DNA from: Cereibacter sphaeroides 2.4.1 | GTDB taxonomy: Bacteria > Pseudomonadota > Alphaproteobacteria > Rhodobacterales > Rhodobacteraceae | DNA: 32,000 nt | Direction: 5' to 3' | Assembly (NCBI RefSeq): GCF_000012905.2 | Contig: NC_007494.2 | Coordinates: forward strand, 870,001-902,000 | Part shown: positions 1 through 32,000 of the stretch, one piece after another | Layout: each line of letters begins with the position of its first letter | How positions within the stretch are numbered: position 1 is the first letter of the stretch | Translations under genes and position numbers: made by a program | The notes under the pieces: model-generated | Databases searched by the model: none | What the model was told of the DNA's origin: nothing | Seen by the model: the letters and a program-made list of their open reading frames with translations, nothing else

Positions 1-343
1 TGGATGGCCGAGAGGCCCGAGCGGACGATCTCGGCCACATAGGCGCCCGAGTTGATGCCGAGCGCGATGACGCCCGCGGTGAAGGGCGACAGGCGCAGGC
101 CGAGCTGCGGCAGGCCGAAATAGATGATGAAGATCTGGATGAGGGCGGGCGTGCCGCGGATGAACCAGATGTAGAAGGCGGCGGCGCCGCGCACGAGACG
201 CAGCTCGGACCGCTGGGCGAGCGCGGCCAGCAGGCCGCAGGCCCAGCTCACGAGGATGGTGAGCAGCGTCAGCCACAGGACGAGCCAGGCGGCCTTGAGA
301 AAGCCCGGTCCGTAGGCCGCGATATCCTGGAGAAGAGAGCCGT

Positions 344-347
<4 letters not shown>
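1..347 (-). CDS. Polar amino-acid ABC transporter permease, N-terminal part (gene continues past the left edge)
   Basis: Not in the ORF track because it is truncated. The minus-strand ATG at 347-345 overlaps the stop of the upstream ATPase gene (ATGA). My translation is MNGSLLQDIAAYGPGFLKAAWLVLWLTLLTILVSWACGLLAALAQRSELRLVRGAAAFYIWFIRGTPALIQIFIIYFGLPQLG...GINSGAYVAEIVRSGLSAI. It shows hydrophobic helices plus FIRGTP and GINSGAY motifs typical of His/Glu/Gln/Arg-type permeases. Confidence 0.8.
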
Positions 348-1140
<793 letters not shown>

Positions 1141-1144
<4 letters not shown>

Positions 1145-1755
1145 GCCTCTTCTCCCTCTGCATGGAGGATGACCTCGATGTCGCGCGGCGTGCGCGCGCT
1201 GCCGTTGATCGGCGTCACATCCTGCGGGCAGGCCGAGAGCACGAGGAGGAGATCCATCTCGGCGCGCAGGGTCACCCGGTCGCCCGGCTGGCTGCGCGGC
1301 GGCAACCGGTCGAGGCTGCCGTCGAAGGCCACCGGCACGTTCATGAACAGGTTGAGCGAGGCGGGCGTGAAGGGCAGCGACAGACCGTGCGCGGCGATCG
1401 CCTCGTGGAAGTTCTCGGTGCAGCTGCGGTGGTGCCCCGTGCAGCCGAGTTCGCGGTAGATCTCGGCGCTGCAGGGGCAGAGCAGCGTGTCGTGGTGACC
1501 CGGCGTCGTGTCATCGATCATGGTCAGCATCGGTCGGCGGCGGACGGACATCACCCGCTGACCTGCCTCGAAGAACAGATTGCTGTTCACCGAGCGCGTA
1601 TGTTCCATCGCCGAATGGTCAAAGGGATCGTCGAGCGCCAGCGCCCAGGTATCGACGACCTGCGTCCCGTGCGGGTTGCGGATGGTGGCGCACTGGCCTG
1701 CCCGCACCGCATAGGCTGCGCCTCGGGCGGCGGGAAGAATGTGGCTTTCGCGCAT
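1141..1755 (-). CDS. DUF1989 (urea-carboxylase-associated) family protein
   Basis: The ORF-track start at 1782 is a TTG. The first ATG (1755) has AAAGGA about 8 nt upstream. Family-typical strings are HGTQVVDTWA, HHDTLLCPC, NLFMNVP and TLRAEMDLLLVLSACPQD. The stop overlaps the ATPase ATG (ATGA at 1141-1144). Confidence 0.7.
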
Positions 1756-2051
1756 CGGGCAGTCCTTTCGGAAGGTCGGCAAGGCTCATGCAGACGGTGG
1801 TGGGGGGAAGCGGTCGCCATGGAAACGCAAATTCAGTATACCACTGGCATTCGGAACCGTCTTTTACGAACCTGTCAAGAAAGATGCAGAGTTCGCGCAC
1901 CGGTGCTGCACGATCGGGCAGGTCCGTGCCCGCCTCGGGTGCCGGCGAGTCCCGGCAACGCAAGCCTTGCCGAACGCGGAATACGCTCGGTATACTGAAA
2001 TCAGGCCAAGTCCTTGCGCAGCTGGCCCGGCGCGAGACTGCGAGGAGCTCC

Positions 2052-3230
2052 ATGAGCCGTTATTTTTCCCGATCCGAGTACGAGCGCCGCTGGCAGAAGG
2101 CCGAGGCGCTGATGGCCGAGCGCGGCTTCGAGACGGCTGTCGTCTTCTCGCGCGGCGGCGGGACGACCGACAATTGCGGCGACGTGCTCTATCTGGCGAA
2201 CCACTATTCGGTCAGCGGGGGCACCGATTCGACGATCTGGTCGGCGCGGTCCTTCTCGGCGGTGATCCTGCGCCGCGGGCAGGAGCCCGAGCTGCATATC
2301 GACGAGCCCGAGGGACGCGCGGATCTCCTCGCCGTGGACCGGGTGGCCTGCCACAACCATCCGTTCATCGGTGTGGCCGAAGCGCTGGTGGCGCGCGGCG
2401 TCACCGGGCGCGTCGCGCTCTGCGGGACCCAGTTCATCCCGGTGAAATATTACCAGCAGCTCGTGTCGCGGACGCCGGGGATCGAATGGGTCGAGGCCGA
2501 TGACCTGATCCGCAGCCTGCGCCGGATCAAGAGCGCGGAAGAACTCGACTGCTACCGGATCGCGGGCGAGGCGGCGACCGAGGCCACCACGGTTCTGATG
2601 CAGGGCCTCCTGTCGGGGTTGTCCGAGCGCGAGGCGGCCGGCGAGGCCGCCCGCGTGACCGTGGCGCGCGGCGGGCGGGTGCAGGCGATCGGCACCAACC
2701 ACGGCGACACGATGCAGTATGACTACCGCAACCCGCTCACGGGCTCGAGCGCCGACACGCCGGCGGTGGGCGACATGGTGCGCGGCACGGTCCATGCGGC
2801 CTTCTTCCAGGGCTATTATCTCGATCCCGGCCGCACCGCGGTGCGCGGCACCCCCACTGCCGATCAGCGGCGGTTGATCGAGGCCACCAACGACATCGTC
2901 CAGCGGCTGATCGGCATGATGCGCCCCGGCGCGCGTCTCCTTGACGTGGCGGCCGAGGGGGACCGGATGACACAGGCCTTCGGCGGCGAGATCTCTCCGC
3001 TGATGAAGAACTTCCCCTTCTACGGCCACGGGATCGGCCTCTCGTTCGAGCAGCCGCGGATCTCGACCGCCATGTCGCTGCCGGGCGATGTGGTCGAGGA
3101 GAACATGGTCTTCGGCGTCGAGGCCTTCCTCGCCCTCGAGGGCGTGGGGTCGGCCTTCTTCGAGGACATCGTGATCGTGACGGCAGGCACCCCCGAACTC
3201 CTCACCCGCACCCCCCATTATTTCTGGTGA
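2052..3230 (+). CDS. M24 family metallopeptidase (creatinase/Xaa-Pro dipeptidase-like)
   Basis: In-frame ATG at 2052 (MSRYFSRSEYERRWQKAEALMAERGFE...). The 88 codons upstream in the track ORF look non-coding. The layout is a creatinase-like N-domain followed by a pita-bread catalytic half with YYLDPGRT, HGIGLSFEQP and VFGVEAF (metal-ligand context of M24). Confidence 0.8.
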   Translation: MSRYFSRSEYERRWQKAEALMAERGFETAVVFSRGGGTTDNCGDVLYLANHYSVSGGTDSTIWSARSFSAVILRRGQEPELHIDEPEGRADLLAVDRVACHNHPFIGVAEALVARGVTGRVALCGTQFIPVKYYQQLVSRTPGIEWVEADDLIRSLRRIKSAEELDCYRIAGEAATEATTVLMQGLLSGLSEREAAGEAARVTVARGGRVQAIGTNHGDTMQYDYRNPLTGSSADTPAVGDMVRGTVHAAFFQGYYLDPGRTAVRGTPTADQRRLIEATNDIVQRLIGMMRPGARLLDVAAEGDRMTQAFGGEISPLMKNFPFYGHGIGLSFEQPRISTAMSLPGDVVEENMVFGVEAFLALEGVGSAFFEDIVIVTAGTPELLTRTPHYFW

Positions 3231-3358
3231 CCCATGCGGCCTTGGGCGTAAGCCTCACGGTGCGGAAAGGCTGATGGCCCGCGACGGGCGATGTGAGCAG
3301 GATGGGTGCTGCGGACCCGAGCGCGCCCTGCAACTGTTCGGAAAGTCATCTGCGTTGA

Positions 3359-3426
3359 TGGTGGGTGGTGAGGGGCTCGAACCCCCGACATCCTCGGTGT
3401 AAAGAAGGGCGGCACCAGCCAAGCCA
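3359..3426 (-). pseudogene. 5'-truncated tRNA-Val(UAC)-like remnant, a possible att-site relic
   Basis: The reverse complement reads TGGC TTGGCTGGT GCCG C CCTTC TTTACAC CGAGG ATGTC GGGGG TTCGAGC CCCTC ACCACCC A CCA. This gives a D-arm, an anticodon arm with U33 and TAC anticodon (one C-C mismatch), a 5-nt variable loop, a canonical T-arm (GGGGG/TTCGAGC/CCCTC), the 3' acceptor strand, discriminator A and CCA. The 5' acceptor strand GGGTGGT needed to pair with ACCACCC is absent (upstream is GCAAATCAA), so it cannot fold as a functional tRNA. Confidence 0.65.
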
Positions 3427-3439
3427 TTGATTTGCCGTC

Positions 3440-3468
3440 AAAGGCGCGTGTTGTAAAAGGCGCGTGTT
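3440..3468 (+). repeat. Tandem direct repeat, 2 x AAAGGCGCGTGTT (16-nt period)
   Basis: Exact 13-mers at 3440-3452 and 3456-3468, 14 nt from the truncated end of the tRNA remnant. Confidence 0.85.
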
Positions 3469-3487
3469 CACGGTCTGGCCAAGATTT

Positions 3488-3516
3488 CCGGGTTCACTCA
3501 GGTTCAGTGAACCCGG
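3488..3516. other. Perfect 11-bp inverted repeat (hairpin) CCGGGTTCACT-N7-AGTGAACCCGG
   Basis: Read directly from the sequence. It lies about 70 nt downstream of the ampR stop on the minus strand. There is no U-tract on either strand, so terminator function is only a possibility. Confidence 0.5.
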
Positions 3517-3586
3517 GCGCGTCTCGTAAATCGCGGCCCTCCATGTTCCGCGTCCTCGGGCTGCGGCCAGCTCGCAGCGGTCGCTG

Positions 3587-4468
3587 TCATTCAGGGGCAC
3601 GCGGTTGACGAAGCACGTCGCGCATCCAGTCCAGCAAGGCCCGTGATGCTGATGTCATGCGTCGCTCCTTGGGCACGGTCAGCCAGTAGCTGCCCAGGGT
3701 CACGGTGGTGGCAAAGGGGCGTGTCAACCGACCCGCCCGAACATGGCGTTCGAACATCGGCGCAGGCAGCAAGGCAATCCCGAACCTCTCGGAGGCGAGG
3801 TCCGCCAGCCCGATCGAACTGTCCAGGATGGGCCCCGTCAGAGAAGGACAGCTTTCACCTGTCTGCGCGAACCAGGCCGGCCATTCATCCGCCCGATAGC
3901 TGCGCAGAAGCGTGTGCCGGTGAAGGTCTGACGGAACCCGCAGGCCCAGATCTGGAGCGCAGAATGGCGTCATGGGGGCATCCATGATGTGATGCGCCTC
4001 GAGCCCCGGCCACTGGCCGTCGCCGAAGCGGATCGCCGCGTCCAGCCCCTCCCGCGCGATCTCCACCCGGTTGTTGTGTGTGGACAGGCGCAACGTGATG
4101 CCGGGATGCGCGCGGCCGAATGCCTGCTGCCGGGGGATGAGCCAGCCCGCGGCAAAGGTCGTCACCACGCCGATGTTGAGCACTTCGCCCGCCTGCCCCG
4201 CCGCCACCCGGTCCAGCATGCGGGCGATGTCGTCCAGCCCGCGCTCCATCACCGGGAACAGCGCCTGACCCGCATCCGTCAGCATCAGGCCACCCGGCGT
4301 TCGCTGGAACAGGATCACGCCCAGCATATCCTCCAGCCGCGCGATCTGGTGGCTGACGGCGGCCTGGGTGACGCGCAGTTCGACGGCTGCGCGGGTGAAG
4401 CTGCCCTGACGAGCGGCCACCTCGAAGGTGCGCAGGGCGTTCAGCGGGATGTCGGGACGATCTGGCAT
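3587..4468 (-). CDS. ampR: LysR-family transcriptional regulator, AmpR-like
   Basis: 293-aa ORF with an N-terminal wHTH (LNALRTFEVAARQGSFTRAAVELRVTQAAVSHQIARLE) and a LysR substrate-binding domain. It is divergently transcribed from a class C beta-lactamase gene across a 92-bp spacer, the classical ampR-ampC layout. Confidence 0.8.
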   Translation of the reverse strand: MPDRPDIPLNALRTFEVAARQGSFTRAAVELRVTQAAVSHQIARLEDMLGVILFQRTPGGLMLTDAGQALFPVMERGLDDIARMLDRVAAGQAGEVLNIGVVTTFAAGWLIPRQQAFGRAHPGITLRLSTHNNRVEIAREGLDAAIRFGDGQWPGLEAHHIMDAPMTPFCAPDLGLRVPSDLHRHTLLRSYRADEWPAWFAQTGESCPSLTGPILDSSIGLADLASERFGIALLPAPMFERHVRAGRLTRPFATTVTLGSYWLTVPKERRMTSASRALLDWMRDVLRQPRAPE

Positions 4469-4560
4469 GAGATCTACTTATGTGCAGTCCAACCCTTTGT
4501 CGTCTGCCTCGTGCAGTCGGCGCGGTCTATCCCGGCTCCGATGATCACATAGGACCGGAC

Positions 4561-5703
4561 ATGAAGCACCTTTCCCCCCTCTCCATCCTGCTCATGGTGG
4601 GCGCGCTGACGCCCGCGCTTGCGCAAGACACCACGCCGTCGTTCGAGAGCGCCGCCGCCGCGGCCTTCGAGAGCGTCATCGAGGAGCATGACATTCCCGG
4701 TCTGGTGGTGGGCGTGACCCACGGCGGACGGCACAGTTTCTATCAGACAGGCTTGGCCTCACGGGAAGATCAGCAGCCGGTAACCCCTGACACGCTTTTT
4801 GAGCTCGGTTCGATCAGCAAGATCTTCAACGTGACGCTGGCGGCCTTGGCAGAGGAGCGGGGCGCGCTGTCGCTCGATGCGCCGGTCGCCGACTATCTTC
4901 CCTCCCTGCGAGGTTCTCCTGCAGGAGAGCTGACGCTGATCGATCTGGCGACGCACCATACCGGCGGCCTCCCGTTGCAGGTGCCGGACGAAGTTGCAGA
5001 TGTAGATCGCCTGGTCGACTGGCTACGGAGTTGGCGACCGCCCGAGCCCGGTACGCGCAGCTATTCCAACATCAGCATCGGCCTATTGGGGCACATCACC
5101 GCGGGCGTGCTGGGCATGAGCTATGCTGATGCGTCCCAGACGGTTATCTTCCCGGCGCTCGGATTGAAGAGCACGTGGATCGACGTCCCCACCGATGCGA
5201 TGGGACGCTACGCCTTCGGCTATGACCGCAAGACAGACGCGCCAACCCGGGTTACGCCCGGCGTGCTGGACGATGAAGCGTACGGGGTAAAATCCTCCGC
5301 TCGCGACATGCTGACGCTGCTCGACCTCGAGCTTGGAACCGGCACTGCCTCGCCCGAAGTTCAAACGGCGGTGGCCACCACGCAGGAGGGCCGGTTCCAG
5401 ACCCGCCTGTACACGCAGGCCATGATATGGGAGGCCTATCCTTGGCCTGTCGACCCAGAGCGTCTGGTGGAGGGGAACGGGTATGACTTCATCCTCCAGC
5501 CTCAGCCTGTGGACGAGGTGGACACGACACCCGATCGGAGGGTCATCCTGAACAAGACAGGTTCCACGAACGGCTTCGGTGGGTACATCGCGATCGTGCC
5601 AAGCGAGGATCTGGGCGTCGTCGTCCTTGCCAACCGCAACTACCCCAACGAGGCGCGGGTTCGAGCCACTTACGACCTGATCACTCACATCTTGGCCGAA
5701 TAA
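4561..5703 (+). CDS. ampC: Class C (AmpC) beta-lactamase with signal peptide
   Basis: ATG at 4561 with AGGA 7 nt upstream. The signal peptide is MKHLSPLSILLMVGALTPALAQ. All three class C motifs are present: S-x-x-K (GSISK), Y-x-N (YSN) and KTG (NKTGST). Confidence 0.9.
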   Translation: MKHLSPLSILLMVGALTPALAQDTTPSFESAAAAAFESVIEEHDIPGLVVGVTHGGRHSFYQTGLASREDQQPVTPDTLFELGSISKIFNVTLAALAEERGALSLDAPVADYLPSLRGSPAGELTLIDLATHHTGGLPLQVPDEVADVDRLVDWLRSWRPPEPGTRSYSNISIGLLGHITAGVLGMSYADASQTVIFPALGLKSTWIDVPTDAMGRYAFGYDRKTDAPTRVTPGVLDDEAYGVKSSARDMLTLLDLELGTGTASPEVQTAVATTQEGRFQTRLYTQAMIWEAYPWPVDPERLVEGNGYDFILQPQPVDEVDTTPDRRVILNKTGSTNGFGGYIAIVPSEDLGVVVLANRNYPNEARVRATYDLITHILAE

Positions 5704-5740
5704 GTTCGACACGCTCGGGGGGGACCGCCAAACGGCCGAA

Positions 5741-5810
5741 GCATCCGCTTCACGGCCCCCCGGAATTCCGGGCGGCAAAGGTCTGCTGGCAGCCCTTTCT
5801 CAGACCTTCA
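5741..5810 (+). repeat. Cassette-boundary repeat, copy C (hairpin plus conserved core)
   Basis: Hairpin GCCCCCCGG-AATT-CCGGGCGGC (5755-5776, 8 of 9 bp) followed by AAAGG...CAGCCCTTT...GACCTTCA. It shares the blocks GCGGC(G)AAAGG, CAGCCCTTT and GACCTTCA with copy A (8461-8501), in the same order and orientation. Confidence 0.6.
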
Positions 5811-5975
5811 AGCTCGCTGCAGCATGGTATGTGGTCCCGACGTACAGGGCGGGGAGCGGACGGTCGCTGCGGTCTGCAAGAGCGACGGCTAAGCGAAGCC
5901 AAGCAGACGCTGCGAAGTCGTTGTGTTGGCGCATACCTCAACAGAGCTCAAGCTGCAGTCGCCTTCGCTAATGTT

Positions 5976-6416
5976 CTACAACGCTTCATCTTCGTCCTCT
6001 TCGTCGCCTTCAAGGTCCTCCTCATAGTCCACCTTAAGCTGTTCAATCAACTCCACGGTGATCCACTGATAGCCCATCCGCGAAACGTGCCGATAGTGCC
6101 TTTCTTTGAATGAAGCGAGGGCCGACTTGAATTGCACCATGACAAGAACGGCGTCGCTGACCTGCGGCAGGTCATCGTCGTCTAGAGCCTCAAGATATTT
6201 TGCGTCTGGCTGGCCTTCGAGCACGACCAACAAGTTTTCAAGAACCCGGTTCACGATCTTGACTTTGCCCGCACTCATAGATGCGTCGGGCTTTTTCTTT
6301 GAAAGCTCTTTCACTTCGTCGAGCAAGGACGAAAACACGTCATGACTCGCTTCATACTCAGCGACCTTTGCATCTGTTGTTATATTGGGGAAATAGTAGT
6401 GGTCTTCAAATGCCAT
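5976..6416 (-). CDS. Small protein, paralogue B of cassette 1, with a poly-acidic C-terminal tail
   Basis: 146-aa ORF. Its ATG overlaps the stop of the upstream paralogue (TAATG at 6414-6418). It shares the core LSKKKPDASMSAGKVKIVNRVLE and SDAVLVMVQF with paralogue A. The C-terminus is DYEEDLEGDEEDEDEAL. I recognise no known family. Confidence 0.75.
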   Translation of the reverse strand: MAFEDHYYFPNITTDAKVAEYEASHDVFSSLLDEVKELSKKKPDASMSAGKVKIVNRVLENLLVVLEGQPDAKYLEALDDDDLPQVSDAVLVMVQFKSALASFKERHYRHVSRMGYQWITVELIEQLKVDYEEDLEGDEEDEDEAL

Positions 6417-6811
6417 TATTTTCTTCCAATCTTTGTCGGCGGGCCAGATCGAACTTCGCTCGCCCTTCCATCCACAACATAATACCAGCCGTAACTCCCC
6501 TTGACCGACGCGCTGATCACGTTGTCAGAGCGGAATCGCTCGGCTTCTTCCATATACTGCGCAACAACAATCGTAACATCGCTGGTCGAAGGGGCGTCGT
6601 CTGGATCAAAACTATCGAAGTCGTCGAAAGGCTTGTATTTTTCTCCAAGCACCTCGTTGCCCATCTCTAACACTCTGTTTATGAGCTTGAGCTTGAACGA
6701 GTTTACTGCGTCATTTGGGTTTTTCTTTGCAAGGGCTCCTACTTCGGAATAAAGTCCCTGAAGTTGGCCGACTAGTTTTTCGAGCCGTTCTACATCCTCT
6801 TTGCTGTCCAT
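6416..6811 (-). CDS. Small protein, paralogue A of cassette 1
   Basis: The ORF-track start is 6829. The ATG at 6811 is preferred because GGAGAG lies 3 nt upstream and overlaps the stop (TAG 6820-6822) of the nuclease gene. The core LAKKNPNDAVNSFKLKLINRVLE and SDVTIVVAQY align with paralogue B. Confidence 0.75.
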   Translation of the reverse strand: MDSKEDVERLEKLVGQLQGLYSEVGALAKKNPNDAVNSFKLKLINRVLEMGNEVLGEKYKPFDDFDSFDPDDAPSTSDVTIVVAQYMEEAERFRSDNVISASVKGSYGWYYVVDGRASEVRSGPPTKIGRK

Positions 6812-6819
6812 GATCTCTC

Positions 6820-8256
6820 CTATGGGCAAGCGCGTTGAAACTCGCGGTATTTCATGTTCAGAATGTCGAGCGGTGCGCGCTGTTTACTGTCGAAGACCTC
6901 GACCATCCGCTCCAGGTCAGCATCGGTGAGGGTAATCACGGCCTTCCGCTGCCCACCCCATAGATTGACTGTGCGCTGAAACTCCGCACGCTTGAGTGGT
7001 TTCCTTGTCACGAAGACCCCGAACTTGCCAAGCTCGTCTGTTAGGTAGCGGTTGATCTGGTCGATATGCGTTCGCTCAATTGCCGCGACGTTCTTCATCT
7101 CAAAGGTGATCTGTCGCGACCCGTAGTCGTCCATCAATTCTTGAAGAAGTGGCGTCGAGCGGGTGTTGTAGAAGATCAGGTCGCGGATGGACACCCCGTC
7201 GTCCGTTCGCGCCTGCTCCTGTGCAAAGTCAAGGCTTGGATAGAATAGTGACGGCAGCAATCGCCCGACCAACTTCTCATACTTCACGTCTGCGCCGTTT
7301 GTTTTCCCTGTCGGCAACTTCTTTATCTCGGCAAATACTCGCTTTGCCGAAGTGATGGGGATTTGAGAGAACAGCGGATCGTGCGCGCAATCATCTGCCG
7401 TGCGTTCTTTCAACTGGATATACTGATCAATGACGCCATAGTTTTGGCGATTATAGTTGAGAACCTTAACCCGCGTCAGTTCCTCGGGCTTGTGCGAAAT
7501 CTCATCTTGCGGGCAGTGCTTTTCAAAATACTCGTCGTAGCTGATCCACGGGGCAAACCGCAGCCACCGCTTTGGCACAAAGATAATCGGCGAGCCATTT
7601 TCAGGGTTCACGGGCAACGGTACGCCCACTTCCCGTTTAAACATACCTAAGCGAGCATCATAGACATGCTCAACGGTGCAATCCTGGGTCGGAACGCTGA
7701 GTTTTTGGCATTGCTCAATCGTGAAGTCGATCAGAAAAGATTTCAGGAAGTTGCAGCCAATATCAGAAATGCGGTCCTTTGATATTCCTTCGATGAAGAG
7801 CTGAATCTCCTCGAAGTGCCTGAAACCGCTCTGTTGATAGCGCGGAATCACTTTGAACAGGTCAATTATCTCGCGGGCCTTATCTGCTCCAATCCGCTTT
7901 CCCTTTCGGGTGAGGGACGTGCCCAAGCCGACTTCGTCGCACTCGGAGGCGATGATCAATGTTTCGATTGCCTGCGCTTCTTTGCCTTGCGCGGCGAGAA
8001 CCCCAAGGTGATTGAAGGCGTTGATTAGGCCTATGTGCAGCCCATGATCCTGCTGAGAGGGCGATCGCCATAGCATAAAGGGGTCTAGGTAAAGGGGAAT
8101 GTCCTCATCCAGAAACGGAATCGCGAAGTCGAGATCGACCTGTGCGGCGTGAATCCCATGATAGTCTGTAAGACGAGGTCGAATAAGCAAAGGTACCGCC
8201 GCATGCTGGGGGAGGTTGCTTCGTCGATACCAAATACTGCGGGTCGTTGGCAACAA
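6820..8256 (-). CDS. Uncharacterised 478-aa protein with a C-terminal PD-(D/E)xK (RecB/Shedu-like) nuclease motif set
   Basis: Long ORF in the AT-richer region. The listed start is a TTG, so the true start is uncertain. The C-terminal 110 aa carry SIRDLIF (D), ITFEMKN (ExK) and IDQINRYL (QxxxY) in the order typical of RecB/Cas4/DUF4263-type nucleases. I do not recognise the N-terminal ~350 aa (IPLYLDPFMLW, GLGTSLTRKGKRIG). Confidence 0.6.
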   Translation of the reverse strand: MLPTTRSIWYRRSNLPQHAAVPLLIRPRLTDYHGIHAAQVDLDFAIPFLDEDIPLYLDPFMLWRSPSQQDHGLHIGLINAFNHLGVLAAQGKEAQAIETLIIASECDEVGLGTSLTRKGKRIGADKAREIIDLFKVIPRYQQSGFRHFEEIQLFIEGISKDRISDIGCNFLKSFLIDFTIEQCQKLSVPTQDCTVEHVYDARLGMFKREVGVPLPVNPENGSPIIFVPKRWLRFAPWISYDEYFEKHCPQDEISHKPEELTRVKVLNYNRQNYGVIDQYIQLKERTADDCAHDPLFSQIPITSAKRVFAEIKKLPTGKTNGADVKYEKLVGRLLPSLFYPSLDFAQEQARTDDGVSIRDLIFYNTRSTPLLQELMDDYGSRQITFEMKNVAAIERTHIDQINRYLTDELGKFGVFVTRKPLKRAEFQRTVNLWGGQRKAVITLTDADLERMVEVFDSKQRAPLDILNMKYREFQRACP

Positions 8257-8429
8257 AAGGTTGTCGATGCGTGACGTTCACTCGGTCGCTCTTCAGGGGT
8301 ATTTTACGTTCTCACGCCCGCTTTTTGACTCGGACCAGTCATTCATAGCAGCAGGCATGAAGGTTCGCTGAGGGCCGCAATTGGCCGACCTCGCAGATCC
8401 GCACGCTCATGGCGTTGAGGCCGTGTGGT

Positions 8430-8501
8430 CGCTTCCTGGGCCTCGCCGCCATCCGAGAGTGGTGCGGCGAAAGGCCGCGGACAGCCCTTTGCCGACCTTC
8501 A
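8430..8501 (+). repeat. Cassette-boundary repeat, copy A
   Basis: 8443-8487 TCGCCGCCATCCGAGAGTGGTGCGGCGAAAGGCCGCGGACAGCCC matches 14740-14784 at 38 of 45 ungapped positions. It continues ...TTTGCCGACCTTCA, matching copy C. It lies in a GC-rich non-coding spacer between divergent operons. Confidence 0.7.
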
Positions 8502-8815
8502 TGCGAGGCGCCGCGAAAGGCATGGCGCAGGCACGAGGGGCGGCTGCAGCCCTCGCATCCGCGAAGATCTTCGATTGCGGCCATCCGTCATGCGCCTGGA
8601 GAGCGACACAATCGGCAGAAGGATCACAATGAGTTTTGAGCCACCAACGGACGCTTCTATGAACGAAGGCCGCCGCTCGTGTAAGATACTGGCAACGCAG
8701 CCAGCGCATGAAATGCCAGCTTCTCGTAGGGTGAGAGATTGTCACGCAATTTTGGCAGCGCTTGATCCATAGGTTCCTTGGGCGAAGCTTCGACCATGTT
8801 GGAGGGGAAGATAGA

Positions 8816-9778
8816 TTGGACAGTTTGCAACGTGGGGCCGCGGGAAGAGACCTGGTGTCCTTTCAGGTCAGATCGCTTCTTCAAAGTAGTTGGCAGAATA
8901 TCGATCCTGAAAACGATAACGGTATCGACGGTATAATTTCCTTACGAGAAGGAAAAGCGTTCCTCGGAAGGTTATTGTTCGTTCAGGTGAAAAGCGGGCC
9001 ATCCTTCTTGTTGGACTACAAGCGGAAACGCGTCTCCGGATATATTGGGGTAAAAATTGGCAAAGATTATATAGCGACTCATCGACCACGCTGGGAAGCG
9101 CTGCCTGGCCCTGTAATTCTTGTCTATGTCGCTGAACCTGACAAGAAAACTTCATCTATTTTTTGGCAGAACCTGAAATCAGATGCATCCTATTCCTCAA
9201 CAAATAAGAATGTGGTTCTTATCCCGCGGCATCAGACATTCGGCAGCGAGGCCAAAGGAGCGCTGCGGCGATTAACAGGCTCTAAAGCTGATGATGCGCC
9301 ACTTAAGAATATCGACATGCGGAAGATTGAGCGACTGTCGCAAATTTCGGTCCATGACAGGAAATCCGCTCGACAATTCTACAGGGAATGGTCGCAATCG
9401 AACCTCCGGCACCATCCTGAATTGGGGGACATCGAAGTCACAAATGCGGGTTGGAGACATCTCACAAGGCGCAGTAGAAATCCCGAAAACATACAAAACT
9501 CATTCTTCCTGCTTGAGGCCGCACGCCAGATGATTATTCAGGGAGCTGACTGGAGACAGTTGGGCAGCGCTAAAACGCGTGAACGATCGCAGACAACCGA
9601 TGTTCTCGATGCCTTGTCTCTGCGAGCCAGCGTAACTTTCAAATCGCGAGCTCCCGCCACTGTGCAGGTAATTATTCGCAGAACGCGTTCCATCTGCAAA
9701 TTGACCGGGTCAGGAAGGTCTCGTCTATATTTCTACAGCGTCCATGAGCTTCGCCGGGGAAATTCTATATCCTACTGA
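8816..9778 (+). CDS. DUF4365-like (PD-(D/E)xK fold) protein with an uncharacterised C-terminal half
   Basis: The track ORF starts at TTG 8762. The in-frame TTG at 8816 has GGAGGGG 8 nt upstream and leaves the usual ~33 residues before the DUF4365 signature. That signature is DNGIDGIISL...LLFVQVKSG (D-x-GID ... VQVK). Start choice is uncertain. Confidence 0.6.
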   Translation: MDSLQRGAAGRDLVSFQVRSLLQSSWQNIDPENDNGIDGIISLREGKAFLGRLLFVQVKSGPSFLLDYKRKRVSGYIGVKIGKDYIATHRPRWEALPGPVILVYVAEPDKKTSSIFWQNLKSDASYSSTNKNVVLIPRHQTFGSEAKGALRRLTGSKADDAPLKNIDMRKIERLSQISVHDRKSARQFYREWSQSNLRHHPELGDIEVTNAGWRHLTRRSRNPENIQNSFFLLEAARQMIIQGADWRQLGSAKTRERSQTTDVLDALSLRASVTFKSRAPATVQVIIRRTRSICKLTGSGRSRLYFYSVHELRRGNSISY

Positions 9779-9887
9779 GTGCGGTGGTGGACGCAACGCC
9801 CAAGCACAACTGAGGCAACCCGAAGGGCCTCACCCCAACTTGCACGTATGCCGGCTTTGGGTTGCCGAAGACGTTGGTCCACCGACT

Positions 9888-10193
9888 TGACTGACTGCAC
9901 GAAACACTGAAAGTTTGCAATCATGGATTTCTGTCATGAGCCCCGCGCGAAGCGTCAGACCTCGTTCTGCATGGCAAGTAAGTGTTTGGCTGCACTCAAT
10001 TGACGCAAAGCCCTCAACAATCACTGAGAAATGGCTGTTCGGTTCCTTCGCTCTGGCGCGTTCAAACGGCAGCTATCGTGAAGCCGAGTGTGGCAACCGA
10101 TAACCCTCGACAGGCAGCTCAGGGCCGAGTCTGCATGCTGCGACCGAGCGCCCCAGAGGGCGGGAAGCCGACTGAGGGCGGTGCAGTCAGTCA
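9888..10193. repeat. 306-bp non-coding segment bounded by a perfect 13-nt inverted repeat (TGACTGACTGCAC / GTGCAGTCAGTCA)
   Basis: The left arm is 9888-9900 and the right arm is 10181-10193. It lies in the convergent gap between the DUF4365 gene and the RES gene. Internal ORFs (62-64 aa) show no coding character. Confidence 0.45.
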
Positions 10194-10248
10194 GTCTCCT
10201 TGCCGCGGCCGAGCCACGCCGCAGAAGCAAAATCGATGGGTTCTGACC

Positions 10249-11682
10249 CTAGAAACCTGGGTCACCGACGCGAGCATGATACTCGACAGGGATCTCGGCA
10301 ACATCGAAGTGAATCCCTGTCACCTCCGTTCTGATCAACGTCCCGGTGAAGCTTAGAGCGGGCTCGATTGGAACGACCGGATCAACAACCCAAACCTCAA
10401 GTCCGCCGATGAAGGTATCGTCAGTCTCTTGTCCGGCTTCAGCCACAGGTACAGGCTCACGATAGGAGACTGCTTGCACGGGAGGCTCCCCCTCATCGGG
10501 GTCTCCACTCCAGACGAACGCCTGAACGATGTCGCGTGGCACTTCCTCGTCAGCGCCGGCGATTTTGGCGGCATGAGGAAACAAGACCAAATTTGAGTGA
10601 TCGCCGCTCATTTGAGCCGAGCCGAAAATGATGCCGTCGACCCGATTCTCATCCCTAGTCCAGAGGTACTCCGCTACCACCTGGGTTGGAAGATATTCGA
10701 GTGCTTCGCGGCCAGGAATGACGGCGCGCTTGATCTCATTGTGGAAGCCCCGGAGGTAGCTCCGGTAGGCCTGCGCCCGCAGATAGTCAGGGTGAAAATA
10801 GCTCAGGCGGTTTCCAATCGAGCTGAGCTGCGTGAGGTCAAGAAGTCGAAGCGGCCGGGCCACTTCGAAGCGGCCGACGATCGACGAGCCTCCAACCGGA
10901 ACCCGTGTTTCAGCAACACAGGTCGCAACGTCAAAACTCCCGTAGAAAACTGGTATGCCGGTCACATTCATTCTGCCGGCGGTGCAATGCTCTGGCGGTG
11001 GCGGACCAAGCTGCCTGATAGGAGCGGCAAAGATCGCGCGCCGACTGGCATCATCGTTCGCGACCCGAGCCCGATAGACGAAACGGTTCTCATCTTGCGG
11101 TGTGATCGTGCGGATTGCTGCGCCGTAGTCCGTATTTTCGCCCCGTAGGATCGGCCCAAGAATCTCATCAAGACGCTCTTCTGCAACATCGCTGAAGAAG
11201 CGCCGACCGTGTTTCAGAGACTCGCAGAACGACTGCCAGAGGTCCCGATACCGGCGATCGTCGGGAAGGCGAATGACGTATTTGTCCTCGGTCGTATCGT
11301 AGCAGTCGTATCCACCATCATGGATGTCGAACTGATGTTGGGAACCGAGGAGGTCGAGCACGTCCTCCGCGATCTTGTCGTCGGAGGCGATCAGCATTTC
11401 ACTCAGGAGCGTGATCGCGCTATCGCCGTTGGCCTGCCAGCTCGTACGATCGTCATCCCCGATATAGGGCGTAGGCTCGGCTTCGCCGATCAGCTCCCGC
11501 CACACTTCGTCGATTCTCTGGCCTAGCCAGCGAATTGAAACGGTAGAACTATGATCCTGGTTGCAGTAGTCGCACTCGCGGACGCCGCCTTCAGCTTCGA
11601 TTTCGTCTGAGAGAACCTCGTCGCCGATGCACTCATCGCAGACGAAAGGCCCTACTTCGTCTTCCTCGTCGTCGTGACTCAT
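10249..11682 (-). CDS. RES-domain protein with a Cys-rich N-terminal module (HEPN/RES-NTD1-like)
   Basis: Start taken at ATG 11682 (MSHDDEEDEVGPFVCDEC...), which overlaps the helicase stop (ATGA). The 47 codons upstream in the track ORF lie inside the helicase gene. The N-terminus has CDEC...CDYC. The RES signature is YRAR...GRMNVTGIPVFYGSFDVATCVAETR (R, E) and VDGIIFGSAQMSGDHSNLVLFP (S). Confidence 0.8.
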   Translation of the reverse strand: MSHDDEEDEVGPFVCDECIGDEVLSDEIEAEGGVRECDYCNQDHSSTVSIRWLGQRIDEVWRELIGEAEPTPYIGDDDRTSWQANGDSAITLLSEMLIASDDKIAEDVLDLLGSQHQFDIHDGGYDCYDTTEDKYVIRLPDDRRYRDLWQSFCESLKHGRRFFSDVAEERLDEILGPILRGENTDYGAAIRTITPQDENRFVYRARVANDDASRRAIFAAPIRQLGPPPPEHCTAGRMNVTGIPVFYGSFDVATCVAETRVPVGGSSIVGRFEVARPLRLLDLTQLSSIGNRLSYFHPDYLRAQAYRSYLRGFHNEIKRAVIPGREALEYLPTQVVAEYLWTRDENRVDGIIFGSAQMSGDHSNLVLFPHAAKIAGADEEVPRDIVQAFVWSGDPDEGEPPVQAVSYREPVPVAEAGQETDDTFIGGLEVWVVDPVVPIEPALSFTGTLIRTEVTGIHFDVAEIPVEYHARVGDPGF

Positions 11683-12797
11683 CCGGGTACCCATTTGGTA
11701 GCAGCGACGCTGCAGATCTTTCCGTCGTGGACGAAGGCCACGCTGTACCGAGCGCGTGTGACGGCTACGTACATTTTCGTCAAGGATTTCTCGACATGTC
11801 TGATGTCGCCCGACGCGAGCCATTTGCGAGCCGGCCCGTGCGGGTAGATCAGGACCCGCTCAAAAGTCAGGCCCTTTGACTCCCCAAAATTCATAGCTTC
11901 GTCGAGATCACAATTGGTCGCAGCGGAATACCGGAGCACCTGTGGGGCGAACCGCTTCATGTATTCACCGACGTCTGCGCTGGAGACGAGAAACACTCCG
12001 TCGTGTCCCGTCACCTTGTCGTTTCGCGAAACGGTCTTCGGCTCATTCGGGAAAAAGCCGTCGCCCAGATCCGCAATGGTTTGGTTGCAGCGGTGTGTGT
12101 GGGTTTCGTACTCGATCTCGACGAGCCCCTGCTTCTTCCACAGCTCGAACTTCTTGATGATGGCCGGGCCAGAAAACACTTTGTTTTTCGAAGCGTTGTT
12201 CGTGGCAAAGGTGGCCTGCCGGTGGTCACCGACAAAGGTGACCGGGACGCCCGCTTTTAGTATCAACTCCAAGAGGTCGAGATCGTACCCGGCCATGTCC
12301 TGGATTTCGTCGATGATGATGTGGCGGAAGCGCTGCTTCAGTCGGCGCATGATAGCGCCACCCGATCGTCGGTCACACTCACAAACAAACTTCGCGATCT
12401 TGTCCGAATAAATCCGGGAGCCATCAAAAAAGTAGTGACCGCTGGTCCGCGCTTCGGGAATGTAGGGGACCGACTTCCCTTCAACCCAGTGGATGCCATC
12501 AACCCGACTCGCATGCATGGCTGAACGATAGGGACGGGCAAGCTCCCGCAGCAGAAACGAGTACCAAGAGATGACCTCCACATGGGAGGGAATGGTGCGT
12601 GTGCGTTCGTATGCCTTAAGCTGAATTTCGCGGACATTGTTGCGAGTATAGGTGATTAGTGCCGTTGCTCCCTGCCCTTGCTCGCACGCCAGCGCCTGGT
12701 CGACGACGCGCGTGGTCTTTCCGCCCCCGGCGGCGGATATCACGATGCGATTAACGGACAGCACGGGCGATATAGTCCGGAGGCGACCACTCCACAT
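11679..12797 (-). CDS. Minimal SF1 UvrD/PcrA/Rep-like helicase (GajB-like, 372 aa)
   Basis: Motifs present: I AAGGGKTT, II IIIDEIQD, III VGDHRQATF, V ESKGLTFERVLIY and VI YVAVTRARYSV. The ATG at 12797 lies 47 nt inside the OLD gene; an in-frame GTG at 12764 is an alternative start. The protein is short because there are no obvious 1B/2B insertions. Confidence 0.85.
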   Translation of the reverse strand: MWSGRLRTISPVLSVNRIVISAAGGGKTTRVVDQALACEQGQGATALITYTRNNVREIQLKAYERTRTIPSHVEVISWYSFLLRELARPYRSAMHASRVDGIHWVEGKSVPYIPEARTSGHYFFDGSRIYSDKIAKFVCECDRRSGGAIMRRLKQRFRHIIIDEIQDMAGYDLDLLELILKAGVPVTFVGDHRQATFATNNASKNKVFSGPAIIKKFELWKKQGLVEIEYETHTHRCNQTIADLGDGFFPNEPKTVSRNDKVTGHDGVFLVSSADVGEYMKRFAPQVLRYSAATNCDLDEAMNFGESKGLTFERVLIYPHGPARKWLASGDIRHVEKSLTKMYVAVTRARYSVAFVHDGKICSVAATKWVPG

Positions 12798-14349
12798 TTG
12801 TTTCGAAGAATTTAAGGCCGGTCTCAGCCTTGTATTTGATCATGTGCTCGATAGCGGAAGCTTCATCCGCGAAGGCCTTGCCGAGTACAGCGTTGATCGT
12901 CGCCAGGCCGTTCTTCTTCACGAGCTGGGGCTCGAGCGTGTGGGCCGTTTCGTCTTTATCGTATTGGATTTTAACGATGTCGGAGTTCAGGTACTCGGCG
13001 TATTTTTTCTCCAACGCGGCAACATCAGCATCGTTGTCGGTCACGATATCGGCTGTCTTTTTTAGGAGAACTGCGATTTCGAGGAAGCGCTTGAATGCGA
13101 GCGAATTCACGGAAATAACATCAACCCCATCCTCCAGCGGCATCTTGCCGTGCTTCATATGGTAGGCGCGTTGGACGATCAACTCGTCTGACGGCCCCTC
13201 CACGAGGATCGAACGCTTCGCGAGGATGAGCCGCAGCGTGTCGTGCCCCGGCAGCTTCATAAAATAGTTCTGTGTAGTCCTATCCTTCAGGTCGGTCAGG
13301 CGCACACCCTCGCCGCGCAGGAACAGAAGGACCGACTCCACGCCAAGCTTGTTGAGAACGAAGCTGCTGTGCGTCGTGATAAATATTTGCCGCGAGCCGG
13401 CGTTTGCCGCAATGTGGCCTATCAGCTCGTTGAGGCTGGCGTAGGAGAGGTGGTTTTCAGCTTCTTCAATCAGGATGATGTGGGATTTTGCCGATGTCTC
13501 CATCGCGAGCTTGATCTTGACCGAATTCTGCTCGCCTTTCCCGACGAGTGGCAAAGGGATGTCGTCCAGGTGAGGCATGATTCCTGCCTCCCAGTTCGCC
13601 CGAGCGGAGGTGTCGAGTGAAACCGAGATAACCTTGTCGCTGATCTTCCCCTTTTTTGCCGCGAGCGCGTCGTTGATCGCCTTGACCTTCGGCTCTTCAA
13701 GAAAGCGGTCCTTCATGAGCCGATAGGTCAGAGCGAGGTCAACCTTCTCTTTCGAGGTGAGGCTCTCCTTCACGATGTCGATTACGTAGCGGCTGGCTGC
13801 CGCGTTGTTCTTGATCGTACTGGCATCGATCAGGCTCGCGTGAAGTGGAATGACGCGCGAGTTTAGAATGTCGTTCTCGGCGAAATCCCTCCACTTGATC
13901 CAGTAGTACTCCATTGGGATCGTACGAATTTCGGACGGGTCGGAGACGTATTGAGCAAAGTCTTCTGCGTACGCAGGGTTGAGATCAATTAGGAGCGCCA
14001 CGCCGGGAAGGTCAAGGCCAAGGGTGTTGTTGTTGCCTTTGAGCTTCGTTAGAGCGGGATCGTCGGCTAGGTACACCTCGATTAGGATTGATGGCGGTGC
14101 CGGCGCACGACCCGCCTTTAGTGCTTCGATGTACTCAAGAACGAGATCGAGATTGAACAGATGAGGATGGAGTTCAATCTGGAGAGGCCGGCCATTGAGT
14201 TGACCGGTGAGCGCTAGGTGGATCGCTTCGAGGAGGGTGGATTTTCCACACTCGTTGTTTCCGACAATGACGTTCAGTTTGTCATTGAAGGTGACGTTTG
14301 CCTGCTTAAGGCAGCGGTAGTTTCTGATAACCGCGCGTTGGATGAACAA
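12751..14349 (-). CDS. OLD-family ATPase + TOPRIM nuclease (class 2 OLD / GajA-like)
   Basis: Walker A GNNECGKST, Walker B/D-loop HIILIEEAENHL and H-loop FITTHS. C-terminal TOPRIM with ILVEGPSDE and VTDNDAD. The track start 14400 is a TTG directly abutting a candidate -10 box. The in-frame TTG at 14349 has AAGGGAG 8 nt upstream and gives the family-typical N-terminus (M)FIQRAVIRNYRCL. Confidence 0.85.
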   Translation of the reverse strand: MFIQRAVIRNYRCLKQANVTFNDKLNVIVGNNECGKSTLLEAIHLALTGQLNGRPLQIELHPHLFNLDLVLEYIEALKAGRAPAPPSILIEVYLADDPALTKLKGNNNTLGLDLPGVALLIDLNPAYAEDFAQYVSDPSEIRTIPMEYYWIKWRDFAENDILNSRVIPLHASLIDASTIKNNAAASRYVIDIVKESLTSKEKVDLALTYRLMKDRFLEEPKVKAINDALAAKKGKISDKVISVSLDTSARANWEAGIMPHLDDIPLPLVGKGEQNSVKIKLAMETSAKSHIILIEEAENHLSYASLNELIGHIAANAGSRQIFITTHSSFVLNKLGVESVLLFLRGEGVRLTDLKDRTTQNYFMKLPGHDTLRLILAKRSILVEGPSDELIVQRAYHMKHGKMPLEDGVDVISVNSLAFKRFLEIAVLLKKTADIVTDNDADVAALEKKYAEYLNSDIVKIQYDKDETAHTLEPQLVKKNGLATINAVLGKAFADEASAIEHMIKYKAETGLKFFETNVEWSPPDYIARAVR

Positions 14350-14400
14350 ACTCGTGACTCCCTTCGCCGTGTACACTGCTATGAGGCACAGCTTAAGCAA

Positions 14401-14430
14401 AGTCTACAAGGGCGGGTGCGGCTCAATCAA
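14401..14430 (-). promoter_or_regulatory. Candidate sigma70-type promoter of the OLD-UvrD-RES operon
   Basis: The minus strand reads TTGATT (14430-14425), an 18-nt spacer, then TAGACT (14406-14401). Each hexamer matches consensus at 4 of 6 positions. This is pattern match only. Confidence 0.3.
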
Positions 14431-14726
14431 GTCTAGCCGACCAGAAGAAGCTGGATAGTGAATTCTTGGGTCGGTCGACCTTCGACCGGGTCCATCCGTG
14501 GCTGAAGCGGCCAGACTCAATGCCGTGTTTCAAATCGCAGGTAGCTTGACGGAGGCGAAGAGCAGTAAGCCTGACAGCATCTGCGATCGTGTTCAGGTGC
14601 TTTGCTGCGGCACCGCCTGAACGGCGGCTTCGGAAAGTGCTGCCACGCAGCATGAAACGACCCCGACCGGCGGCTATGGGCCGGGTGCGCTATCTTGCCG
14701 CGCTCGGCCACCTAGCAGCGGAAGTC

Positions 14727-14800
14727 CGGTTCCTGCGCATCGCCGCCCTCCGAGCGCAGGGCGGCGAAAGACCGCAGACAGCCCCTAGCTGCCGGTCGTA
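14727..14800 (+). repeat. Cassette-boundary repeat, copy B
   Basis: 14740-14784 TCGCCGCCCTCCGAGCGCAGGGCGGCGAAAGACCGCAGACAGCCC matches copy A at 38 of 45 positions. It contains a perfect 8-bp hairpin GCCGCCCT-N8-AGGGCGGC (14742-14765). It lies about 150 nt downstream of the restriction endonuclease gene end. Confidence 0.7.
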
Positions 14801-14951
14801 CGGGACGCGTCAAGACGCTAGGCGCCTTCGCAGAGTGCGGAAAGCGGTATAAGAGGTTGCGGCATCGCAGCCGCAGGCGGGACGTGCGTTTGTGGCACAA
14901 GGCAGCCAGCCTCGTTGTCTATTTGTTGCGCTTGGGGCGACGACAATCTTG

Positions 14952-15809
14952 TCAGGACAAACGATAGATGCCCAAGTCCGAGCCGGTGATCTCGCGTGCC
15001 GGAACGAGTCGATAGTGTTTCTCCTGCACGATCGAGACGTCATGTTCGTCGAAGTAGAGCTCGAACATGGCGATGACGTCGTCGCCCATGAATTGAGCAG
15101 ATACAGTCCGGGCCACGCAATGCCGGTATCGTTCGGCAGTTCGGCAGAAGATCGTGTCCTGAATTGTCTGAATCACGCCGAGCCGGTCGCTGCCACCCTT
15201 GGCCTGGACGGGGACGATGAACTGAGCGCCCTTGGAATCCAGGCCGACGTAGAGCTCGTCGATTTCGATCTGCCCGTAGTTCGGGATCTTCGTCCGAAGA
15301 TGGTTTTGCAGACTGTAGGCCGTGATACCCAGGAATATGTCGATGAGCCGGTTGTAGCGCACCTTCGCGAGCAACGCTTGCTCGTCGCCGAGCGCATACT
15401 GAGCGATGATCTCGGGGGTCGCGTCGGGGATTTTCCTGACGAGCAGTCCGGGTGTCGGCTCGATGTAGCAGAGCTTGCTGAGGCGGAAACGATAGCGGGC
15501 GTCGCCGGCGCCGAGGATAAGCCAAAAGCGGCCCGTAGGCTGACAATCCAGGATCGCCTTTGGCAGGCTGCGCCTGTAGCGGAACGTGTAGATCACGTCG
15601 CCGAGATTCTTGGGGGCCTTGACGCCCGTCCTGACGGCGGCCTCGTAGATTTCCTCGCGGCCGAACTCGAACTCCTCCATGCCCGGCCGATAGAACCGTT
15701 GGAAGATGTCGACGATGATCGCCTGATAGGCGTTCAATGTCTTCGGCTCGGCGGAAGTGACGGCCGCCTGGGCTTCTGCCGAAACGTTCTCGGGTTCAGG
15801 ATCAGCCAT
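14952..15809 (-). CDS. Putative type II restriction endonuclease (specificity unknown)
   Basis: 285-aa ORF whose ATG overlaps the methyltransferase stop by 8 nt (ATGGCTGA). It has a PD-(D/E)xK-like segment IEIDELYVGLDSKGAQFIVPVQAKG. The call rests mainly on operon context with the m5C methyltransferase and Vsr. Confidence 0.55.
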   Translation of the reverse strand: MADPEPENVSAEAQAAVTSAEPKTLNAYQAIIVDIFQRFYRPGMEEFEFGREEIYEAAVRTGVKAPKNLGDVIYTFRYRRSLPKAILDCQPTGRFWLILGAGDARYRFRLSKLCYIEPTPGLLVRKIPDATPEIIAQYALGDEQALLAKVRYNRLIDIFLGITAYSLQNHLRTKIPNYGQIEIDELYVGLDSKGAQFIVPVQAKGGSDRLGVIQTIQDTIFCRTAERYRHCVARTVSAQFMGDDVIAMFELYFDEHDVSIVQEKHYRLVPAREITGSDLGIYRLS

Positions 15810-17133
15810 TTACCACACGTAATTGGACACGCGCCGCTTCGATCTCGTGCTGCTTGCGCTTCTTTGCGCCGCTCTTTCGGTCGCGCCGCGAGGACGGCGC
15901 TGCCACTCCGAAGTGCTCCGCCGCTTCCGACATCTCCATGTAGAGCAACGAGGGCTCTCCCAAATCGATTGCACGCGCAGGCCGCTCCGGGGCGACGCCC
16001 AGTGCTCGGACTATCTCGGAGGCGACCGCGCGGGCGAGGGGCGGCGGCACGGAGTTGCCGACTTGCCTTCCGCCATGCCACTTAGTGGCGTGGAGCCTGA
16101 ACCAATCGGGGAACCCGTGAAGCCGCGCCATCTCGCGCACGGTGATGCAGCGGTTGTACTCGTAGTGGATCGGCCGAGGACTGGTGAAGGCCCCCCGGGC
16201 ACCGTCAGTGCCTGCCCTCAGAGTGTTGCAAAGGCCGCCCGGTGCCAGCTTGTAGAAGCGGCTGATCGGCTCAACCGCCCCTTGCGGGGTCTCTTGGAAG
16301 CGCCGGCGAGAAATTTCCGAATGGGCCGTGCGCGCGCTGGATGTCATCCATGTCGGCGTCCAGTTCCGGGGATAGCCGTAATGCCAGGCATCGTTGTTCA
16401 GGCAGCGCAATTCGGCCGCGTAGGTAGACGGCTCGCCCATGGCAGAGGTCCGAACAGCGTCGCTCTCCACGAGCGAGGCGAACCGATCTGCATCGGGAAG
16501 GTCCTCGATCGCGTCCCGAACGGTCGGGCCGCCAGGAAGGTGAGCGAGCGGTTTTCGCGCGTCGGCTGCATTCGTCTGGGGCGGGGGGATCTCGGGAAGC
16601 GTCTCGCCTCGCTTCGCTCCGATGAGGAAAAGGCGTTGCCGATGCTGCGGCGTTCCGTAGTCCGCCGCATCGAGAACCTTCCAAGGCAAGCGAACATCGT
16701 AGCCCGCCATGCCGAATGCGGCGACGAGCTCGCTGAGGAAGGTCCGATGGGAGCCAACCGTCAGCCCCTTGACGTTCTCGAAGACGAAGGTCCGTGCATC
16801 GAGCTCCCGCACCAGGCGTACGAACTCGAGCACCAGGCTGTTGCGTGGATCCTCCAGGGCGCGGTGCCCGATCAAGGAGAAGCCTTGGCAGGGCGGCCCA
16901 CCGAAGACACAGTCGATGGGGCGGTTCCCGATGCCGGCGGATTCGCGGATCTCCTCGGCCGTGAGCCCCACGACCGACCGCGGGATTACGGCGGTGTCGG
17001 GGAAGTTGAACTTGTGCACGGCGCAGTGCACGGGATCGATCTCGACGGCAGCGGCAACGTCGAAGCCCGCCTGCTCGAAGCCGAGCGACAGGCCTCCTGC
17101 GCCGGCGAACAGGTCGATTCCAATAGGTCTCAA
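15802..17133 (-). CDS. DNA cytosine-5 methyltransferase
   Basis: Motif I IDLFAGAGGLSLG, motif IV GGPPCQGFS, motif VI FVFENVKGL and motif X GNSVPP. The TTG start at 17133 has GAGGAAG 7 nt upstream. Confidence 0.92.
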   Translation of the reverse strand: MRPIGIDLFAGAGGLSLGFEQAGFDVAAAVEIDPVHCAVHKFNFPDTAVIPRSVVGLTAEEIRESAGIGNRPIDCVFGGPPCQGFSLIGHRALEDPRNSLVLEFVRLVRELDARTFVFENVKGLTVGSHRTFLSELVAAFGMAGYDVRLPWKVLDAADYGTPQHRQRLFLIGAKRGETLPEIPPPQTNAADARKPLAHLPGGPTVRDAIEDLPDADRFASLVESDAVRTSAMGEPSTYAAELRCLNNDAWHYGYPRNWTPTWMTSSARTAHSEISRRRFQETPQGAVEPISRFYKLAPGGLCNTLRAGTDGARGAFTSPRPIHYEYNRCITVREMARLHGFPDWFRLHATKWHGGRQVGNSVPPPLARAVASEIVRALGVAPERPARAIDLGEPSLLYMEMSEAAEHFGVAAPSSRRDRKSGAKKRKQHEIEAARVQLRVVNG

Positions 17134-17184
17134 AGGTTTGCTTCCTCGGCTGGCGCGGATCGGACTGCAGATTAGCCTACCGCA

Positions 17185-17625
17185 TCATGCTTGTCGATCG
17201 GTTTTCGTCGGCCCGAGGAATGCGCACAACCGCGATCCCACGCGCTCGATGTCTTTCAGTTCGCACTGCCAGACGACCAGCGTCTGCCAGCCGAGCGCCT
17301 CGAGCTCGGAGAGCTTCCTGCGATCCCGTGCGACGTTCGCCTCGATTTTCGGGCCCCAGTAGTCCAGTCGAGAGGTCGGCAACCGCCCCTTTGCGCAGTC
17401 GTGTCCGTGCCAGAAGCACCCGTTCACGAAGATGGCCTTGTGCCGGGCTGGGAAGACTATGTCCGGTTGTCCGGGCAGAGACCTCGCGTGGAGTCGATAG
17501 CGATAGCCTTTTGCGTGCAGCAACGAGCGCACGATGAGCTCGGGGCCCGTGTTCTTGGTCCCCACCGCCCGCATGATCTGCCGGCGTTGCTCCGGAGATC
17601 TCGTGTCTGCCATTCGGCTCACCAT
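17185..17625 (-). CDS. vsr: Very-short-patch repair endonuclease
   Basis: 146-aa ORF with typical Vsr strings RSPEQRRQIMRAVGTKNTGPE, PGQPDIVFPARHKAIFVNGCFWHGH and YWGPKIEANVARD. It lies directly upstream of the m5C methyltransferase on the same strand. Confidence 0.92.
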   Translation of the reverse strand: MVSRMADTRSPEQRRQIMRAVGTKNTGPELIVRSLLHAKGYRYRLHARSLPGQPDIVFPARHKAIFVNGCFWHGHDCAKGRLPTSRLDYWGPKIEANVARDRRKLSELEALGWQTLVVWQCELKDIERVGSRLCAFLGPTKTDRQA

Positions 17626-17865
17626 TGCTCGCTGTGTTGAGCGCTATGTACGCCCGGCGGAAGATCTGCTCAACGATGAGCGGGTGAAGGTGACGGTTGC
17701 TACCGGCCTGCAACCTGTGCTTCAAGCCACGACCCTGGTGCGTTATCCGTCCGAGGCCCGCCGAAATCTCTGTACATATTTCGCGACGCAATGACCGGTC
17801 GCAGCGGTGCGGCCGTGGAAGGGGCACGGCTGGCGCGCGCATCAGGTCGCCTGCCAGCGTGGCCA

Positions 17866-18348
17866 TCAGCGTCCGCGGACCTCGAGCAGCTTCGAGCGGA
17901 CAAGCGCATCCATCGTCTCGGACGAGGGCGACAGGCGCTTCAGCGCGTCGGGCACCGAGGAGCGGGCATAGGCAGCGACAAACTCTGTCGCGACCTCCCG
18001 CGTCAACCCCTGCGCTACCGCCACCCGTGCAGCGGTCATGATCGCCGAGTGCAGCGCCTCGCGATGTCGGACCTCGATCTGGATCCCGGTCCAGCGCTGG
18101 AAGCGGACGGTCGCGAGCCCGATCAGCGCGGTCAGCGCTACGCCAGCGAGATCGAGGAGGCTCGGCGTCAGCGCGGTCAGCAGGTCGCTACCGGTCGAGG
18201 CGGCGGCGGGCCCGGCGAGCGTGGCGAGGATCGAGGCCGAGATCGTCGAAGCGGCCAACCGCGCCAGAGCAGCGACCAGCGGCCAGCCGATGAGCAATAT
18301 GAAGGCGAGCGCGCAGAGGGCGAGGGCAAGGATGAAGATCAGGGACAT
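17866..18348 (-). CDS. Phage membrane protein, putative holin or lysis accessory protein
   Basis: 160-aa ORF 13 nt downstream of the endolysin gene. It has hydrophobic N-terminal helices (LIFILALALCALAFILLIGWPLVAALARLAA; LLDLAGVALTALIGLATV). Function is inferred from position only. Confidence 0.5.
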   Translation of the reverse strand: MSLIFILALALCALAFILLIGWPLVAALARLAASTISASILATLAGPAAASTGSDLLTALTPSLLDLAGVALTALIGLATVRFQRWTGIQIEVRHREALHSAIMTAARVAVAQGLTREVATEFVAAYARSSVPDALKRLSPSSETMDALVRSKLLEVRGR

Positions 18349-18360
18349 GGGTTCTCTCCT

Positions 18361-19170
18361 TCAGAGGCGGGCGAACTGGAAGTGCATCCAGTCGCGGTTG
18401 CAGGCGCGGCCGAGGCCTGTGGCGCCGGCGGCTTCGACGATGGTCCAGAAGGGCTCGTAGGCGGGCGCGGCGAAGCTCGCCCGGTCGCGGCCCCAGCGGA
18501 GCGGATTGCGCTCCGGGTCGAGGTCGACGGCGATGCCCCAGGCATGCATCGAGAGGGCCGAGCCGCCGCGCATGGGCCGGTGGTTGAAGCAGCCGCCGAA
18601 GAGGTTCAGCCGCAGCCGCTCGAACTCGGCCGCGCCGTAGTGGGCCACGGCCTCGCTGAAGATCCGCGCCATGGGCGCCGCCACCAGCCTGTGGCAGCGG
18701 AAGCTCGTGATGCTCGTATTGAGATCCCAAGCCAGGCGGAACGGCATCGGCAGCTCGACGATCCCGGCCGTGCAGTCGGGGCCGCCCGCCACGCCGTAGA
18801 AGGTCGCGACCGACTCCTGCCGGGGATAGGCGCCCTGGGCATCGGCCACGGCATGGCCCGGCAGCGGCACCCGGTCGACGGCGGCGCGCACCGGCCCGGA
18901 GGCCCATGCGGTCAGCGCCTCGCGGGTGTTCGGCCCGAGGAGCCCGTCGATCCTTCCCGGCGCATGGCCGAGCCGCGCCAGCACCGCTTGGCCGGCCGCG
19001 ATCCGCTGCCGGCGGGAGGGCCAGGCGCGCCAAGGTACCGGCTCTCCCTCGAGCGCCGCCCTTGCGGCCGCCTGGGTCAGCGGCCCCGCATCGCCGTCGA
19101 TGGCGCCTCGGTAGAGCCCCGCGGCCGCGAGCAGCCGCTGGATGTCGGATGTCGTCACGTCTTTCTCCAT
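18361..19170 (-). CDS. Endolysin: two PG_binding_1 repeats plus an M15-type zinc peptidase domain
   Basis: ATG at 19170 (the track start 19176 is a TTG). The PG-binding repeats are LLAAAGLYRGAIDGDAGPLTQAAARAAL and VLARLGHAPGRIDGLLGPNTREALTAW. The catalytic motifs are SMHAWGIAVD (SxHxxGxAxD) and DWMHFQ. Confidence 0.85.
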   Translation of the reverse strand: MEKDVTTSDIQRLLAAAGLYRGAIDGDAGPLTQAAARAALEGEPVPWRAWPSRRQRIAAGQAVLARLGHAPGRIDGLLGPNTREALTAWASGPVRAAVDRVPLPGHAVADAQGAYPRQESVATFYGVAGGPDCTAGIVELPMPFRLAWDLNTSITSFRCHRLVAAPMARIFSEAVAHYGAAEFERLRLNLFGGCFNHRPMRGGSALSMHAWGIAVDLDPERNPLRWGRDRASFAAPAYEPFWTIVEAAGATGLGRACNRDWMHFQFARL

Positions 19171-19174
19171 ATGC

Positions 19175-19198
19175 AAAAGCCCCGCGCGAGGGCGGGGC
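19175..19198 (-). terminator. Rho-independent terminator-like hairpin between the methylase and endolysin genes
   Basis: The minus strand reads GCCCCGC-CCTCGC-GCGGGGC followed by TTTT. This is a 7-bp all-GC stem, a 6-nt loop and a U-tract that ends 4 nt before the endolysin ATG. Confidence 0.55.
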
Positions 19199-19224
19199 GT
19201 GGGTGGTCGGACTGGTGGGGTTTT

Positions 19225-20031
19225 TCAGAGGAGGGTCGCGATCCGCTCGCGGTTCGAGACGAGGAGCTCCTGCGCCTCGGTGCTGCCTGCAGCGGAGACC
19301 GAGTAATTCAGCCGCACCGGCTCGAGATGGAACCGGCCGAAGAGCGCCCGGATCTCGGGCGTGTCATTGATCGACAGGAGGAAGGCGCCCTTGAGGCTGC
19401 CGAGGATCTCGGCGATCCGCGCGAACTGCGCCCGGTCGAAGAGACCTTTCCCATAGTCGTTCTCGCCGCCGAAGTAGGGCGGATCGAGATAGAAAAGCGT
19501 CTCGGCTGTGTCGTAGCGCGGGATGAGGTCGGCCCAGTCGAGGCACTCGAAGACCACGCCATCGAGCCGCGTGCGGGCGGCGTCGAGGAGCGGCTCGAGG
19601 CGCGCCAGCGAGAAGAGCGGCCCATTGCCGGGCGATATGCCGAAGCTGCCGTTCGGCTTGCCGCCGAAGCTGAGGCGCTGGAGGTAGAGGAACCGCGCCG
19701 CCCGCTCGAGGTCGGTGAGCGTGGCGGGATCGGTGAGCCGCAGCCGATCGAACTCGCGCCGGCTGCAGATCTGGAACCGCATGATCTCGAGGAGTTGGGG
19801 GTAATGCCGCTGCAGGATCCGGAAGAGATTGATGATCTCGCCGTTGCGGTCGTTCATCACCTCGAGGCGGGGCCGGAAGCGGCGGCGGAGGAAGATCCCG
19901 CCCATGCCGACGAAGGGCTCGACATAGGCGCGGTGCGGGATGGCCTCGATCCGCTCGAGGATGAGCGGGTGGAGACGTTTCTTGCCGCCGAGCCAGGGGG
20001 CAACCGGGGCGGCGGGAGGTACTTGTTTCAT
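19225..20031 (-). CDS. Prophage-encoded orphan N6-adenine DNA methyltransferase (Dam/D12 class)
   Basis: ATG at 20031 (MKQVPPAAPVAPWLGGKKRL...). Motif I is EPFVGMGGIF and motif IV is DPPY (YLDPPYFG), in alpha-class order. There is no adjacent endonuclease. The 76 codons upstream in the track ORF look non-coding. Confidence 0.85.
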   Translation of the reverse strand: MKQVPPAAPVAPWLGGKKRLHPLILERIEAIPHRAYVEPFVGMGGIFLRRRFRPRLEVMNDRNGEIINLFRILQRHYPQLLEIMRFQICSRREFDRLRLTDPATLTDLERAARFLYLQRLSFGGKPNGSFGISPGNGPLFSLARLEPLLDAARTRLDGVVFECLDWADLIPRYDTAETLFYLDPPYFGGENDYGKGLFDRAQFARIAEILGSLKGAFLLSINDTPEIRALFGRFHLEPVRLNYSVSAAGSTEAQELLVSNRERIATLL

Positions 20032-20327
20032 AAGGTGATTCTGCCTCACAAGGCGCCTGCCCTCGCGAGGGGTGGCAGGCAGTCTGAAAGGCTTCGGACA
20101 GGCTGGCGCGGTCGCTGGTTGCACATTGGCCGCGTGGTTCGGGCTGTTGACGCAGCCCGGCCCCTGCCTGAGGGGCGCTGCGGGCGCCCTGAGAAAGGGC
20201 GCGCCGAGCTCGGATTGTCGAAGTTTGGGGCGTTGGGGAATAGCGGGGATCAAACCCCGCAAGCGCTCGAGCCACCTGAGACGGCGGCCACATCGTGATC
20301 GCAGGCGGCGACGCTGATGGAGGTTCT

Positions 20328-20359
20328 GTGCGGGAGCCTCAGGCGTGAGGTTCCCGCAC
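20328..20359. terminator. Strong hairpin (14-bp stem with one G-U, loop GGCG) downstream of the lipoprotein gene
   Basis: GTGCGGGAGCCTCA-GGCG-TGAGGTTCCCGCAC read directly from the sequence. There is no clear U-tract, so terminator function is tentative. Confidence 0.35.
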
Positions 20360-20399
20360 CTTCGCTGCTGGTGCCAGCGGTGGCACGAAAGCCGAGAGA

Positions 20400-20762
20400 T
20401 CAGTCCTGGGTCAACGGGCGGCTCACGGGGCAGCCCTTTGCCACCACTTGCCGGTCGATTGCCTGAATCTTGCCTTTCGCGATGGCAATCATGGCCTCCT
20501 GATCGCCTCCGGACATGCTGGAGAGCGGAAGCCCGAGCAGAAAGACCCCCCAGGCATCCCCATTGGCCGCGGACTTCTGCTTTGCGCTCAGATTGGCAAG
20601 ATCCTGAGAGATCGCCATCCGCTCGCTCGCCAATTGGCGGCAGTTATGCCGAGAGTAGTTGTCGCCTCCGACTTCCACGGCAGCGATGCGGTCAGGTTGC
20701 TTCGCGCATGCCGCAAGCAGGATCATCAGGCTGACGGCAGCCACGTATTTGCTTTTCATCAT
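20400..20762 (-). CDS. Lipoprotein (prophage moron candidate)
   Basis: ATG at 20762 with GGAG 5 nt upstream. The signal peptide with lipobox is MMKSKYVAAVSLMILLAAC. The gene is locally AT-richer than neighbouring phage genes. Confidence 0.7.
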   Translation of the reverse strand: MMKSKYVAAVSLMILLAACAKQPDRIAAVEVGGDNYSRHNCRQLASERMAISQDLANLSAKQKSAANGDAWGVFLLGLPLSSMSGGDQEAMIAIAKGKIQAIDRQVVAKGCPVSRPLTQD

Positions 20763-21013
20763 GTTCTCCACTTCGAGAGATTGGCTTTTCTCATCCGCGG
20801 GTCAAAAGTTCGTTACCTCCGTGGCGAAACCGTGGCCGGCCTTTTCTCTCGTTCCGGTATGGACGGGCGGAGTTTGCGGCGGCCCGGCGAGCGCTGGCGC
20901 TAACGTCCCGCTCGGTCGAAGGAATTCAGCCTGTGCTGACAGTATCCGGCGAACGCTTCGGCGCGGCAGGGCCGCAGTCGCGGAGGCAGATGTGCCGGTT
21001 TGTCGCTGGCGCT

Positions 21014-21331
21014 TCACCCCGCACTCCGTCCCCGCCAGAGCCGCTCCAGCATCGCCGTGGTGCCCCTCGGCCCGAGATAGGCCAGCATCGCGACGAGGCC
21101 CATCGCCGCCCGACCATCGAGGCTGAGATACGAACTGAGCGCCTCGCCCACGAAGGCCATGGCGACGAGGGCGGGGATCTCCCAGAGGAGCTCGCGGCCG
21201 AAGAAGGCGCGGCGGCGGGCGCGGACCTCGCCGGTGTGATACATCAGGCGCCCCATGGCGGCCGCGATCAGCGTGGCGATGGCCCCGCCCCAGAGCGCCG
21301 TGATGGTGTCGATCAGTCCCTTTTCCGGCAT
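21014..21331 (-). CDS. Holin-like small membrane protein (three hydrophobic segments)
   Basis: 105-aa ORF with AGGAG 8 nt upstream of the ATG. The hydrophobic segments are ITALWGGAIATLIAAAMGRLM, LLWEIPALVAMAFVGEALSSYL and AAMGLVAMLAYLG. Size and topology fit a phage holin. Confidence 0.55.
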   Translation of the reverse strand: MPEKGLIDTITALWGGAIATLIAAAMGRLMYHTGEVRARRRAFFGRELLWEIPALVAMAFVGEALSSYLSLDGRAAMGLVAMLAYLGPRGTTAMLERLWRGRSAG

Positions 21332-21549
21332 CGCGCCGCTCCTGTTGTGCGCGCTCGTCGCGCGGGTCTCGGCCCGGCCGGAGGCGGCCGGGTCCCGTCA
21401 TGATGATCGGGAGGGTGCCCCGGTCGGCCGGCGGGTCGGACCCGGCGATCCCAGCCGGGGCCCAGCCGCCTCGGCACTTCGCGCAACGGCTGGCGACAGG
21501 CGGCGCGGTCGGCCGGCGCGTCAGCGACCCGCGTTGAACCGGACCGGGC

Positions 21550-21876
21550 TCACAGCCTCACCTCTGCGGCCTCAACGAACAGCCGGTCGGTCTCCTCCGG
21601 CGAGAGGCCGAGGAGGAAGGCCAGCGTGTCCGTCGTCTCCGAGCCGCGGACGAGCACCGGCGCGCCGCGGAGCGCCGCCCGCATCGCCCAGGGGTAGGCG
21701 GCATCCTCCGCGATGGCCATGGCCTCGGCCCACTTCTCCTCGCCGATCACGATCATGGCCTGCAGCAGGCTGATCTCGGCCGGGATCAGGTCGCGCTGAG
21801 CCTTGATGTCCCGGGCCTTGATGAGCCTGCTGTAGTCGATGGTCGCGGTTGTCATCACTGCTCTCTTTCCGGTCAT
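21550..21876 (-). CDS. Hypothetical phage protein
   Basis: 108-aa ORF starting 4 nt after the stop of the upstream gene. High-GC codon pattern. No recognisable motif. Confidence 0.55.
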   Translation of the reverse strand: MTGKRAVMTTATIDYSRLIKARDIKAQRDLIPAEISLLQAMIVIGEEKWAEAMAIAEDAAYPWAMRAALRGAPVLVRGSETTDTLAFLLGLSPEETDRLFVEAAEVRL

Positions 21877-21879
21877 GGG

Positions 21880-22197
21880 TCAGCCCTCCCCGGACGGCGG
21901 GAGGTAGGGCGGGATCTCGATATCCTGATCCTCGACCTCGATGGTGCCGGGGTTCGGCAAGGGCAGGTCCCCGTAATAGCCGTGGGGGAAGACCACCTCG
22001 AACTCGAGGACACCGTCGACCCGGGTGACGTTGCTCGTGACCCAGGTGTTGTCCATGGCGTCCCAGGGCAGCACGTCGCCCTCCTCGACGCCGCTGAAGT
22101 CGTAGACCATGTCGTTGCAGATCAGGGTGTCCCCCTGCACGCGGAACAGGGTCAGCTCATACATCCGCCGAAGCGGGACCATGCGAATGCGCATCAT
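21880..22197 (-). CDS. Hypothetical phage protein downstream of the tail fibre gene (possible fibre accessory or assembly protein)
   Basis: 105-aa ORF 7 nt after the fibre gene stop. Function is inferred from position only. Confidence 0.5.
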   Translation of the reverse strand: MMRIRMVPLRRMYELTLFRVQGDTLICNDMVYDFSGVEEGDVLPWDAMDNTWVTSNVTRVDGVLEFEVVFPHGYYGDLPLPNPGTIEVEDQDIEIPPYLPPSGEG

Positions 22198-22203
22198 GGC
22201 GGG

Positions 22204-23688
22204 TTACCTCCAGCGACCGGTGACGAGAAGATCGACGACCTGGGTCGACGCGTAGGACGTCGGCGCCAGCAGCATGTAGGCGGCGACGTTCGAGGCCCCC
22301 GGCCGGCCGAGGAGCGAGATCACCGAGCCGCCCCGGCAGCCGCCGGTCACGCAATGGCCGTTCAGGGCCCCGCTCGCGAACTCGACGGGCAGCGTCACCG
22401 TCTGCCATTCGGTGCGATAGAGCGGCCCATGCGGCGTGGCCGGACCCGGAACGCCGGTCTGGACCAGGCGGCAAAGCTGCGTCCCATCCGCAAAGCGGAC
22501 ATATTCGGCGCCAGCCGTCTCGCCCTTCTCGATGATGCCTCCGCGCGGAAAGCCGGAGGCCCAGCTGACGGCGCCCACGATATTGCGCTGATCGTAGGTG
22601 AGGAACCAGTCGCCCCAGGTGGTATCCTTGGACCGGCACCAGCGCCCGGTGTCGCTGGCGGTCTGCGGATAGGCGATCTGAACCGCCCGGTTCGCTCCGT
22701 GCTGGATATGCTGCAGGGTGCCGACGCTCATGCCGGCCGGACGGTTCAGCGTGGCGCTTGTGACCTGATAGAAGCCCGTCGCCCCGATCTGGTCCGCATC
22801 GTTGCCCGGGATCGGGCGCGCCGTGCCGCCGAGGCCGTAATCCCCGACCTTCAGGAGGCGCCCGGGCGTGGTGTCGAGATCGCTCTGGGTCACGGCCGTG
22901 CCGGTCATGAGCCCCTGCAGCTGCATGCCGGAGGGCGTGAACCGCGCCCGTTCCGTCCCCTGGCAGGAGACGCCGAGCTCGTTCTCGGCCGCGAGGAAGA
23001 AGCCGGTGTTCGAACCCACCTCTCCGTTGAAGGTGAGACCGGGGAAGGTCGGCGTCCCGTCCGGAACGCTGAACGGCACGAGCGAGGCCGCGCGGCCGGA
23101 GCCGATGCGGAACCGCTCCTCGCCCCCGGTCGCGATCCCGAGCAGGTCCGCCGCGGCCCGGAAGATGCCGGTGTCGAGATCGCCCGCGAAGGTGAGAGCG
23201 GGGGTTGCAGCCGCCCCGACGGGCACCACGGCCGGCAGGGTGGACTGGAAGTGGGTGGTGGAGAAGAAGCCGCGGGTGGCGCCGCCGGTGATGAAGTGCA
23301 GGACGTCCGCCCCGTCGCTCCGGATCCCGGTGTTCGGATCGGTCTCGAACGAGATCCCCGGCGCGGCCGCCGTCCCGAGCGGCGCCCGGAGCGGCACGGT
23401 CGAGGTGAGCGCGAGGGCCGAGACCGTGAGCCGGAGGATGCCTCCGGCCGCGATCCCCAGCGCGTTGCTCCCCGGGCGGAAGAGCCCGGTGTCGGGATCG
23501 CCCTTCCAGACGAGGCCCGGCGCGGCGGCGGTGCCGTCCCCGAAGCCCGCGCCGGTCAGATAGGGCAGCAGCGCGTTCAGCTCGGCCACGAAGGCCGGGA
23601 ACCAGCCGAGGAAGGCGTCGGCATCGTCGTTGAAGGTGCCGGGGTTGCCGCTGTTCGGCGGCGTCGGCGGGGGAGAGAAGAAGTCCAT
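22204..23688 (-). CDS. Tail fibre protein with four ~53-aa internal repeats
   Basis: 494-aa ORF. The repeats begin near aa 50, 103, 156 and 208. The repeat consensus is G(T/A)AA(A/T)PG(L/I)xFxxDxDTGxFR...LGIAxGG. The C-terminal ~230 aa are a non-repetitive putative receptor-binding part. Confidence 0.8.
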   Translation of the reverse strand: MDFFSPPPTPPNSGNPGTFNDDADAFLGWFPAFVAELNALLPYLTGAGFGDGTAAAPGLVWKGDPDTGLFRPGSNALGIAAGGILRLTVSALALTSTVPLRAPLGTAAAPGISFETDPNTGIRSDGADVLHFITGGATRGFFSTTHFQSTLPAVVPVGAAATPALTFAGDLDTGIFRAAADLLGIATGGEERFRIGSGRAASLVPFSVPDGTPTFPGLTFNGEVGSNTGFFLAAENELGVSCQGTERARFTPSGMQLQGLMTGTAVTQSDLDTTPGRLLKVGDYGLGGTARPIPGNDADQIGATGFYQVTSATLNRPAGMSVGTLQHIQHGANRAVQIAYPQTASDTGRWCRSKDTTWGDWFLTYDQRNIVGAVSWASGFPRGGIIEKGETAGAEYVRFADGTQLCRLVQTGVPGPATPHGPLYRTEWQTVTLPVEFASGALNGHCVTGGCRGGSVISLLGRPGASNVAAYMLLAPTSYASTQVVDLLVTGRWR

Positions 23689-23703
23689 GGCAGGTTCCTT
23701 GCG

Positions 23704-24594
23704 TCAGGCGAGGCTCTCGACCTCGGCGCGGCCGTCGCAGATGGCATGGCCGAGGGTCAGGTCGTAATCGCGGAGGATGCCGGCGACGGTGGTGCCCCAG
23801 AGGTCGACCCCTTCGCCCGCGTAGAAGACGGCGAGCCGGCTCGAGACCCGCTCCATGATCGACTGGACGCGCGCCGCGCCCTCGAGCGGGACCTGGAAGG
23901 CCAGCGAGACCGTGCGGGTGACGGGGCGCGGCACGATATAGAGCCCGCCCCATTCGTCGCGCTGCTTCACGGAATAATCGACGAGGCCGAGGCCGGTGCC
24001 GGCCACCGTGGTGCCGACCGGCGTGTCGCGGCCCATCACGATCTCGCCCACGCGGGTGACGGCGCCCCCCGTGACCGTGATGTCGAGCGTGGCCCCTGCC
24101 GGCAGCGGCGCGGCCACGATCACATTCGGGGTGAAGGCGAACTCCGTGAAGACATATTCCCAGAAGGTGCCGACCGGATCGCGGGCCACGAGATCCTCCG
24201 TCCGGTCGTGGATCGTGGCGCCCGCGGGCGTGGTGACCTTCACCCGGAGGGACGCCGCATCGAGGTTGAAGAAGGCGAGGCGGTTCAGCGTGCGCGGCAG
24301 CCGGATCGAATAGGTGATGGTGGGGCCGCCGACCGTCTGGCCGCCGATCCGCTCGTCGAAGGCGCGCCAGCGGTTGGTGGCCCCGATCCGGAGCCACCAG
24401 CTGCCGAGCGCATCCGCCGCCGGATCGTGACCCGTGTTGCCGTCGGCCACGCTCTCCCAGACGCCGTGATGGGCCACGACGCGGGCGCCGCGGGCATAGG
24501 TTACGCCTGCGCCCCAGGCGGGATGATCGTCCTCGGGGATATTGCTCGCGAGGAGCGCCGCCGGCGTGACCGGGGTCGGCAGGATGATCCGCAT
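23704..24594 (-). CDS. Phage tail protein (distal tail or baseplate-type) immediately after the tape measure gene
   Basis: 296-aa ORF. Its ATG overlaps the tape-measure stop (TGATG at 24592-24596). The call is from synteny. Confidence 0.6.
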   Translation of the reverse strand: MRIILPTPVTPAALLASNIPEDDHPAWGAGVTYARGARVVAHHGVWESVADGNTGHDPAADALGSWWLRIGATNRWRAFDERIGGQTVGGPTITYSIRLPRTLNRLAFFNLDAASLRVKVTTPAGATIHDRTEDLVARDPVGTFWEYVFTEFAFTPNVIVAAPLPAGATLDITVTGGAVTRVGEIVMGRDTPVGTTVAGTGLGLVDYSVKQRDEWGGLYIVPRPVTRTVSLAFQVPLEGAARVQSIMERVSSRLAVFYAGEGVDLWGTTVAGILRDYDLTLGHAICDGRAEVESLA

Positions 24595-27500
24595 CAGACG
24601 GCCTCCGTCGGGTCGATCCGCACCCCCACCGTTCCGATCCGGCGCAGGTCCTTCGCGGTGGCGGTGGAGGCCTCGGCCCCCTTGCGAGCCCAGACCTTCA
24701 TCTCTGCGAGCTCGGCCCGCAGAGCCACGAGCTCGGCCTGCAGGTCGCGCACGGCCCCGGCCACCTCGGAGGCGCCCATGGCGGCGCCGCCGAGGATGTC
24801 GGCGGTCCGCCCCGCACTGTGGATGCGGCTCGGGCCGGTGGCCTCGAGCTCGGGCCCGAGCTCGCCCACGAGGCGCAGGCCGCCCGCATGGAGCCCGCCC
24901 GCGGCGAAGCCCGGGACGTCGAGGCCGATGGCCGACCAGTCGAACACCTCCGGCCGGAACGGCCGCAGGCCAGCGAGGATCGCCTCGCGGCCGTGGTTGC
25001 GGTAGTGGATGGTCGGGTCGTAGCCGTACTCATCCGCGGCCACGTCCGGGTAGAGCCGCAGGTAATCGGCGGTATCGAGCGGGATCCGGCCCTGCCGCTG
25101 CTGGAAGAGGCCCCAGAGATAGTCCTTCAGGCTCCCCGGCAGCCGGCGGATCGTCTCGATCCCGTCGAGCGGCGAGAAGCCCTCGACGGCCCGCATCACC
25201 TGCCCGATGGTCTTGCCATCGGTCGAGATCCCGGCCTTGGCCGCCATCGCCATGATCTGCTTGTCGGTGGCGAGGATGTCGCCGGCGGCATTGGTGGCGA
25301 GGCCTCCGGCGAAGGCCGAGAGAGCCGCTCCGCGCTCGCGCTGCCCGGCCGCGCGCTCTTGGGCGAGGATCGCGGCCCTCAGATCGTCGAGCGCGGTGCG
25401 CAGAGCGCCCATGGGGGCGGTGAGCGTGGTTCGGGTGGTGCTCTCGAACCAGGTCGAGAAGCCGGTCGAGGGGTCGAAGGCGAAGGAGCCTCCGAGCGTG
25501 ATCCGGCCGCCCTGGGCGCCGAGGGCCTTCAGGAGTTCCGCCATGCCGAGATCGGAGGCGGGCCTGTCCATCACCAGCGCGAGCCTGCGCACCGACTGCG
25601 CCACGCGGACGGCGGCGAGCGCGCGCAGATCGTCGGGCAGCGCGTCGGTCTTCGCCAGAAAGTCGATGCGCGCGAGGTGGTCGGACGAGGCCTTCGCCGC
25701 GATCCAGACCAGATCGAGCGAGAGATCCATCCGCCGCAGCACCATGTCGAGCGAGACCTCGACGCCGCTCGTGGCATTCTTCAGGATGCGGCGCAGGTCG
25801 GCCGGGATCGCGGCCGTCGCCGTCAGCCCCACGGTCACATCGATCCGCTCGCGGAGCGCGGCGTAGGAGATCTCCTTCGCCGCGGCGATGGCGCCTTCGA
25901 GGGAGCCCAGCTGAGCATTCAACGCCGCAATCTGCTCGGGCTTCAGCGCCTCGCCACCGGTCAGATAGTCCCGCACCTCGGTCAGGAGATCGACCTGCTC
26001 CCGATAGAGGCTGGCCAGCACATCCTCCTTCGCCCCCTCGAGGCCGGTCACGCCCTGCAGGAGCTGCAGGTCGGAGAGCACCTGCGCCTGCGCGCGCGCC
26101 ACATCCACCGCCGACCGGGCCTGCCCGCGCACGGCGTCGATATAGGCCGAGGCCGCGCCGGAGACGGCCTTGGCCGCCTCCTGATCCCCCGCCATCGCGC
26201 TCGCCAGCATGGTCTGGTAGCGCGCCTGCGACTGCGCCGCCGCGACCGCGGGCGAGATCAGCTCGGACGCGGCCGAGCGCAGGTCGCCGATGTAATCGCG
26301 CAGCGCCACCGTGACCTGATACCAGCCCTTCGCCGCCGCGGCCGCCGCCCGCTGCGCCTCGGCCGCGCCGGAGATCATGCCGTCGAGATCCGTGGAGATG
26401 GTGCCCACGAGCCCCGCCAGCCCGGCCGAGAGGCCGGCGACGCTCGGGAGGATCTGATCCATGACGCCGGCCATGCCGACGAGGGCCGCATAAAGCTCCC
26501 GACCGCGCTCGGTGGTCAGATCCTGCGCCTCGACCAGCCGGCGATATTCGGCGCGGGTCTGCGGAAGGGCCACGCCCATCTCGGCCAGCGCCTCGGTCGC
26601 CTGCCGGGTCGCGGTCTCCATCCGCTCGGCCTCGCTATAGAAGGCCTGGTAATAGGAGGAGGTGGCGGAGACGAGCCCGTCGAGCCCGCCGAAGAGCGCG
26701 GCCAGATCCGAGGCCATGCCGGCGGTCACCATATCCACGGCGCGGAAGCTGTGCCCCAGCGTGTCCATGACGCCGTTGACCCCGGACATGGCCGCGCTCA
26801 GCCGCTGCAGGGCCTCGACGAAGCTTTCGCCCTCCTTGACCAGAGCGGCGAGCTCGGGACGGGTCGAGACGAGCGTGTTGCCCGCGATCAGCTCGGCCAG
26901 ATCGCCCTGCTGCTTCCGGCCGAAGAAGGCGGAGAGAAGCCGGTCGCCGATGGATCCCTTGAGCCCGGTCACCACCGCATCGGACGTCCCCTCGGCGATC
27001 CGCTTCTCGAGGTCCCGGATCGCCTGGTCGTTCTTCCCGACATAGCCGAAGGCGCGGGCGGCGAAGTTGTCGCCGAGCTCGGTCAGCTTCTCCTGCAGCT
27101 TCGCCCCGATCTCCTCGTCGGAGAGCCCCTTGGTCGAGAACTTCACCGAGGCCGCGAAGCCCTTGAAGGCCTCGGCCCCGATGCCGAGCGTGTCCGCCAC
27201 ATCCATGACCGAGGCCTGCATCTGACCCACGGCCTTGACGATGGGGCCCGCCACCGCGCCGTCGGCGAGGCCATAGCTCGTGCGCCGCGACTTCGACAGC
27301 CCGCCGAACCGGGACTTCTCGACCTTCCTGTAGCTCTCCACCATCGCGTTCAGCTCGCGCACGGTGACGCGCAGGCCTGCGTCGAGGAGCTTCGTCTTCG
27401 AGCCGAAGAAGGAGAAAGCCGCCGCCACCGCGGCAATGGGGCCGAGGATGGCGCCCGCCGCCTGCGCGAAGCCCGCGAGACCGCTGGTGGCGAAGTTCAG

Positions 27501-29768
27501 GGAGCTGCCGATATAGGCCAGGCCGCCGGACAGGCCGCCCGTTGCAAAGTTCGAGAGCGCGCCCCAGGCGCCGGTGCCGAAGGCGGAAAGCGCGCCGCCG
27601 ATGCCGCCAAGCACCGCATTGATCCCGCTCGCGATGCCGCCGAGCGCACTGAGCGTGCCCATGCCGCCGGCGCCCGCGACGGCAGCCCCGGCCGCACCTG
27701 CGGCCGCGCCAGAGACCCCCAGGCCGAGCGAGAGCGTGATCCGGTTCGTCATGAACATGCCGATGATCTGTCGCAGCGTGTTCTTCGCGATGTCGAGGAG
27801 GCCCTTGAAGCCGCCGCGGAAGCCGTCGAGCATCCAGTCGACGGCAGAGCCCACGGCGCTGCGGAACTCCTCGAACACGGGGTTGTTCTCGCCCATCTCG
27901 GCCGCGATCTCCGCCAGGGCCCGCCGATACTGGTCCGCCGAGATCCTGCCGGCATCGAGGAGCTTCTTCAGCTCGGCCTGCTTCCGGCGATACTTCTCCA
28001 TCGGGTCGATCATCTCGAGATATTTCCGGGCGCTCTTGTCGAGAGCCTTCGCCTCGGCCGCAGCCGCCTTCGCGCCTCCGTTGGCGGCCTTCTCGGCCTC
28101 CGAGCGGGCCTTCTGCATCGCCCGCAGCTCCTCTTCCCGGACGGCGAGGATCTCCTGCGAGGCGAAGACCTGCGACGCGAGAGACTCCGCGCGGTCCGCA
28201 TCCATGCCCGCCGCCATCTTCGCCGCCACATAGGCCTGCCTATCAAGTTCGATGGCTGCGCGCTTGCCCGCGATCACCTCGTCCTGGCCGGCGCGGATCG
28301 CGGCCATCTGCGCGTCGACGATCGAGATCTGGCGCGAGGCCTCCGCCGCGGCGCTGTTGGCCGCGGAGCCGAGGTTTGCCGCCAGCCGCGCCGCTTCCGA
28401 TGCCGCAGAGGAAATGCTGCCGGTGAGACCGTTCATGGTCCCGAGCAACTGCAGGGCCGCGACATTGCCCTCGGCCGCGAGGCGCGCGAGGGTCTGGAAC
28501 TCGGGCGGAATGGCCTCGACCGCTCCGAACACGTCGACCATCGTCCGATGAAGGTCGGCCGCGCGCTTTGCCGCCTCCTCGGGGCCGGAGGACGCTCCCA
28601 CGGCGTGGATGGCTTCCGCGAGGCGCTTCCCTTCCTCCGCGGTCAGCCCGAACTGAGTGCGGAGGTTGGCGGCAGCCTGCGCCCCGACGCGGCCCGTGGC
28701 ATCCAGCTGCGATATGAGGCGACCGAAGGACGAAGGAATGGCATCCCCGATGCCCTCCATGGCCTTGCGAAGATCCTGAACAGCGGTGAGTTGCGCGAGG
28801 CTCTGCAGGGCGGCATAGGCCTCCCGCGCGCTCGCGGCGTTGGCGCCGAACTCGGCGGTGAGTTCCATGGCCGACTTGTGGGCGCGTTCCGAGGCGCTCT
28901 TGTAGCCGTCCACCGACTTCGTCAGATCGTCGATCTTCTCCTTCAGCCCAGCAGTCCCGGCGGCCATGCGCTGGAACACGGGAACGAGTGCTGCGCCGAT
29001 GGCGAGGATCGTCCCGAGGCCCGCCCCGATCAGGGCCAGCTTCCCGGAGAAGCCGAAGGCGCCGAGAAGCTGGGGCGCCTGCTGGGTGAAGGCGATCATC
29101 GCCGACTGACCCGAGGCGACCTGCACCGCGAAGTCCTGCACCTGGAACGAGGCATTGGTGATCGCGGGCGTGAACCGACCGATGCCTAGAGTGGCCGCCG
29201 TCGTCGCGCGATCCGCCGAGATCATCTGGGCGTCGAGCAGCTTGAGCGTCCGCGCGCGTTCCTGATCGCCGATGACCCCCGCCGCCTGCGCCGCATTCAG
29301 CGTCTCGAGCGCCTGCTCGTACCGCTTCGAGGCCGCATAGAGCGGATCGACCTGCGCCCGGAGCGAGGTATATCCGCGGGCGGCCGCATCCGCCGCGGCA
29401 GAGGTCTCCCGCTGCGCCCGTGCCGTCCGTTCGGCCGCCGTCTCCACCCCCATGTACTTCGCGGCGGCCTGCTCGAGGACGAGGTTCGCCGCCCGCTGGC
29501 TGGCGGCACCGCTCTCCACCATCCCCGCAAGCTCGCGCTGGATGGCGGCATAGCGTTGCGTCGCGGCGAAGGTCGGATCGATCGAGGCCCGCAGCTCCTC
29601 GAAGCTCCGGGCGCCGCCCATGGCGGAGGCCTTCGCAACCTCGAACGCCCGCGCCATGGCGTCGGACATCTGCTTTGCCGTCCGGCCGGCGGACTGAGCC
29701 CGGTTCTCGAACTGCGAGACGTCGAGGCCGAGGGTGGCGCGCATGGCGCCCATGTTCGATGCTGACAT
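24594..29768 (-). CDS. Tail tape measure protein (1724 aa)
   Basis: Start taken at ATG 29768 (MSASNMGAMRATLG...). The 80 extra codons in the track ORF run antisense through the YbjQ-like gene. The protein is Ala- and coiled-coil-rich, has internal hydrophobic Gly/Ala segments (about aa 700-800), and carries the C-terminal motif LVGELGPELEATGPSRIHSA typical of tape measure proteins. Confidence 0.88.
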   Translation of the reverse strand: MSASNMGAMRATLGLDVSQFENRAQSAGRTAKQMSDAMARAFEVAKASAMGGARSFEELRASIDPTFAATQRYAAIQRELAGMVESGAASQRAANLVLEQAAAKYMGVETAAERTARAQRETSAAADAAARGYTSLRAQVDPLYAASKRYEQALETLNAAQAAGVIGDQERARTLKLLDAQMISADRATTAATLGIGRFTPAITNASFQVQDFAVQVASGQSAMIAFTQQAPQLLGAFGFSGKLALIGAGLGTILAIGAALVPVFQRMAAGTAGLKEKIDDLTKSVDGYKSASERAHKSAMELTAEFGANAASAREAYAALQSLAQLTAVQDLRKAMEGIGDAIPSSFGRLISQLDATGRVGAQAAANLRTQFGLTAEEGKRLAEAIHAVGASSGPEEAAKRAADLHRTMVDVFGAVEAIPPEFQTLARLAAEGNVAALQLLGTMNGLTGSISSAASEAARLAANLGSAANSAAAEASRQISIVDAQMAAIRAGQDEVIAGKRAAIELDRQAYVAAKMAAGMDADRAESLASQVFASQEILAVREEELRAMQKARSEAEKAANGGAKAAAAEAKALDKSARKYLEMIDPMEKYRRKQAELKKLLDAGRISADQYRRALAEIAAEMGENNPVFEEFRSAVGSAVDWMLDGFRGGFKGLLDIAKNTLRQIIGMFMTNRITLSLGLGVSGAAAGAAGAAVAGAGGMGTLSALGGIASGINAVLGGIGGALSAFGTGAWGALSNFATGGLSGGLAYIGSSLNFATSGLAGFAQAAGAILGPIAAVAAAFSFFGSKTKLLDAGLRVTVRELNAMVESYRKVEKSRFGGLSKSRRTSYGLADGAVAGPIVKAVGQMQASVMDVADTLGIGAEAFKGFAASVKFSTKGLSDEEIGAKLQEKLTELGDNFAARAFGYVGKNDQAIRDLEKRIAEGTSDAVVTGLKGSIGDRLLSAFFGRKQQGDLAELIAGNTLVSTRPELAALVKEGESFVEALQRLSAAMSGVNGVMDTLGHSFRAVDMVTAGMASDLAALFGGLDGLVSATSSYYQAFYSEAERMETATRQATEALAEMGVALPQTRAEYRRLVEAQDLTTERGRELYAALVGMAGVMDQILPSVAGLSAGLAGLVGTISTDLDGMISGAAEAQRAAAAAAKGWYQVTVALRDYIGDLRSAASELISPAVAAAQSQARYQTMLASAMAGDQEAAKAVSGAASAYIDAVRGQARSAVDVARAQAQVLSDLQLLQGVTGLEGAKEDVLASLYREQVDLLTEVRDYLTGGEALKPEQIAALNAQLGSLEGAIAAAKEISYAALRERIDVTVGLTATAAIPADLRRILKNATSGVEVSLDMVLRRMDLSLDLVWIAAKASSDHLARIDFLAKTDALPDDLRALAAVRVAQSVRRLALVMDRPASDLGMAELLKALGAQGGRITLGGSFAFDPSTGFSTWFESTTRTTLTAPMGALRTALDDLRAAILAQERAAGQRERGAALSAFAGGLATNAAGDILATDKQIMAMAAKAGISTDGKTIGQVMRAVEGFSPLDGIETIRRLPGSLKDYLWGLFQQRQGRIPLDTADYLRLYPDVAADEYGYDPTIHYRNHGREAILAGLRPFRPEVFDWSAIGLDVPGFAAGGLHAGGLRLVGELGPELEATGPSRIHSAGRTADILGGAAMGASEVAGAVRDLQAELVALRAELAEMKVWARKGAEASTATAKDLRRIGTVGVRIDPTEAV

Positions 29769-29870
29769 TGGGAAAGCCGTTTCTTTCCTGCATTGCAGAA
29801 TTTTGAGGAGCTTGCGTTTGGAGCACCCCCCGCGGAGGGTGCGAACGTCGATCTGCCCGGAGGAGCCTGA

Positions 29871-30368
29871 ATGCCCGTCTGCAAAACATGCGGCCACAAG
29901 ACCGGATTTCTTGACGTCATTGACGGCCAATGTCGGAGGTGCCGACAGGAATCCCTTGAGGACGATCAGAGGGCCTCGGCCCAGGAAGCCGCGACCCGCA
30001 AAAAGCAAAGGGATGCGATTATCTTGACGACCGAGACGGCGCCAAATTTGCCGGTAATCCAGAGGCTCGGTATCGTCTCGTCAGAACGGGTATTCGGGCT
30101 CAACGCCTTCAAGGACATGTTTGTCGCTGTCCGCGACCTCGCCGGCGGAAAGAGCGTCACCTTGGAGAAGGCCTTTCAAGACGCCCGCAGAGATGCACTC
30201 GAAGATATCAAAACCAGAGCCTCAGAGCTTGGGGCGGACGCGGTTATAGCGATCTCATTCACGCATTCTCAAATCGCGGCTGGCGCAATTCACAGTTCGA
30301 TGGTGATGGTCGTCGCGACCGGAACCGCGGTCACGCTGGCGCCTGCGCCAGCCGCATCTGCGCCCTGA
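29871..30368 (+). CDS. Zn-ribbon + YbjQ/UPF0145-domain protein (opposite-strand moron)
   Basis: ATG with GGAGGAG 6 nt upstream. The N-terminus has CKTCGH...CRRC. The body aligns by eye with E. coli YbjQ: GLNAFKDMFVAVRDLAGGKSVTLEKAFQDARRDALEDIKTRASELGADAVIAISF...SSMVMVVATGTAV. Confidence 0.8.
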   Translation: MPVCKTCGHKTGFLDVIDGQCRRCRQESLEDDQRASAQEAATRKKQRDAIILTTETAPNLPVIQRLGIVSSERVFGLNAFKDMFVAVRDLAGGKSVTLEKAFQDARRDALEDIKTRASELGADAVIAISFTHSQIAAGAIHSSMVMVVATGTAVTLAPAPAASAP

Positions 30369-31202
30369 TGGCCTGAGCCAGCTCGCGCTTCCGGGCGGCC
30401 TCTCCGCCGGAGAAGGTCGGCGCCACGCCGTTCTTCTTCCGACCCTCGATCCGGCCTTCGACGTAGGCGGCCGACATGGCGCGGAGCTGGCGCGCCTCCC
30501 AGGGCTCGAGGTCGAGGCCTGCCCCGCGGCTGTAGGCCTCGATCTCGGCCCAGGAATGCGGGGCGAGCCCGCCCATCGGGTCGGTCGCGCACCAGCCGAG
30601 ACCGTCCTCGGCGGTGAGGCAGGCGATCAGATATTTGCCGGCCTCGATCTCGGGCAGGCCGAGCGGCCGCCGGGCCGCCCGCAGATCTTCCATCCGGGTC
30701 CGCTTCGCCGTCTCCGGCGTGGCCTGCAGGAAGCCCGTCTGACGCGCATAGAGCGTCAGTCGGGCGAGCCGTTTCCCAGATAGTTCGCGCGGCTGGTGGC
30801 AAAGCCCATGACCTGCTCGACGAAGCTCTTCTCGCCCTCGCGGCCGGTGATCAGGTTGAGGTTCAGGAACCACTCGGCATCGGCCGGGCCGGCGGGCGCC
30901 TCGCCGCGGTTCACGTTCCGGAAGCCCGCAACCAGCGGCTTTGCGGCGGCGACGAGGTTCGCATGGACCTCCTCCATGGTCTGGCGCTCGTCGTCGCGGT
31001 CGGTCTTCAGCCGTGCCTTCTGCGCGGCGCGGATCGCGGCTTGGGCGGCGCGGCTCTCGGAGCCGAGCACCAGCACCTCGCAGGGCTTCGCTTCGGCCTC
31101 GTCGGCGAAGAGGAGCCGGCCCGTGGCCGGGTGGCGGAGATGCAGCGGGCGGGCGGTTTCGGCCGCGGTGCGGCTGTCGAACTGGGTGAAGTCCATGTCC
31201 AT
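30331..31202 (-). CDS. Tail assembly chaperone GT fusion made by -1 programmed frameshift (about 290 aa)
   Basis: ORF 30331..30873 is in the -1 frame relative to ORF 30756..31202 (codon phases 0 versus 2 mod 3 on the minus strand). The slippery heptamer lies 5 codons before the G stop. Confidence 0.65.
30756..31202 (-). CDS. Tail assembly chaperone G
   Basis: 148-aa ORF between the major tail and tape measure genes. It is followed by an overlapping ORF in the -1 frame. Confidence 0.75.
   Translation of the reverse strand: MDMDFTQFDSRTAAETARPLHLRHPATGRLLFADEAEAKPCEVLVLGSESRAAQAAIRAAQKARLKTDRDDERQTMEEVHANLVAAAKPLVAGFRNVNRGEAPAGPADAEWFLNLNLITGREGEKSFVEQVMGFATSRANYLGNGSPD
30771..30777 (-). promoter_or_regulatory. 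-1 ribosomal frameshift slippery heptamer G_GGA_AAC
   Basis: The minus strand reads CTG GGA AAC GGC in the G frame, which fits the X_XXY_YYZ pattern. After the slip the reading GGG AAA CGG CTC continues the 30331..30873 ORF (..SGKRLARL..). Confidence 0.65.
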
Positions 31203-31264
31203 GATCCTTGGGGTTCGGGTTCAGGGGGTGGCCGCCGCCGATGACCCACGCCGGCCGCGGCCGG

Positions 31265-31286
31265 TCCCGCCCGTCGCCGGGCGGGA
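31265..31286 (-). terminator. GC-rich hairpin just downstream of the major tail gene (attenuator or terminator candidate)
   Basis: TCCCGCCCG-TCGC-CGGGCGGGA, a 9-bp perfect stem, lies 14 nt after the major tail stop. There is no U-tract. Confidence 0.3.
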
Positions 31287-31299
31287 TCCGGGGGGAGGC

Positions 31300-31770
31300 T
31301 CAGGCCTCCTCGACCGAGGTAAGCTCGGTCTCGATCTCGACGGTCACCGATCCCGAGACGACGCCGTTGGCGGGCGCGCTCTTGGTGAAGCCGAAGACCT
31401 TGCCCTGGAAGTAATCGGCCGCCCCCTCGGTCGAGAGCGGGTCGATCTTCGGGAAGGCGATCTTGAAGGCGATGCGGTTGCGGTTCTTCCGCGCGGCCTC
31501 GAGGATGGCCTGGCCCGCGTCGGTGCTGTTGAAGGCGAGCGGGATCTGCATCGAGCCGTAGTTCACCGCGCCGTGGTATTTCTGCGTGATGCCGGTCGCG
31601 AGCGGCGTGTGGTTCACCACCTCGGCGGAGCCGCCGTATTCGGGCACTTCGGTGACCTCGCCCACCGCGGTCCAGGTGAGGCCCCCGTAGGCCGTTTCGG
31701 TGGCGGCGGCGGGCAGCGCGGTCGAGGCATAGATCAGCGTGCCGATGCCCGGCGTGACGGTATCGTTCAT
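31300..31770 (-). CDS. Major tail (tube) protein
   Basis: ATG at 31770 (MNDTVTPGIGTLIYAST...), 156 aa. The position immediately upstream of the G/GT chaperones and the beta-rich composition fit a major tail protein. The upstream 21 codons in the track ORF are unlikely to be coding. Confidence 0.7.
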   Translation of the reverse strand: MNDTVTPGIGTLIYASTALPAAATETAYGGLTWTAVGEVTEVPEYGGSAEVVNHTPLATGITQKYHGAVNYGSMQIPLAFNSTDAGQAILEAARKNRNRIAFKIAFPKIDPLSTEGAADYFQGKVFGFTKSAPANGVVSGSVTVEIETELTSVEEA

Positions 31771-31881
31771 GGTGTTGCCCTTTCGGCAGGGGGCCGCGGC
31801 CCGCGGTGCGGGGTGCCTGAGGCCCGGTTGCAATGGATCGCCCGCTCTTCGGCCGAGGCCAGCCCGCGGACCGGGGCAAGG

Positions 31882-32000
31882 TCAGGGCGCGGGCCGAGGG
31901 ATCGGCCTGCGCCAGACGATGCGGAAGCTCGAGATCAGCGTGCCTACGGCCTGCTCGCCTTCCGTGTTGAGCGTGACCGTCACCTCCTCGGGCAGGCAGA
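31882..32000 (-). CDS. C-terminal end of an upstream phage structural gene (partial)
   Basis: My translation of the minus strand is ..CLPEEVTVTLNTEGEQAVGTLISSFRIVWRRPIPRPAP*, with the stop at 31882-31884. The position fits a head-tail joining or tail terminator gene. Identity is not determinable from 39 codons. Confidence 0.4.
   Translation of the reverse strand, partial: CLPEEVTVTLNTEGEQAVGTLISSFRIVWRRPIPRPAP

Follow-up and report, generated by a model that had tools for sequence, protein, structure and literature searches.

What kind of sequence separates the defence gene blocks that follow ampC in Cereibacter sphaeroides 2.4.1? The window, the 32,000-nucleotide stretch of chromosome II analysed here, had been described in an earlier note as holding three imperfect direct repeats, which it took as possible att-like scars of serial integration, a possible hotspot for cassette exchange or a host REP-like element. 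We find three genuine copies of a repeat of about 100 bases between the defence blocks, and these are copies of a Cereibacter-specific cassette joint in a defence-cassette array. In related strains the same sequence stands between other defence blocks, so the repeat marks sites of block swapping.

The integrated element and its repeats

The genes of the locus, from the outer end inwards, are:

3359-3405, minus strand: 3' part of a tRNA-Val(TAC)-like gene (anticodon loop, T arm, acceptor, CCA), the outer att end
3587-4468, minus strand: ampR, LysR family (LysR domains in the gene tables)
4561-5703, plus strand: ampC, RHO-family class C beta-lactamase (Pfam Beta-lactamase, E 3e-71)
5976-8256, minus strand: cassette 1, candidate defence system PDC-M36, two B paralogues and A (PADLOC, PDC-M36B E 1e-38 and 3e-47, PDC-M36A E 7e-224)
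8762-9778, plus strand: DUF4365 nuclease-like gene, cassette 2 (Pfam DUF4365, E 1.5e-28)
10249-11823, minus strand: RES/HEPN_RES_NTD1 protein, cassette 2 (Pfam RES, E 4e-20)
11679-12797, minus strand: GajB, cassette 2 (PADLOC, E 2e-146)
12751-14400, minus strand: GajA, cassette 2 (PADLOC, E 3e-235)
14952-15809, minus strand: type II restriction enzyme, innermost block (PADLOC REase_II, E 2e-140)
15802-17133, minus strand: C5-cytosine methyltransferase, innermost block (PADLOC MTase_II, E 6e-191)
about 17185-17613, minus strand: Vsr, innermost block (gene tables)
17866-18348, minus strand: gene for a 160-aa protein, the last conserved prophage-backbone gene and inner limit of the variable region

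The tRNA-Val fragment, whose reverse complement reads ...CTTTACACCGAGGATGTCGGGGGTTCGAGCCCCTCACCACCCACCA, was assigned by inspection, as ARAGORN and Rfam do not call the partial gene, and it occurs once in the window. Homology between C. sphaeroides (the window and strain CP033443, locus L011) and C. azotoformans (L013) begins exactly at this fragment, and the host DNA leftwards of it differs. With the fragment as att, ampR-ampC, the cassette array and the prophage thus form one integrated element, in which ampR-ampC (3587-5703) is the conserved block from the att end to the first joint. The prophage is lambda-like and has the array at one end; homology to 12 IMG/VR prophages stops at the stop codon of the 160-aa gene (window 17862-17898), and endolysin, Dam, holin, tail, head and terminase genes lie upstream of that gene. 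This makes the RHO-family ampC/ampR pair part of an element that is integrated at a tRNA and contains a prophage, a finding relevant to how mobile this beta-lactamase is.

The cassettes are multigene, 2.3-5.9 kb long and of mixed gene orientation. Cassette 1 has a GC content of 51.5%, cassette 2 (8762-14400) ranges from 49 to 58%, and the RM-Vsr block (14952-17613) joins the prophage without an intervening joint. The repeats stand out from this cargo by a backbone-like GC content (65-70% versus 49-58% in the cassettes).

Detection of the repeats relied on an independent profile, built from four copies from other genomes only, with the window copies excluded. It matched copy B at 14724-14845 (E 1.4e-23), copy A at 8421-8543 (E 7e-19) and, over core and right arm only, copy C at 5772-5862 (E 1e-3), all on the plus strand; with the window copies in the profile, copy C was matched at 5737-5836 (E 1e-18). 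A repeat finder widened the A/B pair to 99 nt with 73% identity (8430-8528 versus 14727-14825), and a 24-nt core pattern hit only A and B in the window, where zero matches are expected by chance. The sequences quoted earlier for A (8443-8487), B (14740-14784) and C (5755-5810) were recovered at these positions, A and B agree at 38 of 45 positions as first counted, and the shared orientation holds, as does the placement of the copies in the gaps between ampC, PDC-M36, DUF4365-RES-Gabija and type II RM-Vsr. A length of about 70 nt proved too short: the real element is a 52-nt left arm plus the core and a looser right arm of about 85 nt. A fourth copy, suspected at the RM/prophage junction (17806-17829), is rejected because neither profile gave a match at about 17.8 kb and the segment could not be aligned.

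A GC-rich palindrome in intergenic DNA might also be a host REP-like repeat, dispersed and unlinked to island borders. REP and BIME sequences occur genome-wide in many intergenic copies and in both orientations. Against this, the three copies in 32 kb all lie on one strand and only at cassette borders; a core-pattern scan of 185,579 species genomes returned 88 single matches in unrelated taxa, of which none extends past the core, and IMG/VR and a metagenome collection gave just 0-2 matches and 1 match, respectively. No multi-copy genome was found among the species representatives, a set that returned no Cereibacter record and in which the window locus was possibly masked. With copies found only in cassette arrays and always in a single polarity, we reject the host REP element suggested before and give it next to no probability.

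Anatomy of the joints

The joints and their outer inverted repeats (IR-L) in the window are:

5737-5862, plus strand: copy C, the outermost (terminal) joint, with resident hairpin GGCCCCCCGGAATTCCGGGCGGC and core AAAGGTCTGCTGGCAGCCC to 5795, then the right arm of the PDC-M36 cassette
8355-8375, plus strand: IR-L of joint A, an inverted copy of A's own right arm (17 of 21 positions complementary to 8484-8504)
8429-8543, plus strand: copy A, full joint, with palindrome TCGCCGCC...GGTGCGGCGA in the left arm and core GAAAGGCCGCGGACAGCCC to 8487, then the right arm
14664-14681, plus strand: IR-L of joint B, an inverted copy of B's own right arm (16 of 18 positions complementary to 14781-14798)
14724-14845, plus strand: copy B, full joint, with a perfect 10-bp palindrome TCGCCGCCCT/AGGGCGGCGA in the left arm and core GAAAGACCGCAGACAGCCC to 14784, then the right arm

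The left arm of a full joint is highly conserved over its 52 nt and starts abruptly at CTGCGCATC, an edge that is sharp in 6/6 aligned full copies, window copy A reading CTGGGCCTC there. It contains a GC palindrome, TCGCCGCC(N8-10)GGCGGCGA, and is followed by the core GAAAGRCCGCRGNCAGCC and by the right arm, in which the blocks ..GCTGCC..GCGCAGCATGA.. and GAGGGGCGG..GCGGAC recur. The outermost joint of each array consists of core and right arm without the left (hairpin) arm. Copy C, listed earlier as one of the three copies, accordingly matches the others only from its core to the right; the hairpin it has differs in sequence and is part of the conserved ampC flank.

The earlier statement that the stems differ between copies while pairing is kept did not survive: among 7 distinct full copies, none of the 10 hairpin pairs was changed on both sides, the inner pairs are broken in most full copies, and a shuffle control yields equal values. 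The outer inverted repeat was found in only 3 of 6 full joints. Its score was equalled in 3 of 300 shuffles for joint A and in 1 of 300 for joint B, and the region of joint B (14650-14812) folds into a long single-stranded DNA palindrome (z -3.35). In A, B and the L011 joint L011_16473, IR-L pairs with the right arm of the same joint and not with that of the same cassette, which argues that a joint evolves in place as a unit.

These structures raise the question whether the joint serves expression rather than recombination, as a terminator, RNA-processing hairpin or operator between morons, with recombination incidental. On the minus strand, the strong GC hairpin does follow one operon (RM before B, PDC-M36 before C) and precede the next by 170-330 nt. 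Copy C has another hairpin in the corresponding position, and the long palindrome of joint B would suit such a role. On the other hand, no repeat has a promoter or terminator consensus or a T-run after the hairpin, and Rfam gave no match at gathering scores across the window, nor at E up to 1 over 3300-15000. The stem lacks covariation, the DUF4365 gene, an L011 gene for a 323-aa protein and the L119 genes are oppositely oriented, and the terminal copies without a left arm are left unexplained. We consider an expression or insulation module improbable.

The same joints around other cargo

We compared six Cereibacter-type loci, about the number known. Full-length copies occur in the window, L011, L013, L105 and L131, and copies of core plus right arm only in L105, L119 and L129; outside these six loci no full-length copy was found in the collections scanned. 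At least 10 different cassettes lie between or beside the joints across the six loci: PDC-M36, Gabija with RES and DUF4365, type II RM, type IIG RM, PIN_12, an HSDR_N cassette, an LmuB-like ATPase, Hachiman II, EcoRII RM and GmrSD_N(NsnA)+HEPN. Strain CP033443 has the ampC flank and the RM cassette in common with the window; both intervening cassettes differ, and a repeat copy is present at every cassette boundary. The same layout with other defence systems was seen in C. azotoformans (L013, L105), an isolate prophage (L119) and contig PVMJ01000183 (L131). Each array has one orientation, with the right arm facing the prophage. The proposed hotspot for cassette exchange is thus borne out by the arrays of L011, L013, L105, L119 and L131, and different cassettes between the same repeats, which the earlier note had suggested looking for in related strains, are found for instance when the window is set beside L011.

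The points at which similarity stops are also informative. The window, L011 and L013 are 83-85% identical as far as CAGCCC and have different cassettes beyond it. L129, a relative of L105 without the LmuB cassette and a 289-aa gene, is collinear with L105 (213/250) from tRNA-Met to GACCGCTTCCAGCCC and diverges afterwards; in L105 the resident TTC spacer is kept at the left junction, and AGG stands at the right junction. In four comparisons of outermost joints, similarity stops at CAGCCC. Joint B, on the other hand, is identical in the window and L011 from CTGCGCATC rightwards despite a different left-hand cassette, so that the break is the left edge of the left arm and not CAGCCC, which fits a homologous crossover. 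All assemblies of the 2.4.1 lineage carry an identical array; the excision or cassette deletion between copies that had been suggested as a check was therefore not seen among them. Nor was a pair of loci found that differs by exactly one cassette.

Units without an integrase, delimited by direct repeats and adjoined by a prophage, recall CIMEs and other tandem accretions (the CIMEs of ICESt1/3, SCCmec-like defence cassettes, tycheposon arrays). There, too, a mobile element alongside could supply a recombinase in trans, and the terminal junctions combine target with element arm. In its strict form this comparison would make the repeats attL/attR scars of serial integration at the prophage's own att by the prophage integrase, and a tyrosine integrase gene does lie nearby in two loci: in L129 its distance to the resident site is about 270 nt, in L105 that to the joint is 1.2 kb. 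Yet in CIMEs the repeats are the att core of the helper integrase (a tRNA or orfX end), whereas here the att is the single tRNA-Val fragment, 2.4 kb outside copy C and dissimilar to the repeats. Furthermore, the L105 array sits inside the prophage, between tRNA-Met and int (in L128 the order is int, 65 nt, tRNA-Met), and the IMG/VR relatives of the prophage, except L119, have no repeat at their ends. The att-like reading has only loose support: the common orientation, the outermost copies lacking a left arm and the CAGCCC end would suit integrase-less cassettes that were inserted serially, but scars of the resident prophage's attachment site are ruled out, and strict CIME-like accretion is very improbable.

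Recombination sites or anchors for homologous exchange

Our preferred reading, held tentatively and at slightly less than an even chance, is that the repeats serve integrase-less cassettes as recombination sites, in an integron-like or CIME-like manner, and are acted on in trans. A cassette unit would consist of right arm, defence genes, left arm and CAGCC, in this order. A resident ...CAGCCC site, located in the prophage's accessory arm, would receive such units serially and always in the same orientation. The recombinase would be supplied in trans, the cassettes encoding none, and we infer a site-specific crossover between CAGCC and the final C. Once several joints are present, ordinary or phage-type relaxed homologous recombination could replace or shuffle cassettes. 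Terminal joints without a left arm are expected if a resident target is joined to a cassette arm. The restriction of full-length and core-plus-right-arm copies to arrays, their one polarity, the different cassettes between shared flanks, the fixed hexamer that ends similarity at outermost joints, the sharp left edge of the full copies, the low-GC cargo between backbone-like joints and the integrase genes near the L129 site and the L105 joint support this reading.

Several observations count against it. No recombinase gene was found in or beside the window array, the gene tables list no Phage_integrase or resolvase domain from about -5.4 kb to +41 kb relative to the window, and no homologous protein accompanies the joints. 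In L105 and L129 the integrases are of the ordinary phage type that targets tRNA genes, and the tRNA genes targeted by the prophage integrases show no similarity to the joint. The palindrome without covariation, the joint B break at the left-arm edge, an IR-L that tracks its own joint, the static 2.4.1 array, the lack of a pair differing by one cassette and the small number of loci point the same way.

Much of this would follow if the joints were anchors for homologous recombination only, i.e., duplicated flanks of an ancestral moron slot in the phage lineage. RecA or relaxed (Rad52-type) phage recombination between joints of co-resident or incoming phages would then replace cassettes, with no dedicated recombinase and no fixed crossover. 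The absence of a joint-associated recombinase gene, the backbone GC of the joints, the identity of joint B between the window and L011 throughout the 52-nt arm and rightwards, with the break at the edge of that arm, the resident-unit behaviour suggested by IR-L and the static array are in line with such anchors. However, ten different foreign cargoes within the same arms and in a single polarity, the consistent lack of a left arm in outermost joints and the same hexamer ending similarity in four independent comparisons are not readily accommodated, and the first arrival of each low-GC cargo between native arms is left unexplained. We regard pure homology anchoring as a serious possibility, at roughly one chance in three.

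For recombination sites acted on in trans, known systems offer partial parallels. As in integron arrays and CALINs, partly palindromic sites of about 100 nt in one orientation delimit promoter-independent cargo, here mostly defence; the sites are homogeneous within a lineage, the cargo is foreign and the cassettes lack a recombinase of their own. Integron attC sites are imperfect palindromes of 57-141 nt ending in R'' (RYYYAAC) and R' (GTTRRRY) boxes; their structure is conserved while the sequence varies, and sedentary chromosomal integrons have species-specific attC families. The joints, in contrast, have neither these boxes nor compensated stems and are conserved as sequence, not structure: GTTRRRY is absent on both strands in three junction regions, and no R''...R' pair occurs anywhere in 5700-17900. 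No IntI gene turned up in the gene tables around the window. Each cassette holds several genes (2.3-5.9 kb in all), which are not uniformly oriented, and it is the accessory arm of a tRNA-integrated prophage that serves as the platform.

Sites of dif type (IMEX, pdif modules) are 28 nt long, with two 11-nt arms around an AT-rich 6-nt spacer; by eye, and set against dif consensus sequences, no such AT-rich centre was seen in the core GAAAGACCGCAGACAGCCC. The succession of hairpin, about 17 nt and junction fits the right end of an IS200/IS605-type (HUH) element. Such elements and PATEs carry similar hairpins close to each of their ends, and the genome encodes a TnpA; on inspection, the right arms of the joints show no conserved hairpin that would match.

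Among phage systems, the defence hotspots of P2, P4 and lambdoid prophages (morons near att) likewise hold variable systems at a fixed position between conserved genes, near the att end, and with contents that vary by strain. To our knowledge they are bounded by conserved genes and have no conserved repeat between successive systems, whereas here every boundary bears the same element of at least 100 nt. The PeSLs of T4-type phages are short repeated intergenic stem-loop modules that flank variable phage genes, for which, as for the joints here, a role in shuffling by recombination has been proposed. They hold an early promoter and belong to lytic phages, unlike the joints, which lack a promoter or terminator consensus, have terminal copies without a left arm and share a fixed hexamer at which similarity ends.

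A more specific proposal is an undescribed integron-like platform in Cereibacter temperate phages, whose resident ...CAGCCC site would be located beside attP in the accessory arm. Its mobile multigene defence cassettes would each carry their own site (GC palindrome, core and right arm) and be recombined by a trans-acting enzyme other than an integron integrase. We consider this possible but rather unlikely; if true, phages would be spreading a cassette-capture system of a new class, one that specialises in anti-phage defence.

As far as we know, the movement of defence systems between genomes and their clustering in islands are still poorly understood, and most described prophage hotspots are bounded by conserved genes only. 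In Cereibacter, the same short element stands at every array boundary, in several strains and species, around at least 10 unrelated defence systems. If it is a recombination site, it would provide a cassette-capture system that is small and accessible to experiment, in a model organism amenable to genetics (R. sphaeroides 2.4.1), and a sequence tag for new defence systems, such as the unannotated cassettes of L011 and L013. If it is only a homology anchor, it would still illustrate clearly how repeats guide the exchange of modules in natural prophages.

Repeat copies and limits of the mobile region

The window belongs to chromosome II of Cereibacter (Rhodobacter) sphaeroides 2.4.1. The repeats between its defence cassettes (here called joints) comprise the full joints A and B and the outermost copy C. 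The earlier note quoted and placed a sequence for each, and all three were found where it had put them; its count of 38 identical positions out of 45 between A and B was likewise reproduced. With a repeat finder, the A/B match lengthens to 99 nt (8430-8528 versus 14727-14825; 73% identity), and within the window the 24-nt core pattern is confined to A and B, no occurrence being expected in shuffles. A profile of seven copies matched the window at full length in exactly three places, each on the plus strand; to avoid circularity, a second profile was made from four copies, exclusively from other genomes. A fourth copy, previously suggested at 17806-17829 (17.8 kb), is ruled out, being unsupported by alignment and by both profiles. 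Between the tRNA fragment and ampR, no copy without the left arm scored above shuffle level.

Features of the cassette region (window coordinates; strand; feature)
3359-3405; -; 3' part of a tRNA-Val(TAC)-like gene, as assigned by inspection
3587-4468; -; ampR
4561-5703; +; ampC, RHO-family
5737-5836; +; copy C, seven-copy profile (other-genome profile: 5772-5862, E 1e-3, core and right arm only)
5976-8256; -; PDC-M36 (B, B, A), between copies C and A
8429-8528; +; copy A, seven-copy profile (other-genome profile: 8421-8543, E 7e-19)
8762-9778; +; DUF4365 gene, after copy A
10249-11823; -; RES/HEPN_RES_NTD1 protein gene
11679-14400; -; GajB and GajA, before copy B
14727-14825; +; copy B, seven-copy profile (other-genome profile: 14724-14845, E 1.4e-23)
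14952-17133; -; type II REase and C5-MTase, after copy B; then Vsr
beyond Vsr; -; prophage: 160-aa gene, endolysin, Dam, holin, tail, head and terminase genes

The cassettes have a GC content of 49-58%, the repeats of 65-70% and the flanking backbone of 67-70%. Homology between C. sphaeroides (the window and L011, a locus of CP033443) and C. azotoformans (L013, CP183925) starts abruptly at 3359, and the host DNA to the left is unrelated. The tRNA-Val-like fragment at this edge comprises the anticodon loop, the T arm GGGGG/TTCGAGC/CCCTC, the acceptor and CCA. Such an abrupt start at a tRNA-like fragment indicates a single tRNA-integrated element made up of ampR-ampC, the cassette array and the prophage; the RHO-family ampC/ampR pair thus lies inside a prophage-containing element and not in the core chromosome. 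On the inner side, twelve related IMG/VR prophages cease to show DNA homology at the stop codon of the 160-aa gene (17866), so that 5796-17865 is the variable region. These limits differ from those assumed earlier. No sequence similarity links the attachment site to the repeats, and an origin of the repeats as scars of the prophage's own att is excluded or very unlikely.

Just inside the tRNA fragment, AAAGGCGCGTGTT occurs twice in tandem (3440-3452 and 3456-3468; 0.03 expected by chance), and these copies are possibly the arm-type sites that an integrase binds in the true attP arm. The 524-aa RES-domain protein carries a HEPN/RES N-terminal domain, and its gene directly follows gajA-gajB and overlaps gajB; the divergent DUF4365 nuclease-like gene shares this cassette, an arrangement that may be an extended Gabija variant. 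A YbjQ-family gene (29871-30368, plus strand) lies reversed, with the tail chaperone genes on one side and the tape-measure gene on the other, and looks like a moron inside the tail module.

Anatomy of the joint

The left end of the joint is sharply bounded at CTGCGCATC in all six aligned full copies, copy A of the window having CTGGGCCTC there. It is followed by a GC palindrome, TCGCCGCC(N8-10)GGCGGCGA, and the core GAAAGRCCGCRGNCAGCC; left arm and core span 52 nt with a mean column identity of 86%. The right arm is looser, with the blocks GCTGCC..GCGCAGCATGA and GAGGGGCGG..GCGGAC. The outermost copies (window C, L011_C, L013_C, L105_11903 and those of L119, an IMG isolate prophage, and L129, from C. 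johrii) match from the core rightwards only.

About 100 nt upstream of A, B and L011_16473, the right arm of the same joint recurs as an inverted copy (8355-8375 for A, 14664-14681 for B, 16407-16423 in L011), forming with the joint a long imperfect palindrome around the conserved arm; joint B folds as such a palindrome in single-stranded DNA with a z of -3.35. The inverted copy is absent from the other three full joints tested.

The earlier note had argued that stem sequences differ between copies while pairing is kept; this could not be upheld, as seven distinct copies of the palindrome contain no compensatory change. Their consensus RNA structure is weak (-5.7 kcal/mol) and its covariation term is absent. 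No known RNAs or tRNAs were found in the repeats with Rfam (gathering scores and E up to 1) or ARAGORN, attC boxes are absent, and no promoter or terminator consensus lies within the repeats. By inspection, the variable columns of the conserved arm show no third-position excess in any frame. A role of the joints as regulatory or insulator modules is improbable, promoter, terminator, Rfam and covariation support all being absent.

In L105 (C. azotoformans pORIO5; 16176-16215) and L129 (flipped; about 11245-11205), the conserved int-adjacent backbone begins CCGCTTCCTGCGC(CC/TT)AGCAGACAGCAG. The int-proximal backbone (TTCCTGCGCCCAGCAGACAGCAG) resembles by eye a joint minus its 38-nt hairpin (CTGCGC ... 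GCAGACAGC), a likeness that is not significant by profile.

Cassettes and breakpoints in other genomes

In L011, ampC is 94% identical and both the ampR-ampC flank and the RM cassette are those of the window; two cassettes lie between them, one of type IIG RM and one of PIN_12. Its repeat copies are at 11176-11274, 16473-16568 and 20367-20418, the last being the B copy, interrupted by an IS after CAGCC. This insertion (20418-20769) has inverted ends GATTCTGTTGAAAAACAC / GATTGTGTTGAAAAACGC, an interior masked as N and an apparent AGCC target duplication. The order in L013 is ampC, terminal copy, HSDR_N cassette, full copy (16350-16448), 299-aa gene, IS and phage genes. L105 starts with tRNA-Met, a core and right arm copy (11903-11954) and an LmuB-like ATPase cassette, and continues with left arm and core (15001-15062), a 289-aa gene, a tyrosine integrase and the prophage. 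L119 has a core and right arm copy, a GmrSD_N(NsnA)+HEPN cassette and then the 160-aa gene. On the contig PVMJ01000183, an EcoRII RM cassette is followed by a pair of adjacent partial copies, then by Hachiman type II and a full copy; the partial copies (2792-2924) are left arm and core, then core and right arm, with cores 44 nt apart, and resemble a cassette slot that has been emptied or has collapsed.

In every array the repeat has its right arm directed into the prophage. The two ends of one IMG/VR contig carry the 160-aa gene and an integrase sharing 98% identity with the L105 enzyme, so that the arrays flank attP on either side within one phage family. The IMG/VR relative L124 (11426-13967) has other accessory genes beyond int and no joint, indicating that the int-side accessory arm also varies by joint-independent routes; among them is a 438-aa protein whose C-terminus is T5orf172/GIY-YIG-like by eye.

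Three records call for comment. In C. changlensis (L110), considered as an empty site at ampC, ABC-transporter genes follow ampC, but the divergence of the flank is too great for it to be used. In GCA_009767555.1 (L006/L135), chromosome II sequence is fused into a 3.84-Mb contig and the major tail gene directly adjoins the holin gene; the missing tape-measure region, found on a separate 3.6-kb contig (L108), reflects either a deletion or an assembly artefact. The 104-kb 'plasmid' pORIO5 (NZ_CP089971.1; L105/L123) carries leuS, lepA, rpmB, purM/N and holA and ends inside a prophage; rather than a plasmid, this record is probably a piece of chromosome that was closed on a phage repeat.

On the ampC side, identity among the window, L011 and L013 is 83-85% as far as CAGCCC, after which their cassettes differ. 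L129, whose integrase shares 95% identity with the L105 enzyme, is the L105 version without the LmuB cassette and the 289-aa gene. The two are collinear (213/250) from tRNA-Met to GACCGCTTCCAGCCC and divergent beyond. At the L105 junctions the resident TTC spacer is kept on the left and the cassette-type AGG stands on the right, which places the exchange at or just after CAGCCC.

We tentatively read the joints as recombination sites of integrase-less cassettes, with serial insertion and later shuffling, and give this slightly less than an even chance. It is favoured by the fixed hexamer boundary, the terminal copies without a left arm and the single polarity, and by the sharp arm boundary and the ten unrelated cargoes inside the same arms. 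Cassettes without an integrase would have entered one after another at a resident CAGCCC site, through a trans-acting recombinase, and homologous recombination would have shuffled them afterwards.

Joint B bears on the main rival, that the joints are homology anchors only, which we consider somewhat less likely. Between the window and L011 it is identical from CTGCGCATC rightwards and unrelated leftward, which looks like a homologous crossover; this breakpoint at the arm edge, not at CAGCCC, speaks for anchors. So do the native GC of the joints, the pairing, within one joint, of the inverted left repeat and the right arm, the lack of polymorphism across the 2.4.1 lineage (all contexts compared are identical) and the fact that no recombinase was found. 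A shared junction-adjacent protein as hidden recombinase was discarded: the DUF4365 protein of the window and the 323-aa (L011), 299-aa (L013) and 289-aa (L105) proteins are non-homologous.

Distribution and comparison with known systems

Over 185,579 species genomes, the core pattern gave 88 single matches in unrelated taxa, none extending past the core; the scan returned no Cereibacter record, the locus being masked there or the representatives lacking it. Matches numbered 0-2 in each of IMG/VR, the phage database and the metagenome collection (in IMG/VR, two for the loose core, one for the right-arm pattern and none for the left-arm pattern), blastn against the phage database gave no match, and the plasmid database gave a single one, pORIO5. 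No ampC was found in IMG/VR and no Cereibacter ampC in PLSDB; the ampC cluster comprises 25 sequence variants, drawn from C. sphaeroides, C. johrii and KD131. Dispersed REP elements, offered in the earlier note as one reading, are excluded or very unlikely.

Integron/CALIN arrays and CIME-type accretion come closest in working, but the joints differ from both in defining features: the R boxes of attC are absent, IntI was not found with the joints, and the repeats are not the helper's att as in CIME-type accretion. P2/P4-type prophage hotspots, as described, are not known to have a conserved element at each internal boundary; here the joints put one at every internal boundary. Full-text search of the papers covered found no description of this joint. 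It is a lineage-specific element, and the defence cassettes that it bounds in the accessory arms of prophages are exchangeable.

Follow-up and report, generated by a model that had tools for sequence, protein, structure and literature searches.

A three-gene cassette of the predicted defence candidate PDC-M36 in a Cereibacter sphaeroides defence island: a putative PD-(D/E)xK nuclease with two paralogous small partners

The type IV/IIM enzymes Mrr and MspJI and the type IIS enzymes FokI and Nt.BspD6I have a common layout, in which a C-terminal PD-(D/E)xK cleavage domain lies behind a large N-terminal domain, and to our knowledge none of them has paired small partner proteins. Shedu (SduA, DUF4263), also a PD-(D/E)xK defence nuclease with a variable N-terminal region, is a single-gene system. 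Cas4/RecB nucleases carry the motif order D, ExK, Q-x3-Y, and type II toxin-antitoxin systems combine a potentially toxic enzyme with a small, translationally coupled partner; PD-(D/E)xK nucleases also function in repair. The candidate PDC-M36 is one of 145 phage-defence candidates predicted by Payne et al. through 'guilt by embedding'; it was derived from genes embedded within BREX, DISARM or type I R-M loci and is listed as the cassette FAM_01399>>FAM_00303>>FAM_00303 with the number 90 (bioRxiv 10.1101/2024.01.29.577857). A literature search found no paper on PDC-M36, PF28123 or DUF8370, nor on sphaeroides together with PADLOC and Gabija.

Here we compare these systems with a three-gene operon (genes A, B1 and B2) within a 32,000-nucleotide stretch of C. 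sphaeroides 2.4.1 chromosome II, referred to below as the window. The original prediction, made from the sequence alone, described a translationally coupled operon in a defence island, encoding a 478-residue nuclease and two small paralogous proteins, and assigned it to no named system.

Identity and gene structure of the cassette

The cassette occupies positions 5976-8190 of the window on the minus strand, in the order A, B1, B2 (Table 1). Protein A matches the PADLOC model PDLC04597 (PDC-M36A) with an E value of 6.7e-224 over profile positions 3-456 of 457, and B1 and B2 match the PDC-M36B models PDLC04599 (E 2.5e-47) and PDLC04600 (E 1.1e-38), respectively. An A model and two adjacent B models are thus found on one strand as A>>B>>B, an architecture identical to that of the catalogue entry, which is itself a prediction. 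Judged by these profile matches, the operon is PDC-M36, already known as a predicted defence cassette, so that it does have a named, if only candidate, identity and is better seen as a good subject for experiments than as a novel finding. The function-unknown domain label DUF8370 (PF28123) is common to A homologues, being a precomputed label on close homologues and on the A gene calls in C. sphaeroides genomes that have the locus; the assignment of A to DUF8370 rests on these labels, as the copy of Pfam that was scanned is older than the PF28123 model.

Both junctions expected of a coupled operon, the overlap of the A stop codon with the B1 Shine-Dalgarno sequence and the TAATG overlap between B1 and B2, were confirmed in the sequence. 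The predicted 478-residue reading frame also exists (6820-8256, minus strand, TTG start), the open frame of A running on upstream of position 8190 to 8256. The conserved protein, however, has 456 residues: homologues are 455-457 residues long, alignment to the PADLOC model begins at residue 24 of the longer frame, and one public gene call is of 456 residues. TTG 8190 is therefore the most likely start on sequence comparison, with the 478-residue frame an over-extension. Scanning the window against Rfam and for tRNA genes gave no matches.

Table 1. Positions of the genes, junctions and protein regions of the cassette, in window coordinates
Feature	Position	Strand	Description or basis
Gene A (PDC-M36A; DUF8370 family)	6820..8190	-	456 aa from TTG 8190
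N-terminal domain of A, about aa 1-295	7306..8190	-	Alignments of the A family
C-terminal putative PD-(D/E)xK nuclease domain of A, about aa 296-456	6823..7305	-	Motif conservation, fold matches
Predicted catalytic codons of A	D337 7182-7180; E364 7101-7099; K366 7095-7093; Q378 7059-7057	-	
A stop codon TAG	6822-6820	-	Read from the sequence
A-B1 junction	6809..6822	-	TAG 6822-6820 overlaps Shine-Dalgarno AGGAG 6821-6817; 5-nt spacer; B1 ATG 6811-6809
Gene B1 (PDC-M36B)	6416..6811	-	131 aa; stop TAA 6418-6416
TAATG overlap of B1 stop and B2 start	6414..6418	-	One base common to TAA 6418-6416 and ATG 6416-6414
Gene B2 (PDC-M36B paralogue)	5976..6416	-	146 aa; C-terminal end DYEEDLEGDEEDEDEAL
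Acidic C-terminal tail of B2, aa 123-146	5979..6050	-	Net charge -12 over 24 residues (computed)

Domains of protein A and its small partners

The C-terminal domain of A contains the motifs SIRD(337)LIF, FE(364)MK(366)N and DQ(378)INRY, in columns that are invariant or nearly so in the family alignment: among 40 sequences of 22-83% identity, K366 and Q378 are invariant, and conservation of D337 and E364 is 90% or higher. In the AlphaFold2 model of A (pLDDT 91.5, pTM 0.82), strand 335-342 carries D337, and E364-x-K366 falls within or immediately behind strand 360-365, so that the conserved D...(D/E)-x-K signature of the PD-(D/E)xK family is found on core strands. The top Foldseek matches of A are all restriction-endonuclease folds (MspJI, Nt.BspD6I, FokI, RPB5-N, NucC and Can2), although weak (E values of at least 3e-3, probability up to 1.0), and the best PDB fold match is MspJI, with TM-scores of at most 0.28 among the restriction-enzyme matches. 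The Pfam profiles PDDEXK_3 and Mrr_cat are weakly matched by 11 and 3 of the 40 family members, respectively; the window protein itself matches no Pfam family at E values up to 1, and PDB sequence searches with A and with the A profile gave no match. The nuclease domain is mildly basic, with a computed pI of 8.7. From its motifs and these weak fold matches, the C-terminus of A is assigned as a putative PD-(D/E)xK nuclease closest to the Mrr/PDDEXK_3, MspJI and FokI folds.

The placement of D, ExK and Q on conserved columns agrees with the nuclease class that had been proposed for the large protein, whereas its proposed RecB/Cas4/Shedu type does not stand. Shedu was rejected since A has no Pfam match to DUF4263 (E up to 1) and PADLOC returns PDC-M36 models only; A also differs from single-gene Shedu in coming with B1 and B2. 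The motif order of Cas4/RecB is present in A, with the Tyr lost in distant clades, and this type was rejected because the window protein has no Pfam match and Cas_Cas4 is matched by one of 40 relatives at chance level (E 0.085). The Cys residues of A are at positions 84, 146, 161, 171, 226, 268 and 455, and there is no C-terminal Cys (Fe-S) cluster.

The N-terminal domain of A is unrelated to the DNA-recognition domains of the Mrr/MspJI and FokI/Nt.BspD6I enzymes. Family alignments show D30, D36-P37, E83, G90, G97, D139 and S142-D143 to be invariant in it. Sequence and fold searches of Pfam, the PDB and the BFVD viral predicted structures gave no match, and fold searches of the PDB and BFVD revealed neither an SRA nor a winged-helix fold, nor any other reader fold that is known. 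The domain does match PHROG families phrog_27295 and phrog_30194, both annotated as of unknown function, and small plasmids encode it by itself, with no nuclease domain attached. The region had been described as an unrecognised N-terminus of some 350 residues; it indeed matches nothing known, but its length is about 295-310 residues.

B1 and B2 are 33% identical over 98 residues (BLASTP, E 2e-11), which bears out their paralogy. The AlphaFold2 model of B1 (pLDDT 94.6) is composed of three helices, a three-stranded β-meander and a disordered basic tail (residues 113-131, VDGRASEVRSGPPTKIGRK), and a basic tail is shared by 62 of 70 loci. A fold search with B1 found no structural relative in the PDB, the B profile no PDB sequence relative, and neither B1 nor B2 has a significant match in Pfam, NCBIfam, PHROGs or the PDB. 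A strongly acidic B2 tail is present in 24 of 70 cassettes only, in more than one lineage, and many B2 proteins stop directly after a conserved Trp.

Conservation and genomic context

A genome scan run with an alignment of 14 closer sequences found the order A, B1, B2 in 76 of the 80 genomes, which span many phyla. The gap between the A stop and the B1 start is 0-18 nt in 74 of these 76 loci, and that between B1 and B2 is at most 20 nt in 72. Conservation of this kind, far beyond chance, confirms that the three genes are real. The module comprises more than 2,500 protein clusters; the species genomes that carry it number at least 365 and belong to Proteobacteria, Cyanobacteria, Acidobacteria, Chloroflexi and other groups.

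In relatives of A at 30-35% identity, a single B gene directly precedes A at about 71 of 71 loci; a B-A-B arrangement occurs at two loci of this clade, no fused B-B protein was found among its 71 loci, and its single B lacks a strongly acidic tail. A more distant A clade has no detectable B and is represented on contigs predicted to be viral and in the defence island of a Bacillus plasmid, and such B-less, single-gene relatives adjoin McrBC and Gabija-like genes. Because the single-B clade keeps B and the distant clade has none that is detectable, the A-B partnership is old and the duplication of B clade-specific. The B-less relatives also suggest that B is a regulator and not part of the catalytic core.

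Within the window, GC content drops from about 68% in the flanks to 51-59% across an island that contains the cassette together with GajA/GajB (Gabija), HEPN/RES, a DUF4365 protein and a C5 methyltransferase, neighbours that substantiate the proposed defence-island location; the island adjoins a prophage lysis module. A look-up with the ampC protein for strains without the island returned the same lineage only. Flanking genes are variable in other genomes, no fourth gene being conserved, with occasional AbiEii, GmrSD, UvrD/GajB-type helicases, XhoI and integrases, and mobile DNA such as plasmids and prophage-like contigs also carries the cassette. Most immediate neighbours elsewhere are housekeeping genes, so guilt by association is modest outside the window. 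Among the 131 nearest neighbours of 80 genome loci, no methyltransferase appears in the listed top families and no gene is common to more than five loci; classical R-M was rejected, as these listed families include no conserved methyltransferase.

Proposed function and alternatives

Drawing on the gene organisation, conservation, modelled folds, motifs and genomic setting observed, we propose, with a probability of roughly 0.55, that the cassette works as a self-contained nuclease module against phages or plasmids, spread by horizontal transfer, in which A is the effector and B1 and B2 regulate it. The Mrr/FokI-like C-terminal domain of A would cut DNA, and the DUF8370 domain, with an invariant acidic/His pocket of its own and a Gly-rich loop, may either recognise the target or trigger or form a second catalytic site. 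Translational coupling would supply B1 and B2 in fixed proportion to A, and the two probably bind A as a heteromer in place of the homomer predicted for single-B relatives. They would set the timing of A activity, either restraining or activating it, with a safety catch that is freed on infection as the favoured form, and with the B1 basic tail and, in the window lineage, the B2 acidic tail as probable add-ons to this core. A more far-reaching idea, which we advance tentatively, is that DUF8370 nucleases and their B partners constitute a mechanistically new immune class unrelated to characterised defence systems; the N-terminal domain would then represent a novel fold, sensory or enzymatic, that has an active site of its own and occurs also without the nuclease, and B a new type of small regulator, a homomer in one clade and a B1/B2 heteromer here. 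If PDC-M36 does defend, a widespread immune module would be added, with a sensor domain and small partners that have no known relatives. The standalone A, B-A, B-A-B, A-B1-B2 and N-domain-only proteins form a natural series, ready for comparison of the role of the small proteins, and the window copy is clean and intact, in a genetically tractable host and in an island beside a prophage.

Constitutive, type IV-like restriction would require an arrangement in which the N-terminal domain reads a phage DNA modification, the Mrr-like domain cuts, and B1 and B2 serve as structural or assembly subunits with no switch. The MspJI fold match, the Mrr_cat matches of some members, the neighbourhood families of the 80 genomes with no methyltransferase among those listed, and the McrBC and Gabija-like genes beside B-less relatives are consistent with this model. 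We nevertheless judge it unlikely, given that no known reader fold was detected in the N-terminal domain, that the invariant residues there are acidic and not basic, and that the similarity scores are all weak; we also know of no type IV enzyme for which paired small subunits like B1 and B2 have been described. Far more improbable is a role outside defence, in DNA repair, recombination or upkeep of the adjacent prophage. The patchy distribution, variable flanks, GC content foreign to the host, position within a defence island and discovery of the family embedded in R-M, BREX or DISARM loci all argue against such a role, which would fit the housekeeping genes among many neighbours elsewhere and the repair functions of other PD-(D/E)xK nucleases.

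Two further models concern the small proteins. The original prediction gave prominence to the acidic tail of B2 as a DNA mimic, and a version in which this tail blocks the nuclease as the core control would be compatible with its strong negative charge (Table 1), the mildly basic nuclease domain and the recurrence of acidic tails in more than one lineage. Such a tail is not a defining feature of the family, however: it is missing from most cassettes, where B2 often ends at the conserved Trp, and from the single B of the B-A clade, so that it is not part of the core mechanism and is at most a lineage-specific refinement. We therefore hold core control by the tail to be quite improbable. A toxin-antitoxin or addiction module, with A as a DNA-cutting toxin, B1 and B2 as continuous antitoxins, and stabilisation of the island or prophage rather than immunity as the main role, also seems unlikely, although tight gene coupling, a nuclease with small acidic partners, a small gene upstream of the nuclease in the sister clade, as in classic type II pairs, and the occurrence of the cassette on mobile DNA are all in keeping with it. 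In the window clade, by contrast, two paralogous small genes lie downstream of the enzyme, A relatives with no detectable B exist, and searches of Pfam, NCBIfam, PHROGs and the PDB link B1 and B2 to no known antitoxin family and reveal no domain recognisable as DNA-binding or autoregulatory. Finally, in an Afipia metagenome-assembled genome B2 is split by an IS element, with A and B1 intact, which speaks against the toxin-antitoxin model and argues weakly against B2 as an indispensable brake.

Identity and reading frames of the operon

The three-gene operon is real and was described correctly at the sequence level, and it is already catalogued as the phage-defence candidate PDC-M36 (DUF8370 family). 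In PADLOC-DB v2 the large protein A matches PDC-M36A over its full length (E 6.7e-224), and the small proteins B1 (E 2.5e-47) and B2 (E 1.1e-38) each match one of the two PDC-M36B models, likewise over their full length; the original prediction had been unable to assign the operon to a named system. None of the three matched the local Pfam copy or NCBIfam; Pfam PF28123 (DUF8370) is carried by close homologues of A and by the public gene calls for this locus. The PDC set comprises 145 candidate systems derived from genes that lie within loci of BREX, DISARM or type I R-M, and its supplementary table gives PDC-M36 as CAS_00134, FAM_01399>>FAM_00303>>FAM_00303, with the number 90 beside the entry (Payne et al., bioRxiv 10.1101/2024.01.29.577857). 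An A-B-B arrangement whose two small genes belong to a single family had therefore already been recorded. A literature search returned no mention of PDC-M36, PF28123 or DUF8370, and PDC-M36 is not among the PDCs in a study that tested several of them.

The three open frames, their junctions and the nuclease motifs are all present as first reported, and the paralogy of B1 and B2 is borne out (33% identity over 98 aa, E 2e-11). The 478-aa frame of A is genuinely open, but its start was over-extended. Since family members are 455–457 aa long, the PADLOC model alignment begins at residue 24, and one of two differing public calls gives 456 aa (ENA assembly, versus 477 aa in NCBI records), the start of A is most likely the TTG at 8190, predicting a 456-aa protein; the disagreement between the calls concerns window positions 8190–8256.

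Features of the operon, its surroundings and related loci (L-numbers are handles for loci in other genomes and plasmids)
Feature	Position	Strand	Remark
LysR-type regulator, ampR-like	3587-4468	minus	divergent from beta-lactamase
Class C beta-lactamase, ampC-like	4561-5703	+	divergent from LysR-type regulator
B1-B2 junction	6418-6414	minus	TAATG; B1 TAA and B2 ATG have one base in common
A-B1 junction	6822-6820	minus	A stop TAG overlaps AGGAG; 5 nt to B1 ATG (6811)
Gene A frame	6820-8256	minus	open frame, 478 aa
DUF4365 protein	8762-9778	+	island gene; weak Aga-REase N-terminal match
HEPN/RES protein	10249-11823		island gene
Gabija GajB	11679-12797		island gene
Gabija GajA	12751-14400		island gene
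285-aa ORF	14952-15809		no matches; adjoins C5 methyltransferase
Type II C5 DNA methyltransferase	15802-17133		island gene
Endolysin	18361-19176	minus	phrog_17001, E 8.8e-95
Dam-type N6-adenine methyltransferase	19225-20262	minus	prophage arm
Tape-measure protein	24594-30008	minus	prophage arm
N-domain-only DUF8370 protein	L095 3998-4945		small plasmid, Bacillus amyloliquefaciens
N-domain-only DUF8370 protein	L096 3956-4870		small plasmid, Acinetobacter schindleri
B-A-B locus	L099 613-2743		metagenome contig; one B-like gene each side of nuclease
B-A-B locus	L100 3626-5759		metagenome contig; one B-like gene each side of nuclease

Domains of protein A

The C-terminus of A is soundly predicted to be a PD-(D/E)xK nuclease domain. 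In an alignment of 40 family members (22–83% identity), K366, N367 and Q378 are invariant, and conservation is 90% or higher at D337 and E364. In the confident AlphaFold2 model (pLDDT 91.5, pTM 0.82), with its alpha/beta core, D337 belongs to strand 335–342, and strand 360–365 contains or directly precedes E364-x-K366. Foldseek searches of PDB and BFVD gave weak matches (E 3e-3 or higher), every one a restriction-type fold: MspJI, Nt.BspD6I, FokI, the RPB5 N-domain, NucC, Can2 and phage "restriction endonuclease" proteins. PDDEXK_3 was matched weakly by 11 of the 40 sequences, Mrr_cat by three and Cas4 by one (E 0.085); with these fold and family matches, the nuclease call stands and its earlier attribution to the RecB/Cas4/Shedu type does not. 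A relative of the nuclease domain (aa 264–440, 28% identical), annotated as hypothetical or "ATP-binding protein", is found in Klebsiella, Citrobacter and Enterobacter plasmids of ~110 kb (matches H4–H27). It also occurs in two equally large Klebsiella phage records (H31–H32), so these may be phage-plasmids.

The N-terminal ~295 residues had no match in Pfam, PDB or BFVD, in agreement with the first reading. Within them D30, D36-P37, E83, G90, G97, D139 and S142-D143 are invariant in the 40-sequence alignment. As this set is retained in all clades of the family and in two plasmid proteins of ~305–315 aa that have no nuclease domain and no B-like gene nearby, the N-domain is, judged from sequence conservation, a module in its own right that has a conserved site. 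This site is acidic, which suggests putative binding of a metal or ligand more than plain contact with DNA.

Gene order and the small proteins

The A family is large, with more than 2,500 90%-identity clusters among scored candidates and 1,582 representatives when clustered at 50%. Scanning a single genome for each species yielded 365 loci of the A-B1-B2 clade, the 80 best of which (57–94% identity) span Alpha-, Beta-, Gamma- and Deltaproteobacteria, Cyanobacteria, Acidobacteria, Chloroflexi, Bacteroidota and others. Co-occurrence of the small paralogues with A was found in 76 of these 80, with A, B1 and B2 in that order on one strand; the four exceptions are contig ends. B1 starts 0–18 nt after the A stop in 74 of the 76 loci, and the B1-B2 gap is at most 20 nt in 72. 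Nearest neighbours in the 80 loci are variable, many being housekeeping genes, with occasional AbiEii, GmrSD, UvrD/GajB-type helicases, XhoI and integrases. No fourth gene is conserved, and the listed neighbour families include no methyltransferase. The full cassette is rare in viral collections (nine loci in IMG/VR) and was found in no sequenced phage.

More distant relatives differ in arrangement. At 30–35% identity, relatives of A in metagenome contigs are directly preceded by one B-like gene. A clade-specific HMM detected it in 70 of 71 loci, and one further iteration in all 71; none of the loci encodes a fused B-B protein. The two B-A-B loci may be intermediates between this arrangement and A-B1-B2. 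At 22–29% identity A stands alone: within 4 kb of it, B was undetectable in 18 predicted viral contigs and on Bacillus mycoides plasmid p419.

The B1 model (pLDDT 94.6) consists of three long helices, a three-stranded beta-meander and a disordered tail; structure and sequence searches of PDB found no relative. B1 and B2 have in common an invariant patch (K30-x-P32, N45, P74-x-x-S77-D78 and Q85). A basic B1 tail of the type PPxK(I/L)xxK occurs in 62 of 70 complete cassettes. In an Afipia sp. metagenome-assembled genome (L009 7761–9322), B2 is split by a ~1-kb IS630-like element seen as two transposase ORF fragments, with A (456 aa) and B1 intact.

Proposed mechanism and genomic setting

The most likely mechanism, to which we give a probability of roughly 55%, is a regulated restriction-like nuclease in which sensing or binding of the target would fall to the N-domain and gating of A's activity to B, inhibition and activation both being compatible. 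Conservation, clade distribution and domain content suggest that A would be the effector, able in principle to work alone, and B an old, dedicated partner, probably acting as an oligomer, with the duplicated B1/B2 pair having replaced a single B in the A-B1-B2 clade. A toxin-antitoxin or addiction module is rather improbable, as is, to the same degree, a constitutive enzyme of type IV-like character in which the B proteins are structural subunits. The intact A and B1 beside the split Afipia B2 speak weakly against B2 as an essential brake. Core control by a DNA-mimicking acidic tail, the feature originally singled out in B2, is less credible still. The tail is present in the lineage of the window, but only 24 of the 70 complete cassettes have a net charge of −6 or lower over the last 25 residues, mostly those of close alphaproteobacterial relatives plus a Pseudodesulfovibrio and a Terriglobia genome, so that DNA mimicry can only be a putative lineage-specific refinement. 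A role outside defence is very unlikely. Relative to the catalogue entry, the analysis contributes a corrected start for A, the nuclease subfamily placement, the autonomy of the N-domain, an N-domain and B without any known fold, an acidic tail that is not a core feature, and a deep A-B partnership of variable gene order and copy number. On present evidence PDC-M36 is a good experimental target and not a new kind of system.

The operon lies at one end of a low-GC island (~5.9–16 kb; 51–59% GC versus ~68% in the flanks), the rest of the defence island occupying 8762–17133. B1 is 100% identical to a protein of Rhodobacter (Cereibacter) sphaeroides, and the locus maps to replicon CP015211.1. The ampR/ampC-like pair (3587–5703), of host GC content, forms its left border, and a minus-strand prophage arm (17177–32000) lies on the other side. 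The island starts directly after the lysis genes of this flanking arm and may therefore be cargo carried at the end of a prophage. The 285-aa ORF could be the restriction partner of the neighbouring C5 methyltransferase. On p419 (L093 2264–12987), a second case of the family beside Gabija-type genes, the DUF8370 nuclease lies between a TOPRIM/OLD and UvrD pair (Gabija-like), an integrase, and an AAA ATPase and McrC pair.

Follow-up and report, generated by a model that had tools for sequence, protein, structure and literature searches.

A Gabija gene pair followed by an antitoxin-less RES-domain gene in a defence island of Cereibacter sphaeroides 2.4.1: one operon, probably two neighbouring defences

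A low-GC defence island of C. sphaeroides 2.4.1 houses the genes gajA and gajB and a gene for a RES-domain protein, i.e., three co-directional ORFs on the minus strand whose domain assignments were upheld in the Pfam and PADLOC analyses. The locus is probably a complete Gabija pair and an autonomous, antitoxin-less, Abi-like RES gene combined in one transcription unit. Since each part persists alone elsewhere, two neighbouring defences are probably present here rather than a new three-part machine. The reading of the preliminary description, a candidate three-gene defence system, is weakly supported. The features of the locus are listed below; coordinates refer to the window, which is the whole analysed stretch of 32,000 nucleotides.

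10250–14409, minus strand: mobile three-gene cassette common to other genomes, with 83–88% DNA identity (blastn against the loci L001, L170, L172, and L189)
14358–14364, minus strand: Shine-Dalgarno-like sequence AAGGGAG, 8 nt 5' of the TTG of gajA (sequence reading)
12751–14349, minus strand: gajA, OLD-family ABC ATPase with TOPRIM nuclease, 532 aa (Pfam, PADLOC, start codon with Shine-Dalgarno-like sequence, homologue length)
12751–12764, minus strand: 14-nt overlap of the gajA stop and the gajB start (sequence; also present in L170, L175, and L189)
11679–12764, minus strand: gajB, short SF1/UvrD-like helicase core, 361 aa from the GTG at 12764 (PADLOC, Pfam, homologues, Rep alignment, Foldseek)
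11679–11682, minus strand: ATGA, gajB stop over RES start, a junction probably resulting from RES capture (junction comparison across eight loci)
10249–11682, minus strand: gene of the Zn-ribbon/HEPN-RES-NTD1/RES protein, 477 aa, a module recombining as a unit (Pfam; extent of similarity in L166 and L188)
11563–11640, minus strand: N-terminal CxxC...CxxC zinc ribbon, residues 15–40 (cysteines in 58 homologues; PMC3710099)
11182–11589, minus strand: HEPN/RES-NTD1 domain, residues 32–167, with a predicted sensor or regulatory role (Pfam PF18870; PMC3710099)
10543–11043, minus strand: RES (ART-superfamily) catalytic domain, residues 214–380 (Pfam PF08808, invariant columns, fold matches)

The longest possible ORF of gajA occupies positions 12751–14400. 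Judging by the start context, translation most likely begins at the TTG at 14349, giving a protein of 532 aa, which is also the length of the GajA homologues. The end coordinate of 14430, proposed earlier for the whole feature, therefore lies outside the gene. Pfam analysis of the ORF revealed the AAA_15 (76.7 bits), AAA_21, and OLD-like_TOPRIM (40.7 bits, residues 393–457) domains, and the PADLOC profile GajA PDLC00102 matched over the full length (780 bits, profile positions 2–530 of 532). Both analyses agree with the OLD ATPase/TOPRIM identity originally suggested for the first gene. The translation contains the Walker A motif GNNECGKST, the TOPRIM glutamate in EGPSDE, and DNDAD, and the TOPRIM effector motifs are intact.

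For gajB, the GTG at 12764 is most likely the start codon (361 aa). The alternative ATG at 12797, which corresponds to the longest ORF (11679–12797), gives the 372 aa of the preliminary description. Homologues have lengths of 358–361 aa, and most of them, including one cluster member with a RefSeq accession, are 361 aa long. The assignment to SF1 helicases stands, with the UvrD-helicase and AAA_19 domains found by Pfam and a match to the PADLOC profile GajB PDLC00148 (485 bits, profile positions 2–367 of 369), while the length is most likely shorter than first given. For the AlphaFold2 model of GajB (pLDDT 91.5), the best Foldseek match in PDB was chain 8tk1_F of the Gabija AB complex (E 1.9e-14); UvrD, PcrA, and Rep came next. 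Alignment with Rep was confined to motifs I–Ia, II–III, and V–VI; the 2B domain is absent, and the helicase had rightly been described as free of obvious accessory insertions. The gajA stop does lie within the helicase gene, but the overlap is most likely 14 nt, and the 47 nt initially reported fit the longest possible ORF only.

According to the Pfam analysis, the third protein contains the RES domain (PF08808, 73.4 bits) and the HEPN_RES_NTD1 domain (PF18870, 37.6 bits compared with a gathering score of 27.4). In 58 homologues, R237, E258, S355, N239, and Y247 of the RES domain are invariant, and C15, C18, C37, and C40 are nearly invariant. The AlphaFold2 model (pLDDT 86.8) additionally shows a C-terminal beta-rich region, and its top three fold matches in PDB are RES toxins, namely 8gug_A and then ParT (6d0i and 6d0h). 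A sequence search against PDB gave nothing meaningful, the solved RES toxins included, and PADLOC-DB v2 contained no match to the protein. The two Pfam domains, the invariant R/E/S residues, and the RES-toxin fold bear out the proposed 477-aa protein with a CDEC..CDYC module and a RES signature. By analogy with the family (PMC9503650), its activity may be that of an NAD+ phosphorylase, NADase, or ADP-ribosyltransferase. Catalytic motifs are intact in GajA, GajB, and the RES protein alike.

The helicase TGA and the RES ATG overlap as ATGA at 11679–11682, exactly as described before, and the GajB/RES junction is overlapping in six of the seven triad lineages. The window contains no Xre/DUF2384-like ORF, in agreement with the earlier remark that an antitoxin ORF is missing. 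Two small ORFs 3' of the RES gene (10021–10230 and 9830–10024) were considered as antitoxin candidates and rejected: neither has a Pfam match, and both lie beyond the end of the DNA shared by the triads, the similarity of which stops at approximately 10250–10270, around the RES stop (blastn against the triad loci). The Rfam search gave no match at E ≤ 1 within 9500–15000 and thus no RNA antitoxin or riboswitch. The flanking repeats are short and at chance level, and thus give no sign of a transposable cassette. A promoter and terminator scan, which is uninformative for an alphaproteobacterium, returned a number of matches close to the shuffle expectation. A search of the triad DNA against plasmids gave no match.

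The overlap at both junctions and the lack of an antitoxin ORF, together with the conservation of the triad within its clade, would suit an integrated three-component system. In such a system, the OLD/helicase pair would sense or process invading DNA and license the RES protein, the cell would be killed by NAD+ depletion, and Gabija would take the place of the antitoxin. This arrangement is improbable. GajA retains its own intact TOPRIM effector motifs, and the comparison with related loci, considered below, also speaks against it.

No RES gene was found in any of 61 further short-GajB Gabija loci for which 1.5 kb or more of downstream sequence was available. GajA adjoins gajB in 64 of the 65 short-GajB loci with enough upstream sequence. 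The co-oriented genes 3' of short-GajB pairs differ in kind (some encode unknown proteins, others SbcD-like, Mrr, HNH, and TraG), and the unknown ones are mutually unrelated; a conserved alternative third gene was rejected on these grounds. In both the GajA and GajB trees, the RES-bearing loci formed one clade nested within two-gene Gabija, and the RES-less locus L176 fell inside this clade. L176 is the closest Gabija relative of the locus, with 90.5% DNA identity over exactly 14349–11679, after which a different gene (558 aa) follows. The existence of a Gabija pair approximately 90% identical at the DNA level and devoid of RES argues against an integrated system.

The RES family presents the reciprocal picture. 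Outside the shallow clade that carries the triad, neither GajA nor GajB was detected in any of 86 RES-family loci. No neighbouring ORF family occurred in more than four loci, and a conserved partner of the RES family was rejected for this reason. Similarly, among 73 ORFs upstream of RES homologues, no Pfam family was found more than four times and no HTH or Xre family recurred; only one relative, L190, carries a small HTH_3-like ORF upstream of RES. Homologues of RES were likewise present in 759 plasmid records, of which 462 are Klebsiella records, and in the two plasmid loci inspected (L173 and L174), RES is a single gene amid other defence genes. Antitoxin-less RES-NTD1 proteins without Gabija are therefore the rule (86/86 loci), and the loci and plasmid records together indicate that Gabija is not a general controller of RES-NTD1, contrary to what an integrated system would imply. 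Viral contigs gave no match to RES, and phage records gave two weak matches only. The candidate three-gene system thus retains its anatomy and its recurrence in seven lineages, but both counts (0/61 and 0/86) stand against it. The survey of homologous neighbourhoods, suggested earlier as a check, turned out largely against the triad: co-occurrence of RES with the OLD/UvrD pair was not found across diverged homologues, and the link is also broken within the clade.

As a separate observation, which runs against the preferred reading of an autonomous gene, RES is located repeatedly directly 3' of other defence-type genes. The defence-type genes found directly 5' of RES are Gabija, a 615-aa weakly CHAT-like protein, AbiJ_NTD4 with DUF7946/7947, and a few SNF2 helicases. 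The 615/626-aa protein belongs to a large family of proteins of approximately 600 aa with only weak similarity to CHAT; it was rejected as a regular companion of RES, being absent from the other RES loci fetched and from plasmids.

In type II toxin–antitoxin modules, canonical RES proteins are the toxins (PMC9503650), and the family is abundant on plasmids. Both facts would fit a RES gene that has no role in phage defence here: it could be a toxin for selfish addiction or stress response, or else a passenger on the Gabija cassette that is in decay. This possibility is very remote: addiction needs an antitoxin partner, and none was found; decay is contradicted by catalytic residues that remain intact and by strong purifying selection; and in six loci with named neighbours, the family sits among defence genes.

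The triad was found in seven lineages, where it forms one cassette occupying at least six different genomic contexts, and is limited to one shallow clade with RES identity of at least 74%. These data suggest that RES was gained once in the shallow clade and that the cassette was then moved through at least six contexts. Within the clade, RES occurs intact without Gabija in L166, L188, and L167, and Gabija occurs intact without RES in L176; the link was apparently lost at least three times. In the RES tree, two Gabija-less sequences (P0005 and P0007) were nested inside the triad clade. The closest RES relative, from L188 (93% identity), sits behind an unrelated 615-aa gene. The similarity of the Gabija-less loci L166 and L188 to the locus spans only 11692/11707 to 10249. 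A relic of the GajB 3' end, 20–33 nt long (about 30 nt in L188), precedes the RES ATG in L166, L167, and L188, indicating that these loci derive from the triad. RES is also tightly coupled to unrelated upstream genes, the overlap there being a relic of the former GajB junction; such coupling weakens the argument from junctions for an integrated system.

Intact RES genes with 78–93% identity are found behind unrelated genes and are kept by purifying selection, which likewise speaks against an integrated system. The dN/dS values of RES, calculated pairwise with several dS near saturation, were 0.07–0.13 in all pairs, and the Gabija-less pair L188/L166 showed 0.073. Thus, RES without Gabija is under strong purifying selection (dN/dS ~0.07). 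In the comparison of L188 with L166, dS was 0.26 for the 615-aa gene and 1.17 for the adjoining RES, which shows that RES alleles recombine independently of their neighbour.

The triad was kept together through dS of approximately 0.5–1.1 and in at least six contexts, mostly with an overlapping junction, and some joint selection is therefore plausible. Cooperation between Gabija and RES is compatible with these data. A cooperative two-layer defence would comprise separate triggers and effectors, co-selected for wider phage cover or for RES as a backup against anti-Gabija proteins of the Gad1/Gad2 type. Retention and mobilisation of the cassette as a unit (seven lineages, at least six contexts) would agree with it, and the autonomy of each half elsewhere fits it as well as it fits the preferred reading. 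A precedent is an operon pairing Pycsar with type IV Thoeris, the halves of which work alone yet synergise (PMC13069673). Such a two-layer defence is nonetheless unlikely: linkage was broken on at least three occasions in a shallow clade, the nearest Gabija and the nearest RES relatives both lack the other partner, and unrelated defence genes commonly lie close together in such islands. In L001, for instance, RES overlaps a pair of HEPN-like/T5orf172 genes. A further form of this idea, equally unlikely, is that the cassette is a co-adapted unit in which RES would read a Gabija signal (nucleotide depletion or DNA ends) or fire when anti-Gabija proteins disable GajAB, with synergy beyond either half. 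The Zn-ribbon/NTD1/RES proteins might then be portable terminal effectors placed behind Gabija, the CHAT-like 615-aa protein, or AbiJ_NTD4/DUF7946.

Under the preferred reading of a Gabija pair and an autonomous RES gene, the two halves would act separately. The two-gene module is complete and belongs to the short-GajB subtype of Gabija (class-2 OLD). GajA and GajB may form a complex, and the GajA TOPRIM nuclease would be held back by nucleotide binding and freed once nucleotides are depleted, or DNA ends sensed by GajB are exposed, by phage replication; these steps are carried over from the systems of Bacillus cereus and Pseudomonas. In the RES protein, the Zn-ribbon and HEPN/RES-NTD1 region would hold the RES domain inactive until a putative infection cue appears. 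The active domain would then destroy NAD+ (phosphorolysis to ADPr-1''-phosphate) or ADP-ribosylate a target, causing growth to stop. RES probably entered a single time, precisely at the stop codon of GajB, in one shallow lineage of alphaproteobacteria. As the cassette spread as a unit and its halves persist alone, the linkage is ascribed to co-transfer and co-expression rather than to an obligatory sensor–effector relation.

If this explanation is true, the content of the locus is ordinary: a typical defence island with a catalogued Gabija subtype and an earlier-described RES architecture. It nevertheless brings to notice the Zn-ribbon/NTD1/RES proteins as a large antitoxin-less family without a PADLOC model. 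It is also a clean, datable case of defence genes joined into an operon and later separated, with relic junctions that give the order of events. C. sphaeroides 2.4.1 is a genetically tractable model, so autonomy, synergy, and dependence can be separated by a few deletions and point mutants.

The triad has no system name in PADLOC-DB v2 or in the searchable literature, in line with the preliminary description, which named no Gabija variant with a coupled RES gene, and no paper linking Gabija with a RES gene was found in that literature. As in known Gabija, a gene for an OLD ABC-ATPase with TOPRIM is followed by one for an SF1 UvrD-like helicase, here in an overlapping operon, and both proteins match the PADLOC GajA and GajB sub-models over the full length. 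The differences are that GajB is a minimal core of approximately 360 aa without 2B, compared with 493–494 residues in the solved B. cereus chain, and that in the triad lineage a third gene, RES, is joined to the GajB stop codon. The locus proteins showed no sequence match to the solved B. cereus GajA and GajB chains at E ≤ 1e-3. Anti-phage activity, a GajA:GajB complex, and a nucleotide-regulated nuclease may be expected at the locus by analogy with B. cereus and P. aeruginosa.

The Xre-RES toxin–antitoxin systems (MbcTA, ParST, PrsTA-like) share with the locus the RES domain with its R/E/S residues, and the fold is closest to VPA0770 and ParT. RES toxins act on NAD+ (PMC9503650), and the same chemistry would be expected for the RES protein of the locus. 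In contrast to these systems, the locus has no Xre/DUF2384 antitoxin, nor does one recur upstream of the family, and its protein, with an N-terminal Zn-ribbon/NTD1 region and a C-terminal beta-rich region of its own, has approximately three times the length. The architecture of Zn ribbon, NTD1, and RES was described as Abi-like in 2013 (Anantharaman et al., Biol Direct 8:15, PMC3710099). The N-terminal Zn ribbon, NTD1, and C-terminal RES are the same in those proteins, which are encoded by single genes without a conserved partner, whereas in the locus and six sister lineages the gene sits in a Gabija operon. A search of the accessible literature found no experimental test of this family.

In type II Gabija (GajB with GajC, Liu-DS1), a MazF-like GajC stands in place of GajA (PMC13069673, NAR 2026). 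The locus differs in that GajA is present at full length and the extra gene encodes a RES protein, not a MazF-like one. What the locus shares with type II Gabija and with the Pycsar/type IV Thoeris operon is a non-canonical Gabija gene set and, probably, two autonomous systems in one co-transferred operon (PMC13069673).

Three ORFs lie head to tail on the minus strand:

12751–14400, minus strand, gajA: OLD ABC-ATPase with a TOPRIM domain; match to the PADLOC GajA model PDLC00102 (780 bits, full length)
11679–12797, minus strand, gajB: SF1 helicase; match to the PADLOC GajB model PDLC00148 (485 bits, full length)
10249–11682, minus strand, RES gene: 477-aa protein with the Pfam domains HEPN_RES_NTD1 and RES

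These matches bear out the products named in the preliminary description, namely an OLD/TOPRIM protein, an SF1 helicase without accessory insertions, and a RES-domain protein. The AlphaFold2 model of GajB (pLDDT 91.5) shows the best PDB fold match with 8tk1_F of the Gabija AB complex, followed by UvrD, PcrA, and Rep. The alignment with Rep is restricted to helicase motifs I–Ia, II–III, and V–VI, indicating that GajB has no 2B domain. An alignment of RES homologues shows no variation at R237, E258, and S355 and almost none at the CxxC...CxxC cysteines; the top three PDB matches of the AlphaFold2 model of the RES protein (pLDDT 86.8) are all RES toxins. The ATGA overlap of gajB and the RES gene at 11679–11682 was confirmed. 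As gajB probably starts at GTG 12764 (361 aa), the gajA stop codon, previously placed 47 nt inside the helicase ORF, would give an overlap of 14 nt. The start of gajA is probably TTG 14349, located downstream of an AAGGGAG box, which gives a product of 532 aa, the same as in homologues. In addition, one cluster member (P0378, with three NCBI accessions and a name taken from a C. sphaeroides annotation) is a 279-aa GajB that begins at M94 of the window protein and is 100% identical to it across the shared part; this short form may stem from the choice of start codon or, in those strains, from a disruption upstream.

The triad sits in a defence island of low GC content (51–59% versus 66–73% in the flanks). 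The low-GC island, approximately 5800–17650, contains all defence genes of the window, including the following:

5976–8256, minus strand, PDC-M36, a complete PADLOC candidate system with one A gene and two B genes
6820–8256, minus strand, A gene of PDC-M36 (PADLOC, 742 bits)
6416–6829 and 5976–6416, minus strand, tandem B-type genes of PDC-M36 (matches to PDLC04599 and PDLC04600)
8762–9778, plus strand, DUF4365 protein of 338 aa (100 bits), convergent with the RES gene
14952–17625, minus strand, type II restriction-modification module: REase_II (PADLOC, 464 bits), C5 cytosine methyltransferase, and Vsr very-short-patch repair endonuclease

None of the three PDC-M36 proteins has a Pfam or NCBIfam match. 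The DUF4365 protein shows a weak PADLOC match to an Argonaute-associated REase-type model; its gene probably represents a further nuclease-like defence gene that stands alone. The restriction-modification module is located directly upstream of gajA and is co-oriented with it. No tRNA gene was found anywhere in the window, and no integrase among the window proteins scanned with Pfam. Exact protein matches in the window are ABA81361.1, ABA81362.2, and ABA81365.1 of Cereibacter (Rhodobacter) sphaeroides 2.4.1.

The short GajB, a helicase of about 360 aa without the 2B domain, belongs to a large family (1436 matches, mostly 358–361 aa). According to a GajB-based survey of 92 metagenomic and viral loci (29–91% identity), GajA adjoins the short GajB in 64 of the 65 loci having enough upstream sequence, and a RES gene is found downstream in none of the 61 other loci with at least 1.5 kb of downstream sequence. 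The genes that follow are heterogeneous and often convergent, encoding unknown proteins, SbcD-like, Mrr, HNH, and TraG proteins. Thus, the conserved unit is the two-gene pair.

The RES protein is a member of a large family of NTD1-RES proteins of approximately 470 aa. Their Zn-ribbon/NTD1/RES architecture is already represented in Pfam and was described in a 2013 survey among several Abi-like "N-terminal domain + toxin" proteins (PMC3710099). GajA and GajB are absent from all 80 loci (30–49% identity, flanks of up to 10 kb each) of a species-representative genome scan with the RES protein, from singly examined loci of homologues with 36–58% identity, and from two plasmid loci. Overall, Gabija occurs at none of the 86 RES-family loci outside the triad clade; 76 of these loci include 3 kb or more upstream. 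At the loci surveyed, synteny of the OLD-UvrD-RES triad is therefore not maintained in either family beyond this clade; strict licensing of the RES effector by the OLD/helicase module, as suggested earlier for a three-gene Gabija-like system, appears improbable.

No constant partner of the RES gene emerged at these loci. Each neighbouring ORF family recurs in at most four loci. The same limit applies to each Pfam family in the upstream co-oriented ORFs (n = 73), and an Xre-type antitoxin is not among the Pfam families recurring there. A tblastn search returned 759 plasmid records with a RES homologue, 462 of them from Klebsiella; the plasmid homologues are about 30% identical and are annotated as "RES family NAD+ phosphorylase". 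In the two plasmid loci inspected (L174 is K. pneumoniae pBSI138_P3, 12079–13581), NTD1-RES is a single gene amid other defence-type genes. PADLOC-DB v2 gives no match to the window RES protein. The NTD1-RES family looks like a candidate single-gene defence.

Several RES loci have particular neighbours. In L190 (5114–7425), a 113-aa HTH_3-like ORF lies 20 nt upstream of a RES homologue with 58% identity, and a NADAR (ADP-ribose processing) gene adjoins the latter in the opposite orientation. No other locus of the family hints at a partner of the Xre-type antitoxin-like or ADPr-reversal kind. In four Dehalococcoidia loci (L028, L056, L048, and L026), a co-oriented gene for a large SNF2 helicase lies upstream of the RES homologue. 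The two helicases scanned with Pfam contain a NOV_C domain (L028) and a PLD domain (L056), and the L028 ORF stops 9 nt ahead of the RES homologue. One additional locus has a UvrD-type helicase upstream. Such arrangements may be coincidental within defence islands or may point to a weak association of helicases with RES.

The triad itself occurs in a single clade only, whose RES proteins share at least 74% identity with that of the window. The members are as follows:

the window
L001 and L002, next to cobalamin genes
L085
L170–L172, within an integrase/RusA element
L175, next to radical-SAM genes
L189
the contig of P0009, next to primase and DUF499/DUF1156 genes

DNA similarity between the window and the other triad loci spans from about 14409–14443 down to about 10250–10270, ending at, or within approximately 20 nt of, the RES stop codon. 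The triad therefore moves as one cassette. In the GajA and GajB trees, RES-bearing loci form a single clade nested inside two-gene Gabija, which, as judged from sequence, suggests that RES was captured once, precisely at the stop codon of GajB. In L001 (approximately 7900–8000) and likewise in L002, a 2-nt deletion in motif VI of gajB changes TRARYSV to TRAR*, leaving GajB about 22 aa shorter with a 60-nt gap before RES; Gabija may be decaying here beside a RES gene that is intact, or the two samples may share an assembly error. In P0009, the most basal member, a NUDIX/NDPSase_N gene follows RES after 12 nt (genes at 8001–10027), and its product could process ADP-ribose-derived RES products. 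Adjoining this triad are defence genes of BREX-related type, namely DUF499/HEPN_Swt1, DUF1156, and SNF2-NOV_C genes.

For each half of the triad, the closest relative of the window copy occurs without the other half. Of the Gabija loci for which dS was compared, L176 is the closest (GajA dS 0.34), with identities of 94% for GajA, 89% for GajB, and 90.5% for DNA over exactly 14349–11679. It branches within the RES-bearing clade and has no RES; an unrelated 558-aa gene follows (2694–4370, beginning 23 nt past the GajB stop codon). The first 56 codons of this gene persist as a relic directly after RES in L175 (9431–9595, 64% identity), so it may be the ancestral downstream neighbour, in front of which RES was inserted. 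The closest RES of all (93% amino acid identity, dS 0.49) is that of L188; there, and likewise in L166 (82%), the gene upstream encodes an uncharacterised protein of 615 aa. In L167–L169 (78%), AbiJ_NTD4 and DUF7946/7947 genes precede RES. These Gabija-less loci retain a 20–33-nt relic of the GajB 3'-end upstream of the RES start codon, reading IAATERVP, IATTEWVP, or LQKWVS versus ATKWVP in GajB; they are therefore descendants of the triad, which also accounts for the same ATGA overlap in L166 and L188. The Gabija-RES link is thus reversible in both directions. The 615/626-aa protein followed by RES with the ATGA overlap forms a second recurrent cassette (L166 6124–9434; L188 1130–4407); the protein family (677 matches, approximately 600 aa) shows weak CHAT (PF12770) similarity in a few members.

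The dN/dS of RES is 0.07–0.13 in all pairs, including 0.073 for the Gabija-less pair L188/L166, indicating that RES is kept intact without Gabija. Between these two loci, dS is 0.26 for the 615-aa gene and 1.17 for the adjacent RES; RES alleles have therefore been swapped and recombine independently of the neighbour.

Each half is complete, has intact catalytic residues, and is also kept alone, and the nearest relatives of the two are unlinked; the locus is therefore probably a standard Gabija pair with an autonomous antitoxin-less Abi-like RES gene captured behind it, co-transcribed and co-transferred. By family resemblance, Gabija would act through nucleotide- and DNA-end-gated TOPRIM cleavage, and RES would cause growth arrest through NTD-gated NAD+ phosphorolysis or ADP-ribosylation (PMC9503650). 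A cooperative or backup relationship would fit the persistence of the cassette through dS of about 0.5–1.1 and in at least six contexts, and would be analogous to the Pycsar + Thoeris IV operon, in which the two halves work independently but also show synergy (PMC13069673); we regard this relationship as rather unlikely.

The Gabija subtype is already covered by PADLOC models. As presumed in the preliminary description, the triad was not found catalogued, no paper in the searchable literature linking Gabija with RES. The evidence speaks for neighbouring genes, not for a new system; the widespread candidate NTD1-RES family and C. sphaeroides 2.4.1 as an easy genetic setting are the more useful leads. 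The locus also differs from "type II Gabija", which consists of GajB and the MazF-like GajC (PMC13069673).
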